Shown here: in pieces, positions 1-64,000 of the stretch
Layout of the letters: each line of letters begins with the position of its first letter
Position numbering within the stretch: the first letter of the stretch is position 1
Source: Beijerinckiaceae bacterium
GTDB lineage: Bacteria > Pseudomonadota > Alphaproteobacteria > Rhizobiales > Beijerinckiaceae
DNA length: 64,000 nucleotides
Assembly: GCA_965249685.1 (NCBI GenBank)
Contig: CBDFMN010000002.1
Span: forward strand, 8,511 to 72,510
Direction of reading: 5' to 3'
Program-made: the position numbers and the translations under genes
The notes under the pieces: generated by a model
Database searches by the model: none
What the model saw: only the letters and a program-made list of their open reading frames with translations
Told to the model about the DNA's origin: nothing

Positions 1-1941
1 CTCGCTCTGAGCGACCCGTCGATCGTGCGCGAGGACCGCTCGCCGCTCAAACAGGTCGTCGCCGTCGTGGTGGACCGCAGCGGCTCGCAGACGATCGGCG
101 AGCGCGCGAGGCAGACCAACGCGGCCGCCTCGGAGCTGGCAACGCGGCTCAAGGCGCTCGGCAACGTCGACGTCAGGACGATCGACGGCGGCCTCGGCGG
201 GGCCGAGAACGAGGGGACCCAGCTCTTCGCCGCGCTGAACGCCGGGCTCGCGGACGTGCCGGCGGAGCAGGTCGCCGGGGCGTTCCTCATCACCGACGGC
301 GTCGTGCACGACGTGCCAGCCAATCCCATCGCGCTCGGCTTCAAGGCCCCGCTGCATGCGCTCATTACCGGCCACGAGGGCGAGCGCGACCGTCGCGTCG
401 AACTCGTGGAGGCACCGCGCTTCGGCATCGTCGGCAAGGATCAGACGATCCGGCTGAAGGTGCTCGATACGGCGGACCGCGGCGAGCCCGTGCGGCTCGA
501 CGTCCGCCGCGACGGTAACCCGCTGGCAACGATCCAAGCGACCGTGGGCGAGACGATCGCCGTGCCGGTGCGCATCGAGCACGGCGGGCAGAACGTAATC
601 GAACTGGAAGTCGCCGCCCTGCCCGACGAACTCACCGCGCTCAACAACAAGGCCGTGGTGACGATCGAAGGCGTGCGCGACAAGCTGAAGGTGCTGCTGG
701 TGTCGGGCGAGCCGCACAACGGCGAGCGGATGTGGCGCAACCTCCTGAAGTCCGACGCCAACGTCGATCTCGTCCACTTCACCATCCTGCGTCCACCGGA
801 GAAGCAGGACGGCACGCCGATCAACGAATTGTCGCTCATCGCCTTCCCGACCGCCGACCTGTTCGGCCGCAAGATCAAGGATTTCGACCTCATCATCTTC
901 GACCGCTACTCGAATCAGAGCGTGCTGCCACCGGTCTACCTCGACAACATCGTGCGTTACGTGCGCGACGGCGGCGCGCTGATGCTGGCGGCCGGCCCCG
1001 ACTTTTCACGCGGCGAGGGCATCTTCTTCTCGCCCATCGGCAAGATCGCGCCCGCGCGGCCGGACGGTGGCCTGATCGAGCGCGGGTTCCGCGCCGTCGT
1101 GTCGGGGGACGGCGCCAAGCACCCCGTCACGCGCGGCCTGGCGGGCGCCGAACAGACGCCGCCCGCCTGGAGCCCTTGGTTCCGCCAGATCAGCGCCTCG
1201 GTCACCCGCGGCACCAGCATCATGGACGGCGCCGACAACAAGCCGATGCTCGTGCTGTCGCGCGAGGGCAAGGGGCGGGTGGCCGAACTGCTGAGCGACC
1301 AGATGTGGCTGTGGGCGCGCGGCTACGACGGCGGCGGCCCCTACCTCGACCTGCTGCGCCGCCTCGCCCATTGGCTGATGAAGGAGCCGGAGCTGGAGGA
1401 GGAGGCGCTCCGCGCCACGGTGCAGGGACACAGGCTCGTGATCGAGCGCCAGAGCCTCAAGCCGGAGGTGCCCCCGGCCATAGTGACGACGCCGTCGGGC
1501 AAGAGCGTGCCGCTGACGCTCGCGGCCGCCGCGCCCGGCCTGTGGAAGGGCGAGCTGGACACGCGCGAGCTCGGCCTCTTCAAGATCGCCGACGGCGACC
1601 TGTCCGTGCTGACCAACGTCGGGCCGGAGAACCCGAAGGAGTTCCAGGAGGTCGTCTCCACGCCCGACAGGCTGCGCGCGCTGGCCGAGGCGACCGGCGG
1701 GACCGTGCGGCGCATCGGCGCCGGGACGGGCGGGGCGATCGCCCTGCCCCGCCTCATCGCGATGCGCGACAGCCCGATCTACGGCGGCTCGGATTATGCC
1801 GCGATCAAGAAGACCGGCGCGAGCGAGGTCAAGGGCATTGGCCTTGCCCCGCTGACGATCGGCTTCGCCGGACTGTTGGCGCTGCTGGGCAGCGTGGTGC
1901 TCGCGTGGCTGTACGAGGGACGGCGCGGGCGGGCGGCATAG
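1..1941 (+). CDS. Conserved Rhizobiales membrane protein with class I glutamine-amidotransferase-like domain (5'-partial)
   Basis: Frame is open to the window edge (LALSDPSIVREDRSPL); VAVVVDRSGSQ, KVLLVSGEPHNGER and DANVDLVHFTILRPP segments; C-terminal TM helix. Confidence 0.75.
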   Translation, partial: LALSDPSIVREDRSPLKQVVAVVVDRSGSQTIGERARQTNAAASELATRLKALGNVDVRTIDGGLGGAENEGTQLFAALNAGLADVPAEQVAGAFLITDGVVHDVPANPIALGFKAPLHALITGHEGERDRRVELVEAPRFGIVGKDQTIRLKVLDTADRGEPVRLDVRRDGNPLATIQATVGETIAVPVRIEHGGQNVIELEVAALPDELTALNNKAVVTIEGVRDKLKVLLVSGEPHNGERMWRNLLKSDANVDLVHFTILRPPEKQDGTPINELSLIAFPTADLFGRKIKDFDLIIFDRYSNQSVLPPVYLDNIVRYVRDGGALMLAAGPDFSRGEGIFFSPIGKIAPARPDGGLIERGFRAVVSGDGAKHPVTRGLAGAEQTPPAWSPWFRQISASVTRGTSIMDGADNKPMLVLSREGKGRVAELLSDQMWLWARGYDGGGPYLDLLRRLAHWLMKEPELEEEALRATVQGHRLVIERQSLKPEVPPAIVTTPSGKSVPLTLAAAAPGLWKGELDTRELGLFKIADGDLSVLTNVGPENPKEFQEVVSTPDRLRALAEATGGTVRRIGAGTGGAIALPRLIAMRDSPIYGGSDYAAIKKTGASEVKGIGLAPLTIGFAGLLALLGSVVLAWLYEGRRGRAA

Positions 1942-1945
1942 GCGG

Positions 1946-2449
1946 CTACAGCCAGGCTTTCTCGACGCGGCCGGCGATCCCGTCAAAGGCTCCGTCCACC
2001 AGTTCGCGGTAGAGCAGCCGCGCGGCGTCGACCGGTCCGGGGAAGGCGAGGCGTCCCTCCGGCACGGGGAGAAACCCCATGCGGCCGTAGTACGGCAGGT
2101 CCCCGACGAGCAGCACCAGTCGGTGGCCGGCGGACCGCGCGGCGTCGAGCGAGCGGGTGACGAGCGCCTCGCCGATCCCACCGGAGCGGAAGGCGGGATC
2201 GACCGTCAGGGGGCCGAGCAGCAGGGCCGGCGCGCCGCCGCAGCGGATCGGCGTCATCACGTTCGAGCCGACGAGGAACGTGCCGACGCAGGCCACGAAC
2301 GACAGGCTCGCATCCACCGGGACGCCCTCGCGCAGCCGATAGGCCGAGCGGGCGTAGCGGCCGGGGCCGAAGGCGCGCGCGCTCAACCGCTCCACGGCCG
2401 GCCGGTCGGCGTCGGTCTGCGGCTTGAGAGTGAGGAGCAGGTCGACCAT
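1946..2449 (-). CDS. GNAT family N-acetyltransferase
   Basis: LLLGPLTVDPAFRSGGIGEAL acetyl-CoA motif A; VLLVGDLPYYGRMGF motif B. Confidence 0.9.
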   Translation of the reverse strand: MVDLLLTLKPQTDADRPAVERLSARAFGPGRYARSAYRLREGVPVDASLSFVACVGTFLVGSNVMTPIRCGGAPALLLGPLTVDPAFRSGGIGEALVTRSLDAARSAGHRLVLLVGDLPYYGRMGFLPVPEGRLAFPGPVDAARLLYRELVDGAFDGIAGRVEKAWL

Positions 2450-2459
2450 GGGGTGAGGC

Positions 2460-3146
2460 CTAGACCAAGTCCCTGCCCCTGCAAAGATCGAGTTCGGATC
2501 CCTGTTCGGATCCTTGCGAGGCGAGGGTTGCGCGGATGAGGTGCCGGCCGACGTCGAGCACGCCGCCGCGGACCGTGACCTCCTTGGGTCGATCGAGCCC
2601 GCCGCGCAGTCGCCGCCACTCGTGGTAGGAGTGGCGCCCGAGCGGCGAGAAGGTGGCCAGGCCCCGCCTCGCCGGGCGGCGGATCGTCGAGCCCGTGTTG
2701 ATCGCCGCGAGTTCCGCCCGCTCGGCGGTCGCGTGGAGCAGGCTCAGCGCGTCGAATTCGAGCACGAGACGCGCTCGCCCACGGTTGAGGCGCGCGCCGA
2801 GAAAACGCCTGGGCGCAAGCGCGTCGCACCAGAAGAACACGCGGGCGTTGAGCATCTGCAGCCAGTCCGCTGGCGTGAGGTGGTCGTCGAGGCAGCGTGC
2901 GAGCGCGACCTCGCTGAGCGGCCCGTTGTCGGTGATCTCCGCGGCGCCGTGAAGCGGATGACAGAGGCGCACCCGCAGCGCCCGCCGCTGCCGTACCAGG
3001 GCGGCGCGGGCCGCGTCCGGGACCTCGAACAGGCTTAGCAGGTGGCTCGTCGGCAGCAGCCCGTGGCGCAGGATGCTCGCGAGCGCGTCGGGCGCGGTGA
3101 CATGAAAGAGGCGGGGATGCCGCCGCGCGAAGTCCTCGGGCGACAA
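2460..3146 (-). CDS. DUF7002-type protein with DarT-like ADP-ribosyltransferase motifs
   Basis: Probable TTG start at 3146, preceded by TAAGGG; LFHVTAPDALASILRHGLLP, RVFFW and KEVTV motifs. The 5' part of the tracked ORF (3147-3569) is a shadow of the NUDIX gene. Confidence 0.65.
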   Translation of the reverse strand: MSPEDFARRHPRLFHVTAPDALASILRHGLLPTSHLLSLFEVPDAARAALVRQRRALRVRLCHPLHGAAEITDNGPLSEVALARCLDDHLTPADWLQMLNARVFFWCDALAPRRFLGARLNRGRARLVLEFDALSLLHATAERAELAAINTGSTIRRPARRGLATFSPLGRHSYHEWRRLRGGLDRPKEVTVRGGVLDVGRHLIRATLASQGSEQGSELDLCRGRDLV

Positions 3147-3154
3147 ATCGACCC

Positions 3155-3646
3155 TTACCAGTGGGGCGGCGGCGGCAGGTCGCCCGCGACCTCGTCGAGC
3201 CGGCGCCGCGTCGCGGCCGTCACGCCGGCGGGCAGCGCGTCGAGCGGAAAGAAGCCGCTTTCGGCGATCTCCCAGTCCTCGACCGCCCCGGCGATCACCG
3301 CGAAGCGGCGCACGAGGTAGCAGGCGACGTGGTCGCGCCGGACCGGGGCGTTGTGGAAGAAGCCGTGCAGGCGGGGGCGCTCCAGGCAGAGCACGCCCGC
3401 CTCCTCCCGCGTCTCGCGCACCGCGGCGGCCTCCGCGCTCTCGCCGCGGTCCACGCCGCCGCCGGGCAGGTACCAGCCGGGCGTGTAGCTGTGCCGCACG
3501 AGGAGGACGCGGCCGGCCTCGTCCAGCACCATGACGCGCACGCCGAGCGTCACCGCGCGGGTCCACCACAGACGCCCATGCAGGTTGGCGGCGGCGCGCG
3601 CGAGGCGGCCATGGCGTTTTCGTTCGGGTCCTTGCGTCGAGGTCAT
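3155..3646 (-). CDS. NUDIX hydrolase
   Basis: Nudix box [24 protein letters not shown]; ATG at 3646. Confidence 0.9.
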
Positions 3647-3833
3647 GGACAGCGACCCGCCTCCGGCTATAGTCCCGCCCGACCCCGATGGCGCGGCGGA
3701 GCGCTCCGGCCTATCCAAGATCGGCACTGCGCGGCCGCGTCAAGCGGCATGGCCCGGTGCCGCGGGCCGGCCCGCTCCCGCCACGTCCCCCCTTCCTCTT
3801 TCGATCGACGCGGCCCGACGACGCCGCGGCGCG

Positions 3834-4739
3834 GTGACCGTCTTGGCTTTTATCCTCGCCCACCTCTCGGACGCCCACATCGGTCCCCTGCCCCCGGCGC
3901 GCCGCCGCGACCTGCTCGGCAAGCGGCTGACCGGCTACATCAATTGGAAGCGCGGCCGCTCCAGCGCGCACGACATGGACGTGCTCGGCGGCCTCGTCGC
4001 CGACATGAAGGCGCAGTCGCCCGACCATATCGCGATGACGGGCGACATCATGAACATCGGCCTGCCGGGCGAGTACATCCTGGCCGACGCCTGGCTGCGC
4101 ACGCTCGGCGAGCCCGGCTCGCAGGTGAGCTTCGTCGCCGGCAACCATGACGCCTACACGCGGGGGTCGCTGCCGACGCTGGCGCGGACCTTCGCGCCCT
4201 GGACCACCAGCGAGACCACCGGCAGGCCGGGCTACCCCTACCTGAAGGAGCGCGACGGCGTCGCCCTCATCGGCCTGTGCTCGGGCGTGCCGACGGCGCC
4301 CTTCATCGCGTCGGGCCGGCTCGGCGCGCGCCAGCGCCACGCGTTCGAGGTCATGCTGGCCGATACCGGCGCCCGCGGCCTGACGCGCGTGGTGATGATC
4401 CACCACCCCCCGCACATGCGCGGCTCCAGCGTCGGGCGGGGCTTGACCGACGAAGTCGCCTTCGCCGCGATCGTCGCGCGGACGGGCGCGGAGCTCATCC
4501 TGCACGGCCACAATCACCGCCCCTCCGTCGTCCACCTGCCGACGCCGAACCGCCCGGTGCCGGTCGTCGGCGTACCGTCGGCCTCGGCCGTCAAGGGAGC
4601 GACGGGGCGGCGCGCCGGCTACCACCTCTTCTCGATCGAGGGCGCAGGATGCGACGCGCGCATCGCGGCGCGGGTGCGCGGACTGCCCGCCGGGTCGGGA
4701 GCGTTCGACGACCTCGAGCCCCTTCGCCTCGACACCTGA
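3834..4739 (+). CDS. Metallophosphoesterase (calcineurin-like)
   Basis: DAH, GDIMN, GNHD, HH and HGHNH motifs; GTG start inferred. Confidence 0.9.
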   Translation: MTVLAFILAHLSDAHIGPLPPARRRDLLGKRLTGYINWKRGRSSAHDMDVLGGLVADMKAQSPDHIAMTGDIMNIGLPGEYILADAWLRTLGEPGSQVSFVAGNHDAYTRGSLPTLARTFAPWTTSETTGRPGYPYLKERDGVALIGLCSGVPTAPFIASGRLGARQRHAFEVMLADTGARGLTRVVMIHHPPHMRGSSVGRGLTDEVAFAAIVARTGAELILHGHNHRPSVVHLPTPNRPVPVVGVPSASAVKGATGRRAGYHLFSIEGAGCDARIAARVRGLPAGSGAFDDLEPLRLDT

Positions 4740-4844
4740 GCCGCGCGGGGCGATCGGTCCCGCCCTTCACCCTTTCGTGTGCCGGCGGTTGCGGCTATGT
4801 CTATGTCTGCGAGCCCGGCACCTGCCTCGCCGGGGCTTCTCCTA

Positions 4845-4894
4845 TCCGCTGCCGGCAGCGCCGCATTTGTCCGCTGCCGGCAGAGCCGCACTTG
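4845..4894. repeat. 2 x 25-bp tandem repeat, each unit carrying the palindrome CTGCCGGCAG
   Basis: TCCGCTGCCGGCAGCGCCGCATTTG (4845-4869) and TCCGCTGCCGGCAGAGCCGCACTTG (4870-4894), 2 mismatches. Confidence 0.9.
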
Positions 4895-4900
4895 TGGAGC

Positions 4901-6337
4901 ATGATCATGGTTGATGCCTCGGCTGAGCGGCCGGAGGACTCGAAGCGGCCGCCCTTCGACATCGGCTCGATCCTCGCGGAGCGCGAGATCGACCGCTACA
5001 CCATGCACACGGAACACATGAACGAGCAGATGGTCCGCGTGCTGCAGACCATCGGCTACGACGTCGGCTTCCGCAGCGGCCACGGCCAGTACCTCTTCGA
5101 CCGCAAGGGCGAGCGCTACCTCGACCTGCTCAGCGGCTGGGGCGTGTTCGGCATCGGCCGCAACCACCCGACCTTGCGCGACGCTTTGAAGAGCGTGCTG
5201 GGAAGTGACCTGCCGAACCTCGTGCAGATGGACGTCTCGGTGCTCGCCGGCGTCCTGGCCGAGCGCTTGCTGACCTACGCGCCCCACCTGGAAAAGGTGT
5301 TCTTCGCCAGCTCCGGCGCGGAGGCGGTCGAGGCTGCGATCAAGTTCGCGCGCTGCGCCACCGGGCGCGACGACGTCGCCTACGCCAGCCATTCCTACCA
5401 CGGCCTGACGTACGGCGCGCTGTCGCTGACCGCGGACAAGATGTTTCGCAACGGCTTCGGCACCCTGTTGCCAGGCTCGACCGAGGTGACGTTCAACGAC
5501 CTCGCCTCGCTCGAGCGGGCCCTCTCGTCGCGCAAGGTCGCCGCCTTCATCGTCGAGCCGATCCAAGGCAAGGGCGTGTACATGCCCGACGATGGCTACC
5601 TGCAAGGCGCGCAGGACCTGTGCCGCCGCTACGGGACGCTGTTCGTCGCCGACGAAATCCAGACGGGCCTGGGGCGCACGGGGAAGTTCTTCGCGCACGA
5701 GCATTGGGGCGTGGAGCCCGACATGATCCTCGTCGCCAAGGCGCTGTCGGGCGGCCACGTGCCGGTCGGTGCCGTGCTCCTGCGCCGCAAGGTCTTCGAG
5801 AAGGTCTTCAACCGCATGGACCGCGCGGTCGTCCACGGCTCGACCTTCGCCAAGAACGACCTCGCCATGGCGGCCGGCCTGGCCACGCTCGAAGTCATCG
5901 AGGCCGAAGACCTCGTCGGCAACGCCGCCCGCATGGGCGCGCGGCTGATGATGTCGCTGAGCGCCATGGCCGAGCGCTACGAACTGGTGAAGACTGTCCG
6001 CGGCAAGGGGCTGATGATCGGCGTCGAGTTCGGCACGCCGCGCTCGCTCAAGCTGAAGGCGGCCTGGTCGATGCTGGAGACGGTCAACGCCGGCCTGTTC
6101 TGCCAGCTCATCACCATCCCCATCTTCAAGGAGCACAAGGTGCTGGTGCAGGTGGCGGGCGCCGGCAACCACGTCATCAAGCTCATCCCGCCGCTGTGCA
6201 TCACCGAGGCCGACTGCGCCTGGATCGAGCGCTCCTTCGATGCCGTCATCGCCGACGCGCACAAGGTGCCGGGCGCGGTCTGGACGCTCGGCAAGACGCT
6301 GGCCGGCCACGCGATGAAGGCGCGGGCGAGCGCGTGA
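4901..6337 (+). CDS. hpnO: Class III PLP aminotransferase, HpnO-type aminobacteriohopanetriol synthase
   Basis: SYHGLT, FIVEPIQGKG, FVADEIQTGLGRTG and AKALSGG motifs; C-terminal GLFCQLITIP segment typical of HpnO; GGAG RBS. Confidence 0.75.
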   Translation: MIMVDASAERPEDSKRPPFDIGSILAEREIDRYTMHTEHMNEQMVRVLQTIGYDVGFRSGHGQYLFDRKGERYLDLLSGWGVFGIGRNHPTLRDALKSVLGSDLPNLVQMDVSVLAGVLAERLLTYAPHLEKVFFASSGAEAVEAAIKFARCATGRDDVAYASHSYHGLTYGALSLTADKMFRNGFGTLLPGSTEVTFNDLASLERALSSRKVAAFIVEPIQGKGVYMPDDGYLQGAQDLCRRYGTLFVADEIQTGLGRTGKFFAHEHWGVEPDMILVAKALSGGHVPVGAVLLRRKVFEKVFNRMDRAVVHGSTFAKNDLAMAAGLATLEVIEAEDLVGNAARMGARLMMSLSAMAERYELVKTVRGKGLMIGVEFGTPRSLKLKAAWSMLETVNAGLFCQLITIPIFKEHKVLVQVAGAGNHVIKLIPPLCITEADCAWIERSFDAVIADAHKVPGAVWTLGKTLAGHAMKARASA

Positions 6338-6358
6338 GGCGAGAACGCGTAACGTCTG

Positions 6359-6826
6359 CTACCCCAGTCCGATCGGTGGTTGCGTTCGCGTTCTGACGAG
6401 CCAAGCGCAGGAGAACGACGGTAAAACGCAAGTCATTACCCAAGCCACGCTCTCCCATATTCGGGCGGGCGACCCCGGACTAAACATAACCCAGGCCACG
6501 AACAAACCGGTCAAGATTCCGGCGAGCGTCGCCGCCGTGACTTGAAGAGCGGAACGCGTTGTGAAGAGCTTCACGATGCCCATTGTTGCGCCGCATAACA
6601 GAGCCAAAGGAGCAAAGACATAGGAGAACGGGATGCCGATATACGCAAAGAAGAGCATGAATCCGATCATGTTGAGTGTGTGGGTCGCGCAGCTCAGGCC
6701 GTCACAGCTTGGCAAGACGGACATCATCGTTCATATCGTGAACCAACCGATCGGTGGGCCGAGCAGGCCAAAAACCAGCAGCGTCTTGATTAGAATGGCA
6801 GCCTTATGCCGTTTGGAAGCAATCAC
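6359..6826 (-). pseudogene. Multi-TM membrane protein interrupted by an in-frame TGA
   Basis: GTG at 6826 reads VIASKRHKAAILIKTLLVFGLLGPPIGWFTI, then TGA (6731-6733), then continues in frame into the tracked 122-aa hydrophobic ORF; AT-richer than flanks. Confidence 0.55.
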
Positions 6827-7236
6827 CTGAAGGGCTCACGCGATCAATACTGTCGACTTCGTCTATAATATTCGCATCGGCGTGGCTGCGTACAGCGCGG
6901 GTTGCAAACATGGTGACCGTTACACGAAAGAATTAAGAGAAATTGCCTGCGCGGCCGTCAATGCGAGCGCAACGAAGTAAGCTAGAGACGGCACCGCCAT
7001 ACTCTGATGGTGTGCCACGGCTTTTGGGCTGCATCGCTCCGGTCGCAATGACGAGCACTCGATGCGCACTACGGCCGTCAGGTCAGTGCATCGACGAGGC
7101 AAGATTGAGCCACGCGAGGATTTGGTGACCCACCACCATGCAGCTTCTTGATGTCATCCGTTCCGTCGTTTATACGCAGCGCTTCCGCGCACGGTTTTCG
7201 ACCGCTGGCGCAACCGCCATCCCACGAGACCCCCCG

Positions 7237-7467
7237 ATGAAGTCCGACATCCATCCGGCCTACCACATGATCAAGGTCGTGATGACCGACGGCACCGATT
7301 TCATGACGCGCTCGACCTACGGTGCGGACGGGGCCACGTTGAACCTCGACATCGACCCGAAGACCCACCCGGCCTGGACCGGCGGTTCGCAGCAGCTGCT
7401 CGACCGCGGCGGTCGCCTGTCGCGCTTCAACTCGCGGTTCGGTGGCCTTTCGTTCGGCAAGAAGTAG
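7237..7467 (+). CDS. rpmE: 50S ribosomal protein L31
   Basis: [10 protein letters not shown] ... [13 protein letters not shown] ... RFNSRF. Confidence 0.97.
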
Positions 7468-7485
7468 GGCGAGCGGCCGTCGGGC

Positions 7486-7521
7486 AAAAGGCTGCCCTCC
7501 TTTGCGGCAGGGCGGCCTTTT
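7486..7521 (+). terminator. Intrinsic terminator (possibly bidirectional) after rpmE
   Basis: AAAAGGCTGCCCT ... AGGGCGGCCTTTT stem with T tract. Confidence 0.8.
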
Positions 7522-7579
7522 GGGCCTAGCGCCTAGAGGGTGGCGCGCCGGACCTCCCTCTGACCCAGGCGCTTCGTGT

Positions 7580-7677
7580 CGTCCTTGCGAGCGGAGCGAA
7601 GCATCCAGGGCCGCTGCACCTCACGCGAGGCGCGCACCCCGCTGCTCCTGGACTGCTTCGCTCGGCTCGCAGTGACG
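7580..7677. repeat. CGTC-tagged palindromic REP-like dimer
   Basis: CGTCCTTGCGAGCGGAGCGAAGCATCCAGG ... CCTGGACTGCTTCGCTCGGCTCGCAGTGACG inverted arms. Confidence 0.7.
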
Positions 7678-7715
7678 AACCCGAGTAACCGTCCGATGCG
7701 CTAGCGTCCGACACC

Positions 7716-8231
7716 CTACCGGCAGAAGGCGTCGCGCAGGCGGGACATCTGCTCCTCCAGCGGGTTCGCCGCGGGCGCGGAGGGTTGCGCATCCGTGTCG
7801 CGAAGCAGCGCGTCGAGGTGCAGCAGCCGCTCCTGCAAACGGACGGAGGTCTCGATGAGGCCGCGAAGGGCGGCCGGCAGGCGCGCCAACGTGTCGGGTT
7901 CGCCGGTCTTCTCGTTCCAGGCGACCGTCGTCCGCTTCTTGTCGCCGACGGCGTCCGCCCGCGACAGTTCGCCCTCGTTGACGGCGCGCTGCAACAGCAG
8001 CCAGGAGGCGATCTGCATCAGCCGGGTGGTGAGCCGCATGCTCTCGGACGCATAGGCCAGCGCGTCCGTGCGCCCGAGCCCCTTCGCCTGCTCGCGGCCG
8101 TCGCCGTCGAGATAGGCGGCGGTCTCCTCCACCAGTGCCATGCCGTCGCGGAAAAGCGCCTTGAACACGTCGGAGGACGCCATGCGCTCGGCGAAGGAGA
8201 TGGGAGTCTGGAACGTCAGTTCTTGCGCCAT
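7716..8231 (-). CDS. rcdA: DUF1465 regulator of CtrA degradation
   Basis: FRDGMALVEETAAYLDGDGR, YASESMRLTTRLMQIASWLLLQRAV. Confidence 0.9.
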   Translation of the reverse strand: MAQELTFQTPISFAERMASSDVFKALFRDGMALVEETAAYLDGDGREQAKGLGRTDALAYASESMRLTTRLMQIASWLLLQRAVNEGELSRADAVGDKKRTTVAWNEKTGEPDTLARLPAALRGLIETSVRLQERLLHLDALLRDTDAQPSAPAANPLEEQMSRLRDAFCR

Positions 8232-8442
8232 TGTCTCTGTCGGGCCTCGTGCGGTGCTGTGGTGGTCAGTGTAACTGCAAGGCGAGCGCCAGCGGCGCAG
8301 CAGCCGATCTTTCCTGCGGCTTAACCTTAACACAGCGCGTCCGGTTGCCCTTCCCCTCGAGCGAGCACCGTCGCGGTGGCGCGGCATCGTTGCCCCTCGC
8401 ACGGGCGCGAGGGCGCGCGTGTATCGAAACGGGACGGGACCG

Positions 8443-8628
8443 TCACGATTTGAAGAAGGAGGTGGCGGCGGCCGCGGCCGCCTGCTTGGCCGTCCGCATC
8501 GCCTCAAGCCGGGCGATCTCGGCGCGGAGCAGTGCCACGCGCAGGTCGAGCTCGGCGATGGAGAGGTCGTCCACCCTCTCGCCGAGTTGGTGCTGCGGCC
8601 CGAACTTCCCGTCGTCCTCGTCGCGCAT
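8443..8628 (-). CDS. DUF1192 family protein
   Basis: HQLGERVDDLSIAELDLRVALLRAEIARLE ... AATSFFK. Confidence 0.85.
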   Translation of the reverse strand: MRDEDDGKFGPQHQLGERVDDLSIAELDLRVALLRAEIARLEAMRTAKQAAAAAATSFFKS

Positions 8629-8816
8629 TCCCGCTCCCTCGTCGTTTGGCGGCGCCTTCGGAGGCAACCCGTCGTCTCCGACATATTGCCTTCCTTCCCC
8701 CCGATCCTTATAGCTCGGCGCTTCCCGCTTTTTAACGATGACGCTCCGCCGATCTCTTGGCGCACACAGGCGCCGAATGCGGATCCTTTCGCGGACAGCT
8801 GTCCAGGAGAACCATT

Positions 8817-9527
8817 ATGACCAACGCGCCGCTGATGCCGAAAGCCACGGCTGTCTGGCTCGTCGAGCACACCTCGCTCACCTTCGAGCAGATCGCCGAA
8901 TTCTGTAAGCTGCACCCCCTCGAGGTGAAGGGCATCGCCGACGGCGAAGTGGCGAGCGGCATCAAGGGCCACGACCCCATCACCTCGAACCAGCTGACCC
9001 GCGAGGAGATCGCCAAGGCGGAAGGCAAGCCCGAACACCACCTGCAGATCGCCGTCTCCAAGGTGCGGATGCCCGAGATCAAGCGCCAGCGCGGCGCGCG
9101 CTACACGCCGCTGTCGCGCCGGCAGGATCGGCCGAACGCCATTCTCTGGCTCGTGCGAAACCATCCCGAGCTGAAGGACGCGCAGATCATGCGCCTGGCC
9201 GGCACGACGAAGACGACGCTCGACGCCATTCGCAACCGCACGCACTGGAACTCCGCCTCGCTGAGCCCGATGGACCCGGTCACCCTTGGACTCTGCTCGC
9301 AGATCGACCTCGACTTCGAGGTCAACCGCGCCGCCAAGGACCGGCCGGCCGCCGTGATCGACCGTGGCCCGACGCTTATGCCGGCGGAAGTCACGACCGC
9401 GCCGCGCGAGGCGCCGGTCAGCGAGTCCTCCGTCTTCGGCGAGCCGACGCCGCGGCCTGCGACGCCGGAGGAGGAGGAAGACCTCGACGTGAACTCCGTG
9501 TTCGCCAACCTGAAGACGCTGCGCTGA
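8817..9527 (+). CDS. trcR: DUF1013 RNA polymerase-associated cell-cycle regulator
   Basis: PLMPKATAVWLVEHTSLTFEQIAEFCKLHPLEV; YTPLSRRQDRPNAILWL; AGGAG RBS. Confidence 0.88.
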   Translation: MTNAPLMPKATAVWLVEHTSLTFEQIAEFCKLHPLEVKGIADGEVASGIKGHDPITSNQLTREEIAKAEGKPEHHLQIAVSKVRMPEIKRQRGARYTPLSRRQDRPNAILWLVRNHPELKDAQIMRLAGTTKTTLDAIRNRTHWNSASLSPMDPVTLGLCSQIDLDFEVNRAAKDRPAAVIDRGPTLMPAEVTTAPREAPVSESSVFGEPTPRPATPEEEEDLDVNSVFANLKTLR

Positions 9528-9651
9528 GACGCGGCGGCTGACGTCGTCCCTACCCTTCGCGGACGGCGCACGTAGGGCCGCGGACGCAAACGGCGTCGTC
9601 TTCAGCCGACGCTCCTCCCTGGGCACGCTGCGCGCGATCGTCCGCAATCCC

Positions 9652-10914
9652 TTGGACTCGCTGCCGCCCGAAGTGTTCGTCAGCCGCATGGTGGTCGCGC
9701 GCATCTTCGGCCGTCCCCGCATCTACCTCGTCGATCCCGCGCTGATCCAGGACCTGCTGGTGCGTCGCGCCGACGCCGTGAGCAAGGGCCTGCAAACCAA
9801 GCGGACGCTCGGTCCTATCCTCGGCCAGGGTCTGCTGACGGCCGATGGCGCGCCGTGGCGCTGGCAACGCCAATCCATGGCGCCGACCTTCCAGCATGCG
9901 CGGCTCAAGACCTTCCTACCCACGATGATCGCCGCCGCCGAGGCCGCGCGCGACCGCTGGCCCGCCGCCGGCGGGATGGTCGACATCGGGTATGAGATGA
10001 TGGCGACGACGTTCCAGATCATCGTCGAAACGATGCTGTCGGGACCGAGCGGGATGGACATCGCGCGCGTCGAGCGCAGCGTCACGGACTACCTGCGCGC
10101 TACCAACTGGATGTTCGTGCTTGCCATTCTCAAGGCGCCGGCATCGACGCCGCATCCCGGGCGACGACGCGCGATGGCGGCCGCGGCCTACCTACGGGAC
10201 GCCGTAACGGCCATGGTCGGGCGGCGCCGCGCGAGCGAGGCCCGCGACGACCTCGTCAGCCTGTTGCTCGCCGCGCGCGACCCTGAGACCGGCCGGGGCA
10301 TGAACGACGCCGAACTGACCGACAACCTCCTCACCTTCATGACGGCGGGCCACGAGACGACGGCGCTCGGCCTGGGTTGGACCTTCCAGCTGCTGGCCCG
10401 CCATCCGATCGTCGCGCAGCGCGTGGCGGACGAAATCGAGGCGGTGACGGCAGGGGGTTCGGTCACGCCGGAGCATATCGACGCGCTCGTCTACACCCGC
10501 CAGGTATTTCAGGAGGCGCTGCGCCTCTACCCGCCGGCTCCGATCATCGCGCGGACCGTCGAAACCGCTATGACCCTGGCCGACCTGACGATCAAGGCCG
10601 AGACGGTCGTGGTCATCCCGATCTATGCGCTGCACCGGCATACCGCCCTTTGGCAGAACCCCGACGCCTTCGATCCCGACCGGTTTGCGCCCGAGGCCGT
10701 CAAGGGCCGCCATCGATACGCCTACATGCCGTTCGGCGGCGGCCCGCGCGTGTGCATCGGCAACGGGTTCGCGACCATGGAGGGAGTCGCGATCCTCGCG
10801 GTCCTTCTCAAGACCTTCCGCTTGGTCGAGACGACGGAGCCGCTTCCCGATGCGATCGTCAGGATCACGCTTCGGCCGAAGGTCGAACGGCCCCTCCGCG
10901 TGGCGGCGCGCTAG
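9652..10914 (+). CDS. Cytochrome P450 (start uncertain)
   Basis: AGHETT (I-helix), EALRLYPP (ExxR), PDRF and FGGGPRVCIG heme motif. Confidence 0.92.
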   Translation: MDSLPPEVFVSRMVVARIFGRPRIYLVDPALIQDLLVRRADAVSKGLQTKRTLGPILGQGLLTADGAPWRWQRQSMAPTFQHARLKTFLPTMIAAAEAARDRWPAAGGMVDIGYEMMATTFQIIVETMLSGPSGMDIARVERSVTDYLRATNWMFVLAILKAPASTPHPGRRRAMAAAAYLRDAVTAMVGRRRASEARDDLVSLLLAARDPETGRGMNDAELTDNLLTFMTAGHETTALGLGWTFQLLARHPIVAQRVADEIEAVTAGGSVTPEHIDALVYTRQVFQEALRLYPPAPIIARTVETAMTLADLTIKAETVVVIPIYALHRHTALWQNPDAFDPDRFAPEAVKGRHRYAYMPFGGGPRVCIGNGFATMEGVAILAVLLKTFRLVETTEPLPDAIVRITLRPKVERPLRVAAR

Positions 10915-10926
10915 GCGCGCGAACGG

Positions 10927-11076
10927 TCAGTCGGGCAGCCCCGTCCACATCCTGGCCACCACGCGCCGCCGGTCCCGCTCTCCCGCGATCTTGGCGAGGC
11001 GATCGGACGCCATCCTCGCGAGGAGGAAATGCAGACTCAAGACCAGGGCGAAAAGAACGGTTCCAACGGCGATCAT
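10927..11076 (-). CDS. Small single-TM protein (49 aa)
   Basis: ATG preceded by AAGGAA; MIAVGTVLFALVLSLHFLLA followed by a basic tail. Confidence 0.4.
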   Translation of the reverse strand: MIAVGTVLFALVLSLHFLLARMASDRLAKIAGERDRRRVVARMWTGLPD

Positions 11077-11337
11077 GACAGGTTCCTTCGGGGCGTCCCA
11101 CGCGCGACCGGCTCGCATCACCTCTGTCGAGCGACGGCTCGACAGCCGGGGTGCAGGCTTCCACTGGACGTGACCTCCACTGGACGACGTCACCATGGAC
11201 AGGTCGCCGATCTCGGGCTGAGCAACGGGTGGCCAGCGCGCGACGACGCTCACTATGCCCATAGAAGCGTCAGACCGGGCCATGGTTGCAGAATTCTAGA
11301 GCAACGCAGCCGCGCGCGTGGCGCCTACAGGGTCACG

Positions 11338-11586
11338 TTACGGGCAACCCGGGCGCCTGACGGAGTTTCCCGCGGCGTTGATGACGGGTTCGCACCCGTG
11401 GTCACCCGGTGCGTCAGGCTTGCCGGTGGCATAGCCGGTCGCCGACTTGAAGAAACTGAAAATCCCGCCGCCGGACGATTCCTGAGTGTCTTGGCGGTCG
11501 ACGAGGTTCTCGTTGTTGGCGAAGGCCGGGGCCGCACAGACCGCAGCGGCCAAGGCCAACATCAGGCAAAGGGACGCGCGCTTCAT
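11338..11586 (-). CDS. Small secreted protein with two C-terminal Cys
   Basis: AGGAG RBS upstream; signal peptide MKRASLCLMLALAAAVCAAPAFA; ends GCEPVINAAGNSVRRPGCP. Confidence 0.7.
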   Translation of the reverse strand: MKRASLCLMLALAAAVCAAPAFANNENLVDRQDTQESSGGGIFSFFKSATGYATGKPDAPGDHGCEPVINAAGNSVRRPGCP

Positions 11587-11737
11587 CGACAAGGCGTCTC
11601 TCCTTTCAGCGGATCGGCGTCGGGATCATGGTCAGAATTGTTTGCCGACGCAACACCGGTTCGCCGCGTTTAAGTGCTGCCCGACAGGCGGTCGCATCAT
11701 CGATAAAAGAGCGCGGGTAATCCAGGCGGTGCGGGCG

Positions 11738-11812
11738 TGGTGGGCACGACAGGGATTGAACCTGTGACCCCTCCCATGTCAAGGGAGTGCTCTCCCGCTG
11801 AGCTACGCGCCC
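11738..11812 (-). tRNA. tRNA-Val(GAC)
   Basis: GGGCGCG acceptor stem, CTCCC-TTGACAT-GGGAG anticodon arm, GGTTCAATCC T-arm, encoded CCA. Confidence 0.98.
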
Positions 11813-11934
11813 CACGCACCGTTCGCTCCGCAGACCCGGGTCGTCCGCGAGACGCCGGATATATCGGCATGGGCGGGGGGACGCAACCGGAAAGCCGGTC
11901 GCGAGCGCGAAATCCCCCACGCCATCCCGGTTGT

Positions 11935-12300
11935 CTAGGCCGCGAGGAGGCGTTGCACCTCATTGACGAGGTCTTTGAGGTGGAACGGCTTGGACAGGAT
12001 CTTCGCCTGCTTGGGAGCGTTGTTGTCCGGGTTCAGCGCCACGGCCGCAAAGCCGGTGATGAACATGACCTTGATGTCGGGGTCGAGTTCCGTTGCCCGG
12101 CGCGCCAGTTCGATCCCGTCCATCTCCGGCATGACGATGTCGGTCAGCAGCAGCTCGAAGGGTTCCTCGCGCAGTCTGTTGTAGGCCGACAGGCCGTTGT
12201 CGAAGGAGGAGACGTCGAAGCCGGCGTTTTGCAGCGCCTTGGACAGGAAGCGCCGCATGTCGTTATCGTCCTCGGCAAGCAGGATCTTGGAGTTCACCAT
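11935..12300 (-). CDS. cpdR: Single-domain response regulator CpdR
   Basis: KILLAEDDNDMRRFL, LLLTDIVMPEMDGIELA, FITGFAAVAL, LSKPFHL. Confidence 0.93.
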   Translation of the reverse strand: MVNSKILLAEDDNDMRRFLSKALQNAGFDVSSFDNGLSAYNRLREEPFELLLTDIVMPEMDGIELARRATELDPDIKVMFITGFAAVALNPDNNAPKQAKILSKPFHLKDLVNEVQRLLAA

Positions 12301-12371
12301 ATCATCCGTTTCGTTCATCAAGCCTGCCCTCGGCGCATCGCAGCACCTACGGCTACTTGTGTAAAGATCAG

Positions 12372-12387
12372 GTGAACGATTGGTTAA
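12372..12387 (-). promoter_or_regulatory. Putative CtrA-binding site upstream of cpdR
   Basis: Minus strand TTAA-CCAATCG-TTCAC, one mismatch to TTAA-N7-TTAAC. Confidence 0.55.
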
Positions 12388-12547
12388 TGTCGCAAGGGAC
12401 GCAGGCCGTGCCGGCTTCTAAATACGACGATTGCATCCTAGGATCGGGAAGGGCCGAGCGTCGCGCGCGGACCACCCGGCCCGCTCGCGTCCGATTGTGG
12501 TGCGGATACGGCAGTTTGCGCGCAACAGCCAGCCTGAAAGGCCGCCC

Positions 12548-13483
12548 ATGACTAGCGGAAAGCCGCCGGACCTCGATGCCGGCCGCCACGGAGCCGAGCC
12601 GGAATTCGACACGCCTTTCGACGTGATCGAACCGAAAACGCTGTCGTGCCCGCTTGTCATCTCCTCGCCGCACTCCGGCTCGATCTATTCCAGGCGTTTT
12701 CTCGCGAGCGCACGGCTTGACGCGCTGGCGCTGCGGCGCTCGGAGGACGCGTTCGTCGATACGCTTTTTTCCGGCGCGGTGGACCTCGGCGCGCCGCTGA
12801 TTCGAGCCCGCTTCCCGCGCGCCTACCTCGACGTGAACCGCGAGCCTTACGAGCTCGACCCGCGCATGTTCGACGGGCGCCTGCCGGACCACGCCAACAC
12901 CCGCTCGGTCCGCGTGGCGGGGGGGCTCGGCACCATCGCCCGCGTGGTCGGCGAATCGCAGGAGATCTACGCGGGCCGCCTCAGCGTGGAAGAGGGCCTC
13001 GCGCGGATCGAGCGGCTCTACAAACCCTACCACGCCGCCCTGCGGCAGCTGCTCGACCGGGCCCTGCGCCTGTTCGGTATCGCGGTGCTGGTGGATTGCC
13101 ACTCCATGCCATCGGCGCCCGCCTTCGCTGGGCCTGGCGCGGACAAGCGACTGAAGACCGACATCGTGCTCGGCGACCGCTACGGCACGAGCTGCGACAA
13201 GGACCTAGTCGACGTGCTGGAGCAGGCGATCCGCGGCTACGGCTACGTCGTGCAGCGCAACAAGCCGTATGCGGGAGGCTACATCACCGAGCATTACGGC
13301 GCGCCGCTCGCCGGCTGCCACGCGGTGCAGATCGAGGTCAACCGATCCCTCTACATGGATGAGCGCCAGTTGGAGAAGACGGCGCGGTTCGATGCAATGG
13401 TGGCGGCCATGACCGGTGCCGTCGGTGCCCTGGCCCAGGAGACCATGCGGCGACTTGGCCCGATGAAGGCGGCGGCCGAGTGA
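12548..13483 (+). CDS. N-formylglutamate amidohydrolase
   Basis: SSPHSG, RAYLDVNREPYELD, DCHSMP, GDRYG, YAGGYITEHYG, QIEVNR. Confidence 0.93.
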   Translation: MTSGKPPDLDAGRHGAEPEFDTPFDVIEPKTLSCPLVISSPHSGSIYSRRFLASARLDALALRRSEDAFVDTLFSGAVDLGAPLIRARFPRAYLDVNREPYELDPRMFDGRLPDHANTRSVRVAGGLGTIARVVGESQEIYAGRLSVEEGLARIERLYKPYHAALRQLLDRALRLFGIAVLVDCHSMPSAPAFAGPGADKRLKTDIVLGDRYGTSCDKDLVDVLEQAIRGYGYVVQRNKPYAGGYITEHYGAPLAGCHAVQIEVNRSLYMDERQLEKTARFDAMVAAMTGAVGALAQETMRRLGPMKAAAE

Positions 13484-13513
13484 CGCTCTGCGCCGGTGCG
13501 CCAAACCCGGGAT

Positions 13514-13600
13514 AAAAAAGGGCCGCCTGCGTCATCGCAAGCGGCCCAAGTCTAGGGAGGAAACGCCCAAAAGGGCATCGGCGGTAGCCAGGCTACCGCA
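13514..13600 (-). ncRNA. mmgR: MmgR / alpha-r8-type small RNA
   Basis: Two hairpins, the decamer TTTCCTCCCT (13554-13563, minus strand) and a GGGCCGC...GCGGCCC-TTTTTT terminator; lies between N-formylglutamate amidohydrolase and hisN, the known alpha-r8 position. 5' end approximate. Confidence 0.8.
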
Positions 13601-13759
13601 CCGCATCACGATGTCGGTGCATGGCACAAAACACAAGTCTCCACACGGCCTCTCGCTATCACGAAATGCTGCCCTGCAGAATATGCAGGGCTTCTGGAGT
13701 GGGACGGTTGCGGCGACCCGATAGGCGTGGCACTCCGAAGCCTTGCAGGAGACGCCTCC

Positions 13760-14560
13760 ATGACAGCCGTTGACTTCGCCGCTTTCGTCGAAAAACTCGG
13801 CGACGCCGCCAGCGAGGCCATCCTGCCCTTCTTCCGCACCATGCTGGGCGCGGAGGACAAGAATGTCGGCGGCACCTTCGATCCCGTCACCGAGGCCGAC
13901 CGTGCCGCGGAGGTCGCGATGCGCCGCATGATCGAGCGCACCTTCCCCGCCCACGGCATCATCGGCGAGGAATTCGGCTCGCTGCGCGGCGATGCCGACT
14001 ACGTCTGGGTGCTCGACCCGATCGACGGCACGAAATCCTTCATCTCCGGCCTGCCGACCTGGGGGGTGCTCATCGGCCTGATGCACAACGGCCGGCCGAC
14101 CTATGGGACGATGGTGCAACCTTATACGGGGGAACGGTTCGTCGGCGACTGCGGGAGCGCCTTTTGGCACGGCCTTAACCCGCGCAGAACGCGCGAGCGC
14201 CGCCGGCTGGAGACGCGCCGCTGCGAGAGCTTCGCCGCGGCCACTGTGATGACGACCTCACCCCTGCTCTACAAGGACGAGAAACTCGCGGCGCTGCGCC
14301 GGCTCGAGGCCGACGCCCGGCTCGTGCGCTACGGCTGCGACTGCTACGCCTTCGCCATGCTCGCCGCCGGTCACGTCGATTGCGTGGTGGAGACCGGGCT
14401 CCAACCCTACGATATCGTCGCTCTCGTGCCCATCATCGAGGGCGCAGGCGGCATCGTCACGACCTGGGAGGGTGGCCCGCCGGCCAAGGGCGGCGACATC
14501 GTCGCGGCCGGCGACGAACGCCTGCACAGGCTGGCTCTGGAGCGGCTGAGAGAGCAATAG
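13760..14560 (+). CDS. hisN: Histidinol-phosphatase (inositol monophosphatase family)
   Basis: FDPVTEADRAAE, IIGEEFG, WVLDPIDGTKSFISG, DCYAF and PYD motifs. Confidence 0.9.
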   Translation: MTAVDFAAFVEKLGDAASEAILPFFRTMLGAEDKNVGGTFDPVTEADRAAEVAMRRMIERTFPAHGIIGEEFGSLRGDADYVWVLDPIDGTKSFISGLPTWGVLIGLMHNGRPTYGTMVQPYTGERFVGDCGSAFWHGLNPRRTRERRRLETRRCESFAAATVMTTSPLLYKDEKLAALRRLEADARLVRYGCDCYAFAMLAAGHVDCVVETGLQPYDIVALVPIIEGAGGIVTTWEGGPPAKGGDIVAAGDERLHRLALERLREQ

Positions 14561-14665
14561 GCCTTGATTCGAAACCGCCTCGCGACCCGTATCCTGCCGT
14601 CCCGGCTCCCGTTGTCCGCAGCGGGGGCAAATCGTCAAGAGCCGAGGTTGTCGTAACGGGTGGCT

Positions 14666-15382
14666 CTAACGCGCGGCGAAGGCGTGGCGCAGGTAGGTCT
14701 GCATGAAACCCGGCATCCGGTCTTCCTGGAAGTCGGCCGCCGAGCGCATGGGCACGAGGGCGTCGAGCTCGGGGTCGTCCTCCGCGGCGCGGAAGGCCGC
14801 GAAGCGGTCCAGCATCGCACCCGCGTCGAGGTGGCAACGCACCCGCTTCAGGCAGGCAAGGCGCGCACCGTCGACCACGAGCGTCCAATCCGCGTCGAGG
14901 CTGACGTCGGCGGACGTCAGGCCGGTCTCCTCGGCCAGTTCGCGCAGGATATTGCCGGCGAGATCGACCGTGCCGTCGGCGCGGACGTCGGCCGGCTCCG
15001 GCGTGCCGGCGGGAAAGTAGAGGCGCCCGGCGCTCGTTGTGCCCGCACCCATCCTCCCCAGCATGAAGGCGCCGTCGGCCGATTCCAGCGCCCCCATCGG
15101 AAACAGGTTGAAGACCGGCGGCCCGGGAAAGCCGAAGTCGCGCCAACACAGGAAAGGCTTGTAGCTCGTCTCGAAGCCAGCCGCGCGCAGGACGCCGCCC
15201 GGCTCCAGGGCGACCCGGTGGGCGACCAGCACACGCCCGTCGAAGACTGCGGGCTTGGCGGCGACGATGGCGGCCCAATGCGCGTCGATCGCGGCCGACT
15301 GCTCGCGGGGGAAGGCCCAGTCGTAGGGTTCGCAGCGGTAGTCGATGGCGGCGGCGGCCTGGATGCCTTGGAGCGCGGTCAC
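14666..15382 (-). CDS. NUDIX-fold hydrolase
   Basis: LYFPAGTPEPAD ... ILRELAEETGL; GTG start overlaps the phzF-family stop. Confidence 0.8.
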   Translation of the reverse strand: MTALQGIQAAAAIDYRCEPYDWAFPREQSAAIDAHWAAIVAAKPAVFDGRVLVAHRVALEPGGVLRAAGFETSYKPFLCWRDFGFPGPPVFNLFPMGALESADGAFMLGRMGAGTTSAGRLYFPAGTPEPADVRADGTVDLAGNILRELAEETGLTSADVSLDADWTLVVDGARLACLKRVRCHLDAGAMLDRFAAFRAAEDDPELDALVPMRSAADFQEDRMPGFMQTYLRHAFAAR

Positions 15383-16272
15383 AGGTCGAGGAAGCCTTCG
15401 GCGACGAGGACGGCGGAGCCGCCGATGGCGATGCGGCCGAGGCGCCCCCCCTCGACGCTGAAGGCGGCCCCGATGAGACTCGGCCGGCCCATCTCGACCC
15501 CCTGCTGCAGCGTGCAATCGTGGTCGCCTTCGCCCAGGCCGCCGGCCTGGAGGAGCACCGCGGGGAAGGCCGCTGCCGCCGCCCCGGTCGCGGGGTCCTC
15601 GCTGATCCCCAGGCCGCTCGCCATCATCCGCGTGCGAAAGGCGTGCGGCCGCCCGGACCCATCGGGCGCGTACAGGTAGAAGGGGCCGCCGCCCTGCCCC
15701 GGTGAACCCCGGAGGACGACGCGGCCGAGAGCCTCCGTTGACGCCAGGGGGATGAAGGTGAACGGGACGCCGGCCGAGAAGCAGGTGGGTTCGTGCCCGG
15801 CGAAGCCGATGGCCTCGATCTCCAGGCCGAGCAGTGCGGCGGCGTCGCCGCGCGAAGGCGCCGCGCCCGCGTGATCCGGCAGGCGCGGCACGTCGAAGGA
15901 GGCGTGGGGCGCCTCGCCCCGGCGATGGCGAACGCTGCAGGAGACGGGGCCGACGCCCTCCTCCAGCACCAGGCCGACGTCCTGGCCGGCGAGCAGGTCG
16001 GGGGCTTGGAGCTTGGCGAGAAGCACCGCCGTGCCGACCGTCGGGTGCCCGGCGAACGGCAGTTCGGTCGCGGGCGTGAAGATCCGCAGGCTGGCGGTGT
16101 GGATGGGGTCGGCGGGGGGACGGACGAACACCGTCTCCGACAGGTTGAACTCCCGGGCGATCCGCTGCATGGCGGGGGCGTCGAGACCCTGGCTGTCCAG
16201 CACCACCGCGAGCGGGTTGCCGGCGAGGGGCACGGCGGTAAACACATCGAGGATATGGTATCGTCGCCGCAT
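15379..16272 (-). CDS. PhzF family isomerase/epimerase
   Basis: [49 protein letters not shown]. Confidence 0.92.
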
Positions 16273-16369
16273 GTCTCTCTCCCCGTCGGAGGCTGGATGC
16301 ACGGGCGCGCCGCCCGCCGTCAAGCCACTAGTCCGGACCCCTCGCCTCAGCATCACACAAGGACCGCCA

Positions 16370-16702
16370 ATGCCTCCCAATTATTCGGTCGAGAACGTCA
16401 GCCGCGAGGATCTCAAGCACGGCTTGGCGGATGGCACGGTCTCCCTGGTGGATGTCCGCGAACCGCACGAATTCGCCGACGGGCACATCCCCGGCGCGAC
16501 CCTCAACGCGTTGCAGGGCTTCGACCCCGGCGCTCTCCCGCCCCCGCGCGCGGGACACCGGATCGTGCTGGCCTGCCGCTCGGGCAAGCGGTCGCTCGTG
16601 GCGATCGACCTCGCCCAGGCGGCCGGCCGCACGGACGTCACCGCGCATTACCCCGGCGGCATGCTGGATTGGAACGCCGCCGGCGAGCCGATCGCCGAGT
16701 AG
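16370..16702 (+). CDS. Rhodanese-like protein
   Basis: [32 protein letters not shown]. Confidence 0.9.
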
Positions 16703-16790
16703 CCCGACGCTCCCGGTCGAAGGAGCGAGCGACTTGACGGCACCCCGCCGCGCGCCATGTCTGCTTACACCGAGTACAGGGAGATCAGAG

Positions 16791-17051
16791 ATGAAGCTTC
16801 GTCTAATCCTCGCCGCCACGTTGATGGCCGCGACGGCCATGCCTCTGACGGCAGATGCCCAGGGCCTGTTCGGCGGCGCGCGGGAGGGCTTCCGCGAGGG
16901 TGATCGCAGGGCGGGGCCAGTCGGCGCGGTCGTCGGCGGCGCGGTCGGCGCGGGTGTCGGCACGGTCAACGGCGCCCTCGGCATCAGGCCGAGCTACTAC
17001 CACGGGCGCCGCTGCATCTACCGCCACGGTCGCCGTCGCTGCCGGTATTGA
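16791..17051 (+). CDS. Small secreted glycine-zipper protein
   Basis: GGAG RBS; signal peptide; AGPVGAVVGGAVGAGVGTVNGALG; Arg/Tyr/His-rich tail. Confidence 0.75.
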   Translation: MKLRLILAATLMAATAMPLTADAQGLFGGAREGFREGDRRAGPVGAVVGGAVGAGVGTVNGALGIRPSYYHGRRCIYRHGRRRCRY

Positions 17052-17097
17052 AATCGGCGTCTCGAGAGGCGGACGCGTCCGCCCGCGCCCTTCCGCG

Positions 17098-17122
17098 GGA
17101 ACGTCCGGCCGGCCCGACCGTT
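17098..17122 (+). promoter_or_regulatory. Sigma-EcfG (general stress) promoter
   Basis: Exact GGAAC-N16-CGTT ending 27 bp before the ATG at 17150. Confidence 0.8.
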
Positions 17123-17149
17123 GTCGGGACGAACCACGGAGATACAATC

Positions 17150-17431
17150 ATGGCGTTTAAGCAAGCAGCTCTCGTTCTCGGCCTGGCGATTCTGATCCCG
17201 GCCTCAGCCTTCGCGCAGGGCACCGTTCGCGGCGCACGCGAAGGCGCCGAGAGTGGCGCCGATGCGGCGGGTCCCGTCGGCGGGATCGTCGGTGGTGCGG
17301 TTGGCGCGGCGACCGGGACGGTCGGCGGCGTGCTTGGCGTGCAGGGCGATCGCGGTTGCGAGTCACGCACCGTGCGGCGCGAGAGCGGCGACGGCGACTC
17401 GGAGACGGTGCACCGCACCAACTGCCCGTAG
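17150..17431 (+). CDS. Small secreted glycine-zipper protein (paralog of 16791-17051)
   Basis: GGAG RBS; signal peptide; AGPVGGIVGGAVGAATGTVGGVLG; two Cys in the tail. Confidence 0.78.
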   Translation: MAFKQAALVLGLAILIPASAFAQGTVRGAREGAESGADAAGPVGGIVGGAVGAATGTVGGVLGVQGDRGCESRTVRRESGDGDSETVHRTNCP

Positions 17432-17458
17432 GCGCTTCTACCTGGACTGTCCCGGCTT

Positions 17459-17500
17459 GCAAAAACCCCGGATCGCCTGGCGGCGGTCCGGGGTTTTTGC
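17459..17500 (+). terminator. Intrinsic terminator
   Basis: GCAAAAACCCCGGA ... TCCGGGGTTTTTGC. Confidence 0.85.
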
Positions 17501-17735
17501 ATGCGGCCGGTCAGGGTGGCCTCGCTCGCCATCGAGGGTGAGAAAACTTTGCAGCGCCGTGGTCCAGATCCGACGCAAGGCCGCTCGGCCAGCCGACCAA
17601 GCGCGCGGGGCCGATCGAGCGGTTGCATGCCGCGTCGATCCATGGTGAAGGCGTAGACGGAACAATCCAAGGATACGCGGCCGCAAAGACGGGCGAGTCG
17701 ACTTGGACGAGCGAGATGCTTGGGAGACGAGTGAG

Positions 17736-17978
17736 ATGAGAGCGAGTTGCACTTGCGTCCTGCTGCTGAGCGCCCTCCTCGCGGGCGCGCCGTCTGCCAG
17801 CGCCCAGATGATGGTCGATCGCGACCGCGGCGAGCGCGTTGACGCTCCCTACGCACCGAGCTTCCACGCGCGCCGCGCCGGTCATCGCTACGATCGCCGG
17901 CGGCACTCGCGCTTCCTCGCGCTGCGACGCGACTTTCCCGCACCGGACTCGCTCGGCTGGTCCGATTGCTGCCTCTAA
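17736..17978 (+). CDS. Small predicted secreted hypothetical protein
   Basis: Signal-like VLLLSALLAGAPSASA; Arg-rich mature region ending DCCL. Confidence 0.4.
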   Translation: MRASCTCVLLLSALLAGAPSASAQMMVDRDRGERVDAPYAPSFHARRAGHRYDRRRHSRFLALRRDFPAPDSLGWSDCCL

Positions 17979-18009
17979 AGGGCGGGCATCGGCTCGGCCA
18001 AGGCGAGTT

Positions 18010-18041
18010 TGGTGCGGCAAGGACGCTTCAAACCTTCGACC
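18010..18041 (-). repeat. Degenerate copy of the tRNA-Thr 3' end (att-like)
   Basis: TGGTGCGGCAAGGACGCTTCAAACCTTCGACC vs TGGTGCCGCAAGAGAGATTCGAACTCCCGACC: 23/32 identical without gaps (hand count). Confidence 0.5.
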
Positions 18042-18140
18042 TCTCCTGACACGTTCATGCGGCTCGATAGAGTCACGTACCCGCGGCGGAGCTTTCAAAA
18101 GCCGCATGCGACACTCTCGAATTGTTTGGGGCGGAAGCGT

Positions 18141-18512
18141 TTACTTCAACGTCTGCTTCTCGACATTGCCGAACAGGACGATGCTCTCGATCCGGTGGTC
18201 CTCGTCGAAGACCAGGATATCGTAGCCTGTAAAGCCGCCGTTCCCCCCGGCATCGACGAACTGCCACGTGGCCATGGCATTGGCCTCCCAGCCGAGCATG
18301 GCCAGAAAACGGAAGCAGCCGCCCGGGCTTCGGCTCTGGAACCCCTCGAGGTGCTCGATCAAGTCGGCGATGCCGGTCCTCGTCTTCATCGGGTTCTTGA
18401 AGACGATCGCTTCCGTCACGCTCTCGCGCAGGAGGCGCAGGCGCTCGTCGCCGGTAACCGGCCCCCATGTGGAAAGATAGGTCGCGTACGCGGCCACTCG
18501 AACATCGGTCAT
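18141..18512 (-). CDS. SnoaL/NTF2-like protein
   Basis: DERLRLLRESVTEAIVFKNP ... WQFVD ... GYDILVFDEDHRIESIVLF. Confidence 0.8.
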   Translation of the reverse strand: MTDVRVAAYATYLSTWGPVTGDERLRLLRESVTEAIVFKNPMKTRTGIADLIEHLEGFQSRSPGGCFRFLAMLGWEANAMATWQFVDAGGNGGFTGYDILVFDEDHRIESIVLFGNVEKQTLK

Positions 18513-18702
18513 GTCATTCTTCTCCAGCTTGACGTTGTTGGGGCGTGACGCCGCATGGCGAGCGAGCGGGACCGGCGCGTCCCAACGCGACACGGCCGCG
18601 ATGGACCCGGAATGCCGACCGCATGGGCAACGCCTCTAGGGTACGAGGCCGAACGACCGGCGGCGTTGCGGCGATGCGGTCGAAGGCGGTACAGCACGGG
18701 GT

Positions 18703-19638
18703 ATGAACGCGATCGACTTCGAGGTTTCCGTGCCGCAGCTGCGGTGCTTCGTTGCCGTCGTGAGCGCCGGCTCGGTCGCCGAAGCCAGCCGTCGTCTCGG
18801 TATGTCCGCAGCCAGCGTATCCAAGGCGATCACCCGGCTCGAAGCCGGCGCCGGCGTCAAACTCCTGCACCGCTCGACCCATGCGTTGTCGCTCACGGAG
18901 GACGGGGAATCGCTGATCGAGGCCGCCCGGGAAGCCGTCCGCGCGGCCGAGGCGTTCGAGCACGCCGCCGCGCATGTCGCCGACGGCGCCAATGCAGGCG
19001 TCGTTCGCCTCACTGGCGCGGTCGGGTTCGTGCGCCACGTCGTAGTGCCGCTCATGGGCGAGTTCGCCGTACGGCATCCCGACATCCGCCTGGATGTCCG
19101 CGCGACCAACGAGACCGTCGACCTGGCCGATGGCGGCATCGACTTGGCCCTTCGTTCCGGCGCGGTCTCGGGCGTACCGGGGCATCTGCAGCAGGCCTGG
19201 TTCAGCTTCCCATGGGTGATCTGCGCCGCACCCGGCTACCTCGATCGTCGTCCTGCGCCGCTGACGGTGCCGGAGCTCGACGGCCACGACCTCATCGGGT
19301 TCCGCAACAACCGCACGGGACGGGTTCAGCCATGGCCCCACAGGGGGCCGACCGGCGGTGCCGGCGGCCGATACGACCTCAAGACCGGACTCTCGTTCGA
19401 TGATGGCGATGCGGCGTGGGGCGCCATGCTGGCGGGTGCGGGCATCGCCTGCGCTCCGCTCTGGCTCGCGGCCACCGCGCTGAGGAACGGCACGGCGGTC
19501 GAGATTCTCGCGAAGTGGAGGGACGCCGACGCCAGCGTGACGATGCTGCGCAGGAACCGCCGCCTGACACCGGGTCGCCTGACCACGCTGATGGCGTTCC
19601 TGAGCGCCCGCGTCCCGTATTTCGGCGATCTCCGCTGA
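18703..19638 (+). CDS. LysR family transcriptional regulator
   Basis: LRCFVAVVSAGSVAEASRRLGMSAASVSKAITRLE HTH; LLHRSTHALSLTEDG. Confidence 0.95.
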   Translation: MNAIDFEVSVPQLRCFVAVVSAGSVAEASRRLGMSAASVSKAITRLEAGAGVKLLHRSTHALSLTEDGESLIEAAREAVRAAEAFEHAAAHVADGANAGVVRLTGAVGFVRHVVVPLMGEFAVRHPDIRLDVRATNETVDLADGGIDLALRSGAVSGVPGHLQQAWFSFPWVICAAPGYLDRRPAPLTVPELDGHDLIGFRNNRTGRVQPWPHRGPTGGAGGRYDLKTGLSFDDGDAAWGAMLAGAGIACAPLWLAATALRNGTAVEILAKWRDADASVTMLRRNRRLTPGRLTTLMAFLSARVPYFGDLR

Positions 19639-19920
19639 TCGCTCGGGCCTGCGCCGAAGCGGACGGCTTGCATCGACGGCGTGGTTGCAGCGGTGCGACA
19701 TGGGGGCGTTTGTCGCAAAGCACGCAAAGCCGGAATAGACGGCCGCGAGGCACGGCAGTGTTGCCCTTCCGGCAACCTCCTCGACATCCGGGTCGAGATC
19801 GAGGCCGGGTCGAACGGCTTCTGACCTGGTCCGCTCGGAACAATCGGCCTCGTCCGAGACCAAAGGTCAGCGTCTCGCGGCCAAGCCGCCCCGGGGCCGT
19901 AGAACCTGCCGACCAGCGGC

Positions 19921-20895
19921 TCACGCCTCGAGCAGCCGCTCGCTCAAATCCCAAAGTCGCCGGGCAGATGTTGGATCGATGGAATGCGACACGACCTCGG
20001 ACGGGATGCAATCGGGGGTAAGCTGCCTGGGCTCGTCGTCCAGTCGCGAGATGTCGTTGTCCTTGAGGTAAACGCCCCCGATGTTGGCAAGCAGCGGGCT
20101 GGTGGCCGCGAAGACGATGGTGCCGGCACCTTGTTGCGGTGTCTTCTTGCCGACCTCGGGATCGATGATCGGCTTCCCGTCCGCATCGATCAGTCCCATT
20201 GCCCGGAGCGCCTCGCCGCCGGCGGAACTGTTCAGCTTGGTCCCGACGACGACGCCAGGATGGACGGCATAGCCACGGATGCCCTCTTCGGCGAAACGCC
20301 GATCCAATTCGACCGCGAAAAGCACGTTCGCCGTCTTGGATTGCGCGTAAGCGACCCTGGAATTGTAGCCGGTGCGGAAGTTGGGATCGTCCCAGCGAAT
20401 ATCGGAGAAGCGTTGCGCACCGGAGGACACGGCGACCACGCGGGCGCCGTGCGCCGCGCGCAGCGCTGGCAGGAGGCCGAGCGTCAGCTGAAAATGCCCC
20501 AAATGGTTGGTCGCAAACTGCGTCTCGTAGCCGCGCGCATCCCGCTCCGGCCCGCCCGAAGCACCGGCGCCATTGATCAGGATGTGAAGCGGGCGCTTGC
20601 TCGCGAGCCACCGCTGGACGAAGTCGTCGATCGAGGTGGGATCCACCAGATCGAGCCGGTCGATCCCGATACCCTCGTCGCGGGCCAGAGCGGCGGCGGC
20701 GTTCGCGGGGTTGCGCGACGTGGCCGTCACCGAGGCGCCGGCCTTCACCAATGCTCTGCTGACTTCCAGGCCGATGCCGGTATAGCCACCGGTGACGACC
20801 GCGTTCCTGCCGGTGAGGTCGAGGCCGGCGAGAACGTCATCGGCCGTCGCGGCTGCCGTGAAGCCGCTGCCGAGGGGATGCTGTCTGTGGGTCAT
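19921..20895 (-). CDS. SDR family oxidoreductase
   Basis: VVTGGYTGIG, INGAG, NHLGHF, YAQSK. Confidence 0.93.
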   Translation of the reverse strand: MTHRQHPLGSGFTAAATADDVLAGLDLTGRNAVVTGGYTGIGLEVSRALVKAGASVTATSRNPANAAAALARDEGIGIDRLDLVDPTSIDDFVQRWLASKRPLHILINGAGASGGPERDARGYETQFATNHLGHFQLTLGLLPALRAAHGARVVAVSSGAQRFSDIRWDDPNFRTGYNSRVAYAQSKTANVLFAVELDRRFAEEGIRGYAVHPGVVVGTKLNSSAGGEALRAMGLIDADGKPIIDPEVGKKTPQQGAGTIVFAATSPLLANIGGVYLKDNDISRLDDEPRQLTPDCIPSEVVSHSIDPTSARRLWDLSERLLEA

Positions 20896-20914
20896 GGAAG
20901 GTATCTCGCTCCGA

Positions 20915-21658
20915 TCACGCTTGCATCAGCGCAGTGGCGTCGGCGCCCGCTGCGAGCCGCATCGGACACGACGGGTCGGTCGCCGCGCGCCACACGGCTT
21001 GCGTCACGTCCGACGCGTTGGTGATCGGGCCCTCCTGCTGGAAGTTCGCGAAGACCGTCTGTGCCAGTCCGGCGTAGGGCTCCGGGAAGCCGGCCTGCAT
21101 GCGCGAGCGCGCGTTGTCGCCGAACGCGGTGGCGGGAGCTCGCCCCGGGAGCACGACGCGCACCCGGACGTCGAACTGCTGGAGTTCCAGCGCGAGCACC
21201 TCCGAGAACGCGTTCACCGCCGCCTTGCTCGCAGTATAGACAGAGAGCAGCGGTAGCGGCAGCAGCGTCACGCTGGACGACACGTTGACGATCACGCCCG
21301 ACCGGCGCGCCCGCATTTGCGGCAACACGGCCTGCGTCATCGCCATGGTGCCGAACGTATTCGTCTCGAACACTTCGCGCACCGTTTCGATCGGCGTGCC
21401 CTCGAGCGCGTTGAGGAAGCCGATGCCGGCATTGTTGACCAGCACGTCGATCGGTCCCGCCGCCGCGATGGCGTGGCGGATGCTCTGCGGATCGGTCACG
21501 TCGAGCGCGAGCACGCGCAGCCGGTCCGAAGCCGGAAGGACGTCCGCACGCGGCGTCCGCATCGTTGCGACCACCGTCCAGTCAGGGCGAGCCAGGAAAG
21601 CGCGCGCGATCTCCAGGCCGAACCCGGACGAGCATCCGGTCACGAGGATGTTTTTCAT
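20915..21658 (-). CDS. SDR family oxidoreductase
   Basis: LVTGCSSGFG, VNNAG, NVSS, YTASK. Confidence 0.93.
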   Translation of the reverse strand: MKNILVTGCSSGFGLEIARAFLARPDWTVVATMRTPRADVLPASDRLRVLALDVTDPQSIRHAIAAAGPIDVLVNNAGIGFLNALEGTPIETVREVFETNTFGTMAMTQAVLPQMRARRSGVIVNVSSSVTLLPLPLLSVYTASKAAVNAFSEVLALELQQFDVRVRVVLPGRAPATAFGDNARSRMQAGFPEPYAGLAQTVFANFQQEGPITNASDVTQAVWRAATDPSCPMRLAAGADATALMQA

Positions 21659-21755
21659 GTCAATTCCGATCCCATACTCTGCCAAGCCTCAGATAGGCGG
21701 CAGCGTCCGGACGTGATACCGCTTAAAGTCCAAGTCTCGTTCGTATGAGTCCGGT

Positions 21756-22664
21756 TTGTCCGATCCGCTCACCCAAATCGTCGGTCTGCTTCAGCCGAGT
21801 GCGTGGTACTCGAAAGTGGCCGAGGGCGCGGCCGCCTGGCGGGTGCGGCGTTCGGAAACCGGGAGGCCCTTCTACTGCGCGATCCTGGCTGGCGCGTGCC
21901 GGTTGCAGGTTGGCGGGCAGGAGTCGATCACGCTCGCGAGCGGCGACTTCGTCCTGATCCCCTCGGTTTTCGATTTCACGATGTCGAGCGTCGAGCCGAT
22001 GCTTTCGGACAGGGGCGATTCCGTGCCGTTCGAATTGCGCCCGGGGCTGGTTCGCTTGGGCAATCAGGACGGCCCGCCCGACGTGCGCGTGCTGCTGGGC
22101 TACTGCACCTTCGGTTCGCCCGACGCGGCTCTGCTCGTCTCGCTCCTGCCCCGGCTGATCCACGTCTGCGGCGACGAAAGGCTGACCACGTTGCTCCAAC
22201 TGGTCAACGAGGAGTCTCGGGCGAGCCGGCTGGGGCGGGACGTGATCCTGGCGCGGCTGGCCGAAGTTCTGCTGATCGAGGCGCTCCGCTCCACTTCACG
22301 CGCCGAGGCTCCGCCCGGCTTGCTGCGCGGTCTCGCCGACGAGCGGCTCGCCGGCGCCCTGCGGCAGATGCACGAGCGTCCTACCTGGCCATGGACGGTC
22401 CCGGAGCTTGCGAAGCAGGCGGCGCTGTCCCGATCGTCGTTCTTCGAACGATTCAGGCGGGCGGTGGGCGTCGCCCCCATGGAGTACCTGCTCCATTGGC
22501 GCATGGCGCTGGCAAAGGATCTCCTGCGCCGCGATAGGGGCGGCGTCGCCGAAATAGCGCAGCGGGTGGGCTATAGCTCGGCAAGCACGTTCAGCGTCGC
22601 CTTCGCCCGCCATGTCGGCCTGCCACCGACAACCTATGCGCGCGAGCAGGCCGGCGTCCCCTGA
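21756..22664 (+). CDS. AraC family regulator (cupin + HTH)
   Basis: TTG start MSDPL; WTVPELAKQAALSRSSFFERF, PMEYLLHWRM, VGYSSASTFS. Confidence 0.92.
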   Translation: MSDPLTQIVGLLQPSAWYSKVAEGAAAWRVRRSETGRPFYCAILAGACRLQVGGQESITLASGDFVLIPSVFDFTMSSVEPMLSDRGDSVPFELRPGLVRLGNQDGPPDVRVLLGYCTFGSPDAALLVSLLPRLIHVCGDERLTTLLQLVNEESRASRLGRDVILARLAEVLLIEALRSTSRAEAPPGLLRGLADERLAGALRQMHERPTWPWTVPELAKQAALSRSSFFERFRRAVGVAPMEYLLHWRMALAKDLLRRDRGGVAEIAQRVGYSSASTFSVAFARHVGLPPTTYAREQAGVP

Positions 22665-22784
22665 GGGAGCGGCCGGAAGCTTTTAGCGAGCGAGCCGGTA
22701 GAGGGGGATAAATGCGAGTGGTCTGCAGCATCCCGGATCCGAGGGCTTGCGAGCATCCCACAGAAAAAGCACGAACCAGAAAAC

Positions 22785-22821
22785 AATGGTGCCGCAAGAG
22801 AAAACTCCCGACCCCCTCATT
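22785..22821 (-). repeat. Partial duplicate of the tRNA-Thr 3' half with an internal deletion
   Basis: AATGGTGCCGCAAGAG-AA-AACTCCCGACCCCCTCATT vs AATGGTGCCGCAAGAG-AGATTCG-AACTCCCGACCCCCTCATT. Confidence 0.9.
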
Positions 22822-22858
22822 GACGAAGGCCTTGAACGGGTTGTAAAAACAGCTCTAA

Positions 22859-22934
22859 TGGTGCCGCAAGAGAGATTCGAACTCCCGACCCCCTCATTAC
22901 GAATGAGGTGCTCTACCAGCTGAGCTATTGCGGC
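22859..22934 (-). tRNA. tRNA-Thr(CGT)
   Basis: GCCGCAA acceptor stem, CCTCA-TTCGTAA-TGAGG anticodon arm, GTTCGAATC T-loop, CCA. Confidence 0.97.
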
Positions 22935-23045
22935 AACGCCGCGCACGCGCGCGAGGCCCTTTCAATAACGGTCGCGGCGCGCTTTGGCAATCGGCTGTCG
23001 CGGCCGGATGTCGGCCCGCACCGTCTAGCGCGACGGTGTGGCTTC

Positions 23046-24713
23046 CTAATTTATTGAATGGTAACTTTGCGGCACGGCCGGCTTGGCAGGGAGGGCCGGT
23101 GGCGTGTCGATGCCCGGGTCGTCGGGCGCGACGATGGCGGAGCGGGTCAGGGGCTTGAGCGGAGACGTGTCGGCCGCCCCGACCGGCAGCGCGAGAACTG
23201 CGCCGGCAGTGCGCTTCGACCGGCGTCCCGATCGCCGGCGTCGGAGAGGTTTGCACGCCCTCCACAGGAAGCGACGCCCTGCTCGCCGAAGCCTCGAGGG
23301 CGACCATGGAATCGGCCGCGACCGGCTCAGGCGGCGGCTCGAGCCGTACCGCCTCGCGCGGCCTCTGTGCCGGCATGCGGCACGGCCGGCTTCCATGACG
23401 TGGCCCGGCCGCTCGGCCGGCGCCTGCCAGACAAAGGCGTCGAGGCGCCCGCTCGTCGGCGAGACCGGCTCCCACTGACGTGGCCCGGCCGCTCGTAGAC
23501 GATACCGTCGGCGATCCAGGCGGCAGGCGGCGTCGAGCGGGGCGCGGGAGGCGCGCGCCAACCATTCGCGCCACTGGCCGAGGTCGCCGTGTTCGGCATC
23601 CTCGATGTCGGCCATCAGCAGGCAGGCGCGGACCGTCGGCCGCTGCCCTTCCGCGACGAGTGGCGCCATCGCCTCGCGCGCGGTCGCAAACTCCTTCGCG
23701 GCCACCGCGGCGCGCGCCACCACCATGCGGCTCACGGGATCGAAGGGCGAGATCCGCAGGAGGGTCTGCGCGCGGGCGAGCCGGTCGCTCGTCGAGTCGC
23801 CCGGTCTCACGTCGAGATAGGCGCGCGCGAGTTCGGGGTGCGGGCAGCGCGTCCAGGCGTTCTCGATGAGCTTGGCCGCCTTGCGGATGTCGCCGCGGCG
23901 GGTCAGCAGCCGGGCCGCGAGGCCGACCGCCGGGACCAAGTCGGGCGCGCGCTTCATGGCCGAACGGGCGAGGGACAGGGCCGCGTCGGGCGCCACGGCC
24001 TCCTTGTCGAGGGCGAGCGCCGTCTCCAGCACGGCCTGCTGCCGGCCGGCGGTCACGCGGTCGATCAGGTTCGCGCCAGCGCTCGTCTCGACCGTCGCCA
24101 GCGCCCGTTCCCAATCGCCGTCCGCGGCGCGATGCTCCAGCACCGTCTGCGCCGACCAGGGCAGCGGCTTCACGCCATGCGCCTCGTTGGCGAAATGACG
24201 CGCCGCCTCTTCGTCGCCGCGCCGGCTCGCCTCGTCGTGCAGGCCGCGCAGGCCGAGCACGCGCGTCTCCTCGCGCCGGGCGAGCGCGCTGAAGGCCGCC
24301 TCAGCGCCGGAGAGGTCGTTGGAGAGGCGCGCCGCCTGGGCGCGCAGGACCAGCGCGAGCGGGTCGTCGCGCAGGTGCTTGGTGGCCTGGGCCGACGCGC
24401 GGGCGGCGGCACGCGCGTCGCCCGCACCGACCGCGACGAGGCCGCGCGACAGGGCCCCATAGCCCTTCTCGCGTCGTCGGTGACGCGCCGTCATCGACAG
24501 GAGCGAGGGCAGACCGAAGAGGAAGCGCAGGAGGCCCCACGCCATGGCGAGCAGCGCGGCGAGCAGGAGCAGGAGCGCCAGCCCCACCGCGGCGGAGACC
24601 GAGACGCTCCAACCGAGCCAGACCACGTCGACGTGCCCGGGGTACTGCAGGAGCCGGTCGGCGCCATAGGCGACGGCCGCGAGCAGCAGCAAATAGATAA
24701 GAACGCGGATCAT
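23046..24713 (-). CDS. hemY: HemY-family TPR membrane protein; C-terminus perturbed by frameshifts
   Basis: N-terminal TMs, RRREKGYGALSRGLVAVGAGD, PHPELA, WEPVSPTSGRLDAFVW; the AAWIADG motif sits in another frame. Confidence 0.75.
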   Translation of the reverse strand: MIRVLIYLLLLAAVAYGADRLLQYPGHVDVVWLGWSVSVSAAVGLALLLLLAALLAMAWGLLRFLFGLPSLLSMTARHRRREKGYGALSRGLVAVGAGDARAAARASAQATKHLRDDPLALVLRAQAARLSNDLSGAEAAFSALARREETRVLGLRGLHDEASRRGDEEAARHFANEAHGVKPLPWSAQTVLEHRAADGDWERALATVETSAGANLIDRVTAGRQQAVLETALALDKEAVAPDAALSLARSAMKRAPDLVPAVGLAARLLTRRGDIRKAAKLIENAWTRCPHPELARAYLDVRPGDSTSDRLARAQTLLRISPFDPVSRMVVARAAVAAKEFATAREAMAPLVAEGQRPTVRACLLMADIEDAEHGDLGQWREWLARASRAPLDAACRLDRRRYRLRAAGPRQWEPVSPTSGRLDAFVWQAPAERPGHVMEAGRAACRHRGRARRYGSSRRLSRSRPIPWSPSRLRRAGRRFLWRACKPLRRRRSGRRSKRTAGAVLALPVGAADTSPLKPLTRSAIVAPDDPGIDTPPALPAKPAVPQSYHSIN

Positions 24714-24750
24714 CGTTGTTCCCGCTGGAGGCGTGAAGAGGCGGAACGCC

Positions 24751-26064
24751 TCAGGATTTCTTCGCGGCGAAAGCGGCGATCGCGTCGTGCTGGATCGCGT
24801 TTGCCGCGCCGATCGCCTCGGCATGCGTCTTGGCGAGCGCGCCCCAAGCGGCCGAGTCCGGCTTGCTCTTGGCCTCCGCCGGCAAGGCCTCCCAGGTCTT
24901 CACCGCGTCGACCACGTCGTCGCGCGCCAAGTCGGCCTTGATCCGGGCCACGCGGGAGGGCACGTCGTCGCCGGTCACGGCGTCGACCCGGCGGATGGAG
25001 ATGAGGCCGCTTGCCCCACTCTTCATGCGGTCCCAGAAGCCGGCGTTGGGCGGAAGCTTGGTGCCGGCGGCGAGCAGTCCATCGGTCAGGGGGTCGAACT
25101 TGGCGGCAAGCGCGGTGGCGGTAGGGACGCCGGCGTCGGCGAACTGGCGCAGGATCGCCGCCCTCGCCGGATCGGCACCGAGCGCCTCCAGCGCGTTGAC
25201 CTGGGTGGCGAACGGCAGGCCGCGGCCGATCTGCTGCACGAGGCTGTCGGCGACGACGGCGAGGGCCGGCGAGCCGATGATCTTCTCGAGGTTTTTCTGA
25301 CCGCTCTGCAGGGCCTGGACGTCGGTGCGGGCGGCCCCCGCCTGCTTCTGCACGTCAGCCACACCGGTGGCCAACGTGGCCAGTTTGCCCTGCGCGGCCG
25401 CAAGGTCGCCCGCCGAGGCGCTCTGCTGCTGCAGCGCGTCGAGTTTGGCTTGCAAGGCCGAGATCTTCCCCGGCAGGTCCGACGCACCAGGCGCGGTCTC
25501 CGCAGCCGCGGGCTTCGATCCCGCCTGCTTCTCGACCGCTCCGACCCTGCCGGAGAGATCCGCGACGGCGACCTTGAGCGTGGCCAGCGGGCCGGCCGGG
25601 TCCGGCCGCCTGTTCAGCGCGTCGACCTGAGTGGTCAGCGCCGCGACCTTGCCGTCGAGGGCGTCCCTGCCGGGCGCGTTGGCGTAGACCAAGTAGGCGC
25701 TGCCGGCACCGACGAGGGCGCCGGCGAGGAGACCGGCAGCCACCGGCCACAGGCTGGCGCGCCGCGCGACGGGCGCAGTCGGCGGCTCGGCCCCAGCCAC
25801 GCCGGCGGGGGTCGAAGCAGCATCGGCGGTCCCCTGCGACGTCGACGGCGAGGGCACCGACGCCTGGTCGAGCGGATCGCGCGCGAGCGGGTCCGTACCG
25901 CCGGCCGTGGCCAGCGGGACCGGGCCGACCTCGTTCAGGCTGCCGCGGGCATCGCTGGCGGTCCATTCGGACAGCGGCGACGGCGCACCCGGGCCGCCCG
26001 GTTTGGACGAGGCTGCCGCAGGCTCCGAGGTCGCCTGTCTACCCTCGTGGTCGTCACCAGCCAT
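24751..26064 (-). CDS. COG4223 (mitofilin/HemX-like) coiled-coil membrane protein
   Basis: Low-complexity N-terminus, one TM, coiled coil, GLPFATQVNAL and WDRMKSGASGLISIRR; sits directly upstream of hemY. Confidence 0.75.
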   Translation of the reverse strand: MAGDDHEGRQATSEPAAASSKPGGPGAPSPLSEWTASDARGSLNEVGPVPLATAGGTDPLARDPLDQASVPSPSTSQGTADAASTPAGVAGAEPPTAPVARRASLWPVAAGLLAGALVGAGSAYLVYANAPGRDALDGKVAALTTQVDALNRRPDPAGPLATLKVAVADLSGRVGAVEKQAGSKPAAAETAPGASDLPGKISALQAKLDALQQQSASAGDLAAAQGKLATLATGVADVQKQAGAARTDVQALQSGQKNLEKIIGSPALAVVADSLVQQIGRGLPFATQVNALEALGADPARAAILRQFADAGVPTATALAAKFDPLTDGLLAAGTKLPPNAGFWDRMKSGASGLISIRRVDAVTGDDVPSRVARIKADLARDDVVDAVKTWEALPAEAKSKPDSAAWGALAKTHAEAIGAANAIQHDAIAAFAAKKS

Positions 26065-26116
26065 TATCGCCCCTCGGATGTGTCGCCGGGCTATGTAGCC
26101 GCCGGCGACCCAATCA

Positions 26117-27061
26117 TCAACGTGCTCTAACGCTTCGCTTCCGCCCAAGTTCAGCGCCTGCCGCATGGCCGGGTTCGCCCCGCGCCACGATCGCCGCCGC
26201 GAGTTCCACCGTGCGGCGCGCCATCTCCTCGTGCAGGCGCTCCACCGGGCGCCCATCGACGATCATCACCTCCTTGCCGACGCACTCCGGGGCGGCAAAG
26301 GCGGCGACGATCTTACGTGCCCAGGCAACCTCCTCGCGCGAGGGGGCGAAGACCATGTTGCAGGCCGCGACCTGCGAAGGATTGGCGAGGGTCTTGCCGT
26401 CCATGCCGAGGTCCCGGCCCTGCTCGCATTCGGCGTGGAAGCCATCCGACAGGCGCGGGGCGACCCAGGCGTCGGGATAGGGGCCGTCGATCACGTCGAT
26501 GCCGTGCGCCCGCGCCGCCGCGACCGCGAGCGCGAGATAGGCGAGCAGTCCCGAGCGGCCCGGCCGATGGCGCGCGCGCATCGCGCAGGCGAGCTTGTCC
26601 GTCCCCATCACGATGAGGTCGAGGCGCGAGGACGGGTCCGCCGCCGTGCGCAGCGTCGAATCGAGGTTGAGGATGGCGACCGGGGTCTCAATCATCGCCC
26701 AAACTCGGACGCCATCCGGCGCGCCGGCTTCGCGCAGGTCCCTGGCCGCACGCATGATGTCGCCGGGGCATTCGGCCCTTGGCACCAGCAGGGCGTCGGC
26801 ACCGGCGGCCGCCACCGCGCGAACGTCGTCGAGACCCCAGGGCGTGTCGCGCGCGTTGACGCGGACGACGCGTTCCCGGAACCCGAAACCGCCCGCTTTA
26901 AGCAGGGCTGCAACCCGGCCACGGGCCGTCTCCTTCGCCTCGGGCGCGGCGGCTTCGAGGTCGAAGACGAGGCAGTCGGCCGGCAGGGTCCGTGCCGCTT
27001 CGAGCGCCGGCTCATCCAGTCCGGAGAGGAAGAGGACGCTGCGGCGCGGGCGAACTACCAT
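26117..27061 (-). CDS. CoA ester lyase (CitE/malyl-CoA lyase family)
   Basis: RPRRSVLF, FDLEAA, RVNA, WAMIETP, GKTLANPSQ. Confidence 0.88.
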   Translation of the reverse strand: MVVRPRRSVLFLSGLDEPALEAARTLPADCLVFDLEAAAPEAKETARGRVAALLKAGGFGFRERVVRVNARDTPWGLDDVRAVAAAGADALLVPRAECPGDIMRAARDLREAGAPDGVRVWAMIETPVAILNLDSTLRTAADPSSRLDLIVMGTDKLACAMRARHRPGRSGLLAYLALAVAAARAHGIDVIDGPYPDAWVAPRLSDGFHAECEQGRDLGMDGKTLANPSQVAACNMVFAPSREEVAWARKIVAAFAAPECVGKEVMIVDGRPVERLHEEMARRTVELAAAIVARGEPGHAAGAELGRKRSVRAR

Positions 27062-27209
27062 GACCCCTCCTCCTTTCGCCGCAGCGCAACACGATCGTAC
27101 CGCGACGCAAACGAAGTCCCTGCATTTCTTCTACCAGAGCTTTGCATGGCGTCTCGGAATAAAGGATAGATGGATGAACGAGCCTCGCGCAAAGGACTGG
27201 CGCCCGCCT

Positions 27210-27923
27210 ATGACGACCAACCCGATCGAGCCGGAGCGCGACGATCTCAAAAGCATCCCGCTGCCGCCGCAACTGATCGAAGGCTACGCCACCTTCCGCG
27301 GCAACCGCCTGCGCGAGGAGCAGGGCCGCTTCCGCCTTCTCGCGGAGGAGGGGCAGCGGCCACCCGTCCTGCTCATCGGCTGCTGCGACTCGCGCGTTTC
27401 TCCGGAAGTCATCTTCGATGCGGGCCCGGGCGAGATCTTCGTGGTTCGCAACATCGGCGCGCTCGTGCCGCCCTTCGCGCTCGTCGCGGAGCAGCAGGAG
27501 ACTGCCGCGGCGATCGAGTACGCGGTGATGGCGCTGAAGGTCGCGCACATCGTCGTCATGGGCCACGCCCAATGTGGCGGCATCCGCGCCTTCGCGCAGG
27601 GGCAGGACCAGGAGTACCAGCCGCTATCGCCCGAGAACTTCGTCGGACGCTGGAAGGACCTGATCCAGCCGGCCGCCGAACGCCTCGGCCCGCCGACGGG
27701 CGACTTCGAGCATTATTGCGAAAGCCTGTCCTATGCCTCGATCATCCAGGGCATCGCCAACTTGCGCTCCTACCCCTGGCTCAAGGCCCGCGAGGCAGCC
27801 GGCAAGCTCAGCCTGCACGGTGCCTATTTCGGCGTGGCCAATGGCAACATGACGGCACTCGACGAGGCAACGGGCCGGTTCGTCGCCGTCGTGCCCCTCG
27901 CCCAAGCGAAGGGAGCCGCGTAG
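27210..27923 (+). CDS. Beta-class carbonic anhydrase
   Basis: GCCDSRV, FVVRNIG, GHAQCGG zinc ligands. Confidence 0.95.
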   Translation: MTTNPIEPERDDLKSIPLPPQLIEGYATFRGNRLREEQGRFRLLAEEGQRPPVLLIGCCDSRVSPEVIFDAGPGEIFVVRNIGALVPPFALVAEQQETAAAIEYAVMALKVAHIVVMGHAQCGGIRAFAQGQDQEYQPLSPENFVGRWKDLIQPAAERLGPPTGDFEHYCESLSYASIIQGIANLRSYPWLKAREAAGKLSLHGAYFGVANGNMTALDEATGRFVAVVPLAQAKGAA

Positions 27924-27930
27924 CAACCCA

Positions 27931-28965
27931 TCAGGCCGCCTCGCGTCGCGGCGTGATCAGCTTGCGGTTGATCAGCAATTCGGCGATCTGAATCGTGTTG
28001 AGCGCCGCGCCCTTGCGCAGGTTGTCGGACACGCACCAGATCACCAGGCCGTTGTCGATCGTGGGGTCCTCGCGGATGCGCGAGATGTAGGTGGCGTCCT
28101 CGCCCGCCGCCTCGTGCGGGGTGATGTAGCCGCCGCTCTCGCGCTTGTCGATCACGAGGCATCCCGGCGCTTCGCGCAGGATGTCGCGCGCCTCGTCGGC
28201 GCTGATCGGGTTCTCGAACTCGATGTTGATCGCTTCGGAATGGCCGATGAACACCGGCACCCGCACGCAGGTCGCGACGAGCTTGATCTTGGAATCGAGG
28301 ATCTTCTTCGTCTCGACGACCATCTTCCACTCTTCCTTCGTGAACCCGTCTTCCATGAAGGCGTCGATCTCGGGAATGACGTTGAAGGCGATGCGCTTGG
28401 GAAACTTGGCGCTCTGCACGGGATCGGACACGAACACGGCGCGCGTCTGGGCGAAAAGCTCGTCCATGGCCTCTTTGCCGGCACCCGACACCGACTGATA
28501 CGTCGAGACGACCACCCGCTTGATCGTCGCGTGGTCGTGCAGCGGCTTCAGTGCCACGACGAGTTGCGCCGTCGAGCAGTTCGGGTTGGCGATGATGTTC
28601 TTCTTGGCGAAGCCCGCGATGGCGTCGGCGTTCACCTCCGGCACCACCAGCGGGACGTCCGGGTCCATCCGCCAGGTCGAGGAATTGTCGATCACGACGC
28701 AGCCCTGCGCGCCGATCTTCGGCGACCAGATCTTGGACACGGCGCCGCCGGCCGACATCAGGCAGATGTCCGTATCGCCAAAGTCATAGGTGTCGAGCAC
28801 CTTGCACTTCAGGGTCTTGTCGCCATACGAGACTTCCTTGTGGATCGAGCGCGGCGAGGCGAGCGCCACCACCTGATCGGCGGGGAACCGGCGTTCCGCG
28901 AGGATGTCCAGCATTTCGCGGCCCACGTTGCCCGTGGCCCCGACGACCGCAACCTTGAAACCCAT
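27931..28965 (-). CDS. asd: Aspartate-semialdehyde dehydrogenase
   Basis: VVGATGNVGRE, IIANPNCSTAQ, STYQSVSGAG, SDNLRKGAALN. Confidence 0.97.
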   Translation of the reverse strand: MGFKVAVVGATGNVGREMLDILAERRFPADQVVALASPRSIHKEVSYGDKTLKCKVLDTYDFGDTDICLMSAGGAVSKIWSPKIGAQGCVVIDNSSTWRMDPDVPLVVPEVNADAIAGFAKKNIIANPNCSTAQLVVALKPLHDHATIKRVVVSTYQSVSGAGKEAMDELFAQTRAVFVSDPVQSAKFPKRIAFNVIPEIDAFMEDGFTKEEWKMVVETKKILDSKIKLVATCVRVPVFIGHSEAINIEFENPISADEARDILREAPGCLVIDKRESGGYITPHEAAGEDATYISRIREDPTIDNGLVIWCVSDNLRKGAALNTIQIAELLINRKLITPRREAA

Positions 28966-29180
28966 GACTGCCCAGTCTCCGATTGGCCGCGAGGCGACCG
29001 TCGCCCAGGGGCGCATCGTGGCACCCGGGCCGATGCGGGGCGCCAGCGGGCGTCCTCCGCGTCAAGATCCCGTTGACCTTGTTTCCAACTCCTAGCGCGT
29101 CCGTAAGGAACGACTCAAGTCCTCATGCGCAGGCTGGCACGGCGCGGCGGCACGAGAGCGCCGCCCGGCGGGAGTCCTCG

Positions 29181-30035
29181 ATGAGCGACATGGCCTTTAC
29201 CACGTGGCATCGGCGCGGGGCGCGCGGCCTGCGTCCCACGGCGGGGCCGCGCGCGGCGCTGCGCCTCGTCCTGCGCCGACCGTGGCGCACGGCGGGCGTT
29301 CTGCTGGCGGCGCTCGTCGGCCTGATCGCCGCCGACGTGCTCACCGCAGCCGACGCGCCGCCTGCGCCACCTGCCGCGTCCACCGTTCTCCGGCCACTGA
29401 CCTCGCCTTGGCTCGAGGTGATCAAGCCCATCGAGATCGTCGGCCTGGAGGCGGGCGAGTTCGCCAACGCGGCGCGCAGCTACAGGGCCCGCCGCAACCT
29501 CGAGGGTGGCGGCCGCCAGGACGTGATCGCGCTCGGGACGCCTGGCGCAGGGCCTGCGCTCCGGCTCTCGCTCTATCGTCGCGGCAGCGAGGCGAGCGTG
29601 GCCGCGCCTCTCTTCGCCGACCTCGCGCGACAGGCCGCCGACGCGGGGCTTGCCGTGACCCGCAGCGGGTTGCCGGACCTGCTGCCGACGCGCTTCGGCG
29701 CCTTCGAGGTGGCGGACGTCGCCCTCGCGGCCGGGGCCGGGCGCGCGCTGCCCTGCACGGGGTTCCGCCTGGTGCTCGACGCGCCCGCTTTGACGGTCGC
29801 GGGTCTTTCCTGCGGCGGACCGGCCGCCAAGAGCCGCAATGCCCTCGGCTGCCTGCTGGAACGCCTCGACCTCGCCTCCGGTGGCAGCGACCGGGCCCTC
29901 GCCGACTTCTTCGCGGCGAGCGAGCTGAGGCGGTCGGGCACCTGCCTCGGAGCACGGCTCGCCCCCGACCAAGCCCATGCCGCATGGCTCGATGACAGGT
30001 CTGCCACACCCCGCCGGAATTCTCGCCGGCACTGA
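29181..30035 (+). CDS. Hypothetical membrane-anchored periplasmic protein
   Basis: GGAG RBS; TM segment; LPTRFGAFEVAD; several Cys. Confidence 0.65.
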   Translation: MSDMAFTTWHRRGARGLRPTAGPRAALRLVLRRPWRTAGVLLAALVGLIAADVLTAADAPPAPPAASTVLRPLTSPWLEVIKPIEIVGLEAGEFANAARSYRARRNLEGGGRQDVIALGTPGAGPALRLSLYRRGSEASVAAPLFADLARQAADAGLAVTRSGLPDLLPTRFGAFEVADVALAAGAGRALPCTGFRLVLDAPALTVAGLSCGGPAAKSRNALGCLLERLDLASGGSDRALADFFAASELRRSGTCLGARLAPDQAHAAWLDDRSATPRRNSRRH

Positions 30036-30145
30036 GGACAGGCGGCGACACGGGCGTGGCGATAAACTAAGCCGCGATGAAGGTAGCCGCGATGAACCAA
30101 GCGTGGCTCAAGCGATTATACGAGCAACATAAAGGGATCCCGCCG

Positions 30146-30544
30146 ATGCGAACTACGGTTGTCTCGATACTCGCCCTCGCCACCGTCGCGTCGCTCGCCG
30201 GAGCCTCCGGCGTCTCCGCCAAGCCGCGCCATCGTCAGGTGACCCCCGTGCTGGACGACGGCCAGACCCACGAGCTGCCGCTGACGGTCAACCGGCGCAG
30301 CTTCCTCGATCCAGGCCCGGTCGCCCCCGTCGGCACCGGCCAGAACTACGTCTCGGCCAACACCATCTTCAACCGCACCGAAGATCGTATCCGCGATCCC
30401 GACAGATTCGGCAACGACGTGATCGTCGGGCAGCCCTACGTGCCCGGTCGCACGGTGCCGGTGGCCGAATTCGCGACCGGTCCGAACATCGGGGACCTCT
30501 ATTCCGGACCCATCTTCGGCTACCAGCCGGAGCAGCTGCGCTAA
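30146..30544 (+). CDS. Secreted hypothetical protein
   Basis: Signal peptide MRTTVVSILALATVASLAGASGVSA; LTVNRRSFLDPG. Confidence 0.7.
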   Translation: MRTTVVSILALATVASLAGASGVSAKPRHRQVTPVLDDGQTHELPLTVNRRSFLDPGPVAPVGTGQNYVSANTIFNRTEDRIRDPDRFGNDVIVGQPYVPGRTVPVAEFATGPNIGDLYSGPIFGYQPEQLR

Positions 30545-30577
30545 CCCGAAACGGACCCGGATCGAACGAGGGCGCGC

Positions 30578-31933
30578 ATGCAGCGCCCCCTCTGCTACGA
30601 CGTGACCCGCCTTCTCACGCGGGTCCTTAACGCCACGCCGAATGGGATCGACCGGATCGACCACAGGCTGGCGACGCATTTCCTGTCTCAGGAGGGCGCC
30701 CCGCGGCTGGGGCTGACGTCGACGGGGTTCGGCGCACGTCTGATGAACGGGAATGCCGCCGCCGAAGCCGTGGCCGGCATCGCCGCCCATTGGAGCGAGG
30801 CTCCGGCGGGGCGGGGCTGGAGCGTCGGGCACTCGACAGACCCTCTCCCCGCAGACCCTGTCTACGAGTGGGTCGTCGCGCGCCTGACGGGCGCGGCAGC
30901 TCCCGGCGGCACCTGGCCCGGTGAAGCCATGCCGGCGAGGCGGTCGACGTTGCGGGCCGACGTGACGGAGGGCTTGCGGTGGGTCGGACGCCATGGCGTG
31001 CCCTTGCTGCGCCGTCCGACGCGCGAGCTGCCCCGCGGCAGTGTCTATTTTAACGCAAGCCAGTTTCCACTGTGGGTCGAAGCGAGCTTCGCCTGGCTGA
31101 CGGCGCGGCGCGACGTCAAAGCCGCCTTCTTTATCCACGACCTGCTGCCGATCAGCATGCCGGAATATTTCCGCACCGCGGAGTACGCGCGCCACCTCAG
31201 ACGTATGGCCAATTTGGCGCGTTTCGCGACGGCCGCGGTGGTCACCACGCAGACCGTCGCCGACGACCTCCGCGCCCACCTGCATGGGCTTGGCCGCACG
31301 GATCTGGCCGTGTTCGTCGCGCCCACCCCGGTCGCGCCGATCTTCTCCGAGCCGAGGCAGGTCGAGGCCCGCCTCAACGACCACCCGTTCTTCGTCCTGT
31401 GCAGCACCATCGAGCCGCGCAAGAACCACCTGATGATCCTGGCCGCCTGGCGCGACCTTGTGCGCCGCCATGGCGCGGCGGCCCCCAAGCTCGTGCTGGT
31501 AGGGACGCGGGGGTGGAAATACGAGCTGATCGTCGACCTGCTGGACCGCAGCCCGCCCCTGCGCGACCACGTGATCGCTGTGCGCGGGCTCTCGACGCCG
31601 GGCCTCAAGCGCCTGATGGACAACGCGCGGGCGGTGCTCATGCCGAGTTTCGCGGAGGGCTATGGCCTGCCCGTGCACGAAGCGCTGGCGGCGGGCGTCC
31701 CGGTACTGGCCTCCGACATCCCGGTGTTCCGCGAGATCGGCGCGCGCGGCCTCACGCTCCTGTCGCCGCTGAACGGCGAGGCGTGGCTGGAGGCGGCGCA
31801 CCGGCTCTCCCAGACGGAGCGGCCCGAACCCTCCGCAGCCGAGCGGCGTGGACCGCTGGGCGAAGAGGTCGGGGCCGGCGCGGGATGGTCGGACTATTTC
31901 GGCAGGCTGGACAGGTTCGTCGGCGGGCTTTGA
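30578..31933 (+). CDS. GT4-type (GT-B) glycosyltransferase
   Basis: HDLLPISMPEYF, STIEPRKNH, PSFAEGYGLPVHEALAAGVPVLASDIPVFRE. Confidence 0.92.
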   Translation: MQRPLCYDVTRLLTRVLNATPNGIDRIDHRLATHFLSQEGAPRLGLTSTGFGARLMNGNAAAEAVAGIAAHWSEAPAGRGWSVGHSTDPLPADPVYEWVVARLTGAAAPGGTWPGEAMPARRSTLRADVTEGLRWVGRHGVPLLRRPTRELPRGSVYFNASQFPLWVEASFAWLTARRDVKAAFFIHDLLPISMPEYFRTAEYARHLRRMANLARFATAAVVTTQTVADDLRAHLHGLGRTDLAVFVAPTPVAPIFSEPRQVEARLNDHPFFVLCSTIEPRKNHLMILAAWRDLVRRHGAAAPKLVLVGTRGWKYELIVDLLDRSPPLRDHVIAVRGLSTPGLKRLMDNARAVLMPSFAEGYGLPVHEALAAGVPVLASDIPVFREIGARGLTLLSPLNGEAWLEAAHRLSQTERPEPSAAERRGPLGEEVGAGAGWSDYFGRLDRFVGGL

Positions 31934-32619
31934 CCGGAACGCGCGGGGTCGCGCAGGGTGCGGATGCCAACGGCCACCCGCACGACATAGATCGACACGA
32001 ACACGACGCCCGCGAAGACCAACACGCCATCGTAGAGCGAGAAGACCTGTCCGCCCACGCTGAAGCGTACGGGTCCGAACACCACCATGGCCGTGTTAAT
32101 GGCAATGAGGCAAAGCCGCAGCTCCGTCGGCCCCAGACCGAGGAAGGAGAGCTGGAAAACGCCCGACAGATGGTTGTTGATGAACACGTACATGCACAGG
32201 AAGAAATAGCCGACGAGCGCGAACAGGGCGGCGTCCATCCGGATGAACGGTGCGAGGCCGAAGCCGACCATGATCATGAAGTTACACAGGGCGTCGACCG
32301 TGTGGTCGAGGAAGTAGCCGTAGATCGGCCGCTCGATCCCACGGAAGCGGGCGAGGCTGCCGTCGAGCGAATCGCCGAACCAGTGAACGACGAGGCCGGC
32401 CGAGGCGAGCCAGAGGTAGGCGCGGTCGTGCTGGCTTGCCGCCTCCGCCACGAGCACGAGCGTGGCGCCGGCGACGCCCAGAGCCGTCAGCCGGTCGGGC
32501 GTGACCCAGGCCGGCAAGCGGGCGGCGAGCCACGTCAGCAGCCTGCGCTCGCTTTGCGCCACCACGTTGGCTTGGATGCGCTTGACGCGGAACCGTCCGC
32601 GTTCGTCCATTGGCGTCAT
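31894..32619 (-). CDS. CDP-alcohol phosphatidyltransferase family protein
   Basis: VTPDRLT; signature DSLDGSLAR...YGYFLDHTVD; multiple TMs. Confidence 0.92.
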   Translation of the reverse strand: MTPMDERGRFRVKRIQANVVAQSERRLLTWLAARLPAWVTPDRLTALGVAGATLVLVAEAASQHDRAYLWLASAGLVVHWFGDSLDGSLARFRGIERPIYGYFLDHTVDALCNFMIMVGFGLAPFIRMDAALFALVGYFFLCMYVFINNHLSGVFQLSFLGLGPTELRLCLIAINTAMVVFGPVRFSVGGQVFSLYDGVLVFAGVVFVSIYVVRVAVGIRTLRDPARSGQSPPTNLSSLPK

Positions 32620-32928
32620 GCAGGTCTCCGATGCGAGGGCGGTCCCCTTGTGCGTCGCGCCCCATCGCCTGATCAAGGCTGATGTCGGCAAATCAGGCCC
32701 TGCCGCTCGCGCTGGTCTCAATCTTGCCCCAAAGCCGTCCGGCGCGGGGCACGACTAAGTCTTTCCCCTGTTGCCGAACTGCCATGGTTTATGCGGACGC
32801 CTTCGCGTAAGGTTACGGCTTGGTAATGTAAGACTGCCAGACGATTGGGTTGCCGTTCGGTGCGAGCGGTTGCCCCACGCGGGTGTATGCGGCGTCCCGG
32901 CGCCGCCCGAGCAAAGGCAAAGAGCGCG

Positions 32929-34281
32929 ATGAAGCACGGCGCAGGTCTGCAGCACGACACGAGGGGAACGCTCCAGGACATCATCGCGCGCCGGATGGAC
33001 GCGGAGCGGAAATCGGCGAGAGCCAGCGCTCCCATGCCGAACCCCTTCGCCGCCATGACGGACTTCTCCACGCTGCCGGGCATGCAGGAGATCAAGATCC
33101 AGCGATCGGCGGCGGGCGTCATGGGCCTGCAGGACCCCTACTTTCGGGTTCACGACGAGCGCGCCGGCGCCACCACGCTGATCGACGGCAAGCGCTACAC
33201 CAATTTCTCCTCCTACGACTACCTCGGCCTCAACGGCCATCCCGACGTCCAGGCGGCCGCCGCGGGCGCCATCGGCCATTACGGCACCTCATGCTCGGCA
33301 AGCCGGCTCGTCGCCGGCGAGCGGCCGATCCACCGCGACCTGGAGCGCGCGCTCGCCGTCCATTACGGCCAGGACGACGCGGTCGTGTTCGTCAGCGGCC
33401 ACGGGACGAACGTCTCGGCCATCGGCGCATTGCTCGGCCCGCGCGACCTCGTGATCCATGACAGCCTGGCCCACAACAGCATCGTGCTGGGCGCCACATT
33501 GTCCGGCGCCACCCGCCGCTCGTTCGCCCACAACGACGTGGTGGCGCTCGACCGCGTGCTCGCCTCCTGCCGGGCGCAATACGACCGTGTGCTCGTGGTG
33601 GCAGAGGGCCTGTACAGCATGGACGGCGACTGCGCCGATCTGTCCGCGTTGATCGAGGTCAAGACCCGGCACGGTGCTTGGCTGATGATCGACGAGGCGC
33701 ATGGCCTCGGCGTGCTTGGCGAGCGCGGGATGGGCTCCTTCGAGATGGTCGGCGCCAAGCCCGACGATGTGGACATCTGGATGGGGACGATGTCGAAGAC
33801 GCTGTCGGGTTGCGGCGGCTACATCGCCGGCAACGCGGTGCTCGTCGAATACCTGAAGTGCATGTCGGGTGGCTTCGTCTACAGCGTCGGCCTGCCGCCG
33901 CCGATGGCGGCCGCCTCGTTGGCCGCGCTCGACCTGCTCCACCGCGAACCGGAACGCGTCGCGACGCTTCGGCGCAACGGCGCCCTGTTCTGGACGCAGG
34001 CGCGGGCGCGCCGGCTCGATGTCGGCTCCAGCGAGGGCCACGCGATCGTCCCGATCGTCACGCATAGTTCGCTGGTGGCCGTCGGCCTCAGCCAGAAACT
34101 GTTCGAGCGCGGCATCAACGTGCAGCCGATCATCCATCCCGCCGTCCCCGAGCGCAACGCGCGGTTGCGGTTCTTCCTCTCCTCCGAGCATACGGCCGAG
34201 CAGATCGTCACGACGGTGAACGCTGTGGCGGAATGCCTCGAGGTGATCGGCGCCGGCGTTCCGAGTCCGGCCCTCGCCTGA
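32929..34281 (+). CDS. PLP-dependent alpha-oxoamine synthase (RkpG/WcbT-like; BioF/SPT superfamily)
   Basis: NFSSYDYLGL, HNSI, EGLYSMDGD, DEAHGLG, GTMSKT (PLP Lys). Confidence 0.9.
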   Translation: MKHGAGLQHDTRGTLQDIIARRMDAERKSARASAPMPNPFAAMTDFSTLPGMQEIKIQRSAAGVMGLQDPYFRVHDERAGATTLIDGKRYTNFSSYDYLGLNGHPDVQAAAAGAIGHYGTSCSASRLVAGERPIHRDLERALAVHYGQDDAVVFVSGHGTNVSAIGALLGPRDLVIHDSLAHNSIVLGATLSGATRRSFAHNDVVALDRVLASCRAQYDRVLVVAEGLYSMDGDCADLSALIEVKTRHGAWLMIDEAHGLGVLGERGMGSFEMVGAKPDDVDIWMGTMSKTLSGCGGYIAGNAVLVEYLKCMSGGFVYSVGLPPPMAAASLAALDLLHREPERVATLRRNGALFWTQARARRLDVGSSEGHAIVPIVTHSSLVAVGLSQKLFERGINVQPIIHPAVPERNARLRFFLSSEHTAEQIVTTVNAVAECLEVIGAGVPSPALA

Positions 34282-34450
34282 CGTCGCCGCCTGAACCGGC
34301 GGTCGATGAGCCACAAAGCCGCAGACTGCTAATTGCGGAGCGCACGGCGCGGGGCCTCGGGTTGACATCGCCCGTCGAAAGACCCGTAGGGTCGGCGCGA
34401 AAAAGCCCGGCCCTGCACGTCGAGCGAGGGGTCTGACCAAAGGTTCTCCC

Positions 34451-37400
34451 TTGGCTCTAGCCGCGAAACAACGACTGGCTCCTTTGACACAAACGACAGA
34501 CATTGCCGTCATCGGCCGATCCTGCCGTCTACCCGGCGCGCCCTCCGTCGCCGACCTGTGGACCCTGCTTGCATCCGGCACCTGCGCGGTGTCGCGCGTG
34601 CCCGACGACCGCTGGTCGATGGACCGCATGGCCCACCCTCGCGGCGCGGAGCGTGGCAAAAGCTACACCTGGGCCGCCGGCACGCTCGCCGACGTCTGGG
34701 GCTTCGACCCAGCCGCCTTCGGCCTCTCGCCCCGCGAGGCGGAGCAGATGGACCCGCAGCAGCGCCTGCTGCTCGAACTCACCTGGGAGGCGCTGGAGGA
34801 TGCGGGGCTAAGGCCCTCGTCGATCGCCGGCAGCGACGCCGGCGTGTTCGTCGGCGCCTCCGCGCTCGACTACGGCAACCTGCGCATCATCGATTCTGCG
34901 GCGGGCGACGCCTACCTGATGACGGGCAACACGCTCTCGATCATCGCCAATCGCATCTCCTACATCTTCGACCTGCACGGCCCGAGCTTCACCGTCGACA
35001 CGGCCTGCTCCTCGGCTCTGGTGGCGCTCAACGAGGCGATCGTCAGCCTGCGCAGCGGGCGCATCGACACCGCCATCGTCGGCGGCGTCAACATTCTCGC
35101 AAGCCCCTTCAACTTCATCGGCTTCTCGCAGGCGGCCATGCTGTCGCGAATCGGGTTGTGCCAGGCGTTCGCCGCCGGCGCCGACGGCTACGTGCGCGCC
35201 GAGGGCGGCGTCGCGCTGGTCCTGCGCACGCGCGAGGCGGCGGAACGCGCCGGCGACCACGTCCACGGCTTCATCGTCGGCTCGGACGTCAACTCGGACG
35301 GTCGGACCAACGGCATCTCCCTGCCCTCCAAGGTCTACCAGGCCCGCCTTCTCGAGACGCTCTACCTCAAGCAGGGGATCGACCCGGCCACGCTGGCCTT
35401 CGTCGAGGCGCACGGCACCGGCACCCGCGTCGGCGACCCGATCGAGGCGACCGCCATCGGCGAGACGCTGGCGCGCAAACGCCGCATGCCGCTGCTGATC
35501 GGCTCCATCAAGACCAATATCGGGCATATGGAGGCGGCGTCCGGCCTCGGCGGCGTGCTCAAGGCGATGCTCGCGCTCGAGCACGACCAGCTGCCCCCCT
35601 CGCTGCACAGCGGCGAGCTCAACCCCGACATCGACTTCGCCGCGCTCAACCTGCAGGTGGCGCGCGCGTTGACGCCGTTGGCCGCCGCCGCCCCGGGCGA
35701 GCGGCGTATCGCCGGCGTGAACTCCTTCGGCTTCGGCGGCACCAACGCCCACGTCATCCTGGCGGACGGGCCGAAGGCCGCGGCGCCTGCACCAGCGACG
35801 GGCGCGGCTGCGCTACCCTCCTACCTCGTCATCTCGGCGCACAGCCGCGCGGCGCTCGGTGCGCTGGTCGCCGATTATGCGGCGCGCCTCGACGAGGCGG
35901 ACGATGCCGAGGCCGCGGCCATTCTCGCCGCGGCGGCGCATCGGCGCGAGCGTCTGGCCCATCGCGTCGTGGTGCCGGTCGGTGCGCGCAAGGATCTCGT
36001 GGCGGTGCTCGACCGCCTGGGTGACGCCGAGCAGGACGTGACAGGCGCGGCACGCGGCACGGCGATCGACCGCGAGGCTCCGGTCGCCGCGGTGTTCTCC
36101 GGCAACGGCGCCCAGTTCGTCGGCATGGGCGTCGCGGCCTACGCTCAGAACGCGTGGTTTCGCGCGCACCTCGACCTGGTCTCCGAAGAGTTCGCGACGC
36201 TGGCCGGCTGGTCCATTGTGGAGACGCTCCATGATCCCGGCCTGAGCGCGAAGCTGGAGCTCACCCAGATCGCCCAGCCGCTGCTCTACGCGGTGCAGGC
36301 GGCGGCCTATCAGGCGCTGCTCGCCGGCGGTCTGAAGCCCACGGTCATCATTGGCCACAGCGTCGGCGAAGTCGCCGCCGCGGAGGCCGCCGGGATCCTC
36401 GACCGCGCCGGCGCGATCAAGACGATCTTGGCCCGCAGCCTGCACCAGGAGCTGTCGTTCGGCCTTGGCGGGATGGCCGTGGTGATCGGCTCGCAGGAGG
36501 CGACGGAACAGATCATCGCGGCGCTGCCGAGCCTGGAGATCGCCGCCTACAACAGCCCGCGTGCCTTCACCGTCTCGGGCAGCCAGGAGCATATCGCGAA
36601 GCTGTCGGGCGTCGCGCGCGCGGCCAAGGCGCGCATTCGCAAGCTCGATCTCGCCTACCCCTTCCACAACGCCCTCATGGCGCCCGTCGAGCGGCCGCTG
36701 CTGCGCAGCCTCGCCGACCTCAAGCCTGTGGGCTCCTCGCTGCCGTTCATCTCCACCGTGACGGGTGGCCGGCTCGACGGCCCGGAACTCGACGCGCACT
36801 ATTGGTGGCGCAACGTGCGCGAGCCCGTCCGCTTCTCCCAGGCGGTCGGCGCCGCGGTGCAGGCAGGCGCCCGCATCTTCATCGAGGTCGGTCCCACCGC
36901 CTCGCTCCTGTCGCACATCAACGATTGCGTGGACGAGCGCACCGCGACCATCGCGACCCTCTGCGCCCTGGACAAGAAGGACCGGGGCGACGACCCGATC
37001 GCGGCCGCGCTGGCCATGGCGCTGGCGCGAGGCGCGAGCGTCGACGACGCCAAGGCCTTCGGGCCCGCACCTCGCGGCCCCGTCGCCCTGCCGCTCTACC
37101 CCTGGCAGCGCAAGAGCTACCGGCTACCCGACTCGGCGGAATCGCCGGGACTGACCCGGTCGGGCGCCTGGCACCCCCTAATCGGTTCCCGCCTGAGCGC
37201 GGACCGAACCGAGTGGCACTCCACGCTCGACACGGTGCTCCACCCCTCGCTCGCCGACCATTGCGTCGACGGCCGCGCCATCCTGCCCGGTGCAGCCTTC
37301 GCCGAAATGGCCCTGGCTGTGGCGCGCGATTGGCTCGGCACGGACGAGGCGACCGTCACAGACCTCGAGATCACCAGCCCGATGATCCTGACGGCGGACG

Positions 37401-40400
37401 CCTCGCGCGAGGTCGTCTGCCGGCTCTCCCCGCATATCAACCACCTGGAGATCGTCAGTCGGCCCCGCCTCGGGCAGACGCCCTGGCAGACGCACGCGAC
37501 CGCCAAGGTCGTCCGGGACACGGCGGCGGTCATCGTGCCCGGGCCGGACGACCACCAGCCGGCCCCGGGCACGCACGTGATCACCGGGCCGGAGATCTAC
37601 GCCATGGCCGCGCGCGCCGGCCTGCAATACGGCCCGACGTTCCAGAAGCTCGCGACCGCCGTCGCCGGGCGGCCGGACCGGATCACCCTCGACCTCACCA
37701 AGGAGGAGGCGGACCCCGCCTACGGGATCGACCCCGCGCGGATGGATGCCTGTTTCCACGCGCTGGTGCTGATCTTCTCCAGCCTGCGCGATGCGGTGCA
37801 CGGCACGGCCTACATCCCCGTGCGGTTCGGCGAGATCATGCTGCGGCGGCCGGGCGCGACCTTCACCAAGGCGCGCATCGACGTCCTGCGTCGCGACGAA
37901 CGCATCATCATCGCCAACTTCTTCCTCACGGACGAGGCGGGCGACGTCATCGTCTTCGTGCGCGAGGCGCGCTTCCAAGCCATCCGCACCTCGCGCGGCG
38001 CCGAAGCCGGCAGGCAGATGGTCGTGCAGAAGTCCGTGCTGGCGAGCGAACCCACGGCGGCCCGCGTCGAGCGTCCGCTTGCGCTGGCCGCCTTCCGCCG
38101 CGCGATCGCCCCGGCGGCGCAGGCGCGCGACGCCATGGCCGCGGACTTCGTCCTGCTTGAAGGCTGGGCGACGGCGGTGGCGCTGGGTGCCGCCCGCGAC
38201 CTCGCGACAGCCAGTTTCATCGACGCCGACGCACTCGTCGCGAGCGGTCGCCTCCCCGCGCGCGCAAAACCCTGGCTCGAGGACCTCCTCGTCTCGCTGG
38301 ACCGCTCCGGCCTGTCGCACCGCGACAAGCTCGGCCGCCACGTCGATCCCGACATCGCGCTGCCCGATCCCGACGAGATCCTGCGCACGATCGCCGCCGA
38401 GCACCAGAACCTCGGCGCCGAGATGCTGGTGGCGGCGAGCGTCGACGCGGCCATCGAGGCGCTGACCGCCGGTGATATCGAGACCTTCCTGCGGCCGCTC
38501 TCGACCAAGTCGATCGATGGTTGGGAACTGGGCGGCAGCCAAGCGCACGCCGCGGCCACGAGCCTCATCGACCTGCTCAAGCGCTCTCAGGCCGGCTGGC
38601 CGAAGGACCGCGCGATGCGCGTGCTGCAGGTCGGTTACGGCCCGCTCACGGGGTTGGCGGCCAACCTCGCGGACGCGACCGAAGCGCGCCTCACGGTGTT
38701 CGATCCCAACCGCCGCCGCCTGGAGCGCGCCCGGCTGGCTCTCGCGGGCCGCGGCGACGTCGGCTTCGTCGACAAGGCGGCGGACCTCCCCGCCGCCGAG
38801 TTCGACTTCGTCATCGCCGCGCACGTCCTCTACCGGCACAAGCGCGACGCGTCCTTCTGGTCCGGGCTCAGGCGGGCGATGGCGCAGGGCGCGATCTTCG
38901 CCGCGATCGAGCCGGTGCCCTCCTTCTTCCGCGACCTCGTGCTCGGCCTGGACGCGCGGTTGACCGACGAGGCGGATGCCGCCGGCTTCGACGGGCTCTC
39001 CGTGACCGAGGCCGACTGGCTGGAAACGATGCAGGTGATCGGCCTCGGCGACGCGGAGGTGGTCACCACCGAAACCGCCAACGGCGGAGCGCTGCTCCTG
39101 ACGGCGCAGGTCGAGGCGGAACGCCGGCACTGGAGCGGCACGGGCGACGCGCTGATCATCGGCGCCGGCGACGCGCGCGGCACGGAGACGACCTCGGCCT
39201 TCGCGACGCTGCTCGCCTCGTCGGGGCTGCACGTGTCGCTCGCCCTGGACAGCGAGCTGTCGGCGGAGGCGCTGGCCGAGGCACCGGAGACGATCGTGTT
39301 CTTCGCGGTGGCGAGCGACGAGCACGTAACGCCGGTCAAGGGCCTACTCGACCAGTGCATGCGCCTGAAGCGGCTGGCCGACGGGATCGGCACGCGCAAG
39401 AGCACGCTGTGGCTGGTGACGGCCGGCGCGATGGGCTCGACCAATGCAACGCGCGCGGGCGATGTCGCCGCCGGGGTCTGGGCCTTCTCCCGCACGCTCG
39501 CCAACGAGGTGCCGACGCTCGACGTGCGCCGCGTCGACCTCGCCGCCGACCTGCGGCCGGACCTGCTGGCCGAGCGGCTGCGCGACCTCGTGCTCTCCAA
39601 AACCGTCGAGACGGAGATCCTGCTCGGCCCGAGCGTCACGCGGGTCGTGCGCTTCGAGGCGGTGGCGGCGCAGGACCGTGGACAGGCGCGTCGGGCGGAC
39701 GCCGCCAGGCTCGCGCGCGGCGAAGGCTCGGGCATCGATCGCATCCACTGGGAAGCCATGCCGCGCCACGCGCCGGGGCCGAACGACGTCGAGGTCGCCG
39801 TAGAGGCGATCGGGCTCAACTTCCGCGACGTGATGTTCGGCCTCGGCCTGCTGCCGGAGGACATCCTCGAGCACGGGTTCGCCGGCCCGACGCTGGGCCT
39901 CGAATGCGCGGGGCGCATCGAGCGCGTCGGCGCCGCCGTCAAGGGCCTCAAGCCGGGCGACCGCGTCATCGCCTTCGCCAAGAACGCGTTCGCCACCCAC
40001 GTGACGACGCCCGCCGCCGTGGTCGCGCCGATCCCCAACGGCATCGCGTCGGAGATGGCGGCGACGATCCCGGTCGCGTTCCTCACCGCCTACCACGCCC
40101 TGATGCTGTGCGCCCGGCTGAAGCCGATGGAATGGGTGCTGATCCACGGCGGCGCCGGCGGCGTCGGCCTGGCGGCGATCCAGATCGCACGCTGGCGCGG
40201 CGCCCGGGTGATCGCCACCGCGGGTTCTCCGGAGAAACGCGCGCTGCTCGCCGCCCTCGGCGCGGAACACGTGTTCGACAGCCGCTCCGGCGCCTTCGTG
40301 GAGGACATCCGGCGGGTGACCGGCGAGGGCGTCGGCGTCGTGCTCAACAGCCTGTCGGGCGAGGCGATGGAACGCAGCATCGGCGTGCTGCGGCCGTTCG

Positions 40401-41944
40401 GCCGGTTCGTCGAATTGGGCAAGCGCGACTATGTCGCCAACACCCATGTCGGGTTGCGGCCGTTCCGCCGCAACCTCTCCTATTTCGGCGTCGACCTCGA
40501 CCAGTTGCTGATCGACGAGCCCACCACGAGCAAGCTGCTGATGCGCTCCGTACTCGGTCTCTTCGCCAAGGGGGCGCTGACGCCCTTGCCCTATCGCGCT
40601 TTCGAGGCGGACGAGACGGTCGAGGCGTTTCGGCTGATGCAGCAGTCCGGCCATATCGGCAAGCTGGTGGTGAAGCCACCGGCGCCGGGCACGGTCGTCG
40701 CGCGGCAGCGGCGCGGCTTCCAAGTCTCGTCCGACAAAATCCACCTCGTCACCGGCGGCTTCGGCGGCTTCGGCCTGGAGGCGGCGCGTTGGCTGGCGGA
40801 CAAGGGCGCCCGCACCCTGCTGCTGGTCGGCCGCAGTGGCGCGGCGAGCCCGGCTGCGCGCGAGGCGCTGGCGACGATGGCCGCCGCCGGCGTGCGCGTG
40901 CGTGCCGAGGCGCTCGACATCGCCGATAAGGCCGCGGTGCAGCGGCTGTTCGCCCGCTTCGGCAAGGACCTGCCGGTGCTGGGCGGCATCATCCACGCCG
41001 CCATGGTGCTCGACGACGCGATGCTCCCCAACGTCACGGCGGAGCGGTTCGAGAAGGTGCTCCGACCGAAGGTGGCCGGGGCCGACCACCTCGACCAGCT
41101 CACGCGGGGGCTGTCGCTCGACTATTTCGTCCTGTTCTCGTCGGCGACGACGCTGATCGGCAATCCCGGCCAGGCCGCCTATGTCGCGGCGAACGGCTAT
41201 CTGGAGGGCCTTGCCCGCCGTCGCCGCGCGGCTGGACTGCCGGCGCTGGCCATCGGCTGGGGCGCGATCGAGGACGTCGGCGTGCTCGCCCGCTCGGAGG
41301 GCACGCGCGAGGCCCTGGCCAATCGCGTCGGCATCAAGGGCATGCTGGCCCAGGACGCGCTCCGCCAGATGGGCGAGGCCTTGAGCGCCCCGGCCTCGGC
41401 CGACGATGCGGTCGTGGTCATCGCGCCGATGAACTGGTCCGCGGCGCGCCAGCACCTCGCGGTCCTGCGCGGCCCTTCCTACGCCAAGCTGACGAGCGGC
41501 GGCGAGACGAAGGCGAGCGAGGCGAGCAAGATCGACATCGCCGCCCTCGTGGCGCAGAGCGCGCCGGAGGAGGCACGCAAGGTCGTCAGCGGGCTCATCG
41601 TCGAGGAGATCGCGCGCGTGCTGCGCCTGCCGCAGGAGGATATCGCCCGCACTACGGCGTTGGGGGAGATCGGCCTCGACTCGCTGATGGCGGTCGAGCT
41701 GGCACTCGGGCTGGAGGAGCGGTTCGCCCTGAAGGCGCCCCTGTCGGCGACAGCCAGCAGCTTCTCCGTCAACGAACTGGCCGATCACGTGATAGGCTTG
41801 GCGACCGGCACGTTGAGCGGTGACGAGGCGGTGACGCGCAGCATGGTCGAGCGCCACCTGGGGCCATCCGCCGACCTGGGAACGATGGATGCCGCGGCGG
41901 CGCTCCTCAAGAAGGGCCAGCACGCGAAGCCGGTCGTAAGCTGA
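34451..41944 (+). CDS. Highly reducing type I PKS, KS-AT-DH-(pseudo-MT)-ER-KR-ACP, RkpA/WcbR-like
   Basis: KS DTACSS/HGTGT/NIGHME; AT GHSVG and YPFH; DH HCVDGRAILP and DACFH; ER HGGAGGVG; KR GGFGGFG/LDD/YVAAN; ACP GLDSLM; no TE motif. Confidence 0.95.
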   Translation: MALAAKQRLAPLTQTTDIAVIGRSCRLPGAPSVADLWTLLASGTCAVSRVPDDRWSMDRMAHPRGAERGKSYTWAAGTLADVWGFDPAAFGLSPREAEQMDPQQRLLLELTWEALEDAGLRPSSIAGSDAGVFVGASALDYGNLRIIDSAAGDAYLMTGNTLSIIANRISYIFDLHGPSFTVDTACSSALVALNEAIVSLRSGRIDTAIVGGVNILASPFNFIGFSQAAMLSRIGLCQAFAAGADGYVRAEGGVALVLRTREAAERAGDHVHGFIVGSDVNSDGRTNGISLPSKVYQARLLETLYLKQGIDPATLAFVEAHGTGTRVGDPIEATAIGETLARKRRMPLLIGSIKTNIGHMEAASGLGGVLKAMLALEHDQLPPSLHSGELNPDIDFAALNLQVARALTPLAAAAPGERRIAGVNSFGFGGTNAHVILADGPKAAAPAPATGAAALPSYLVISAHSRAALGALVADYAARLDEADDAEAAAILAAAAHRRERLAHRVVVPVGARKDLVAVLDRLGDAEQDVTGAARGTAIDREAPVAAVFSGNGAQFVGMGVAAYAQNAWFRAHLDLVSEEFATLAGWSIVETLHDPGLSAKLELTQIAQPLLYAVQAAAYQALLAGGLKPTVIIGHSVGEVAAAEAAGILDRAGAIKTILARSLHQELSFGLGGMAVVIGSQEATEQIIAALPSLEIAAYNSPRAFTVSGSQEHIAKLSGVARAAKARIRKLDLAYPFHNALMAPVERPLLRSLADLKPVGSSLPFISTVTGGRLDGPELDAHYWWRNVREPVRFSQAVGAAVQAGARIFIEVGPTASLLSHINDCVDERTATIATLCALDKKDRGDDPIAAALAMALARGASVDDAKAFGPAPRGPVALPLYPWQRKSYRLPDSAESPGLTRSGAWHPLIGSRLSADRTEWHSTLDTVLHPSLADHCVDGRAILPGAAFAEMALAVARDWLGTDEATVTDLEITSPMILTADASREVVCRLSPHINHLEIVSRPRLGQTPWQTHATAKVVRDTAAVIVPGPDDHQPAPGTHVITGPEIYAMAARAGLQYGPTFQKLATAVAGRPDRITLDLTKEEADPAYGIDPARMDACFHALVLIFSSLRDAVHGTAYIPVRFGEIMLRRPGATFTKARIDVLRRDERIIIANFFLTDEAGDVIVFVREARFQAIRTSRGAEAGRQMVVQKSVLASEPTAARVERPLALAAFRRAIAPAAQARDAMAADFVLLEGWATAVALGAARDLATASFIDADALVASGRLPARAKPWLEDLLVSLDRSGLSHRDKLGRHVDPDIALPDPDEILRTIAAEHQNLGAEMLVAASVDAAIEALTAGDIETFLRPLSTKSIDGWELGGSQAHAAATSLIDLLKRSQAGWPKDRAMRVLQVGYGPLTGLAANLADATEARLTVFDPNRRRLERARLALAGRGDVGFVDKAADLPAAEFDFVIAAHVLYRHKRDASFWSGLRRAMAQGAIFAAIEPVPSFFRDLVLGLDARLTDEADAAGFDGLSVTEADWLETMQVIGLGDAEVVTTETANGGALLLTAQVEAERRHWSGTGDALIIGAGDARGTETTSAFATLLASSGLHVSLALDSELSAEALAEAPETIVFFAVASDEHVTPVKGLLDQCMRLKRLADGIGTRKSTLWLVTAGAMGSTNATRAGDVAAGVWAFSRTLANEVPTLDVRRVDLAADLRPDLLAERLRDLVLSKTVETEILLGPSVTRVVRFEAVAAQDRGQARRADAARLARGEGSGIDRIHWEAMPRHAPGPNDVEVAVEAIGLNFRDVMFGLGLLPEDILEHGFAGPTLGLECAGRIERVGAAVKGLKPGDRVIAFAKNAFATHVTTPAAVVAPIPNGIASEMAATIPVAFLTAYHALMLCARLKPMEWVLIHGGAGGVGLAAIQIARWRGARVIATAGSPEKRALLAALGAEHVFDSRSGAFVEDIRRVTGEGVGVVLNSLSGEAMERSIGVLRPFGRFVELGKRDYVANTHVGLRPFRRNLSYFGVDLDQLLIDEPTTSKLLMRSVLGLFAKGALTPLPYRAFEADETVEAFRLMQQSGHIGKLVVKPPAPGTVVARQRRGFQVSSDKIHLVTGGFGGFGLEAARWLADKGARTLLLVGRSGAASPAAREALATMAAAGVRVRAEALDIADKAAVQRLFARFGKDLPVLGGIIHAAMVLDDAMLPNVTAERFEKVLRPKVAGADHLDQLTRGLSLDYFVLFSSATTLIGNPGQAAYVAANGYLEGLARRRRAAGLPALAIGWGAIEDVGVLARSEGTREALANRVGIKGMLAQDALRQMGEALSAPASADDAVVVIAPMNWSAARQHLAVLRGPSYAKLTSGGETKASEASKIDIAALVAQSAPEEARKVVSGLIVEEIARVLRLPQEDIARTTALGEIGLDSLMAVELALGLEERFALKAPLSATASSFSVNELADHVIGLATGTLSGDEAVTRSMVERHLGPSADLGTMDAAAALLKKGQHAKPVVS

Positions 41945-41966
41945 TCGGCGATCGCGGCGGCTGGCC

Positions 41967-44237
41967 CTACGCCGCTGGCGCCGATGCCGCGTGGCCGCCG
42001 AGCACCTGGTCCAGCTTCGTCTGCAACTGGGCGCCGGTGAACGGCTTGGGCAGGAGATGCACGCCCTTGTGCAGACGGCCCTGGTGCGTCAGCACGTCGT
42101 TGGCGTAGCCGCTGACGAAGAGCACGCGCAGATGAGGCTGGATCTGCTTGGCGCGCAGCGCCAGTTCGTAGCCGTTCAGGCCGGGCAGGCCGACATCCGT
42201 GAACAGCAGGTCGAACCGGCCCGTCTCGCGCAGCGCGGCTAAGGCCTCCTCGGCATTGGCGGCGGCCACCGTGACGAAGCCGAGGTCCTGCATCATCTCC
42301 AGGGAATAGGCGAGGACGACCGCATTGTCTTCGACGATGAGGACGCGCAGGCCGGCGCGCGGCGGGTTGGCCGAGATCTCGGCTCGCGCCGCCGCAGGGG
42401 CGACCAGCGCCTTGGCGCAAGGCAGGTAGATTCCCACGCGCGTGCCGGCGTCGACGGCGCTGTCGATCTCGATATGCCCGCCGCTCTGCTTGACGAACCC
42501 GTAGACTTGGCTCAGCCCCAGCCCCGTACCCTGGCCGATCGGCTTGGTGGTGAAGAACGGCTCGAAGACGCGTTCGAGCACGGCGGCGGGAATGCCGCAG
42601 CCGGAGTCGCTGATCTCGATCAGCACGAAGCGGCCGTTCGCGAGGTCGGGATTGCGCCTGCCGACATCCTCGTCCGACACGACGTTGCGCGCGGCGATCT
42701 TCAAGGTACCCCGCCCAGCCATCGCGTCGCGGGCGTTGATCGCGATGTTGAGGATCGCGTTGTCGAGCTGGTTGGGATCGACGTCGGCGTGGTGGAGATC
42801 GTCGTCGAGGCGCAATTCCATCGTGATGTTCTCGCCCAACGTCCGCTCCAGCAGGTCCGACATCGACCGCACGAGCCGGCCGATGTCGGTGTCGGCGGGG
42901 TTCAGCGGCTGACGACGAGAAAAGGCGAGGAGGCGTTGGGTGAGCACGGCGCCGCGCTGCGCCGCGTCGAGCGCGTTTTGCGTCCAGCGCTGGAAACGCG
43001 GACCGTGTTCACGCCCATGCCGCTGCAGCAGTTCGAGGTTGCCGAGGACCGCCGTCAGCAGGTTGTTGAAGTCGTGGGCGACGCCGCCTGTGAGTTGTCC
43101 GATCGAATCGAGCTTCTGCGCCTGGCGCAACTGGTCTTCGGCGACGTCGCGGGCGGCGACGGCCGCGCCGCGCTCGGCCTGCGCTTGGTTCAGCGCCTGC
43201 AGGGCACGCACCTGCCGCAGCAGCAGCCAGGCGACGACGAGGACGGCACCGGCGCAAAACAGGGCGCCGAGCACGATGACCGCGGCGGTGCGGCGCCAAT
43301 CCCTGAGGATATCGTCCAACGTTCCCGTCACGTTGATGACGAGCGGAAAGTGCCGCGCGGCGATGGTCGCGACGATCCGCGGCGTCCCGTCGATCGCGGG
43401 CCATATCGAATAGGTCGTGGAATGGTCGCTGCGGACGATCCCGGAAAACGACTTGATGGCGAACCTGCGGCCGGTCCCGTTCGGCAAGGCGGGGTAGCGC
43501 GCCATGAGGATACCGTCGCTGCGCCACAGGCTGACCGCGCCGCCGTTGCCCACGTCGAGCGATCGGTAGAGATCCTCGAAATAGGCGAGGTCGATCGCGG
43601 CGGTGATGACGCCGAGGAACTCGCCCGAAGAACTGTTGATGCGGCGCGCGAGGTAGGTCGTCCATCGGCCGTCCGCAAGGTTGCGGACCGGCTCGCTGAC
43701 GATCAAGGCGTCCGGCTTGCCGGCCTTGGCATCCTGAAAATAGTCGCGGCTCGCGAGGTTGAAGGTCGGCGGCGGGAAGGAGCGCGAGGTCACGACCGGG
43801 ATACCGTCAGACCCGAGCACGGTGATGGCCGACACCTGCGGCACGCCGGCCAGGCGCGAGCGCATCGCCTCGTGGGTCTCGCGCTTGGATTGCGTCGCCC
43901 GAAGGTCCTCGGCCGTCGTGATCTTGTCTCCGGCGATCTTCTCCTGGAAGCTGCGCAGGATGAGGTCGGCGCCCTGAACCGCCCGCTCCGTTTCCTCGCC
44001 GAGGAGCAGATCAAGCGTCCTGAGGGTCTGCTCCGCCTGGTCGATCTCGTGGGCGCGTAGGCGCAGGGCGGAGGCCAGCCCGATCGCGACGATCACGACG
44101 ATGGCGAGCGCGGCCCCCGCGACGATCCAGCGTTTGGGCTGGTCGGAGAGGCTGAGGTTCGGAAACGCGGCGCCGGGCGAGAACCTCGAGGCCCGGCCCG
44201 GCTTTGACCCGGCGCCCGCCCTCGGCATGTTCAGCAA
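41967..44237 (-). CDS. Hybrid sensor histidine kinase/response regulator with Cache-type periplasmic domain
   Basis: Two TMs; H-box GGVAHDFNNLL; NAILNIAINARDAM; DSGCG; GTGLGL; REC LLFTDVGLPG. Confidence 0.93.
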   Translation of the reverse strand: MLNMPRAGAGSKPGRASRFSPGAAFPNLSLSDQPKRWIVAGAALAIVVIVAIGLASALRLRAHEIDQAEQTLRTLDLLLGEETERAVQGADLILRSFQEKIAGDKITTAEDLRATQSKRETHEAMRSRLAGVPQVSAITVLGSDGIPVVTSRSFPPPTFNLASRDYFQDAKAGKPDALIVSEPVRNLADGRWTTYLARRINSSSGEFLGVITAAIDLAYFEDLYRSLDVGNGGAVSLWRSDGILMARYPALPNGTGRRFAIKSFSGIVRSDHSTTYSIWPAIDGTPRIVATIAARHFPLVINVTGTLDDILRDWRRTAAVIVLGALFCAGAVLVVAWLLLRQVRALQALNQAQAERGAAVAARDVAEDQLRQAQKLDSIGQLTGGVAHDFNNLLTAVLGNLELLQRHGREHGPRFQRWTQNALDAAQRGAVLTQRLLAFSRRQPLNPADTDIGRLVRSMSDLLERTLGENITMELRLDDDLHHADVDPNQLDNAILNIAINARDAMAGRGTLKIAARNVVSDEDVGRRNPDLANGRFVLIEISDSGCGIPAAVLERVFEPFFTTKPIGQGTGLGLSQVYGFVKQSGGHIEIDSAVDAGTRVGIYLPCAKALVAPAAARAEISANPPRAGLRVLIVEDNAVVLAYSLEMMQDLGFVTVAAANAEEALAALRETGRFDLLFTDVGLPGLNGYELALRAKQIQPHLRVLFVSGYANDVLTHQGRLHKGVHLLPKPFTGAQLQTKLDQVLGGHAASAPAA

Positions 44238-44255
44238 GGCTGGCAGCCCACCATT

Positions 44256-44465
44256 CTAGCCGGCACCGCCGTCGACTTCCTTGCCGGACGCGTGTGACCG
44301 GCTGGTCAGCGCGCCGGACCCGGGCGTCGCCTCGTCGTTGGTGAGGTGACCGGCCGCGTGCGCGCCCGCCGCCGGCATCGTGGCGGCTGGGGGCTGCCGA
44401 TCTACGGGTTCGCGCACCGGAGGTTTCGCGGCTTTGTCGCCCGCGTTCTTGTCTGACGCTTCCAT
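44256..44465 (-). CDS. Small hydrophilic hypothetical protein
   Basis: GGAGG RBS upstream; HLTNDEATPGSGAL motif. Confidence 0.6.
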   Translation of the reverse strand: MEASDKNAGDKAAKPPVREPVDRQPPAATMPAAGAHAAGHLTNDEATPGSGALTSRSHASGKEVDGGAG

Positions 44466-44635
44466 CCCGTCCTCCCACGCTGTTGCCTGGCGCTGAAACG
44501 CAGTGAAGGCAAGGCCGCGGCCTTTGAGGTGGCCCGCGCAGACGACGCGCGGGCGACGCCCTCAGGCGCGCGCCGGCCGCCTCGCAACCATGATCCAGCT
44601 TTGCCGCGGAGGCAACCTCCCATCTTTCGGCGGAG

Positions 44636-45625
44636 CTACCAGCGCACGAGCGCGCTGCCCCACGCCATGCCTGCGCCAATCGCCATCATCGCGACGAGGT
44701 CGCCGGCCTTCATGCGGCCGGCTCTGTTCGCTTCGTCGAGCGAGAGGGGGAGCGAGGCGCTCGACGTGTTGCCGTAGCGGTCGAGGTTCATCCAGCAGCG
44801 ATCGAGCGGGATGCCGACACGCTCGAGCACCGATTCGACGATGCGGATGTTGGCTTGGTGCGATACCACGTGGTCGACGTCGCCGGCCGTGATCCCGTTG
44901 GCGGCGAAGGCCTCTTCCAGCGCGGGCGGCAGGACGCGGACGGCGAACTTGTAGACGTCGCGTCCCTCCATCGAAACCTTGTGCATCTTGGCGGCGAGAA
45001 CCTCGGGCGAAGGCGGGTACCGGCTGCCGCCACCGGGGATGCAGAGGCTCTTCGCCATCGTGCCGTCGGTGTGGAGATGCGCGGAGAGCAGGCCGCGTTC
45101 CGGATCGGGACTGGGGCCAAGCACCATGGCGCCTGCGGCATCGCCGAAGAGCACGCAGGTGTTGCGGTCGCTCCAATCGACGAGCCGGCTGAGCAGTTCG
45201 GCGCCGACGACCAGGATGCGCCGCGCGCTGCCGGAGCGGATGAACTGGTCGGCAATGGCCATCCCATACAGGGAGCCCGCGCAGGCGGCCGACAGGTCGA
45301 AGGCAAAGGCTTTTGACGCCCCGAGCCGCGCCTGCACGAGCGCGGCGCAGGAGGGCATCGGCATGTCCGGCGAAATCGTCGCCACGAAGATCGCGTCGAG
45401 CTCGGTAGCGTCCGTCTCGGCCATGGCGAGGGCGCGTCGCGCAGCGGCCACGGCCATGTCGGAGGTCGCCTCGTCCGGGGCGGCGATGCGGCGTTCGCGG
45501 ATGCCGGTCCTGTCCCGGATCCAGGTGTCGGACGTGTCCACCATGGCGGCAAGTTCGTCGTTCGTGAGGACACGATCCGGCACGTAGGAGCCGGTGCCGA
45601 TGATATGCGTCCGTCTCAACCGCAA
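44636..45625 (-). CDS. fabH: 3-oxoacyl-ACP synthase III
   Basis: AACAG (Cys), HQAN (His), GNTSSAS (Asn), LFGDAAGA; TTG start. Confidence 0.93.
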   Translation of the reverse strand: MRLRRTHIIGTGSYVPDRVLTNDELAAMVDTSDTWIRDRTGIRERRIAAPDEATSDMAVAAARRALAMAETDATELDAIFVATISPDMPMPSCAALVQARLGASKAFAFDLSAACAGSLYGMAIADQFIRSGSARRILVVGAELLSRLVDWSDRNTCVLFGDAAGAMVLGPSPDPERGLLSAHLHTDGTMAKSLCIPGGGSRYPPSPEVLAAKMHKVSMEGRDVYKFAVRVLPPALEEAFAANGITAGDVDHVVSHQANIRIVESVLERVGIPLDRCWMNLDRYGNTSSASLPLSLDEANRAGRMKAGDLVAMMAIGAGMAWGSALVRW

Positions 45626-45763
45626 GGCCTCGGTGCGTGACGACCACGCGCAAGCGGCGCGCGTTCCGTGGCCGGCTTAGGCCAATTCCGGCCGCAGCGA
45701 TAGGTGGGCTCGCCGCCGGGAAGCGTGCCGGCCTGGATGCCACCCCTCCCCCCCGGCGCACGA

Positions 45764-46030
45764 CTACGAGCGGCGCCGGACCGGCTTGGCGATCTCCGCA
45801 TCGGTCAGGGCATAGGAGGTCTGTAACATTTCGATCGTGCTACGCGCCGCGCGCAGCACGTTGTTGTCCACGCGGGGCCGCACGGCAGCCAACGTCCAGT
45901 TCGTGCCCCCTTCCAGAGAGGCGCGCGGCTGTATCAGGATTTCGCTGACATGCTCGAACCCGGCGCAGCGCCGGAGGGAGGCAAGGCAGATCGACTGTAG
46001 TTGGGTGCTGGAACAGACCTCTCGGGCCAT
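45764..46030 (-). CDS. Small hypothetical protein
   Basis: MAREVCSSTQLQSICLASLRR...NWTLAAVRP; plausible composition, ATG start. Confidence 0.55.
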   Translation of the reverse strand: MAREVCSSTQLQSICLASLRRCAGFEHVSEILIQPRASLEGGTNWTLAAVRPRVDNNVLRAARSTIEMLQTSYALTDAEIAKPVRRRS

Positions 46031-46072
46031 CGAGATCTCCGGTGGGAGGGATGCAGGGGGCAAGGGAGCGCT

Positions 46073-46432
46073 TTAGCCTCGGCTCGTCGCCCAGCCGACA
46101 AGGTAGCCGATCGCGCCGGCCAGCAGCAGCGCCTCCATCGGCTGTTTGGCAACCTGCCGCGCCAACTGGTCCGCGCCACCCTCGTAGGCGCGACGACCGG
46201 CAGCGGCCGCATCGGAGGCCGAACCCGGCAGGGAGTCGGACGCCTGGCTCACCGCCTCCTTCGCCCGGCCGTAAAGGTCGCTCGTGGCGTCGGCCGCCTG
46301 GGCGCCATATCCCTGCGCCTGCCCAGTCAGGTCGGCGGTCGTCTCCTTCACGCCTTGCCTGGTCTCGGCGGCCTCCTTGCCGAGGCTGCCACCGATGTCT
46401 TTCGCGGTGCTCTTCACGTCGTCAGGCTTCAT
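46073..46432 (-). CDS. CsbD/ElaB-like tail-anchored stress protein
   Basis: Ala/Gly/Asp-rich body; C-terminal QPMEALLLAGAIGYLVG anchor. Confidence 0.75.
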   Translation of the reverse strand: MKPDDVKSTAKDIGGSLGKEAAETRQGVKETTADLTGQAQGYGAQAADATSDLYGRAKEAVSQASDSLPGSASDAAAAGRRAYEGGADQLARQVAKQPMEALLLAGAIGYLVGWATSRG

Positions 46433-46502
46433 CGGGTCCTCGCAGGCATGAACAAAAAGCATATTTACCGCCGCCGCTTGCGGTCTTGACTGGCCCGAAC
46501 TA

Positions 46503-46527
46503 AACGCTGGCTCCCACCAACCGTTCC
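46503..46527 (-). promoter_or_regulatory. Sigma-EcfG (general stress) promoter
   Basis: Minus strand exact GGAAC-N16-CGTT, 70 bp upstream of the CsbD/ElaB-like ATG. Confidence 0.82.
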
Positions 46528-46623
46528 CATTGGCGCGGCATCGCAGCCGCGTCTTTCGTCGGCTCGATCCCTCCTCCCATCCACGCCCTTCCAGCGGCCC
46601 CCGCCACCCGGAGCCATGCCGTC

Positions 46624-47613
46624 ATGCTGACCTTCTACGGCGCGCGAACCAAGGGCGGCGTCGCCGTCGACCTTGGGACGGGCGAGATCCCGCCGCAGGT
46701 CAATTGGATCGACGCGTTCGACCCCACCGCGGAGGAGATCGCCGCGCTCGAACGCGCCTTGCGCGCGCGCGTACCGACGCTGGCCGATCTCGAGGAGGTC
46801 GAATCCTCATCGCGCCTGGCGACGGAAGGGCAGACCATCGTCATGAGCCTGCCGGCGACGGTGCGCGACGAGACGGGCTTCGCCCACACCTCGCCGATCG
46901 GCTTCGTCCTGTCGCAGGAGCGTCTCCTGACCATCCGCTTCGCGCGGCTCCCCTCGTTCGAGCACCTGAGCAAGCGCCTGAGCGAGCACGGCGAGATCGC
47001 AGAGGGCGGCCTGGGCGCCGCAGTGACCATCCTCGAGATCGTCATCGACCACATCGCAGACCTGCTGGAGCGGATCGGCGGCGAACTCGACGTCGTGTCG
47101 CGCAAAGTCTTCGGCACGGAAGCCATTGCGGGCAAGCCGAGCCGCCCCCACCGCAACAACGAGGCGATGCGCCGGCTCCTGCAGACGGTCGGCCGCAGCG
47201 GCGACGTCGCCTCCAAGATGAGCGAGAGCCTGCTCGGCCTCAACCGGATGATGCCCTATATCGCCGCCCATACCGGGGCCTACATCACACCGGAGTACAA
47301 GGCGCGCTTGGAGGTGATGGCGCAGGACGCGAAGTCGCTGAACGACTACGAGGAGCACCTGACCAACAAGACCCATTTCCTGCTCGACACGCTGCTCGGC
47401 CTCGCCAACATCGAGCAGAACAACGTCTTCCGGGTGCTCACCGTCGTCTCCGTCATCGGCATCCCGCCGACCTTCTTCGCCTCGCTGTGGGGCATGAACT
47501 TCAAGACCATGGCCGAACTCGACTGGCCGCACGGCTACACGATGGGCCTCAGCGTCATCATCGCCAGCGCCGTCCTGCCGGCCGTCTGGTTCAAGGTGAA
47601 AGGCTGGTGGTGA
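46624..47613 (+). CDS. corA: CorA family Mg2+/Co2+ transporter
   Basis: [13 protein letters not shown] signature; two C-terminal TMs. Confidence 0.93.
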
Positions 47614-48985
47614 GCGCCTTGAGCCAGCGCTCCGCCTGCGTCGCGACATTGGCGGGCGCGGTGCCGCCATAGCTCGTCCGGCTCGCCACCGATTGGGCGA
47701 CGCCGAGCACGGCGAAGACGGCCTCGGTGATCCGCGGCTCGACCGAGCGGAGGTCGTCGAGGGACAGGTCCTCCAACCCGGTCCTGCGCTCCGCTGCCAG
47801 CGCCACCACGCGGCCGGTCACGTGGTGCGCCTCGCGGAAAGGCATGCCGAGCGCGCGCACGAGCCAATCCGCGAGGTCGGTGGCCGTGGAGAAGCCGGCG
47901 CCCGCCGCCGCGGCCATGCGCTGCGTGTCGGGCGCGAGGTCGCCGACCATGCCGGTCATCGCGGCGAGGCAGAGGGAGAGCGTCTGCAGCGCGTCGAACG
48001 TGCCCTCCTTGTCCTCCTGCATGTCCTTGGAATAGGCGAGCGGGAGGCCCTTCATCACGACGAGCAGGCCGGTGAGCGCGCCGATCACGCGGCCGGCTTT
48101 GCCGCGGACCAGTTCGGCCGCGTCCGGGTTGCGCTTCTGCGGCATGATGGAGGAGCCGGTCGAGAACTTGTCCGACAACGCGGCGAAGGCGAACTGCGCC
48201 GTCGCCCAGAGCACGATCTCCTCGGCGAAGCGCGACAGGTGGGTCGCGCAGATCGCGGCCGCGGCGAGCGCCTCGAGCGCGAAGTCCCGGTCCGACACGC
48301 TGTCGAGAGAATTGGCCGTCGGCCGGTCGAAGCCGAGGGCGAGGGCCGTCTGGTCACGGTCGATCGGGAACGACGTGCCGGCGAGCGCCGCCGCACCGAG
48401 CGGGCACTCGTTGAGGCGGCGGCGCGCATCGGAACACCGGCTTCGGTCCCGCCCCAGCATCTCGACGTAGGCGAGGAGATGGTGGCCGAACGTGATCGGC
48501 TGCGCGCTCTGCATGTGGGTGAAGCCCGGCATGACGCTGCCGGCGTGCTCGCGCGCCTTCGTCGCCAGGGCGAGCTGCAGGTCGCGCAGCTGGCCGTCGA
48601 GCTGGTCGAGGGTGTCGCGCACCCATAGCCGGAAGTCGAGGGCCACCTGGTCGTTGCGGGACCGGCCGGTGTGGAGGCGGCCGGCGGCTGGCCCGACGAG
48701 GCTGGCCAACCGCGACTCGACATTCATGTGGATGTCTTCGAGCGCGCGGGAGAAGGTGAAATGCCCGCTCTCGATTTCGCCACGGATGGTCTTTAGCCCC
48801 GCAACGATGGCGGCGGCGTCGCTCGCATCCACGATCCCGGTCTTGGCCAGCATGGCGATATGGGCTAGCGATCCTGCGATGTCCTGGCCGGCCATCTTCT
48901 GGTCGAAGCCGATGGAGGCGTTGATCTCCTCCATGACGGCGTCGGGACCGCTGGCGAATCGGCCGCCCCACATCTTGTTGCTCAT
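47591..48985 (-). CDS. argH: Argininosuccinate lyase
   Basis: [32 protein letters not shown]. Confidence 0.97.
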
Positions 48986-49013
48986 GTTCCCGCGCCCACG
49001 AAAAGAAGCTGCC

Positions 49014-49670
49014 ATGACCGATCTTACGCCGACCGCCCGCCGCAAGCTCGTGCCCACCCTTGCGACCTTGGGCGTGCTGGCCGCGGTCGTCGTCGGTCTC
49101 GCTCTATACGGGATGGCCACGCCCGGCCGCAAGAAAGTCGCCGCGAGCGGGGCCTGCGCGCTCTCGCAGATGGCGGCCGAGCGCGCCGACCCGCTGGTCC
49201 GCGGCGAGGTCGCGGCTCTCACGCTGGCCGAGGGCGAGAACCGACTGTCCGACATAGCCTTCGACGGACCGGACGGGTCGAAGACGAGCGTCGCCGCCTT
49301 CAAGGGCCGCACCGTTCTCCTCAATCTCTGGGCGACCTGGTGCGTGCCCTGCCGCCAGGAGATGCCCTCGCTCGCCAAGCTGCAGGCGGCCATCGGCTCG
49401 CCGGACTTCTCCGTCGTGGCCGTCAACATCGACACCGCCCGCCTCGACAGGCCGAAGGCTTTCCTGAAGGAGATCGGCGCGACCGACCTGCCCTTCTACG
49501 CCGACAACACGGCCGACATCCTGCAGCAGCTCAAGCGCACTCAAAAGATCATCGGCCTGCCGACAACCATCCTCATCGGCAAGGACGGTTGCGAGATCGG
49601 CACCATGGCGGGGCCGGCCGAATGGGATTCGCCCGACGCGCAGGCGCTGATCAAGCGGCTAGAGGGCTAG
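49014..49670 (+). CDS. tlpA: TlpA family thiol:disulfide oxidoreductase
   Basis: TM anchor; [10 protein letters not shown]; GLPTT; GPAEW. Confidence 0.9.
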
Positions 49671-49675
49671 CCGAC

Positions 49676-51133
49676 GTGGCCGCCAAGGCCATCATGCTGC
49701 AGGGAACGGGCTCCGATGTCGGCAAGTCGCTCCTCGTCGCCGGCCTCTGCCGCGCCCTCGTGCGGCGCGGTCTGCGCGTGCGGCCGTTCAAGCCGCAGAA
49801 CATGTCGAACAACGCCGCCGTGACGGCAGACGGCGGCGAGATCGGCCGCGCCCAGGCCGTGCAGGCGCGCGCTTGCGGCGTGCCGCCCTCCGTCCACATG
49901 AACCCGGTGCTGCTGAAGCCCCACAGCGGCACGGGCTCGCAGGTGGTGGTGCAGGGACGCGTCGCCGGCCAGGCCGAGGCCAAGGCCTATCAGGGATGGA
50001 AGCCGCGTCTCCTGCCGGCGGTGCTCGACAGCTTTGCGCGCCTCAAGGACGAGGCGGACGTGGTCGTGGTCGAAGGCGCCGGCAGCGCCTCGGAGGTCAA
50101 CCTGCGCGCCGGCGACATCGCCAACATGGGTTTTGCCCGTGCCGCCGACGTGCCGGTGGTGCTCGTCGGCGACATCGACCGCGGCGGTGTCATCGCTCAG
50201 CTCGTCGGCACCCAAGCGGTCGTCGCGCCCGAAGACGCCGCCATGGTGACGGGTTTTCTCGTCAACAAGTTCCGCGGCGACCCCAGCCTCTTCGCGGAGG
50301 GAATGCGGTTGATCGCGGAAAGGACCGGCTGGCCGGCGCTCGGCCTCGTGCCCTTCTTCCCCGACGCGGCCAGACTGCCGGCCGAGGACTCGCTCGCCCT
50401 GCGCGGCTGGACGCCGGGCGACGGACCGCTGACGATCGCCGTGCCCCTCCTGCCCGGTATCTCCAATTTCGACGACCTCGACCCGCTGCGGCTGGAGCCG
50501 GCCGTACGGCTGGTGATGGTGCGTCCGGGCGAGACCTTGCCGCCGCAGGCGCGTCTGGTGATCCTGCCGGGCTCGAAGACCACGATCGCCGATCTGAAGG
50601 CGTTGCGCCGCGAGGGGTGGGACATCGACCTCGCCGCCCACGTCCGGCGCGGCGGCCATCTGTTCGGGCTGTGCGGCGGCTACCAGATGCTCGGCCGCAG
50701 CCTTGCCGACCCGCTTGGGCTGGAAGGGCCGCCGGAGGAGGTGGCGGGCCTCGGCTACCTCGACGTCGCGACCGTGCTCGGCGGCGACAAGCGCCTCGCG
50801 CCGGTGACCGGGACCACCGCGGCGGACGCCGCGCCCTTTGCCGGCTACGAGATGCACCTTGGCACCACCGGCGGCCCGGCCTGCGAGCGCCCGCTCCTGC
50901 GCTTCGCGGACGGACGCGCGGACGGGGCCCTCTCGGACACGGGGCGGGTCGCCGGCTGCTATGTCCACGGCCTCTTCGCCGACGACCGGCAGCGCGCCGC
51001 CTGGCTCGCCCGGCTGGGCACCGCGAGCGACGGCGCCTCCTACGAGGCGGGGCAGGAGGCGGCGCTCGATGCGCTCGCCGCGCACCTCGAGGCGCATGTC
51101 GCTATCGACCGCCTCATCGCCCTAGCGCGATGA
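49676..51133 (+). CDS. cobQ: Cobyric acid synthase
   Basis: [42 protein letters not shown]. Confidence 0.95.
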
Positions 51134-52100
51134 CCAGCGTCGCGGCCGCGATGGCGCCGGCGTTCAGGCCGCAGGCGAGCCGGTAGAGGCCCAGCGCCCG
51201 GTCGATCGCCGCCGCGTCGGGCGGGCCGCCGTCGCCCATCGTCGCGTCGATGACGGTTGCGCCGTCGTAGGCGCGCGCGCCACCCAGGCGCAGCCCCAAA
51301 GCGCCGGCCATCGCGGCCTCCGGCCAGCCCGCATTGGGCGAGGGATGGCCGCGCGCGTCGCGACGCATGACGCGCCAGGCGTCCCGACCGGACGCCTCGC
51401 CGCCGATCGCGGCGGCGAGCACGATCCACAGCCCGGCGAGCCGCGCCGCCGGCCAGTTGACCGCGTCGTCGAGCTTGGCGGCGGCGAAGCCGAAGGCGAG
51501 GTGACGCGGCGAGCGATGGCCGACCATGCTGTCGGCGGTATTCACCGCCTTGTAGAAGACGCCGCCCGGCAAGCCACCCAGCGCCAGGAACAGCGCGGGC
51601 GCGACGATCCCATCGGAGAAGTTCTCGGCCAAGCTCTCGATCGCCGCGCGCGCGACCCCCGCCTCGTCGAGCGCGGCGGTGTCGCGCCCGACGATCATCG
51701 CCACGGCGCGGCGCCCGGCCGGCAAGCCGCCGCTTCGCAGCGCGTCGCGGACGGCGCGGACGTGCTCGTCGAGGCTGCGCTGCGCCAAGCATGACGAGGC
51801 GAGGAGGCCGAGGACCGCCGCCGCCGCCAGCGTGGGAAGCAGGCGCACGGCCGCCGCCTCCAGCGCGAGGGCCGGGAGAAGCGCGGCGGCAAGCAGGATC
51901 AGCAGCGCGAGGAAGCCGGCGGCCCGGCGTCGCGCGAAAGGCTCACCTTCAAGGTTGAAAGACCGGTCGAGGCGATCGAGGCAGCCGCCGAGCCACGTAA
52001 CGGGATGGCCGACGCGGCGGAACACCGCCGCCGGGTATCCGAACGCGGCTTCGACGAGCAGGGCCACGCACGCGGTGCAGAAATGGATCAGGGTGTCCAT
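51114..52100 (-). CDS. cobD: Adenosylcobinamide-phosphate synthase
   Basis: [45 protein letters not shown]. Confidence 0.95.
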
Positions 52101-52339
52101 GGCCCTCGAGGCTTAGCGATGGAGCAGGACGCCGGCAACAGGCGCGTGGCTAGAGGCGCGTGGCTTTTGCGCCGATTACGACGAGGCGGAAGCTTAAGCC
52201 CGATCCGACGTCCCGTGCCGCGCCGCTCCTTAACTTGCTTTGCGACACTGGACTTGCTTCGCGACGCTTGCTCTGCGACCCTTGCAAGAGTGGAATCACG
52301 CTGTCGCGCTGGATCGTCGCCGCCGGCGGGGGCCAACGT

Positions 52340-52379
52340 TTTAAATTCGTTCTAAAGTGTAGGTTGGAGCATTTCTAAT
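52340..52379. promoter_or_regulatory. Two Irr/ICE-like iron boxes upstream of ftrA
   Basis: TTTAAAT-TCG-TTCTAAA (52340-52356) and GTTGGAG-CAT-TTCTAAT (52363-52379) vs TTTRGAA-N3-TTCYAAA. Confidence 0.6.
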
Positions 52380-52506
52380 ATAGGGCCTGCGACCTCGTGT
52401 TTTCCCTAAAATCAGGGCTTCCGTCTTGATTAGCGCTCCCGGGTCATCGATAGGTTTGCTTCAAAGGCAGCATCGGCATCACGCCCTATACGAAAGATCC
52501 TCCTCC

Positions 52507-53037
52507 ATGCGTCTGGTGTTCACCGGCCTGTTGTTTGGAAACATTCTAATCTCGTCCGCGGCACTCGCCAAGGAAATCCCGCTCGGGCCGGAGCAGGAGA
52601 AGGACGGCATGACGTTCGGCGCCGTCTACCTCCAGCCGATCGAGATGGAACCCGAAGGCATGATGACGCCGGCGAAGGAGTCGGACGTCCACTTCGAGAT
52701 CGACGTCAAGGCCGCCAAAGGCAATGGCAACGGCTTCGCGCAGGGCGACTGGGTGCCCTTTCTCAAGGTCAGCTACGTGCTGACGAAGGTCGATGGCGGC
52801 GGACAGACGAAGAAGGGCGCGCTGATGCCGATGGTCGCCAACGATGGCCCGCACTACGGCGACAACGCCAAGCTGTTTGGCCCCGGCAAGTACACGATCT
52901 CCGTCACCGTCGCCCCGCCCGGCGCGGAGTTCGGCCGCCACGTCGACAAGGAGACCGGTGTTGGGCCTTGGTTCAAACCCGTGACCACGGACTGGGCCTT
53001 CACCTATGCCGGCACCGGCAAGAAGGGTGGGTATTGA
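52507..53037 (+). CDS. ftrA: Periplasmic Fe/Cu-binding protein (P19/Tp34/FtrA family)
   Basis: Signal peptide; AVYLQPIEM, SDVHFE, MPMVANDGPHYG, RHVDKETGV. Confidence 0.92.
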   Translation: MRLVFTGLLFGNILISSAALAKEIPLGPEQEKDGMTFGAVYLQPIEMEPEGMMTPAKESDVHFEIDVKAAKGNGNGFAQGDWVPFLKVSYVLTKVDGGGQTKKGALMPMVANDGPHYGDNAKLFGPGKYTISVTVAPPGAEFGRHVDKETGVGPWFKPVTTDWAFTYAGTGKKGGY

Positions 53038-53039
53038 CC

Positions 53040-53396
53040 ATGGCGCGGTTTACATCCGCCCTCGCGGCTGTCGCGACCGGCCTGGCGTTCGCCAGCTTCG
53101 GACCCATATGCAATGTGGCGCGCGCCGCCGACGAGCCGGTCTTCCCGATCGAGTTCAACGAGGGCGTGATGGCGCCGCTTCGCACCGAGGTGCCGGCGAA
53201 TACGCGCTTCAAGCTCGCCTTGACCAACAAGGGCAAGAGCCCGGCGGAGTTCGAGAGCAGCGAGCTGCGCCTGGAGAAGGTGCTGGCGGCGGGCTCGGCC
53301 TCCACGCTGGTGATCCGCACGCTCGATCCCGGCGAGTACAAGTTCTTCGACGATTTCCACCCCGATGCCCCGCCCTCGGTGCTCGTCGCCAAGTAG
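53040..53396 (+). CDS. ftrB: Cupredoxin-fold periplasmic protein (FtrB type)
   Basis: PAEFESSELRLEKV, LDPGEYKFFDDFH. Confidence 0.88.
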   Translation: MARFTSALAAVATGLAFASFGPICNVARAADEPVFPIEFNEGVMAPLRTEVPANTRFKLALTNKGKSPAEFESSELRLEKVLAAGSASTLVIRTLDPGEYKFFDDFHPDAPPSVLVAK

Positions 53397-53426
53397 GCGG
53401 CATGCCCGCGAGGGAGGCGCGACGAT

Positions 53427-54878
53427 TTGGCCGAGATGAGCGACGTTTCCCTTCCGGCCCGGCGCGGCATGGCCCCGGCGCGCCGCCCTGCCCCCGGCCT
53501 TCTGGCGCCTAGGCTTGCCGCGGCCGGCGAGTGGCTGCGTCGCCACCAGCGCGCGATCAACGTCGTGCAATGGGGTCTCATCGCGCTCTACGTGCCGCTC
53601 GTCGCGGTGCCCGCCTTCCTGCCGCTGCCGGAGCGCACGGCGCATCTGTGGAGCAACCTCACCCTCTTCGCGCAATTCGCGTTCTGGGGCGTGTGGTGGC
53701 CTTTCGTGCTGCTCAGCATGGTCGTCGTCGGCCGATCCTGGTGCGGGCTTTTCTGCCCGGAAGGCGCGCTGACCGAGCGTGTCAGCCGGTACGGCCTCGG
53801 CCTCGCCGTTCCGCGTTGGCTCCGCTGGCGCGGCTGGCCCTTCGTCGCCTTCTCCTTGACGACGATCTACGGGCAGATGACCAGCGTCTACCAATACCCC
53901 AAGCCGGTGCTGCTGATCCTCGGCGGCTCGACGGTGGGCGCCATGGTGGTCGGCTACCTCTACGGTCGCGACAAACGGGTGTGGTGCCGCTACCTCTGCC
54001 CCGTGAACGGGGTGTTCGGCCTTCTCGCCAAGCTGGCGCCGGTGCATTTCCGCGTCGACGAGGAGGCGTGGATGCACTCGCGCCGGGCGGTCAAGATCTT
54101 CGCGCGCCGGGTCAATTGCGCGCCGCTCGTGGCCCTGCCGACGATGAAGGGCGCGAGCGACTGCCACATGTGCGGCCGCTGCAGCCAGTTCCGCGGCGCC
54201 ATCGCGCTCGCGCCGCGCTCGCCCAACCGGGAGGTCACGACGGTCGCCGGCGCCGACCCGAAGCCTTGGGAGACGGTGCTCATCGTCTTCGGCCTCATGG
54301 GGGTCGCCGCCGGCGCTTTCCACTGGAGCAGCAGCCCCTGGTACTATTCCGCCAGGACCGCCGTCGCGACCTGGCTCATCGACCACGACCTGACCGCCCT
54401 CCTCTCGGTGCAGCCGCCGTGGTGGGTGCTGACGAACTATCCCGACAACAACGACAGCCTGACGCTGTTGGATGGCACCCTGCTCGTCGCCTACATCCTT
54501 GCAACGGCCGCTGTCGTCGGGCTCGCCGTATCGGCCGGCCTCGCCGGGGCCACGGCGGCGCTGGGACGCTGGCGCTTGGCGGCGTTCCATCATCTCGCGC
54601 AATGCCTTATTCCGATCGCCGGCTGCGGCGTGTTCCTCGGGCTTTTCGCCATCACGCTGGCCATGCTGAAAGCCGATGGCGTATCGTTCGGCGCGGCCGT
54701 CGGCGTTGTGCGGGCGGCGATGCTGGGCGGCGCCTGGGCCTGGGTCGTCGCCCTCGCCTGGGGCGTGGCCGGCCGCTACGCGGCGGTTCCGGCTCGCCGC
54801 CTCGCCGCTACCGCGTGCGTCGGCGTGGCCGGCGGGGTCGGCGTCGCGAGCTGGGTGCTGCTCTTCTTCGTCTGGTAG
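53427..54878 (+). CDS. ftrD: Membrane polyferredoxin (FtrD type)
   Basis: WCGLFCPEG, WCRYLCPVNG, CHMCGRC; many TMs. Confidence 0.88.
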   Translation: MAEMSDVSLPARRGMAPARRPAPGLLAPRLAAAGEWLRRHQRAINVVQWGLIALYVPLVAVPAFLPLPERTAHLWSNLTLFAQFAFWGVWWPFVLLSMVVVGRSWCGLFCPEGALTERVSRYGLGLAVPRWLRWRGWPFVAFSLTTIYGQMTSVYQYPKPVLLILGGSTVGAMVVGYLYGRDKRVWCRYLCPVNGVFGLLAKLAPVHFRVDEEAWMHSRRAVKIFARRVNCAPLVALPTMKGASDCHMCGRCSQFRGAIALAPRSPNREVTTVAGADPKPWETVLIVFGLMGVAAGAFHWSSSPWYYSARTAVATWLIDHDLTALLSVQPPWWVLTNYPDNNDSLTLLDGTLLVAYILATAAVVGLAVSAGLAGATAALGRWRLAAFHHLAQCLIPIAGCGVFLGLFAITLAMLKADGVSFGAAVGVVRAAMLGGAWAWVVALAWGVAGRYAAVPARRLAATACVGVAGGVGVASWVLLFFVW

Positions 54879-55058
54879 GCGCCCGCTCTCGCTTCCAAGT
54901 CTACAGGGGCGGGTCCGCCGACCGAGCCTGCGACACCCGCACCGGCATTAAATATAAACACAATCGGCTTCCGCCCCACATGCGAATCAACCGCAGGTTG
55001 CTAGTTAAGAAAGCGTAAAATTTTAGTCTAAAGCGTTCGTTACGCGGCGTTTTACTTC

Positions 55059-57095
55059 ATGCGTGTTAACCTAACACAGACACTTGATCCCGCGCCGCGA
55101 CCTCGCCCGCGCGACGCCTACGTCGATCTTCCGGCAGATCTCGCCTTTCTCCGCGCCTATGGCGTGCCGCACCACGACCTGCGGCGCGCGGCGCGCCGGG
55201 CGTCCGTCCAGGCCGTGCCCGCCGCCGAGGCTCTCATCGCGGCCGGCGGCATCAGCGCCCACCTGTTCTATCGCGCGCTAGCGGACCACCTCGGCCTGCC
55301 CTTCGTCCAGAGCGGGATCGCGCTGGCGCCCGGCCCCGCGGCCTCCGCGACCGCCCACGGCCTGGCCCGCCTCGCGCCCGGCGCACAAGCACCGTGGTTG
55401 CTCGCGCCGCGCGGAGCCGCCCTGTCCCTCCTCCTCGAGGCGCGCCGGCGTGGCCTGCGCATGCCGGATGCGCTCGTCACCACGCCCAGTCGCCTCTCTT
55501 TGATGGCGCGCGGCGCGGACGAAGTCGCGATGACGCATGCGGCAAGCGAGGGCCTTCCGGAACGCGACCCCGGCCTGTCGGCCAAGACAGCGACGGATCG
55601 GTCCGTCAAGCTCGGCTTGGCGGTCGGCCTCGTCGTCCTCGGCACCGCCGCTGCTCTCGCGCCGCTACCCACCGCGATCGCGGCCGGACTCGTGTTCTTC
55701 GCGGCGATGACCTTCCGCTTGATGGTCTGCGCCGCCGGCTTGGCGGTTCCGCACGCGGTGGCGGAGGCGATCGCCGACCGCGAACTCCCGCTCTATTCCG
55801 TGCTGGTCCCGATCTATCGGGAGGCCGCGATGGTGCCAGCGCTCGTCGCGCGTCTCGATGCCCTCGACTATCCCCGCGCCAAGCTTGAAATCCGCCTCCT
55901 GGTGGAGGCCGACGACGCGGAGACCCAGCTCGCCTGCCTGGCGGCGCCACTCGCGCCGCATTACGAGGTGATCGTCGTGCCGAGCGGCCACCCGCGTACC
56001 AAGCCGCGCGCCCTGAACTTGGCGCTGCCGCTGGTGCGCGGCACCCTCGTGACGATCTTCGATGCCGAGGACGCCCCCGAGCCGCAGCAATTGCGTCAGG
56101 CCGCCGCTCGCTTCCACCACGCGCCGCCGGACCTTGCCTGCCTCCAAGCCAGTCTGGCGATCCACAACGGCGCCGAGAGCCTCCTCGCGCGCCTTTTCAG
56201 CCTGGAATACGCGGGCCTCTTCGACCTCTTCAACAAGGGCATCGCCGCGTGGCACTTGCCCATGGCGCTGGGTGGCACCTCCAACCACTTCCGCGCGGCT
56301 GCCTTGCGCGCGGTCGGCGGCTGGGATGCCTGGAACGTCGCGGAGGACGCGGACCTCGGCCTGCGGCTCGCGCGCTTTGGCTTCAGGACGGAGGTTTTGG
56401 CAGCGACCACGTCCGAGGAGGCGCCGACCGACCTGGGAAACTGGTTCCGGCAGCGGCGGCGCTGGACCAAGGGCTGGATGCAGACGGCCCTCGTGCTCGG
56501 CCGCCACCCGGGCCGGCTGTACGCGGAGCTCGGCTTGTGGCAGACGGTCACGATCTTCCTGCAACTCACGAGCCTCGTGGCCGGGCCGCTCGCCGCCTGC
56601 CCGCTCACGGTGATCACCGCGGTATGGTTCTGCGCCTACGACCTGCCCGAATGCGCCGCCTGGGCGCAGTGGGCGGAAGCCACGCTGTGGGGCTCCGTCT
56701 TCGCGCTCGGACCAGCCTCGGTGCTATGGCCCGCCTACGCCGCCGCTCGGATGCGACGGCTGCAAGCCACCCCGCTCGCCGTCCTCGCCTTGCTGCCCTA
56801 TCAGGTCCTGATCGGCCTTGCCGCCTGGGGCGGCCTCGTCGACCTGCTCGTCAGGCCCCACCACTGGCACAAGACGCGACATGGGGCGGCGATCACGATC
56901 GATCGCGCCCACACCTCGGACGAGAACCGGCGCGCAGGCGCGCCGGCCTGGTTGGCTCAGCCTTTGGTACGGGCCTTTCGCGCGGCATACCGTGCGTCGC
57001 GGGCCGCTTTCCGATCGACCTCGTCGGCGATGACGCGCGATGCGCGCGCCAGGGCCGCCGCCGCGTCCGCGGCCTTGGCTTCCTCGGCAGCCTGA
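55059..57095 (+). CDS. GT2 processive glycosyltransferase with degenerate N-terminal MshEN/T2SSE_N-like domain
   Basis: LVPIYRE, DAED, GGTSNHF, AEDADLG, QRRRW; N-terminal ALIAAGGISAHLFYRALADHLGLPFV. Confidence 0.88.
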   Translation: MRVNLTQTLDPAPRPRPRDAYVDLPADLAFLRAYGVPHHDLRRAARRASVQAVPAAEALIAAGGISAHLFYRALADHLGLPFVQSGIALAPGPAASATAHGLARLAPGAQAPWLLAPRGAALSLLLEARRRGLRMPDALVTTPSRLSLMARGADEVAMTHAASEGLPERDPGLSAKTATDRSVKLGLAVGLVVLGTAAALAPLPTAIAAGLVFFAAMTFRLMVCAAGLAVPHAVAEAIADRELPLYSVLVPIYREAAMVPALVARLDALDYPRAKLEIRLLVEADDAETQLACLAAPLAPHYEVIVVPSGHPRTKPRALNLALPLVRGTLVTIFDAEDAPEPQQLRQAAARFHHAPPDLACLQASLAIHNGAESLLARLFSLEYAGLFDLFNKGIAAWHLPMALGGTSNHFRAAALRAVGGWDAWNVAEDADLGLRLARFGFRTEVLAATTSEEAPTDLGNWFRQRRRWTKGWMQTALVLGRHPGRLYAELGLWQTVTIFLQLTSLVAGPLAACPLTVITAVWFCAYDLPECAAWAQWAEATLWGSVFALGPASVLWPAYAAARMRRLQATPLAVLALLPYQVLIGLAAWGGLVDLLVRPHHWHKTRHGAAITIDRAHTSDENRRAGAPAWLAQPLVRAFRAAYRASRAAFRSTSSAMTRDARARAAAASAALASSAA

Positions 57096-57355
57096 CGCTC
57101 CAGCGCGCGCTGCGCCTCGAGAGCCGCCTCCTGCTGCAGGCGGAGCGCCTCTTCGACCTCGCGCTCCTTGGCGCGGATCGCCTCGCGTTCGGCCATGCGG
57201 GCGTTGCGCGCGTCGACGATCGTACGCCTGGCAGCCTCGCGTGCCTTCAGCTCCGGGCTCGCCAAGCGTGCCTGGTAGTTCTTCAATTGCTCTTGCTTCT
57301 TGTCCATCGCAGAGCTTCGGCGTTCCGCGAAGCTCTTCTCTTTCAATCCGGCCAA
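56957..57355 (-). CDS. DUF6481-type coiled-coil protein
   Basis: MAGLKEKSFAERR ... RKAARDARYAARKAR. Confidence 0.8.
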   Translation of the reverse strand: MAGLKEKSFAERRSSAMDKKQEQLKNYQARLASPELKAREAARRTIVDARNARMAEREAIRAKEREVEEALRLQQEAALEAQRALERQAAEEAKAADAAAALARASRVIADEVDRKAARDARYAARKARTKG

Positions 57356-57564
57356 ACCGCTAACCTTCTATCATGCCTGAGATGCGCTTGACATAACGTC
57401 GGAGCCGCCAAAAATCCATGGCCGACGTCCGTCACGGCACAGAAAAAGGCAGTACTGTCCCCCCGTATCAGGCCGCATGGCGGCCTCGATTTGACGCGAG
57501 CAAGCGCACTTTTTACTGTCATGTGGCTGCCGCGCCTGCGGCTCCCCCGTCCCGGATCATCGTC

Positions 57565-59253
57565 ATGACCAGCGCCGCGCAACCGGCCGCCCCCTCCCCG
57601 TCGCTGCTCGAAGCCGCCAAGGTCAGCAAGGCCTGGCCTTTCGAGGAGGCGCGCAAGCTCGTCGCGCGCGTCGAGCGCACCGGTCAGCGCGAGGTGCTGT
57701 TCGAGACCGGCTACGGCCCCTCGGGCCTGCCGCATATCGGTACGTTCGGCGAGGTCGCCCGCACGACCATGGTGCGCCACGCCTTCGCGGTGCTGACCGA
57801 CGGCGCTGTGAAGACGCGTCTCCTCGCCTTTTCCGACGACATGGACGGGCTGCGCAAAGTGCCCGACAACGTACCAAACGGCGCGATGATCGCGACATAC
57901 CTGGGTCAGCCGCTGACGAAGGTGCCCGACCCGTTCGGCACGCACGAGAGTTTCGGGGCGCACAACAACGCCGAGCTTCGGCGTTTTCTCGACCAGTTCG
58001 GGTTCGACTACGAGTTCGCCTCGGCGACGGACTACTATGCGTCCGGCCGGTTCGACGCCGCTCTGCTGCACATGCTCGCGCGCTACGACGAGGTCATGGC
58101 CATCATGCTGCCGACCTTCCGCGAGGAGCGCGCGGCGACCTACTCGCCCTTTCTGCCGCTGCACCCGCGCACCGGCGAGGTCATGCAGGTGCCGATCGAG
58201 GCGGTCGACGTCAGCGCCGGCACGATCACCTGGCGCGATCCCGCCTCGTCGGAGGCGTTCACGACGTTGGTGACGGGCGGCCGCTGCAAGCTCCAGTGGA
58301 AGCCCGACTGGGCGATGCGATGGTATGCGCTGCACGTCGATTACGAGATGGCCGGCAAGGACCTGATCGACAGCGTAAAACTGTCGGGCACCATCGTCAG
58401 GGCGCTCGGTGGCACGCCGCCCGAGGGCTTCAACTACGAACTCTTCCTGGACGAGCGGGGCCAAAAGATCTCCAAATCCAAGGGCAACGGTCTGACCATC
58501 GACAACTGGCTGACCTATGCCAGCCCGGAGAGCCTCGCGCTGTTCATGTACCAGCGTCCGAAGGAGGCGAAGAAACTGCATTTCGACGTCATCCCGCGCG
58601 CCGTCGACGATTACCTCGGCTTCCTTAGTGCCATGCCGCGGCAGGAGGCGAAGGACCGGCTCGGCAACCCCGCCTGGCACATCCACGGCGGGGCGCCGCC
58701 GTCGGCGGAGGTGCTGCAGGCGGCGGGCGGCACGACGGCCCTGTCCTTCGCCATGCTGCTCAATCTCGCGACCGTCGCCAACAGCGAGGATCCTGCAGTG
58801 CTGTGGGGATTCCTGCGCCGCTACGCGCCCGACGTGTCGCCGCAATCTCACCCGCGCCTGAACGCGCTCGTGCGCTATGCCGTCGCCTATTATCGCGACT
58901 TCGTGCGCCCCGCGAAGCGCTACCGCCCGCCCGACGAAGTCGAGCGCGCGGCGCTTCAGTCACTGGATGCCGCGTTAACCGCCCTGCCGCCGGACGCTTC
59001 GGCCGAGGCGATCCAGATGGCGCTCTACGACGTCGCCCGCCCCGTGCCGCGCTACCAGAACCTCAAGGCCAAGGGGGCGACGCCGGAGCGGCCTGGCGTC
59101 TCCAACGACTGGTTCGCGATGCTCTACCAAGTGCTCCTCGGTGCGCAGGAGGGGCCGCGCTTCGGATCGTTCGTAGCCCTCTACGGCGTGGCGGAGACGC
59201 GCGCGCTGATCGCGCGGGCGCTGGCGGGCGCGCTCGCGCAGGAGGCGGCATGA
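57565..59253 (+). CDS. lysS: Class I lysyl-tRNA synthetase
   Basis: [43 protein letters not shown]. Confidence 0.96.
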
Positions 59254-59597
59254 GCGGCCCCATCTTCAAGATCGTGCCGGAGCGTCTGTGGCGCGCGGCG
59301 GAAGCCGACGGCCTCTTCACGGGCGCACCGGTCGACCATTCCGATGGCTACATCCACTTTTCCGGCGCCGATCAGGTGCGCGAGACGGCGGCGAAATATT
59401 TTGCCGGCGAGCGCGACCTGCTGCTCGTCGCCGTCGATCCCGCCGCGCTCGGCGATGCCTTGCGCTGGGAACCCTCGCGCAGCGACGCCTTGTTCCCGCA
59501 CCTCTACGCGCCCCTCGACCCGGCGCGGGTGCTCTGGGTCGCGCCGCTACCGCTCGACGGCGACGGCCGGCACGACTTCGCCGGCCTGCTGCCGTGA
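59250..59597 (+). CDS. DUF952 family protein
   Basis: IFKI, DGYIHFS, WEPSR..LFPHLY. Confidence 0.9.
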
Positions 59598-59640
59598 CCC
59601 GCAATCGGCTTCATCCCGAAGCACCGGGGAGGCACCCGCA

Positions 59641-60708
59641 ATGACGTCGGCGATGCTTCGGTTCGGCTGGCCTCTCGCCCGCCCCTTCCTGCACGCGCTC
59701 GATCCCGAGCGGGCGCACGACTTGACGCTGGCGGCGCTCGCGCGCCTGCCGCTACCGACGCCCACACGCGACGACCCGCGCCTCGCCGTGGAGGTTTTCG
59801 GCCTTCGCTTCGCCAACCCGGTCGGCCTCGCCGCCGGCTTCGACAAGGATGGTGCCATCGCCCACCGCGCCGGCGCGCTCGGCTTCGGCTTCACCGAGAT
59901 CGGCACGCTCACCCCGCGCCCGCAGCAGGGCAATCCGCGCCCGCGCCTGTTCCGCCTGCCCGAGCACGGAGGCGTCATCAACCGCTTCGGCTTCAACAAT
60001 CGCGGTCACGCCCACGCGGCGGCGGCGCTGAAGGCGGCGACCTGCGTGCTCGGCGTCAACGTCGGCGCCAACAAGGACGCGGACGACCGCGTCGCCGACT
60101 ACGTGGCCGGCGTAAAAGCCTTCGCCGACCGCGCGGACTATTTCACGATCAACGTATCTTCTCCCAACACGCCGAACCTGCGCGACCTGCAGAAACCCGA
60201 CGCGCTCGACGACCTGCTCGCCCGCGTGCTCGCCGCGCGCGACGCGGCCACCCGCCACGTGCCCGTGCTGCTGAAGATCGCCCCCGACCTCTCGCTCGCC
60301 GACCTCGACGCGATCGTCCGCGTGGCGCGGGCACGCGGGATCGACGGCATGATCGTCTCCAACACGACGATCACGCGGCCGGACGCCTTGGCCCGCCACC
60401 GCGCCGGGCTGGAGGCCGGCGGCCTTTCCGGCCGTCCGCTCTTCGCCTTGTCGACGCGCATGCTGGCGGAGACGTTCCTGCGCGTGGAACGGCAGTTCCC
60501 GCTGGTCGGCGTCGGTGGCGTCGACGGGGCGGAAGCCGCCTGGGCGAAAATCGAGGCGGGCGCGAGCCTTGTGCAGATCTACTCCGCGCTGGTGTTTGGC
60601 GGGCCGGCGCTCGTGGGCGCGATCAAGCACGGGCTCCTGGCCAAGCTCGGCCCCGTTTCGCTCGCGCAGGCGATCGGCGGACGCGCCGCCGCCTGGAGCC
60701 AAGCCTGA
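59641..60708 (+). CDS. pyrD: Quinone-dependent dihydroorotate dehydrogenase
   Basis: [35 protein letters not shown]. Confidence 0.96.
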
Positions 60709-60714
60709 CCAAGC

Positions 60715-61065
60715 CTAACGCGGCGAGCGATAGCTGAGGAGACGACCGAGCAGCCACAGCGGCACGACGATCGCCCCGCCGGCAACGATATAGGTCCCGA
60801 ACTCGCGCACCCCGTCGATGCCGAGCGCCCAGACGCGTTCGGCGAGGTCGGAGACGATGCGGAAGACGTCGAGCGGCCGGATGTTGAGCCACATCAGCAA
60901 CACACCGACGAGCAGCGACACCACGGCAAGCTTGAGCAGCACGGCAAGCGGCGACCCGCCGAGGAAGCGGTGCAGCGAGCGGTCCGACCCGCGACGCCAT
61001 CGCGGCTCGGCCGCGCCCTGCGTCCACGACGGCGGGATCTGGTTTGGCGGGCGATCGTCGATCAT
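60715..61065 (-). CDS. DUF6460-type small membrane protein
   Basis: FLGGSPLAVLLKLAVVSLLVG ... GGAIVVPLWL. Confidence 0.8.
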   Translation of the reverse strand: MIDDRPPNQIPPSWTQGAAEPRWRRGSDRSLHRFLGGSPLAVLLKLAVVSLLVGVLLMWLNIRPLDVFRIVSDLAERVWALGIDGVREFGTYIVAGGAIVVPLWLLGRLLSYRSPR

Positions 61066-61227
61066 GGCGGGTCTCTTTGAGCCGAGCGGCGTCTTTTCCC
61101 TAGCATAGATCGGAAAAACGCCCGCGATAAGGAAGCCGACGGCGCGGCCCCGACAGGCCGCGCCTTCCCCCCAAACGGGTTTTGCGCTATGCGAGGGTCA
61201 TTCACCGCCGTCAGCCCGAAGGTCCGC

Positions 61228-62526
61228 ATGAACGTCCTGTCCGCCCTCTCGAGCCTCGTCTCGGATGACATCGTCGCCGGGCCGGGCCGCCGCCACACCA
61301 CCACGGCCGTCGTGGTCGGCGCCGGCGAGGGCGCCGTCACCGTCGGGGGGGGGGCGCCGATCGTCGTCCAAAGCATGACCAACACCGACACGGCCGACAT
61401 CCCCGGCACCGTGGCGCAGGTGGCGGCTTTGGCGCGGGCCGGCTCGGAGATGGTGCGTATCACCGTCGACCGCGACGAGGCCGCCGCCGCCGTCCCGCAC
61501 ATCCGCGACCGGCTCGCCAAGATCGGCTGCTTCGTGCCGCTGATCGGCGACTTCCACTACATCGGCCACAAGCTCCTGACCGACCACCCCGCCTGCGCGG
61601 AGGCGCTCGACAAGTACCGGATCAACCCCGGCAACGTCGGCTTCAAGGACAAGAAGGACCTGCAGTTCGGCACCATCATCGAGAAGGCCATCGAGCACGG
61701 CAAGGCGGTCCGTATCGGCGCCAATTGGGGTTCGCTCGACCAGGACCTCCTGACCAGCCTGATGGACGAGAACGCCAAGGCCGCCAACCCCAAGGATATG
61801 GGCGCGGTGACTCGCGAGGCGATGCTGCAGTCCGCCCTGTTGTCGGCCGGCCGCGCGGAGGAGATGGGGCTGCCGAAGGACCGCATCATCCTGTCGGCCA
61901 AAGTCTCCGCGGTGCAGCAGCTCGTGGCCGTCTACAAGATGCTGGCGCAGCGCTCGACCTATGCGATCCACCTCGGCCTGACCGAGGCCGGCATGGGCTC
62001 GAAAGGCATCGTCGCCTCCGCGGCCGCGCTCGGCGTGCTGCTGCAGGAGGGCATCGGCGATACGATCCGCGTGTCGCTGACGCCCGAGCCGGGTGGCGAC
62101 CGTACGGTGGAAGTCAAGGTCGCGCAGGAAATTCTGCAGACGATGGGCTTCCGCACCTTCGTGCCGCTCGTCGCCGCCTGCCCCGGTTGCGGCCGCACGA
62201 CCTCGACGGTGTTCCAGGAGCTCGCGCGCGACATCCAGGACCATATCCGCGACGAGATGCCGAACTGGAAGACGCGCTACCCCGGCGTCGAGCAGCTCAA
62301 CGTCGCGGTGATGGGCTGCATCGTCAACGGCCCCGGCGAGTCGAAGCACGCCGACATCGGCATCTCGCTGCCCGGCACCGGCGAGACGCCGGCCGCCCCC
62401 GTCTTCATCGACGGCAAGAAGGCGCTGACGCTGCGCGGCACCAACATCGCCGGCGACTTCAAGGGGCTGGTGGCCGACTATATCGAGCGCCGCTTCGGCA
62501 CGGGCGCGAAAAGCGCGGCGGAATAG
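61228..62526 (+). CDS. ispG: 4-hydroxy-3-methylbut-2-enyl diphosphate synthase
   Basis: [41 protein letters not shown]. Confidence 0.97.
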
Positions 62527-62534
62527 GCGCGCGC

Positions 62535-63239
62535 TTAGATCACACTGGCGGCGATGTTGATCGTCAACGCCAGGATCGCGCTGTTGAAGAAGAACGCCAG
62601 GATCGAGTGCACCAGCGAGGTGCGCCGGATCACCTTCGAGCCGATCGACACGTCCGCCGTCTGCGCGGCGACGCCGATGATGAAGGAGAAATAGACGAAG
62701 TCCCAGTAGTCGGGGCTCTCCGTGTCGGGAAAGTTGATGCCGCCGCGCAAGGCCGGCGTCTCGCCCTCCACCGCTTTCGTCTCGTCGAAATACTGGTGCG
62801 CGTAGTGCAGCGCGAAGGTGAGGTGAATGAACGTCCAGGCGCTGAGCACCGTTGCGCCGGCGAGGCCGAGGTGCAGCCCCTTGTCCAATCCCTTCAGGTC
62901 CTTGGTGGCGCCAAGCTCCGCAAAGATCGCCGCCATGGAGGCGATGGCCGCGATGCTCGCCAGGACGAGGATGAGGAACTGCCCCTCGTCCGTGATCTTG
63001 GCGCGCCAGCGGATCGCCCGCTCGTCCGAGGTCGCGATCATGGCGAGGTAGAGTGCGACGTAGAGCCAGGTGCCGATGTTCCAGGCGAGCAGCAGGCGCG
63101 TGACGAGCGGGAACGCCGCGGGCTCCAGGAGAAAACCGACGATCCCAGCGGCGAGGCTGACGAGCAGGCGCGGACGCCCGACGGCGAACCGACCCAGAGC
63201 CGTTTCGGGCCAGCCGTGACTCGGAAAGATGCGCATCAT
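62535..63239 (-). CDS. DUF1345 family membrane protein
   Basis: FALHYAHQYF, FPDTESPDYWDFVYFS, QTADV, FFFNSAILA. Confidence 0.88.
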   Translation of the reverse strand: MMRIFPSHGWPETALGRFAVGRPRLLVSLAAGIVGFLLEPAAFPLVTRLLLAWNIGTWLYVALYLAMIATSDERAIRWRAKITDEGQFLILVLASIAAIASMAAIFAELGATKDLKGLDKGLHLGLAGATVLSAWTFIHLTFALHYAHQYFDETKAVEGETPALRGGINFPDTESPDYWDFVYFSFIIGVAAQTADVSIGSKVIRRTSLVHSILAFFFNSAILALTINIAASVI

Positions 63240-63489
63240 GAGGGTCTCGGGTCCGGCGGTGCAGGGCGGGCGGCCGCATCCTTAAATTACTGGCCCAAGT
63301 TCCTCCATCCAAATCTATCTCTCACATTGTTGCTCCCCCTCGTTCCCTCAGGCGCGCCGATCCCGCGTTGGGCGGCACGGCACCAATCGAAGACGCTGGC
63401 CTAGGTCGCCGCGTCCTGAATGAACTCGGCCTGAGCGTTCTCGTATCTTAAGGTCGGGCAGACGAGTGAGCCCCCGTAATCCATAAAGA

Positions 63490-63798
63490 TCAGCTCACGA
63501 TGTCGATGCTGACCTCGACGTCGTGTTCCTCCTGTTGGCTGAATTCTTCACGACCCTGCACGATGTAGCTCTGAGCAGAACGAACGTACTCCCTCACGTC
63601 GTCCGGCGCAGCCTGAAGGTTGTGGATGCGGACGACGTAAGGCGGATCGACGGCGTTGATGCTGCCCCAGATCATGGAATCTACTAAACCATCGATGCTT
63701 TGGCCGTGCCAATCGGGAGCACCAATTTCTTTTAGGATCGCGTCGTAGAAGTCGAGGACGGTCGTCCACCTTGCGGCATCCCGATTGATATCAAGCAT
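63490..63798 (-). CDS. Barstar family RNase inhibitor
   Basis: GGAGG RBS before ATG 63798; DFYDAILKEIGAPDWHGQSIDGLVD; acidic. Confidence 0.85.
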   Translation of the reverse strand: MLDINRDAARWTTVLDFYDAILKEIGAPDWHGQSIDGLVDSMIWGSINAVDPPYVVRIHNLQAAPDDVREYVRSAQSYIVQGREEFSQQEEHDVEVSIDIVS

Positions 63799-63821
63799 AT
63801 TTGCCTCCGCAACAGCTTCTT

Positions 63822-63995
63822 TCACTTCACTCTCACATTGTAACTGTAGAAACTGAAGTAGTGATTAGTGGTGAAGAACATTTTCAGGTTGCCTCTATCG
63901 ATGATCAAGCGTCCATTGCCGCGTCCCCGTGCACCGAGTGGAATATCGAAAGCAACGTATCCGTCGATTGTTGGCGGCAGAACTGCCGATGGCAG
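63822..63995 (-). pseudogene. C-terminal fragment of a barnase/RNase Sa-like nuclease
   Basis: LPPTIDGYVAFDIPLGARGRGNGRLIIDRGNLKMFFTTNHYFSF; in-frame TGA at 63996-63998 directly upstream. Confidence 0.7.
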
Positions 63996-64000
63996 TCAGT

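Follow-up and report, generated by a model that had tools for sequence, protein, structure and literature searches.

A DUF7002 gene lies between a NUDIX hydrolase gene and a GNAT acetyltransferase gene

The window, a 64,000-nucleotide stretch of the genome of a Beijerinckiaceae bacterium, carries a gene for a 228-residue protein of the Pfam family DUF7002 that is flanked on the same strand by a NUDIX hydrolase gene upstream and a GNAT acetyltransferase gene downstream, with a divergent calcineurin-like metallophosphoesterase gene as a conserved flank marker (Table 1). The DUF7002 gene begins with a TTG codon that is separated by 8 bp (3154-3147) from the TAA stop codon of the NUDIX gene (3157-3155), and its TAG stop codon (2462-2460) precedes the ATG of the GNAT gene (at 2449) by 10 bp, gaps too short to hide a small ORF. 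Homologues support the TTG start, as their N-termini align at this column, and it is also found in both syntenic relatives, 6 nt past the NUDIX stop. The protein contains the motifs LFHVT..ALASILRHGLL (residues 13-31), RVFFW (102-106) and KEVTV (188-192). Coordinates and translation thus bear out the reading frame, the three motifs and the 8- and 10-bp spacing given in an earlier note on this DNA. A tandem 12-nt duplication lies in the C-terminal tail (..GSEQGSEL..). The second copy of the DUF7002 gene in the same genome is not independent, because positions 4170-35545 of contig C1 equal positions 1-31337 of contig C2 at 99.2% identity.

Table 1. Coordinates of the DUF7002 gene and adjoining features in the window
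Feature	Positions	Strand	Description
GNAT acetyltransferase gene	1946..2449	-	167 aa; PF00583, E 1.5e-5
DUF7002 (PF22531) gene	2460..3146	-	228 aa, TTG start; predicted DarT-like ADP-ribosyltransferase fold
Tandem 12-nt duplication	2492..2515	.	GTTCGGATCCCT / GTTCGGATCCTT; in the DUF7002 C-terminal tail
NUDIX hydrolase gene	3155..3646	-	163 aa from ATG at 3646; PF00293, E 6e-21
Calcineurin-like metallophosphoesterase gene	3834..4739 (start approximate)	+	PF00149; divergent, conserved flank marker

The 228-residue protein retains all family-invariant residues of DUF7002

Judged by its sequence, the protein is a clear member of DUF7002 (PF22531), far beyond chance: it matches the profile over positions 1-195 of 195 with an E-value of 1.6e-57 and 194.7 bits, versus a cut-off of 27. 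The family comprises about 1,700 clusters at 50% identity and occurs in 4 of 400 sampled Pseudomonadota genomes, the window's own genome excluded, which makes it rarer than DarT (15 of 301). Across 129 family representatives, 20 columns are conserved at a level of at least 90%, and at none of these does the 228-residue protein depart from the consensus; it also keeps each of the 22 residues that are invariant across both DUF7002 subfamilies. The predicted catalytic candidates are H15, R54/R55, D73, N100/F104/W106, N150, R161 and E189. Arginines are invariant at positions 55 and 161 family-wide and at positions 47, 102, 156 and 160 in the subfamily of solitary genes described below. The family is basic (median pI 9.4), as would be expected anyway in view of a genomic GC content of 67-72%.

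A full-text literature search found no paper under the name "DUF7002". On the other hand, an ART-like family named after Lmac_3114 of Legionella maceachernii has been predicted to be similar to DarT and placed in the HYE clade with the motifs Hxx, FFW and xxE (Krysinska et al., BMC Genomics 2025; PMC12522546). We infer that this family is Pfam DUF7002, a step left to us since the article names no Pfam entry. The 228-residue protein and the L. maceachernii homologue share 50% identity, the taxonomic spread is the same, and the published motifs are present as H15-V-T, F104-F105-W106 and K-E189-V, which are also the three motifs (H-x-T, FFW and x-x-E) that the earlier note had picked out. The adenylosuccinate-synthetase-like neighbour reported for about 60% of the published family (PMC12522546) was reproduced for the sister subfamily of cassette type; however, the kinase/PurA-like partner is absent from the 228-residue copy and from its 80 closest relatives. 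The DarT-like family is thus already in print as a prediction, to which the present gene adds a member. The same study reported that NAD docking fell in a non-standard position (PMC12522546).

Fold and motifs resemble those of DarT

DarT1 and DarT2 are toxins that ADP-ribosylate guanosine and thymidine in single-stranded DNA. The AlphaFold (AF2) model of the 228-residue protein is confident overall (pLDDT 87.8, pTM 0.85) but of low confidence in the tail that holds the duplication, where block-mean pLDDT drops to 58 (residues 211-220) and 44 (residues 221-228). A Foldseek search of the PDB with this model, a check that had been suggested beforehand, ranked E. coli C7 DarT1 with NAD+ (8baq) first (E 1.5e-5, probability 1.00), followed by Thermus and M. 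tuberculosis DarT, Tpt1/KptA and other ADP-ribosyltransferase (ART) folds; 7omw and 7yk3 matched as well, and the named matches in the top 50 are nearly all ART folds. TM-scores to DarT are modest (0.43-0.46). Similarly, hhalign of the 129-sequence DUF7002 alignment against a DarT alignment returned 154 collinear columns (E 2.3e-4, probability 45%), whereas nine control alignments, reversed or shuffled, were much weaker and scored 8.6-23.5. When the DUF7002 side was built from only 36 close homologues, the N-terminus alone was aligned (probability 31%).

In the larger alignment, H15 and E189 align exactly with the DarT histidine and with E160 (the penultimate-strand Glu, E160/E152 in the DarT enzymes), and D73-x-x-P76 is paired with the DarT D-x-x-P. 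Two further pairs carry a one-residue register uncertainty: R54/R55 with R51 of Thermus sp. 2.9 DarT2 (7omv-7on0), which the conserved arginine meets after one register shift, and N150/T151 with the column of the base-reading H119 of DarT2 (Asn in DarT1), which the conserved asparagine adjoins. An N-terminal Y/F-H-x-T...L..I...G-L is common to DarT and the 228-residue protein. By contrast, the aromatic motif II is placed otherwise, in that hhalign sets the PFY strand of DarT on residues 73-78 while PMC12522546 names FFW (104-106), and the 228-residue protein has extra helices and strands (residues 79-106).

The proposal in the earlier note of a DarT-like ART is therefore supported as a resemblance in fold and motifs, by Foldseek, hhalign and a marginal match to the PADLOC DarT model (E 0.0012, N-terminal residues 9-62 only); it does not extend to membership in the DarT family proper (PF14487/DUF4433), because a Pfam scan at E<=1 listed DUF7002 alone and left PF14487 unmatched. 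When the PDB was searched directly by sequence, whether with the protein or with the 36-sequence profile, only chance matches to diaminopimelate dehydrogenase came up; a PHROGs search gave no match, and a viral structure library yielded weak Tpt1- and DarT-like matches only.

Resemblance to Tpt1/KptA (PTS_2-RNA, of the H-H-h clade) raises the possibility that the protein, rather than modifying bases or proteins, uses NAD+ to remove or cap a phosphate at RNA or DNA ends by chemistry of the 2'-phosphotransferase type, a harmless repair or maintenance activity that would need no antidote. Both are ART-fold proteins encoded by stand-alone bacterial genes and rich in arginine, many of them invariant in DUF7002; Tpt1/KptA structures appear at Foldseek ranks 33-47, a phage "RNA 2'-phosphotransferase" is the second match in the viral library, and PTS_2-RNA was reported to be close to the Lmac_3114 family by FFAS, HHpred and Phyre2 (PMC12522546). 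However, DarT matches better by orders of magnitude (1.5e-5 versus 0.2 or worse), and DUF7002 has an invariant motif-III Glu that is absent from the H-H-h clade and lacks a conserved R-H-R-R tetrad. R27-H28, a look-alike of the "RH" of Tpt1, was rejected as a catalytic pair because it is not conserved within the family. On balance, we consider a Tpt1-like activity unlikely.

The gene belongs to a solitary subfamily without a conserved neighbour

We then compared the 80 DUF7002 loci closest to the 228-residue copy, with genes called under a GC1>GC2 frame filter and the DUF7002 gene fixed in place, and clustered the neighbours into families. Even the most frequent neighbour family is present at just 6 of the 80 loci, so a two-gene toxin-antitoxin or defence architecture conserved across relatives was not found, and neither a defence-island context nor a recurrent mobile-element context was seen among them. 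A PurA-like fusion is found in none of these loci, and no kinase-PurA-like gene lies near the 228-residue copy; the one distant match to this fusion in its genome (26% identity, on main contig C3) is probably an ordinary adenylosuccinate synthetase. Conversely, all four randomly sampled other carriers from Pseudomonadota belong to the cassette subfamily and are 25-35% identical to the 228-residue protein, versus 47-68% identity among solitary members across phyla. On sequence and context, the 228-residue copy is assigned to the solitary subfamily, distinct from the type with the kinase/adenylosuccinate-synthetase-like fusion cassette.

A solitary, variable context that needs no eraser is also what would be expected of an Arr-like ADP-ribosyltransferase acting on an antibiotic, xenobiotic or metabolite, and such a role would account for the presence of a non-toxic gene of the stand-alone kind in bacteria from soil and water. 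In line with this, detoxification-type genes often lie nearby (GST in 6 of 80 loci; aldo-keto reductase, PhzF, and TetR or glyoxalase in individual loci), and a GNAT gene adjoins DUF7002 in the window. Yet genes of these families are very widespread and none recurs consistently beside DUF7002 (6 of 80 at most), no similarity to Arr emerged from the Pfam or PDB searches, and the identity of 47-52% across phyla includes the obligate intracellular Chlamydiales, Holosporales and Caedibacter, which argues for a universal cellular target rather than an environmental compound. An Arr-like role thus appears quite improbable.

DUF7002 was inserted once into a pre-existing NUDIX-GNAT pair

The earlier note had mentioned a NUDIX-GNAT operon in relatives, and synteny confirmed it: NUDIX is followed by GNAT after a short spacer in 13 of 13 same-genus loci, with no DUF7002 gene between them, and the family is absent from 20 same-genus genomes. 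The order NUDIX-DUF7002-GNAT is common to only two close metagenome-assembled genomes (MAGs), whose flanking genes are 77-92% identical. The metallophosphoesterase is 91-92% identical in these two MAGs with the insertion and 68-77% identical in members of the genus. Between carriers, the DUF7002 protein is 68% identical, versus the 77-92% of its flanks. The DUF7002 gene is under purifying selection in three lineages, with dN/dS values of 0.22-0.36 and dS similar to that of the flanks. In one relative an IS481 element adjoins the gene and parts it from GNAT, and the gene has been kept. No target-site duplication or flanking repeat was found at the insertion.

This history bears directly on the earlier suggestion of a two-gene writer/eraser or toxin-antitoxin module, with DUF7002 as writer and the NUDIX enzyme encoded upstream as its dedicated eraser or antidote, which would cleave the pyrophosphate within the ADP-ribose mark. 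The two genes lie on the same strand, 8 bp apart, and the position of a conserved TTG 6-8 nt past the NUDIX stop in three of three carriers suggests translational coupling. A DUF7002-family cassette of P. aeruginosa includes a NUDIX gene (PMC12522546), a NUDIX-box remnant lies downstream of a cassette-type copy, and the genome encodes no other known enzyme that removes ADP-ribose. Nevertheless, the NUDIX gene is a vertically inherited, genus-wide orthologue (58-71% identity in the same-genus genomes searched) that adjoins GNAT in all 13 loci that have no DUF7002, and a NUDIX gene stands beside DUF7002 in just 1 of the 80 related loci (from Holosporales), about the chance level for so common a family. 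Furthermore, neither the NCBIfam models nor the PDB relatives provide an ADP-ribose-pyrophosphatase signature or a specific subfamily: every NCBIfam match falls far short of its cut-off (ADP-ribose diphosphatase, 12.6 bits versus a cut-off of 248), and the closest structures in the PDB are of generic MutT/DIPP type. Cleavage by NUDIX enzymes leaves a phosphoribose scar and is not a full reversal, which also counts against such a role. A dedicated NUDIX eraser is not supported and seems rather improbable; its place beside DUF7002 looks more like a chance outcome of the insertion site than like a dedicated partnership.

The genome lacks the known ADP-ribosylhydrolase families

That no macrodomain or NADAR antitoxin is found nearby, as had been remarked before, turned out to be true in a stronger form, in that searches of the whole genome (100% complete) gave no match to Macro, NADAR or ARH while positive controls did match; the DarG or NADAR partner of DarT is thus absent from the entire genome. 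Since the DUF7002 gene is maintained here without an antitoxin, the protein is probably not a lethal toxin of the DarT type. A non-toxic ART within a housekeeping operon, the second option of the earlier note, fits these results better than a writer/eraser pair, the lack of toxicity being deduced from the absent partner alone.

A genuine DarT-type toxin or defence effector would have to be held in check by the GNAT protein, by very low translation from the TTG codon or by a trans-encoded factor. It is true that the closest fold is that of a toxin, that DUF7002 is a rare accessory gene (4 of 400 sampled Pseudomonadota genomes besides the window's own), and that it evolves faster than its flanks and adjoins IS481 in one relative. 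But the 80 loci offer no conserved partner, defence island or recurrent mobile element, the PADLOC match is marginal and that to PHROGs absent, the intergenic gaps are too small for a hidden ORF, the gene was not lost where the IS splits it from GNAT, and purifying selection acts on it in each of three lineages. We therefore regard a restrained toxin as very unlikely.

A solitary, predicted DarT-like enzyme that is probably not lethal

The reading that we favour, at a probability of roughly 60%, is that of an intact ART-fold member of DUF7002 that is solitary, was inserted once, has the NUDIX gene as an incidental neighbour and is probably non-lethal. The predicted fold is that of an ADP-ribosyltransferase, and among solved structures it comes closest to DarT, a toxin that modifies DNA bases. 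The protein retains the strand-1 His, an Arg in the region of the NAD-binding loop, the aromatic FFW strand, the penultimate-strand Glu and, where DarT has its substrate (ARTT) loop, an Asn-Gly plus Arg-rich loop. Such an enzyme most likely binds NAD+ and ADP-ribosylates an anionic substrate, for which the best guess is a nucleic acid or nucleotide. The gene was inserted once into the NUDIX-GNAT pair, in an ancestor common to this genome and the two MAGs, and has since been kept by purifying selection; it is probably translated at a low level from the conserved TTG codon by coupling to the NUDIX stop.

A bolder version of this favoured reading, which we consider unlikely, is that solitary DUF7002 proteins are eraser-free DarT-like enzymes that mark a universal target, be it nucleic acid or nucleotide, with a non-lethal ADP-ribose or related NAD-derived group. 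This would explain both the identity of about 50% from Acetobacteraceae to Chlamydiales and Cyanobacteria and the tolerance of the gene in a genome without Macro, NADAR and ARH. In the lineage of the window, translational coupling could then have secondarily recruited the NUDIX enzyme to clear ADP-ribose products.

DarT enzymes revealed the reversible ADP-ribosylation of DNA bases and are in use as genome-editing tools. DUF7002 is a sizeable DarT-like family known from prediction only, within which the present locus sets apart a solitary subfamily, conserved between phyla, from the one with the kinase/PurA-like cassette. It also offers a clean natural case of a DUF7002 copy kept by selection in a genome devoid of all three known ADP-ribosylhydrolase families, an argument against lethal toxicity of these enzymes, and the NUDIX-ART-GNAT arrangement is a simple three-gene operon that could be cloned whole.

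A DarT-like fold for the protein between the NUDIX and GNAT genes

The DUF7002 gene forms part of a minus-strand trio (see table), separated from the NUDIX gene by 8 bp and from the GNAT gene by 10 bp, exactly as the earlier note had claimed, and a calcineurin-like phosphoesterase gene (Pfam) lies divergently upstream of the NUDIX gene. The motifs that the note had quoted were correctly read and are all present in the translation: LFHVT..ALASILRHGLL (residues 13-31), RVFFW (102-106) and KEVTV (188-192). The TTG start is supported because homologue N-termini begin at its alignment column and because a TTG likewise occurs 6 nt past the NUDIX stop in both syntenic relatives. The public annotation of a MAG orthologue (P0005, L039/L040:5001-5624) begins at an internal GTG, giving a 207-aa product from which strand 1 through the conserved His is cut away; judged by homology and by a conserved TTG at L039:4956, its true start would lie 15 codons upstream. 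The C-terminal tail of the window protein, which contains a 12-nt tandem duplication with BamHI-like GGATCC sites (window 2492-2515), is poorly conserved, has low pLDDT, is wholly different in each of three syntenic orthologues and may have originated from former intergenic DNA.

Genes of the minus-strand trio (window coordinates)
Feature	Position	Strand	Details
NUDIX gene	3155-3646	-	ATG at 3646, TAA at 3157-3155; Pfam NUDIX E 6e-21
DUF7002 gene, 228 codons	2460-3146	-	TTG start, TAG at 2462-2460
GNAT gene	1946-2449	-	Pfam GNAT E 1.5e-5

Searches against Pfam matched the window protein to the full DUF7002 model (PF22531, E 1.6e-57) and to no other family at E<=1. NCBIfam has no model for it, PHROGs returned no match, and the PADLOC DarT model matched marginally (E 0.0012, residues 9-62 only). 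The family comprises 277 close cluster representatives in the 90% database and 1,694 at the 50% level, nearly all of them single-domain proteins of 200-230 aa. Its top-scoring representative is a 758-aa metagenomic protein (P0122), a HAMP and MCP-signalling chemoreceptor with a C-terminal DUF7002 (548-755), which may reflect either a genuine fusion or read-through in gene calling; in P. fluorescens (L021) and genome G098 (L129), too, MCP genes lie no more than a few kb from DUF7002.

With an alignment of 36 sequences as input, AlphaFold2 gave a confident model (pLDDT 87.8, pTM 0.85). Its sole Foldseek match in the PDB below 1e-3 was E. coli C7 DarT1 with NAD+ (8baq; E 1.5e-5, probability 1.00, TM 0.43-0.46), followed by other ADP-ribosyltransferase (ART) folds, including Thermus DarT, M. 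tuberculosis DarT and Tpt1/KptA, which confirms the DarT-like ART fold proposed earlier. A Tpt1-like phosphotransferase is a rival reading that shares this fold space, and a viral structure library gave weak Tpt1- and DarT-like matches and nothing else.

Residues compared with DarT

When alignments of 129 DUF7002 sequences and 13 genomic PF14487 (DarT) matches were compared by hhalign, 154 columns were collinear (E 2.3e-4, probability 45%), with a score of 33.7 versus 8.6-23.5 in nine reversed or column-shuffled controls. With Thermus DarT numbering and residue roles taken from PMC11543638 (DarT1 and DarT2), the NAD+ ribose-binding His of strand 1 pairs with H15, the conserved Gly past helix 1 with G29, the D-x-x-P ahead of the PFY strand with D73-x-x-P76, and the catalytic Glu (E160/E152) with E189. 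Two further pairings have a register that may be off by one residue: R54, neighbour of the invariant R55, takes the place of the catalytic Arg (R51 in DarT2), and T151, beside the invariant N150, falls in the base-reading column (H119 in DarT2, Asn in DarT1). Placement of motif II is ambiguous, at residues 73-78 by hhalign versus FFW 104-106 in the literature. Since the window protein carries the consensus residue at 20/20 columns that are >=90% conserved across the family, and since 22 residues stay invariant after addition of the distant cassette subfamily, it looks like an intact enzyme.

The window protein most likely functions as a transferase that uses NAD+, is of the DarT-like H-(aromatic)-E type and has an anionic substrate. 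Such a substrate is suggested by the invariant Arg and Asn in a loop matching the DNA-binding ARTT loop of DarT, by the family median pI of 9.4, and by the association of the sister subfamily with nucleotide-metabolism enzymes; an Arr-like small-molecule transferase is the rival reading on this point. Because the gene persists without any partner, the enzyme would be harmless or held at a low level, the competing view being that it is a cryptic toxin.

A solitary subfamily of a published family

We found no paper naming "DUF7002" in a literature search. Krysinska et al. 2025 (PMC12522546) described a new ART-like family, named for Legionella maceachernii Lmac_3114, as a distant DarT homologue of the H-Y-E clade with motifs Hxx / FFW / xxE and DNA as predicted target; an adenylosuccinate-synthetase domain adjoins ~60% of its members, and a P. 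aeruginosa operon has AAA and NUDIX domains as well. As L. maceachernii itself has a homologue with the same motifs and 50% identity to the window protein, we infer that DUF7002 is the Lmac_3114 family, the Pfam entry being uncited in that paper. The family (in Pfam) and its DarT-like prediction (in the 2025 paper) are thus already known.

Among 400 Pseudomonadota species sampled at random, four others carried DUF7002 (~1%; DarT carriers, 15/301), all four with an AAA-kinase/adenylosuccinate-synthetase-like fusion directly upstream and a DUF7002 that shares just 25-35% identity with the window protein. Among species-level loci, the 80 closest (47-67% identity) come from Acetobacteraceae, Paraburkholderia, Legionella, Caedibacter, Holosporales, Chlamydiales, Cyanobacteria, Verrucomicrobiota, Nitrospira and others. 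Since the fusion occurs in 0/80 of these loci, and since clustering of two genes on either side revealed no neighbour family in more than 6/80 (GST, PhzF, DUF1272, DUF3574, PEP mutase and aldose epimerase being commonest), the window protein is a member of a solitary subfamily; precomputed annotations of five individual homologues agree with the lack of a recurrent neighbour. Conservation of this subfamily across phyla, distinct from the cassette type, is a modest novelty of the present analysis.

In L125 (G033:C4, ~1065200-1066700) the gene directly after a homologue of 40% identity, in the same orientation, encodes an NAD kinase (PF01513/PF20143); this NAD-metabolism neighbour of a presumed NAD-using enzyme was seen in this one case only. 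A PEP-mutase/isocitrate-lyase-family gene lies upstream of solitary DUF7002 in L090, L106, L108 and L021, and DUF1272, a small zinc-ribbon protein, nearby in L110, L113, L114, L090 and L021, a recurrence that spans a handful of distant taxa (Pseudomonas, Hoeflea, Kiloniellaceae, Cyanobacteria) in numbers too small to interpret.

A probable single insertion into a housekeeping operon

DUF7002 was absent from 20 same-genus genomes. The NUDIX orthologue was present in 15/15 of those searched (58-71% identity), and all 13 readable loci showed NUDIX, a short spacer and GNAT with the phosphoesterase divergent upstream, so the NUDIX-GNAT operon that the earlier note had ascribed to relatives is real. 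The order NUDIX-DUF7002-GNAT is common to two MAGs, GCA_030012865.1 and GCA_030012885.1, whose flanks (NUDIX 82-83%, GNAT 77-80%, phosphoesterase 91-92% identity) resemble those of the window much more closely than do the flanks of genus members that lack the insertion. For DUF7002 itself, protein identity between these MAGs and the window is 68%, dS (0.46-0.75) falls within the flanking-gene range, and dN/dS is 0.22-0.36. The simplest reading of these sequences would be one insertion in the sub-clade ancestor and vertical descent since then under purifying selection that is somewhat relaxed; this dated single insertion is likewise a modest addition. No flanking repeats were found around the insertion. 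In GCA_030012865.1 an IS481-family transposase gene on the opposite strand (L019:6684-7619) splits the operon between DUF7002 and GNAT, both of which are retained.

A second DUF7002 copy in the own assembly, two residues different, was rejected as independent evidence because it lies in a 31-kb stretch present twice at 99.2% identity (C1:4170-35545 = C2:1-31337, contigs of 37.5 kb and 88.5 kb; window 1 to ~22800), probably assembly redundancy or strain heterogeneity and no true duplication.

The NUDIX neighbour as a candidate eraser

The note had also proposed the NUDIX enzyme as eraser of the ADP-ribose mark, which we consider improbable and which our data do not support. Its attractions are the tight spacing, together with a conserved TTG suggestive of translational coupling, the NUDIX domain in the published Pseudomonas cassette (PMC12522546), and one Holosporales DUF7002 locus with a NUDIX gene. 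The own genome also counts in its favour, as Macro, NADAR and ARH domains were found nowhere in it; that DUF7002 persists where no known ADP-ribosylhydrolase is encoded is itself modestly new. However, the NUDIX gene is older than the insertion and is retained in every relative without DUF7002, a NUDIX neighbour occurs in 1/80 loci, about chance level for so abundant a family, and the protein matches no ADP-ribose pyrophosphatase model, resembling generic MutT/DIPP-type enzymes. Moreover, a NUDIX enzyme that cleaves an ADP-ribose adduct leaves phosphoribose attached and does not restore the substrate.

A possible further trace of such a pairing lies downstream of one cassette-type DUF7002, where a 62-codon stop-to-stop frame with a NUDIX box (..GGKLKDDDSFEAAAVRERCEDTGI..; L129:4607-4795, minus strand, genome G098) precedes an NYN + OST-HTH/LOTUS gene. 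This frame looks like a decayed NUDIX gene, which would fit the NUDIX-containing Pseudomonas cassette of PMC12522546.

Follow-up and report, generated by a model that had tools for sequence, protein, structure and literature searches.

Organization of the locus

The window analyzed here is a 64,000-nt stretch of the genome of Beijerinckiaceae bacterium GCA_965249685.1 (contig CBDFMN010000002.1, positions 8,511-72,510). All four genes that the first-pass annotation placed at 30578-41944 are real and intact with correct coordinates, as judged from GC3-supported ORFs and Pfam/NCBIfam matches. The cluster and the two genes preceding it are listed below.

28983..30035, + strand: conserved hypothetical ORF, flanked by asd and the gene for the small secreted protein; conserved part ~29391-30032
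30146..30544, + strand: small protein, secreted or anchored in the membrane, directly 5' of GT4; 132 aa counted from the conserved start
30578..31933, + strand: GT4 (GT-B) glycosyltransferase, 451 aa; PF00534, PF13692, PF20706
31894..32619 (longer start 32721), - strand: CDP-alcohol phosphotransferase, 241 aa, ~6 TM helices; PF01066
32929..34281 (longest ORF from 32845), + strand: SgaB-type PLP alpha-oxoamine synthase (AOS), 450 aa; PF00155
34451..41944, + strand: SgaA/RkpA/WcbR-type iterative highly reducing type I PKS, 2497 aa; Pfam and NCBIfam domains

The phosphotransferase gene is divergent from the AOS gene, and the spacing between AOS and PKS is 169 bp, both as first described. The phosphotransferase and GT4 genes form a convergent pair whose 3' ends overlap by 40 nt. 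A Pfam/NCBIfam scan also bears out that the cluster holds no SDR, sulfatase-like or KpsC/KpsS gene. Housekeeping genes (asd, hybrid histidine kinase, FabH and CorA) flank the cluster, and its GC content is that of the surroundings.

The small secreted protein has a hydrophobic segment at its N-terminus and gave no match in a Pfam search. Its homologues occupy the same position in loci L007 and L102-L104 and are absent from L005, L032 and L105. Its conservation stops at close relatives, and it probably lies outside the core pathway. The hypothetical ORF, likewise without a match in a Pfam search, is 49-73% identical to neighbors in L102, L103 and L104 (tblastn), a conservation that amounts to family-level synteny only.

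The PKS and the alpha-oxoamine synthase

The domain order of the PKS is KS-AT-DH-pseudoMT-ER-KR-ACP, with the following approximate boundaries.

~34496-35764, + strand: KS
~36092-36991, + strand: AT
~37172-37987, + strand: DH
~38621-38902, + strand: degenerate MT-like spacer
~39776-40675, + strand: ER
~40736-41272, + strand: KR
~41597-41791, + strand: ACP

Characteristic motifs are found in the KS (DTACSS, HGTGT and NIGH), AT (GHSVG), DH (HxxxGxxxxP), ER (HGGAGGVG), KR (LDD and the catalytic Y) and ACP (GLDSL), and motif I of the MT-like spacer is degenerate (VLQVGYGPLTG). Domain and motif searches of the PKS found no thioesterase, in agreement with the first reading. The protein is 71% identical to the PKS of L007 and 38-53% identical to PKSs adjoining SgaB-type AOSs in Methylobacterium, Bordetella, Halomonas and Nitrosomonas.

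The AOS matches PF00155 with 146.6 bits and carries its PLP lysine within GTMSK. It is 55% identical to PfSgaB, an assayed serine palmitoyltransferase (SPT), and its best solved relatives are the SPTs 3a2b and 8guh. In the tree it clusters with the PKS-linked AOSs, PfSgaB included, at 97/97 support, and the BioF-like, HemA and AOS2 paralogs of its own genome fall outside. Its top NCBIfam match is nevertheless TIGR00858 (bioF), and many database homologues are automatically named 8-amino-7-oxononanoate synthase, so the enzyme might be read as the biotin enzyme BioF of the organism (or as Kbl or HemA), with the PKS an unrelated fatty-acid-like synthase. We regard this as highly improbable. The bioF score of 348 bits is under the cut-off of 426 bits, while BioF is better sought in a paralog at C3:~0.999 Mb (414.5 bits) and a third paralog is a clear HemA (632 bits). 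Long, supported branches set the AOS apart from both, and the PKS and AOS genes are adjacent in nearly all of 80 related loci. The AOS is thus distinct from the BioF of this genome, and its sequence predicts a serine palmitoyltransferase acting on a PKS-bound acyl chain.

By sequence, the PKS and AOS belong to the SgaA/SgaB family, which takes in RkpA/RkpG and WcbR/WcbT. The core idea of the first-pass annotation, a PKS-derived sphingoid base, is therefore already published: a PKS route to very-long-chain bacterial sphingolipids was described in 2025 (Peters et al. 2025, PMC12134224). In that work PfSgaB of Pseudomonas fluorescens MYb115 is a serine-specific SPT in vitro, and C24-C28 sphinganines, together with phosphoglycerol sphingolipids (+154 Da), disappear from sgaA/sgaB knockouts. 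The SgaAB distribution table includes Methylocella and Beijerinckiaceae, and Sinorhizobium and Burkholderia are counted among the homologues (PMC12134224). No head-group enzyme is named there, and CDP and phosphotransferases go unmentioned (PMC12134224).

The annotation had also proposed that the lipid is made without a standard SPT/ACP. For the genome as a whole this does not hold. A second SPT-type AOS (AOS2) has a lipid locus of its own, which also encodes an ACP, a KS, a dehydratase, an SDR, a GT2, a tandem-GNAT protein and a sphingolipid-desaturase-like protein. As for the SgaB-type AOS of the window, its counterparts in relatives precede genes for a tandem-GNAT protein and a GT21 enzyme (ceramide-glucosyltransferase family).

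The candidate head-group enzymes

The phosphotransferase matches PF01066 with 28.8 bits (cut-off 22), and its signature is intact (D117-x2-D-G-x2-A-R-x9-G-x3-D-x3-D). CEPT1 is the top Foldseek match of its AF2 model (pLDDT 84.9), and a profile search against the PDB gave 3.8e-12 for CEPT1 and 0.74 for the mycobacterial PIP synthase. By sequence, profile and fold, the nearest solved relatives are the eukaryotic CEPT1/CHPT1 and not PIP synthases; CEPT1 stands out from other CDP-alcohol phosphotransferases clearly in sequence and only slightly in fold. We consider the protein a candidate phospho-head-group transferase. Neither a CDP-choline nor a CDP-ethanolamine pathway was found in the genome of the window. 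It also has no obvious candidate for a cytidylyltransferase supplying a soluble CDP-alcohol: PF01467 gave two small matches only, and the NTP-transferase matches sit in sugar-nucleotide contexts.

The GT4 matches PF00534 with 62.7 bits, and no NCBIfam equivalog model reaches its cut-off. The sole match in a PDB sequence search is a weak one, to the MshA-type enzyme 7qsg. The protein is a candidate lipid or head-group glycosyltransferase.

Conserved linkage and alternative readings

The four-gene set does recur in other genomes. The phosphotransferase is co-located with an SgaB-type AOS in L005-L009, L017, L018, L032, L098, L102-L105 and L124, and GT4 adjoins the phosphotransferase in L005, L007, L017, L032, L097, L102-L105, L110 and L113. 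The association of phosphotransferase/GT4 with SgaB-type AOS/PKS appears in varied gene orders in several alphaproteobacterial lineages: Beijerinckiaceae-type MAGs (L007 and L102-L104), Methylocella silvestris (L005), a Methylobacteriaceae MAG (L017), Stellaceae (L032), L018, G370/L098 and the metagenome contig L124. Among 400 other alphaproteobacterial genomes, 11 have an SgaB-type AOS and 4 have the phosphotransferase, with 2 carrying both (hypergeometric P = 0.004). The conserved link of SgaAB genes to a CDP-alcohol phosphotransferase and a GT4 has not been described before.

The linkage is not obligatory. Nine of the 11 SgaB-positive genomes have no phosphotransferase, and 2 of the 4 with the phosphotransferase (G041 and G146) have no SgaB-type AOS, so the PKS lipid is not a strict requirement for this enzyme. 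Members of the family at greater distance (38-54% identity) are mostly in other lipid contexts; in 12 metagenome loci they adjoin an LpxL/PatA-like acyltransferase, which recalls the actinobacterial pgsA1-patA-pimA arrangement. The phosphotransferase and GT4 could accordingly make a glycerolipid-based glycolipid, PI/PIM-like or another phosphatidyl-X glycoside, unrelated to the PKS lipid, their adjacency to PKS/AOS reflecting merely shared envelope-lipid neighborhoods. AIP and PIP synthases are indeed the best NCBIfam matches of the phosphotransferase, and the weak PDB match of GT4 is an inositol-phosphate glycosyltransferase. We think this unlikely. The AIP and PIP scores (41 and 30 bits) are far under their cut-offs (180 and 170 bits), the profile reaches the mycobacterial PIP synthase with no better than E = 0.74, and the SgaB-type linkage outlasts rearrangement and is statistically enriched. 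An inositol head group is not supported because MIPS (myo-inositol-1-phosphate synthase) does not track the phosphotransferase. It is absent from 7 of 9 phosphotransferase-positive genomes, complete ones among them (the window's own and 8 positive among 13 searched), which excludes inositol phosphate made de novo as the general substrate.

A second alternative concerns the final role of the lipid and not its chemistry. Read on the Rkp-1/Wcb pattern, the PKS/AOS lipid may prime or anchor a polysaccharide destined for export; the phosphotransferase would make a phospho-linker and GT4 add the first sugar, together replacing KpsS/KpsC, and export would use an ABC transporter and Wza encoded elsewhere. 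The wcb/rkp clusters are described as capsule loci, and the closest paralogous systems, Methylobacterium L023 and Bordetella L061, have SDR and KpsC/KpsS genes straight after the AOS. The sub-clade of the phosphotransferase often adjoins a Wza/Poly_export gene (L006, L096, L097, L111, L113 and L124), and in M. silvestris and G041 the phosphotransferase gene lies beside one for an ABC transporter. Wza has two homologues in the genome of the window, which also encodes an ABC ATPase with 62% identity to its Methylocella counterpart. However, this transporter sits in an rml/GT2/Wzz-like cluster of O-antigen type (C3:1716-1731 kb), which needs no sphingolipid anchor, and no exporter gene lies inside or beside the cluster. 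A search for a kps/rkp cluster found none, and KpsC/KpsS (PF05159) is missing from the entire, 100%-complete genome, so the PKS is not accounted for by an ordinary K-antigen cluster. We hold a role as glycan anchor to be possible but doubtful.

Proposed pathway

The best explanation, to which we give a probability of roughly 0.6, is that the locus encodes an SgaAB-type pathway for a PKS-derived sphingolipid with a head-group module unlike those described. The first interpretation is thus upheld in part. That the PKS builds the chain and the AOS then frees it as a long-chain base by adding an amino acid draws strong support from homology to the characterized PfSgaA/PfSgaB; head-group roles for the phosphotransferase and GT4 are suggested by family membership and by conserved, rearrangement-tolerant linkage, and the genome does possess an SPT-type route.

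In the proposed scheme, the single-module PKS would iterate like a fatty acid synthase, with its own ACP carrying the growing chain, to yield a saturated acyl chain of very great length. The AOS, judging from its identity to PfSgaB, would condense this acyl thioester with L-serine with loss of CO2 and set free a 3-keto very-long-chain sphingoid base. An SDR encoded elsewhere would reduce the ketone, the best candidate being that of the second lipid locus (C3:2.128 Mb), whose tandem-GNAT N-acyltransferase could turn the base into a ceramide. As linkage and family suggest, the phosphotransferase may then use a soluble CDP-alcohol as donor and place its phospho-alcohol on the C1 hydroxyl of either the base or the ceramide, in parallel with CEPT1 on diacylglycerol or the insect ceramide-phosphoethanolamine synthase, which takes ceramide as acceptor. 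GT4 may glycosylate this head group or else act on a second pool of the lipid directly. The product would be an outer-membrane phospho- and/or glyco-sphingolipid. Phosphoglycerol (as in Pseudomonas MYb115) and phosphoethanolamine or phosphocholine are candidate head-group alcohols; both the nature of the head group and the fate of the lipid, as a free membrane component or as an anchor for a glycan, are inferences. The phosphotransferase and GT4 are good candidates for the head-group steps missing from the PKS sphingolipid route.

Comparison with known systems

The closest counterpart is PfSgaA/PfSgaB/PfSgaC, which shares an iterative single-module reducing type I PKS without thioesterase, an adjoining AOS of the same clade and the predicted product class (very-long-chain sphinganine and phospho-sphingolipids). 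In the window, however, the AOS precedes the PKS, the SgaC-type SDR is not in the locus, and a conserved phosphotransferase and GT4 are present. The same kind of PKS and AOS pair occurs in Rkp-1 of Sinorhizobium meliloti (rkpA, rkpG-J) and wcbR/wcbT of Burkholderia pseudomallei, and relatives in Methylobacterium and Bordetella show the classical context of SDR and KpsC/KpsS. The present cluster differs from these in lacking exporter, SDR and sulfatase-like genes, in the KpsC/KpsS-free genome and in head-group enzymes of other families.

The sphingolipid locus of Caulobacter crescentus (Spt, bCerS, CerR, CpgA and Sgt), compared by description, also combines a bacterial sphingolipid pathway with a CDP-alcohol phosphotransferase-domain protein, and its glycosyltransferases (Sgt) make alternative glyco-sphingolipids. 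CpgA (CC_1159) is genetically required for the anionic phospho-head-group of ceramide phosphoglycerate. The general statement that such enzymes add head groups to bacterial sphingolipids thus has genetics and a proposed scheme behind it, not an assayed enzyme. In Caulobacter the chain comes from the FAS/ACP pool via canonical Spt and not from a PKS, and the scheme adds a ceramide kinase and nucleotidyltransferases, none of which are linked in the present locus. CEPT1/CHPT1 resemble the phosphotransferase in the soluble CDP-alcohol donor and lipid hydroxyl acceptor proposed here, although they have ~400 aa and 10 TM helices, compared with ~240 aa and ~6, and identity is ~20%. Finally, in the fungal FUM1/FUM8 (fumonisin) and sphingofungin pathways, again compared by description, a PLP-dependent AOS joins an amino acid to a reducing PKS chain and off-loads the product as a sphingoid-like amino-ketone, and Peters et al. 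cite such pairs as analogues (PMC12134224). The fungal products are tailored toxins made with alanine or other amino acids and without a phospho-/glyco-head-group module, whereas the locus described here carries candidates for both.

Organization of the lipid cluster

With about 69% GC in the window, gene calling relied on third-position GC, followed by checks with Pfam and NCBIfam. The cluster lies between asd and a hybrid histidine kinase gene.

Genes of the cluster and its flanks (window positions, strand)
27931-29016, minus: asd, left flank of the cluster
28983-30035, plus: conserved hypothetical secreted protein with an N-terminal hydrophobic segment, no Pfam family
30146-30544, plus: conserved hypothetical secreted protein with an N-terminal hydrophobic segment, no Pfam family
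30578-31933, plus: GT4 glycosyltransferase (GT4), from third-position GC and Pfam/NCBIfam
31894-32619, minus: CDP-alcohol phosphotransferase (phosphotransferase), same basis
32929-34281, plus: PLP alpha-oxoamine synthase (AOS), same basis
34451-41944, plus: type I polyketide synthase (PKS), 2497 aa, same basis
41967-44237, minus: hybrid histidine kinase, right flank of the cluster

The phosphotransferase and AOS genes diverge from a 310-bp spacer, and 169 bp separate the AOS from the PKS. The GT4 and phosphotransferase genes are convergent and overlap at their 3' ends by 40 nt (window 31894-31933). The overlap is again exactly 40 nt in three related loci (L102, L103 and L104), against 6 nt in Methylocella silvestris, and as a conserved antisense arrangement it could couple the expression of both genes. 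The two hypothetical genes between asd and GT4 (28983-30544) also occur in L102-L104 and in a fourth related locus, L007, and are missing from more distant loci with the four-gene set. The first-pass annotation had described a PKS with no thioesterase, an AOS 169 bp upstream of it, a divergent phosphotransferase and a GT4; gene calls, Pfam/NCBIfam matches and motifs bear this out in every detail. Contig C1 of the same genome (37.5 kb) is 99.2% identical to C2:1-31337 over 31.4 kb, reflecting assembly redundancy or a strain variant. The match covers window 1-22827, and the lipid cluster lies outside it.

The PKS and AOS form an SgaA/SgaB-type pair

The PKS comprises KS, AT, DH, ER, KR and ACP, and the catalytic motifs of these domains are intact (Pfam and motif inspection); SAM motif I of its methyltransferase-like spacer is degenerate. 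No thioesterase was found in the PKS among Pfam domains and motifs. The enzyme has the SgaA-type architecture, that of a single-module, fully reducing type I PKS without thioesterase. The AOS keeps its PLP lysine. Its homologues are abundant at 53–87% identity and lie beside a homologous PKS almost without exception (80 genome loci in alpha-, beta- and gammaproteobacteria). PfSgaB, the AOS of Pseudomonas fluorescens MYb115 (sequence taken from the supplement of PMC12134224), is 55% identical to the window AOS over 413 residues. In a maximum-likelihood tree the two fall in one clade with other PKS-linked AOSs (support 97/97), while the three other AOS paralogs of the genome lie outside it. These are a BioF-like protein, HemA (632 bits) and a second, SPT-like AOS (AOS2). 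The closest solved structures to the window AOS are bacterial SPTs. That the AOS is a true BioF, named in advance as an outcome that would overturn the sphingolipid reading, is rejected on two grounds. Its TIGR00858 score of 348 bits is under the cut-off of 426 and under the 414.5 bits of the BioF-like paralog at C3:~0.999 Mb, and the tree, which had been suggested as a check, separates it from that paralog. Because the AOS shares 55% identity and the 97/97 clade with PfSgaB and has SPTs as its best solved relatives, the core model of the first-pass annotation, in which the PKS chain is released by the AOS as a sphingoid base, appears to be right.

Judged by sequence, this core is not new but belongs to an already published type of system. 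Bacterial PKS-derived sphingolipids were first demonstrated in 2025; homologous PKS-AOS pairs number in the thousands, including those of Burkholderia, Bordetella and rhizobial capsule loci. In MYb115, C24–C28 sphinganines depend on the iterative PKS SgaA and on the AOS SgaB, as do lipids heavier by 154 Da, which were assigned as phosphoglycerol sphingolipids; in purified form SgaB acts as a serine-specific palmitoyltransferase, and the SDR SgaC is proposed as the ketoreductase (PMC12134224). Serine-dependent C24–C28 sphinganine formation is demonstrated only in this strain (PMC12134224). The published table of 6101 homologous clusters consists mostly of Burkholderia, Bordetella, Methylobacterium and Sinorhizobium, that is, of WcbR/WcbT and RkpA/RkpG loci, and it already includes Methylocella and Beijerinckiaceae (PMC12134224).

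A second lipid locus and the missing steps

Unlike MYb115 with its SgaC-type SDR, the window cluster has no SgaC/RkpH-type SDR between asd and the histidine kinase. Nor does the window contain the canonical Spt-bCerS-CerR components (Spt with a dedicated ACP, GNAT-type ceramide synthase, reductase). The SDRs found after the AOS in relatives have their best match in the genome at C3:2127967-2128638 (41% identity, 157 bits), within a second lipid locus at C3:2122000-2131000 (L087 7293-16003). AOS2 (41% identical to the window AOS), a 379-aa tandem-GNAT protein and a sphingolipid-delta4-desaturase-like gene share one strand of this locus, and on the other lie the SDR, a MaoC dehydratase, a KS and an ACP. 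A GT2/GT21 gene also lies within it. The locus resembles a type II version of the PKS route, with dissociated components, and supplies the best candidates for two enzymes missing from the window, the reductase and the N-acyltransferase.

In Methylocella-type loci, the gene immediately after the PKS-linked AOS encodes a homologue of the 379-aa protein with 28% identity. Pfam gives the protein only a weak GNAT match and NCBIfam none, every database entry names it 'hypothetical', and the fold of its model (pLDDT 79.6) is a tandem GNAT resembling MshD and glucosamine N-acetyltransferase. On this evidence we rejected the name bCerS and regard the protein as a candidate ceramide-synthase-type N-acyltransferase. 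Since the second locus holds AOS2, an SDR and the tandem-GNAT protein, the organism probably runs two sphingoid-base routes, and these may share the reductase and the N-acyltransferase.

Conserved linkage of the phosphotransferase and GT4

The order asd, two hypotheticals, GT4, phosphotransferase, AOS, PKS is repeated in L007, L102, L103 and L104, where the phosphotransferase is 59–79% identical to that of the window. Other related loci arrange these genes differently.

Gene order in other related loci
L005, Methylocella silvestris: methyltransferase, AOS, 379-aa protein, GT21, phosphotransferase, GT4, PKS
L032, Stellaceae MAG: GT4, phosphotransferase, PKS, AOS, SDR
L018: phosphotransferase, PKS, AOS, SDR
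L098, genome G370: PKS, AOS, SDR, phosphotransferase, UDP-glucose-dehydrogenase-like gene
L124, metagenome contig: GT21, AOS, 379-aa protein, SDR, phosphotransferase, Wza, PKS
L105: GT4, phosphotransferase, GT21, AOS, 379-aa protein

The synteny search proposed for the four-gene set was run, and the set recurs elsewhere both in the same order (L007, L102-L104) and rearranged (L005, L032). Across 400 other alphaproteobacterial genomes, sampled evenly, 11 encode an SgaB-type AOS, 4 the phosphotransferase sub-family and 2 both, against about 0.11 expected (hypergeometric P 0.004, phylogeny ignored). Two of the four phosphotransferase-positive genomes (G041 and G146) have no SgaB-type AOS, and 9 of the 11 SgaB-positive genomes have no phosphotransferase. 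A metagenome scan seeded with the phosphotransferase finds GT4, AOS, PKS, SDR or Wza only beside members of at least about 55% identity; more distant members adjoin LpxL/PatA-like acyltransferases, GtrA-like proteins or canonical SPT clusters. Because the neighbourhood is confined to the closer members, the linkage belongs to one sub-clade of a broader lipid head-group enzyme family. The first-pass annotation had called the phosphotransferase and GT4 head-group enzymes. The conserved linkage supports this assignment, which is plausible rather than proven, and both are best described as candidates on genomic context.

The distant members have recurrent neighbours of their own. In 12 metagenome loci an LpxL/PatA-like acyltransferase precedes a phosphotransferase member of 38–50% identity (for example L134, L136, L144, L150, L152 and L153). 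In L134, L144 and L165 a remote homologue of the tandem-GNAT protein comes after the phosphotransferase member, giving a recurrent three-gene lipid module.

Reaction type and head group

The D-x2-D-G-x2-A-R-x7-12-G-x3-D-x3-D signature is intact in the phosphotransferase, as DxxDGxxARx9GxxxDxxxD at residues 117–143 of the long ORF, and PF01066 scores 28.8 bits (cut-off 22). The AlphaFold model (AF2, pLDDT 84.9) matches only CDP-alcohol phosphotransferases, with TMq (TM-score normalised to the query) up to 0.66; CEPT1 is the top match by a small margin. The nearest solved relatives are human CEPT1 and vertebrate CHPT1, at E = 1.6e-10 for the single sequence and 3.8e-12 for a family profile of 26 members searched against solved structures; identity is only about 20%, and the topology of the window enzyme is shorter. 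The same profile matches mycobacterial PIP synthase only at E = 0.74. Archaetidylinositol-phosphate and PIP synthases are the only NCBIfam matches, and these inositol-type models stay far below threshold (NF040950, 41 bits, cut-off 180; NF045883, 30 bits, cut-off 170). Agreement of sequence, profile and fold on CEPT1/CHPT1 favours a CEPT-type reaction, in which a soluble CDP-alcohol would be the donor and a lipid hydroxyl the acceptor. Such a route would need neither a lipid kinase nor a lipid cytidylyltransferase, and neither is linked to the window cluster.

An inositol-phosphate head group (GIPC- or PIM-like) would call for inositol supply. The genome has two genes for myo-inositol-1-phosphate synthase (MIPS), the second at C3:2241 kb. 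Of the 9 phosphotransferase-positive genomes counted (the window's own and 8 positives among 13 searched), 7 lack MIPS, and neither MIPS gene of the window's genome has lipid neighbours; inositol is therefore not supported, and we reject it as a general explanation. At C3:3250200-3257700 (L109 9224-16690), MIPS is the first gene of an apparent operon without link to the lipid cluster of the window, followed by an HD-like protein, a methyltransferase, a GFO/IDH/MocA oxidoreductase, an MBL-fold protein, YcaO and a xylose-isomerase-like TIM barrel, an unusual inositol-derived small-molecule cluster.

The obvious head-group candidates are phosphoglycerol, as in MYb115, or phosphoethanolamine/phosphocholine. 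Searches of the genome with PF01467, PF01633 and PF12804 identified no CDP-choline or CDP-ethanolamine supply genes. PF01467 has two small matches, which we take to be CoaD and NadD; PF01633 has one choline-kinase-family match, and the PF12804 matches lie in sugar-nucleotide and other contexts. Caulobacter offers a precedent in CpgA (CC_1159): this protein carries a CDP-alcohol phosphotransferase domain, and by genetic evidence ceramide di-phosphoglycerate depends on it.

Capsule anchor or free lipid

Capsule loci of the Rkp-1, Wcb and group-2-like type have KpsC/KpsS linker glycosyltransferases (PF05159), and PF05159 proteins are present beside the PKS-AOS pair in Methylobacterium and Bordetella. 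In contrast, the window's genome, which is 100% complete, has no PF05159 match. In the absence of any such protein, the explanation of the PKS as an ordinary K-antigen anchor, raised at the outset together with a genome search for kps genes, fails, and an ordinary K-antigen/Rkp cluster elsewhere in the genome is ruled out. The window cluster contains no ABC transporter or Wza/KpsD export genes; homologues of both occur elsewhere in the genome.

The PKS-AOS lipid may instead anchor a glycan independently of KpsC/KpsS. The phosphotransferase sub-clade frequently adjoins Wza (L006, L096, L097, L111, L113 and L124) and sometimes an ABC transporter. However, the homologue of that transporter in the window's genome lies in an O-antigen-type cluster at C3:1716000-1731000 (L099), with a C-methyltransferase, RmlA/B/D, a second nucleotidyltransferase, GT2, Wzz-like proteins and the ABC ATPase, which is 62% identical to the ABC gene adjoining the Methylocella silvestris PKS-sphingolipid cluster. 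Given this rml/GT2 context, the Methylocella-adjacent transporter is not evidence for a dedicated lipid exporter, and we rejected that role. Beyond Peters et al. 2025 (PMC12134224), no link of PKS sphingolipids to capsule anchors or CDP-alcohol enzymes was found in the literature.

Our boldest reading is a tentative one, to which we give a probability of roughly 0.3. The phosphotransferase would be the missing head-group enzyme of bacterial PKS sphingolipids, a compact, CEPT-like protein that transfers a phospho-alcohol from a soluble CDP-alcohol straight onto the very-long-chain base or ceramide. It would be the first bacterial counterpart of the insect ceramide-phosphoethanolamine synthase and, with GT4 and the Wza/ABC exporters of relatives, would form a KpsC/KpsS-independent route to sphingolipid-anchored surface glycans.

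Comparison with known systems

Together with its relatives, the locus provides a small, conserved pair of candidates for head-group addition that is open to experiment in non-pathogenic methylotroph relatives. The pair bears on the head-group enzymes of PKS sphingolipids and on the choice between free membrane lipid and glycan anchor. CEPT-type chemistry would extend to bacterial sphingolipids if the phosphotransferase acts on a sphingoid base; otherwise the locus simply adds a further, ordinary member to the SgaAB family.

Among relatives, at least three downstream modules accompany the PKS-AOS core. The first comprises an SDR and KpsC/KpsS capsule genes (Methylobacterium, Bordetella). The second comprises an LpxL-like acyltransferase, a cytochrome P450 and CysNC, a fused sulfate adenylyltransferase/APS kinase (Halomonas urumqiensis, L076 11229-16443); these neighbours suggest a PKS-derived sphingolipid variant that carries N- or O-acyl, hydroxyl and sulfate groups. 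The third, in the window cluster and its relatives, comprises the phosphotransferase and GT4, with or without tandem-GNAT and GT21 genes. We classify the window locus as an SgaAB-type PKS sphingolipid pathway that does without KpsC/KpsS and whose variation is the module of a CEPT-like phosphotransferase and GT4.

Follow-up and report, generated by a model that had tools for sequence, protein, structure and literature searches.

Ftr-type iron uptake systems have been described as single operons, either ftrABCD or, alternatively, ftrABC or ftrAPBCD. Our full-text literature search on Ftr and polyferredoxin returned no paper containing the term "ftrABD," and a search combining Methylobacterium with FTR1, P19, or cupredoxin yielded no description of loci restricted to ftrA, ftrB, and ftrD (ABD) or of loci in which a second type of FTR1 permease gene, here called C′, accompanies them (ABDC′). 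Here, we analyzed a stretch of 64,000 nucleotides from a Beijerinckiaceae bacterium (contig CBDFMN010000002.1, positions 8,511 to 72,510; hereafter, the window), in which ftrA, ftrB, and ftrD are adjacent and the permease gene of the known operons is missing.

An intact ftrA-ftrB-ftrD locus without a permease gene in cis

The features of the locus are listed in Table 1. FtrA, the signal peptide of which ends in ALA before KE, aligned with the solved FtrA 8VV5 at about 70% identity, starting at the N terminus of the mature protein. This alignment showed that the ligand motifs DVHFEID (DVHxExD), MPMVANDGPHYG, and GRHVD are kept, the histidine of GRHVD being the residue mutated in 8VV6. FtrB matched Brucella abortus FtrB (8VUK) at about 60% identity (5.6e-34), and the segment FFDDFHP, which holds D118 and H121, is preserved. 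The genome carries a single copy of ftrA, and FtrB is its only cupredoxin of that type. ftrD starts with a TTG codon located 10 nt after GGGAGG, and its product contains the cysteine motifs CGLFCP and CRYLCP (two CX3CP) as well as C231...CHMCGRC (C...CxxCxxC). Altogether, the three proteins are 55 to 70% identical to those of canonical ABCD operons, with every ligand motif retained; the retention of the motifs had been stated by a sequence-only reading of the window.

Table 1. Positions in the window of the ftr genes, the adjoining cobD gene, and the ICE-like boxes
Feature	Position	Strand	Description	Profile match or box score
cobD	51114-52100	-	Adjoins the ftr locus, with cobQ	
ICE-like box 1	52340-52356	.	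TTTAAATTCGTTCTAAA; 167 bp 5′ of the ftrA ATG	12/14
ICE-like box 2	52363-52379	.	GTTGGAGCATTTCTAAT; 23 bp after box 1	10/14 (weak alone)
ftrA	52507-53037	+	P19-type periplasmic Cu/Fe-binding protein, 176 aa	PF10634, 2e-60
ICE-like box 3	52534-52550	.	TTTGGAAACATTCTAAT; within the ftrA signal-peptide codons	12/14
ftrB	53040-53396	+	Periplasmic Cup-II cupredoxin, 118 aa	PF13473 Cupredoxin_1, 5e-27
ftrD	53427-54878	+	Membrane polyferredoxin, 483 aa	PF12801 Fer4_5 (two) plus NapH/MauN-like stretch

The gap between ftrA and ftrB is 2 bp and that between ftrB and ftrD is 30 bp, and inspection of the locus revealed no FTR1 gene between ftrB and ftrD. A tblastn search with canonical FtrC and C′ as queries found no FTR1 remnant anywhere on contig C2, and a canonical ftrC pseudogene was rejected, as the genome contains no remnant of one. 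Hence, P19/FtrA, FtrB, and FtrD of the FtrABCD set are all present, intact, and contiguous, while an ftrC gene encoded between ftrB and ftrD is absent, in agreement with the sequence-only reading. A scan of positions 52050 to 55150 for sigma-70 promoters and terminators gave nothing informative.

FtrD has the same length as FtrD from canonical ABCD operons and is 55 to 67% identical to it over the full length, which indicates that no additional domain has been gained. We also considered the C-terminal membrane half of FtrD as a transporter in place of FtrC. An AlphaFold model of FtrD (pLDDT 78) matched no PDB entry with E < 1, leaving it without a solved structural relative. Because FtrD proteins encoded in ABCD operons have this same C-terminal half, the candidate was rejected.

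The only FTR1 permease of the genome is encoded on another contig

A search of the genome with the FTR1 profile PF03239 identified exactly one true FTR1 gene, the intact C′, on a contig other than that of the ftr locus (G000:C3:872673-873599), as expected had the permease been encoded elsewhere, one of two options that had been raised for the locus. C′ scored 113 bits against PF03239 (cut-off, 25.3), carries both REXXE motifs (REVIE and REGAE), and has about seven hydrophobic segments; by profile, paired motifs, and multi-pass topology, it belongs to the FTR1/ILT permease family. It did not qualify as EfeU, scoring 143 bits on the EfeU equivalog versus a cut-off of 255, and its neighbors are mdoG and mdoH on one side and a DEAD-box helicase gene on the other rather than efeO and efeB.

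In a tree of FTR1 proteins, canonical FtrC and C′ formed two clades (support of 97/98 and 97/96), with 27 to 32% identity between them. Genes of the canonical FtrC clade always sit between ftrB and ftrD. In genomes lacking ftrABD, C′ is preceded by a cupredoxin of its own, B′, in 16 of 20 cases; C′ of the window's genome lacks this usual partner.

C′ accompanies ABD loci within and beyond the family

We surveyed 201 genomes of the same family (Beijerinckiaceae), 31 of which contain ftrD. Sixteen of these 31 have ftrA-ftrB-ftrD without a linked permease gene, 12 have the canonical ABCD order, and 3, all Methylobacterium, have ABDC′. Thus, judged from sequence, the split layout is common in the family, occurring in about half of the ftrD-bearing genomes. 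C′ was found in trans in 15/16 ABD-only genomes versus 1/12 ABCD genomes (Fisher P = 6e-6; counts not corrected for phylogeny) and in about 49/170 genomes without ftrD (P = 4e-7 versus ABD-only, likewise not phylogeny corrected). The contrast persisted inside the genera Rhodoblastus (g63) and g43, and in the window's own genus, a solo C′ is limited to the two genomes with ABD. Outside the family, C′ was present in 15 of 20 further genomes lacking canonical ftrC. No FTR1 was detected in G099, an ABD-only genome that is 94% complete, or in two metagenome-assembled genomes (MAGs) with ABD.

The ABD layout also occurs in G016, a relative from the window's own genus, and in Beijerinckia, Methylocella, and Methylocapsa, among others, which rules out a recent deletion of ftrC, an explanation that would have had close relatives retaining the gene here. 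The layout is preserved at 55 to 81% protein identity in at least eight genera of the family and beyond, and the main clade of ABD-only FtrD, comprising eight genomes, has a support of 99/98.

Linkage varies in other genomes. The ABDC′ order occurs in the 3 Methylobacterium genomes of the survey and in 12 further Methylobacterium loci, with C′ often overlapping ftrD; one MAG has the gene order B′-C′-A′-D, and in Pseudorhodoplanes, ABD has C′ at a distance of 3.8 kb. In Beijerinckia mobilis, ftrA is on a different contig from ftrB-ftrD, suggesting that Ftr components tolerate dispersal.

ICE-like boxes occur at both loci

The iron control element (ICE) consensus is TTTAGAA-N3-TTCTAAA, and an ICE/Irr box has been predicted for the Brucella Ftr system too (PMC1698941). 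Boxes were scored as matches over the 14 specified positions of this consensus. In the whole genome (3.58 Mb), 4 sites scored at least 12, 14 scored at least 11, and 123 scored at least 10, including 109 with exactly 10; one of these 109 is the site before C′, which lies 40 bp before the annotated ATG. Boxes 1 and 3 are both among the four sites scoring at least 12.

The two boxes upstream of ftrA that had been noticed in the sequence were confirmed, and their arrangement, with a spacing of 23 to 25 bp, recurs in orthologous promoters (G016, G228, G157, and G112); ICE-like boxes precede ftrA in most orthologues. Among solo C′ genes, 7/13 are preceded by a box of at least 11/14. The genome also encodes an Irr equivalog (196 bits; cut-off, 170), so that by motif and irr gene the locus is a putative member of the Irr/ICE regulon. 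These data make Irr control of the ftrABD locus plausible, and given ICE-like boxes at both loci, albeit one of just 10/14 before C′, ftrABD and C′ are both probably controlled by Irr under iron limitation.

A split Ftr system as the favored reading

Drawing on the gene content, motifs, phylogeny, and distribution observed here and on the operon fusions of other genera, we consider the locus best read, with good though not full confidence, as part of a split Ftr system for Fe2+ uptake that uses the trans-encoded permease C′. The locus would supply the A, B, and D parts of an Ftr-type ferrous-iron system, the permease gene having been separated from the operon. By analogy with work on Brucella, Bordetella, and Rubrivivax, FtrA (P19) would capture Fe2+ in the periplasm, FtrB (cupredoxin) would oxidize it, and FtrD (polyferredoxin) would deliver the electron to the membrane. 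Fe3+ would then pass through the FTR1 permease, which would be the divergent C′ rather than canonical FtrC. We infer both the physical and functional coupling of FtrA, FtrB, and FtrD to C′ and the direction of electron flow.

Alternatively, FtrA, FtrB, and FtrD may form an FTR1-independent Fe/Cu redox module from periplasm to membrane, with C′ working separately. Such a module might connect the quinone pool with periplasmic Fe or Cu by electron transfer, and it might feed another transporter or detoxify metal. A case for it comes from Sinorhizobium sp. 6-70, S. psoraleae, and Ensifer sp. IC3342, in which ftrA is followed by ftrD (the intervening gap in L110 having no open reading frame of at least 90 aa), ftrB is absent, and neither FTR1 nor OFeT_1 occurs anywhere in the genome. 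ftrA and ftrD of these isolates are under purifying selection (omega of 0.11 to 0.19), indicating that A and D can act independently of FTR1. In addition, four g47 genomes retain a solo C′ without ftrA or ftrD but with an unlinked FtrB-like cupredoxin, so C′ does not need A or D, and the FTR1-negative G099 and two MAGs point the same way. On the other hand, C′ and canonical ftrC are strongly complementary among ftrD genomes, C′ is fused into the operon behind ftrD in Methylobacterium, C′ of the window's genome stands without its usual cupredoxin partner, and FtrA, FtrB, and FtrD remain close to the canonical proteins in identity and ligand motifs. A permease-independent module, the second option raised from the sequence, is unsupported for the window's genome, yet the FTR1-less Sinorhizobium/Ensifer isolates do keep ftrA-ftrD; we judge this alternative to be unlikely. 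Its stricter form, suggested by those same Sinorhizobium/Ensifer loci, would make FtrA and FtrD a self-sufficient, FTR1-independent redox module, whether or not FtrB takes part, and C′ of the window's genome coincidental or accessory; it seems a little more doubtful still.

Loss of ftrC followed by decay of a former ABCD operon into a nonfunctional locus would fit the missing canonical permease and the patchy occurrence of ftrA and ftrD in the window's genus (ftrA in 3/21 genomes). However, none of the three genes is disrupted, their ligand motifs are kept, the ABD layout is held across genera with a well-supported FtrD clade, and the ICE boxes upstream are conserved, making decay very improbable.

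A role in cobalt or cobalamin metabolism had been suggested by the neighboring cobQ and cobD. Indeed, cobO/cobQ/cobD(/cobC) flank ftrA in the window, G016, Beijerinckia, Methylocella, and Methylocapsa; nevertheless, such neighbors are absent from the ABD loci of Rhodoblastus, Methylovirgula, g47, and g8 and from all ABCD and ABDC′ loci, and adjacency is thus confined to one ABD subclade. Moreover, cobD is transcribed divergently from ftrA, the ftrA promoter carries iron (ICE) boxes instead, and an Rfam search found no cobalamin riboswitch in the window and, with a threshold as loose as E ≤ 5, no RNA of any kind between cobD and ftrA. The locus does not group with cobalamin-regulated genes, and we give the cobalt link hardly any credence.

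Equally hard to credit as the partner permease is an OFeT_1-like ILT-superfamily protein of 274 aa (G000:C3:1395387-1396211), which matched PF16955 OFeT_1 (35.5 bits; cut-off, 26.9) and, weakly, PF03239 and has the motifs EFVEA and LEGIE but no REXXE motif, and whose gene does not travel with ABD, being absent from the tested ABD-only genomes G016, Beijerinckia G095, and G099 as well as from the FTR1-less Sinorhizobium genomes.

Our data show that FtrA, FtrB, and FtrD constitute an evolutionarily separable module, the partner of which would be one or the other of two FTR1 subfamilies that are only about 30% identical, encoded in cis or in trans. If the split reading holds, the split form would serve about half of the ftrD-bearing genomes in this family, whose members are methylotrophs and soil bacteria. 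Pipelines for annotation, like studies of regulons, will miscall ABD loci as incomplete when they seek a linked ftrC. The two pairings offer a natural experiment on which permease contacts with A, B, and D are essential, and the FTR1-less Sinorhizobium ftrA-ftrD loci could serve to test whether P19 and polyferredoxin together have a second function.

Comparison with known systems

The locus most resembles FtrABCD of Brucella abortus, Bordetella, and Burkholderia cenocepacia, which takes up Fe2+. The order A-B-...-D is alike, and Burkholderia FtrD is equal in length and 55 to 60% identical to FtrD of the window; however, FtrABCD has ftrC between ftrB and ftrD, whereas the sole FTR1 gene of the window's genome is unlinked and its product falls in a separate clade, at 27 to 32% identity. 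The ABDC′ operons of Methylobacterium (15 genomes) encode FtrA, FtrB, and FtrD 57 to 62% identical to those of the window and a C′ 51 to 54% identical to that of the window's genome, but their C′ lies behind ftrD in the operon and not on another contig. Two-gene B′-C′ modules and FtrABC systems use the same permease clade as the window's genome, with an FtrB-like cupredoxin (33 to 42% identical to FtrB of the window) preceding C′. These modules lack a polyferredoxin, and P19 is usually missing from them as well, whereas in the window's genome C′ stands alone and the cupredoxin is encoded beside FtrA and FtrD. More distantly, FtrAPBCD of Rubrivivax gelatinosus, FetMP/P19-cFtr1 of Campylobacter and Escherichia coli, EfeUOB, and yeast Fet3p-Ftr1p share the logic of an FTR1 permease coupled to an oxidase and, like the window, possess a periplasmic partner of the P19 or cupredoxin-like type. 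Each of these systems has its permease gene linked to the partner genes, whereas in the window's genome the permease gene is unlinked.

An ftrA-ftrB-ftrD locus without a linked permease gene

The sequence-only reading described ftrA, ftrB, and ftrD without an FTR1 gene between ftrB and ftrD, and this arrangement was borne out. The intergenic gaps, 2 bp for A-B and 30 bp for B-D, contained no FTR1, and tblastn with both types of FTR1 as queries detected no FTR1 remnant on the window contig. The metal-ligand motifs proved to be retained, as that reading had also claimed. FtrA was ~70% identical to the solved FtrA 8VV5, the alignment starting at the first mature residue, with DVHFEID, MPMVANDGPHYG, and GRHVD kept; FtrB shared ~60% identity with FtrB of Brucella abortus (8VUK) and kept FFDDFHP, the stretch containing D118/H121, reported as Cu ligands (PMC11966278). 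FtrD carried two CX3CP motifs and one C...CxxCxxC cluster, and no solved structural relatives were found for its predicted model (pLDDT 78).

Features of the locus (window positions) and related features on C3, another contig of the same genome
Feature	Position	Strand or placement	Remarks
cobQ		upstream of ftrA, with cobD	
cobD	51114-52100	minus; upstream of ftrA	
ICE-like box	52340-52356	upstream of ftrA	one of the genome's 4 sites of at least 12/14
ICE-like box	52363-52379	upstream of ftrA	10/14
ftrA	52507-53037	same strand as ftrB, ftrD	176 aa; PF10634, 2e-60
ICE-like box	52534-52550	inside ftrA signal-peptide codons	one of the genome's 4 sites of at least 12/14
ftrB	53040-53396	same strand as ftrA, ftrD	118 aa; PF13473 Cupredoxin_1, 5e-27
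ftrD	53427-54878	same strand as ftrA, ftrB	483 aa; 2 Fer4_5 stretches and NapH/MauN-like region
GT2 glycosyltransferase gene	55059-57095	downstream of ftrD	
C' (FTR1) gene	C3:872673-873599	mdoG-mdoH before, DEAD-box helicase gene after	PF03239, 113 bits; REVIE and REGAE
ICE-like site	C3:882856-882872	~10 kb from C' gene, near suf genes	12/14
OFeT_1-like gene	C3:1395387-1396211 (L005:7388-8212)		274 aa; PF16955, 35.5 bits; EFVEA and LEGIE in place of REXXE
ICE-like pair	C3:3111151-3111212		13/14 and 11/14, 45 bp apart

Locus layouts among relatives

PF03239 matches were mapped onto 201 family genomes (GTDB-style Beijerinckiaceae, as judged from named matches), and the loci were then fetched. 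ftrD was present in 31 genomes, always with ftrA. The proposed survey of permease-less loci found A-B-D with no linked FTR1 (ABD-only) in 16 of the 31; canonical A-B-C-D, with ftrC between ftrB and ftrD, was found in 12, and A-B-D-C', where C' is a divergent FTR1 subfamily, in 3. A wider scan covered named genomes; its best 80 ftrD loci comprised 34 ABCD, 28 ABD-type, 12 ABDC', and 3 A-D-only loci, plus 3 with another arrangement or too short a contig. The standard Methylobacterium layout (L042, L043, L045, L104-L152) was ftrA-ftrB-ftrD-C', with the divergent FTR1 after ftrD, not between B and D. G196, a family genome, had a tandem pair of FtrB-like cupredoxin genes between ftrA and ftrC (A-B-B-C-D; L046:9921-10623).

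Recent deletion of ftrC from this locus is contradicted by the A-B-D layout shared with same-genus G016 (80%, 77%, and 81% identity for A, B, and D), G027, Beijerinckia indica, and Methylocella tundrae, the last two beside cobO-cobQ-cobD-cobC. In the FtrD tree, ABD-only loci occupied at least three places, and the window FtrD fell in a clade of eight ABD-only genomes (99/98 support). Rhodoblastus contributed operons of the ABD type and of the ABCD type, whose FtrD proteins belonged to different lineages. A cobalt link, raised from the cobQ/cobD adjacency, gained no support: no cobalamin riboswitch was found, and the adjacency of ABD loci was limited to the window's subclade. The cob neighborhood is best read as inherited synteny. 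In Beijerinckia mobilis (G022; L027/L079, L012), ftrB-ftrD adjoin cobD/cobQ, but ftrA occurs by itself on another contig. This still more dispersed version of the Ftr system shows that dispersal of its components is tolerated.

A divergent FTR1 permease encoded in trans

The PF03239 search suggested earlier revealed one true FTR1 gene in the window genome, on C3. Its real start is likely the TTG immediately 5' of IGALIIVFREVIE, which gives a C' protein of ~277 aa, matching orthologue length. The weak second match, an OFeT_1-like membrane protein, was rejected as the ABD partner: it was found in none of 10 other genomes tested and did not co-occur with ABD in other genomes.

In a maximum-likelihood FTR1 tree, canonical FtrC (all 12 genes placed between B and D) and C' were split by long branches (support 97/98 and 97/96), and the orphan FTR1 of the window genome fell in the C' clade. 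Identity between the clades was 27-32%, and both REXXE motifs were kept in each. C' occurred in four contexts: solo, without linked Ftr genes, at the mdoGH-C'-DEAD helicase position (monophyletic, 98/97 support); paired with B', a second cupredoxin sharing 33-42% identity with FtrB; in the order A'-B'-C' in G002, from the window's genus; and directly after ftrD. B' is absent from the window genome, where FtrB is the sole cupredoxin of this type.

The suggestion of a permease encoded elsewhere gained support from the intact C3 gene, from both linkage and co-occurrence of C', from the lack of a B' partner in the window genome, from the ICE-like boxes shared with solo C' genes, and from the dispersal seen in B. 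mobilis. Methylobacterium contributed 12 further A-B-D-C' loci in the wider scan, D and C' often overlapping; one MAG had the order B'-C'-A'-D, and in a Pseudorhodoplanes MAG, C' lay 3.8 kb from A-B-D. C' was encoded in trans in 15/16 ABD-only genomes versus 1/12 ABCD genomes (Fisher P = 6e-6, kinship ignored), the sole ABD-only genome lacking C', G099, being a 94%-complete draft; compared with ~49/170 ftrD-less genomes, P was 4e-7, kinship again ignored. The contrast between ABD-only and ABCD persisted within Rhodoblastus and genus g43, and in the window's genus, only the two genomes with ABD had solo C'. Of 20 further genomes from beyond the family that lacked canonical C, 15 had C'. Among 20 family genomes with C' but lacking ftrABD (L153-L172), B' lay directly upstream in 16, and such two-gene modules were the commonest C' context there. 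A point of caution is that in genomes of genus g47, solo C' persists without ftrA and ftrD, each genome having an unlinked, high-scoring FtrB-like cupredoxin.

ICE-like boxes and Irr

The whole 3.58-Mb genome was scored at the 14 specified positions of the ICE consensus TTTAGAA-N3-TTCTAAA (PMC1698941), giving 4 sites of at least 12/14 and 14 of at least 11/14. Two of the top four lie at ftrABD, and the ICE-like boxes noticed upstream of ftrA were recovered. A box pair with 23-25 bp spacing, at about -167/-144, also occurred in G016 and three further genomes (G228, G157, and G112), and most ftrA promoters of the family had a box of at least 11/14. Seven of 13 solo C' genes had one at this threshold within 350 bp upstream; that of the window genome's C' gene scored 10/14. 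Of the Fur-family proteins in the genome, one is an Irr equivalog (196 bits, cutoff 170) and the only other is Zur-like. The remaining top ICE-like sites, both on C3 (the 13/14 and 11/14 pair and the 12/14 site near the suf genes), are likely further Irr targets.

The best explanation, which we consider probable, is a split Ftr Fe2+ uptake system, in which a putatively Irr/ICE-controlled ftrABD operon would work with a C'-type FTR1 permease encoded in trans. No description of ABD-only or ABDC' layouts was found in the literature.

Other FTR1 arrangements and FTR1-less loci

In five genomes (G024 [L014], G097, G161, G089, and G125), P19 genes adjoin FTR1 matches in large frames of 650-720 aa, the G024 sequence falling as an outlier on a very long branch of the FTR1 tree. 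This arrangement looks FetMP-like and is a further FTR1 system type within the same family. In Sinorhizobium sp. 6-70, S. psoraleae, and Ensifer sp. IC3342 (L110:5134-7347, L122, and L151), ftrA is followed by ftrD; ftrB is absent, as are FTR1 and OFeT_1 across the whole 6.5- to 7.4-Mb genomes, and the L110 gap between ftrA and ftrD contained no ORF of at least 90 aa. Both genes showed omega values of 0.11-0.19 at dS 0.45-0.63, indicating purifying selection. Therefore, P19 (FtrA) plus polyferredoxin (FtrD) can be maintained without any FTR1, which calls for caution over the split-system reading. The pair may possibly have an FTR1-independent function, and these loci are a more surprising lead than the locus in the window.
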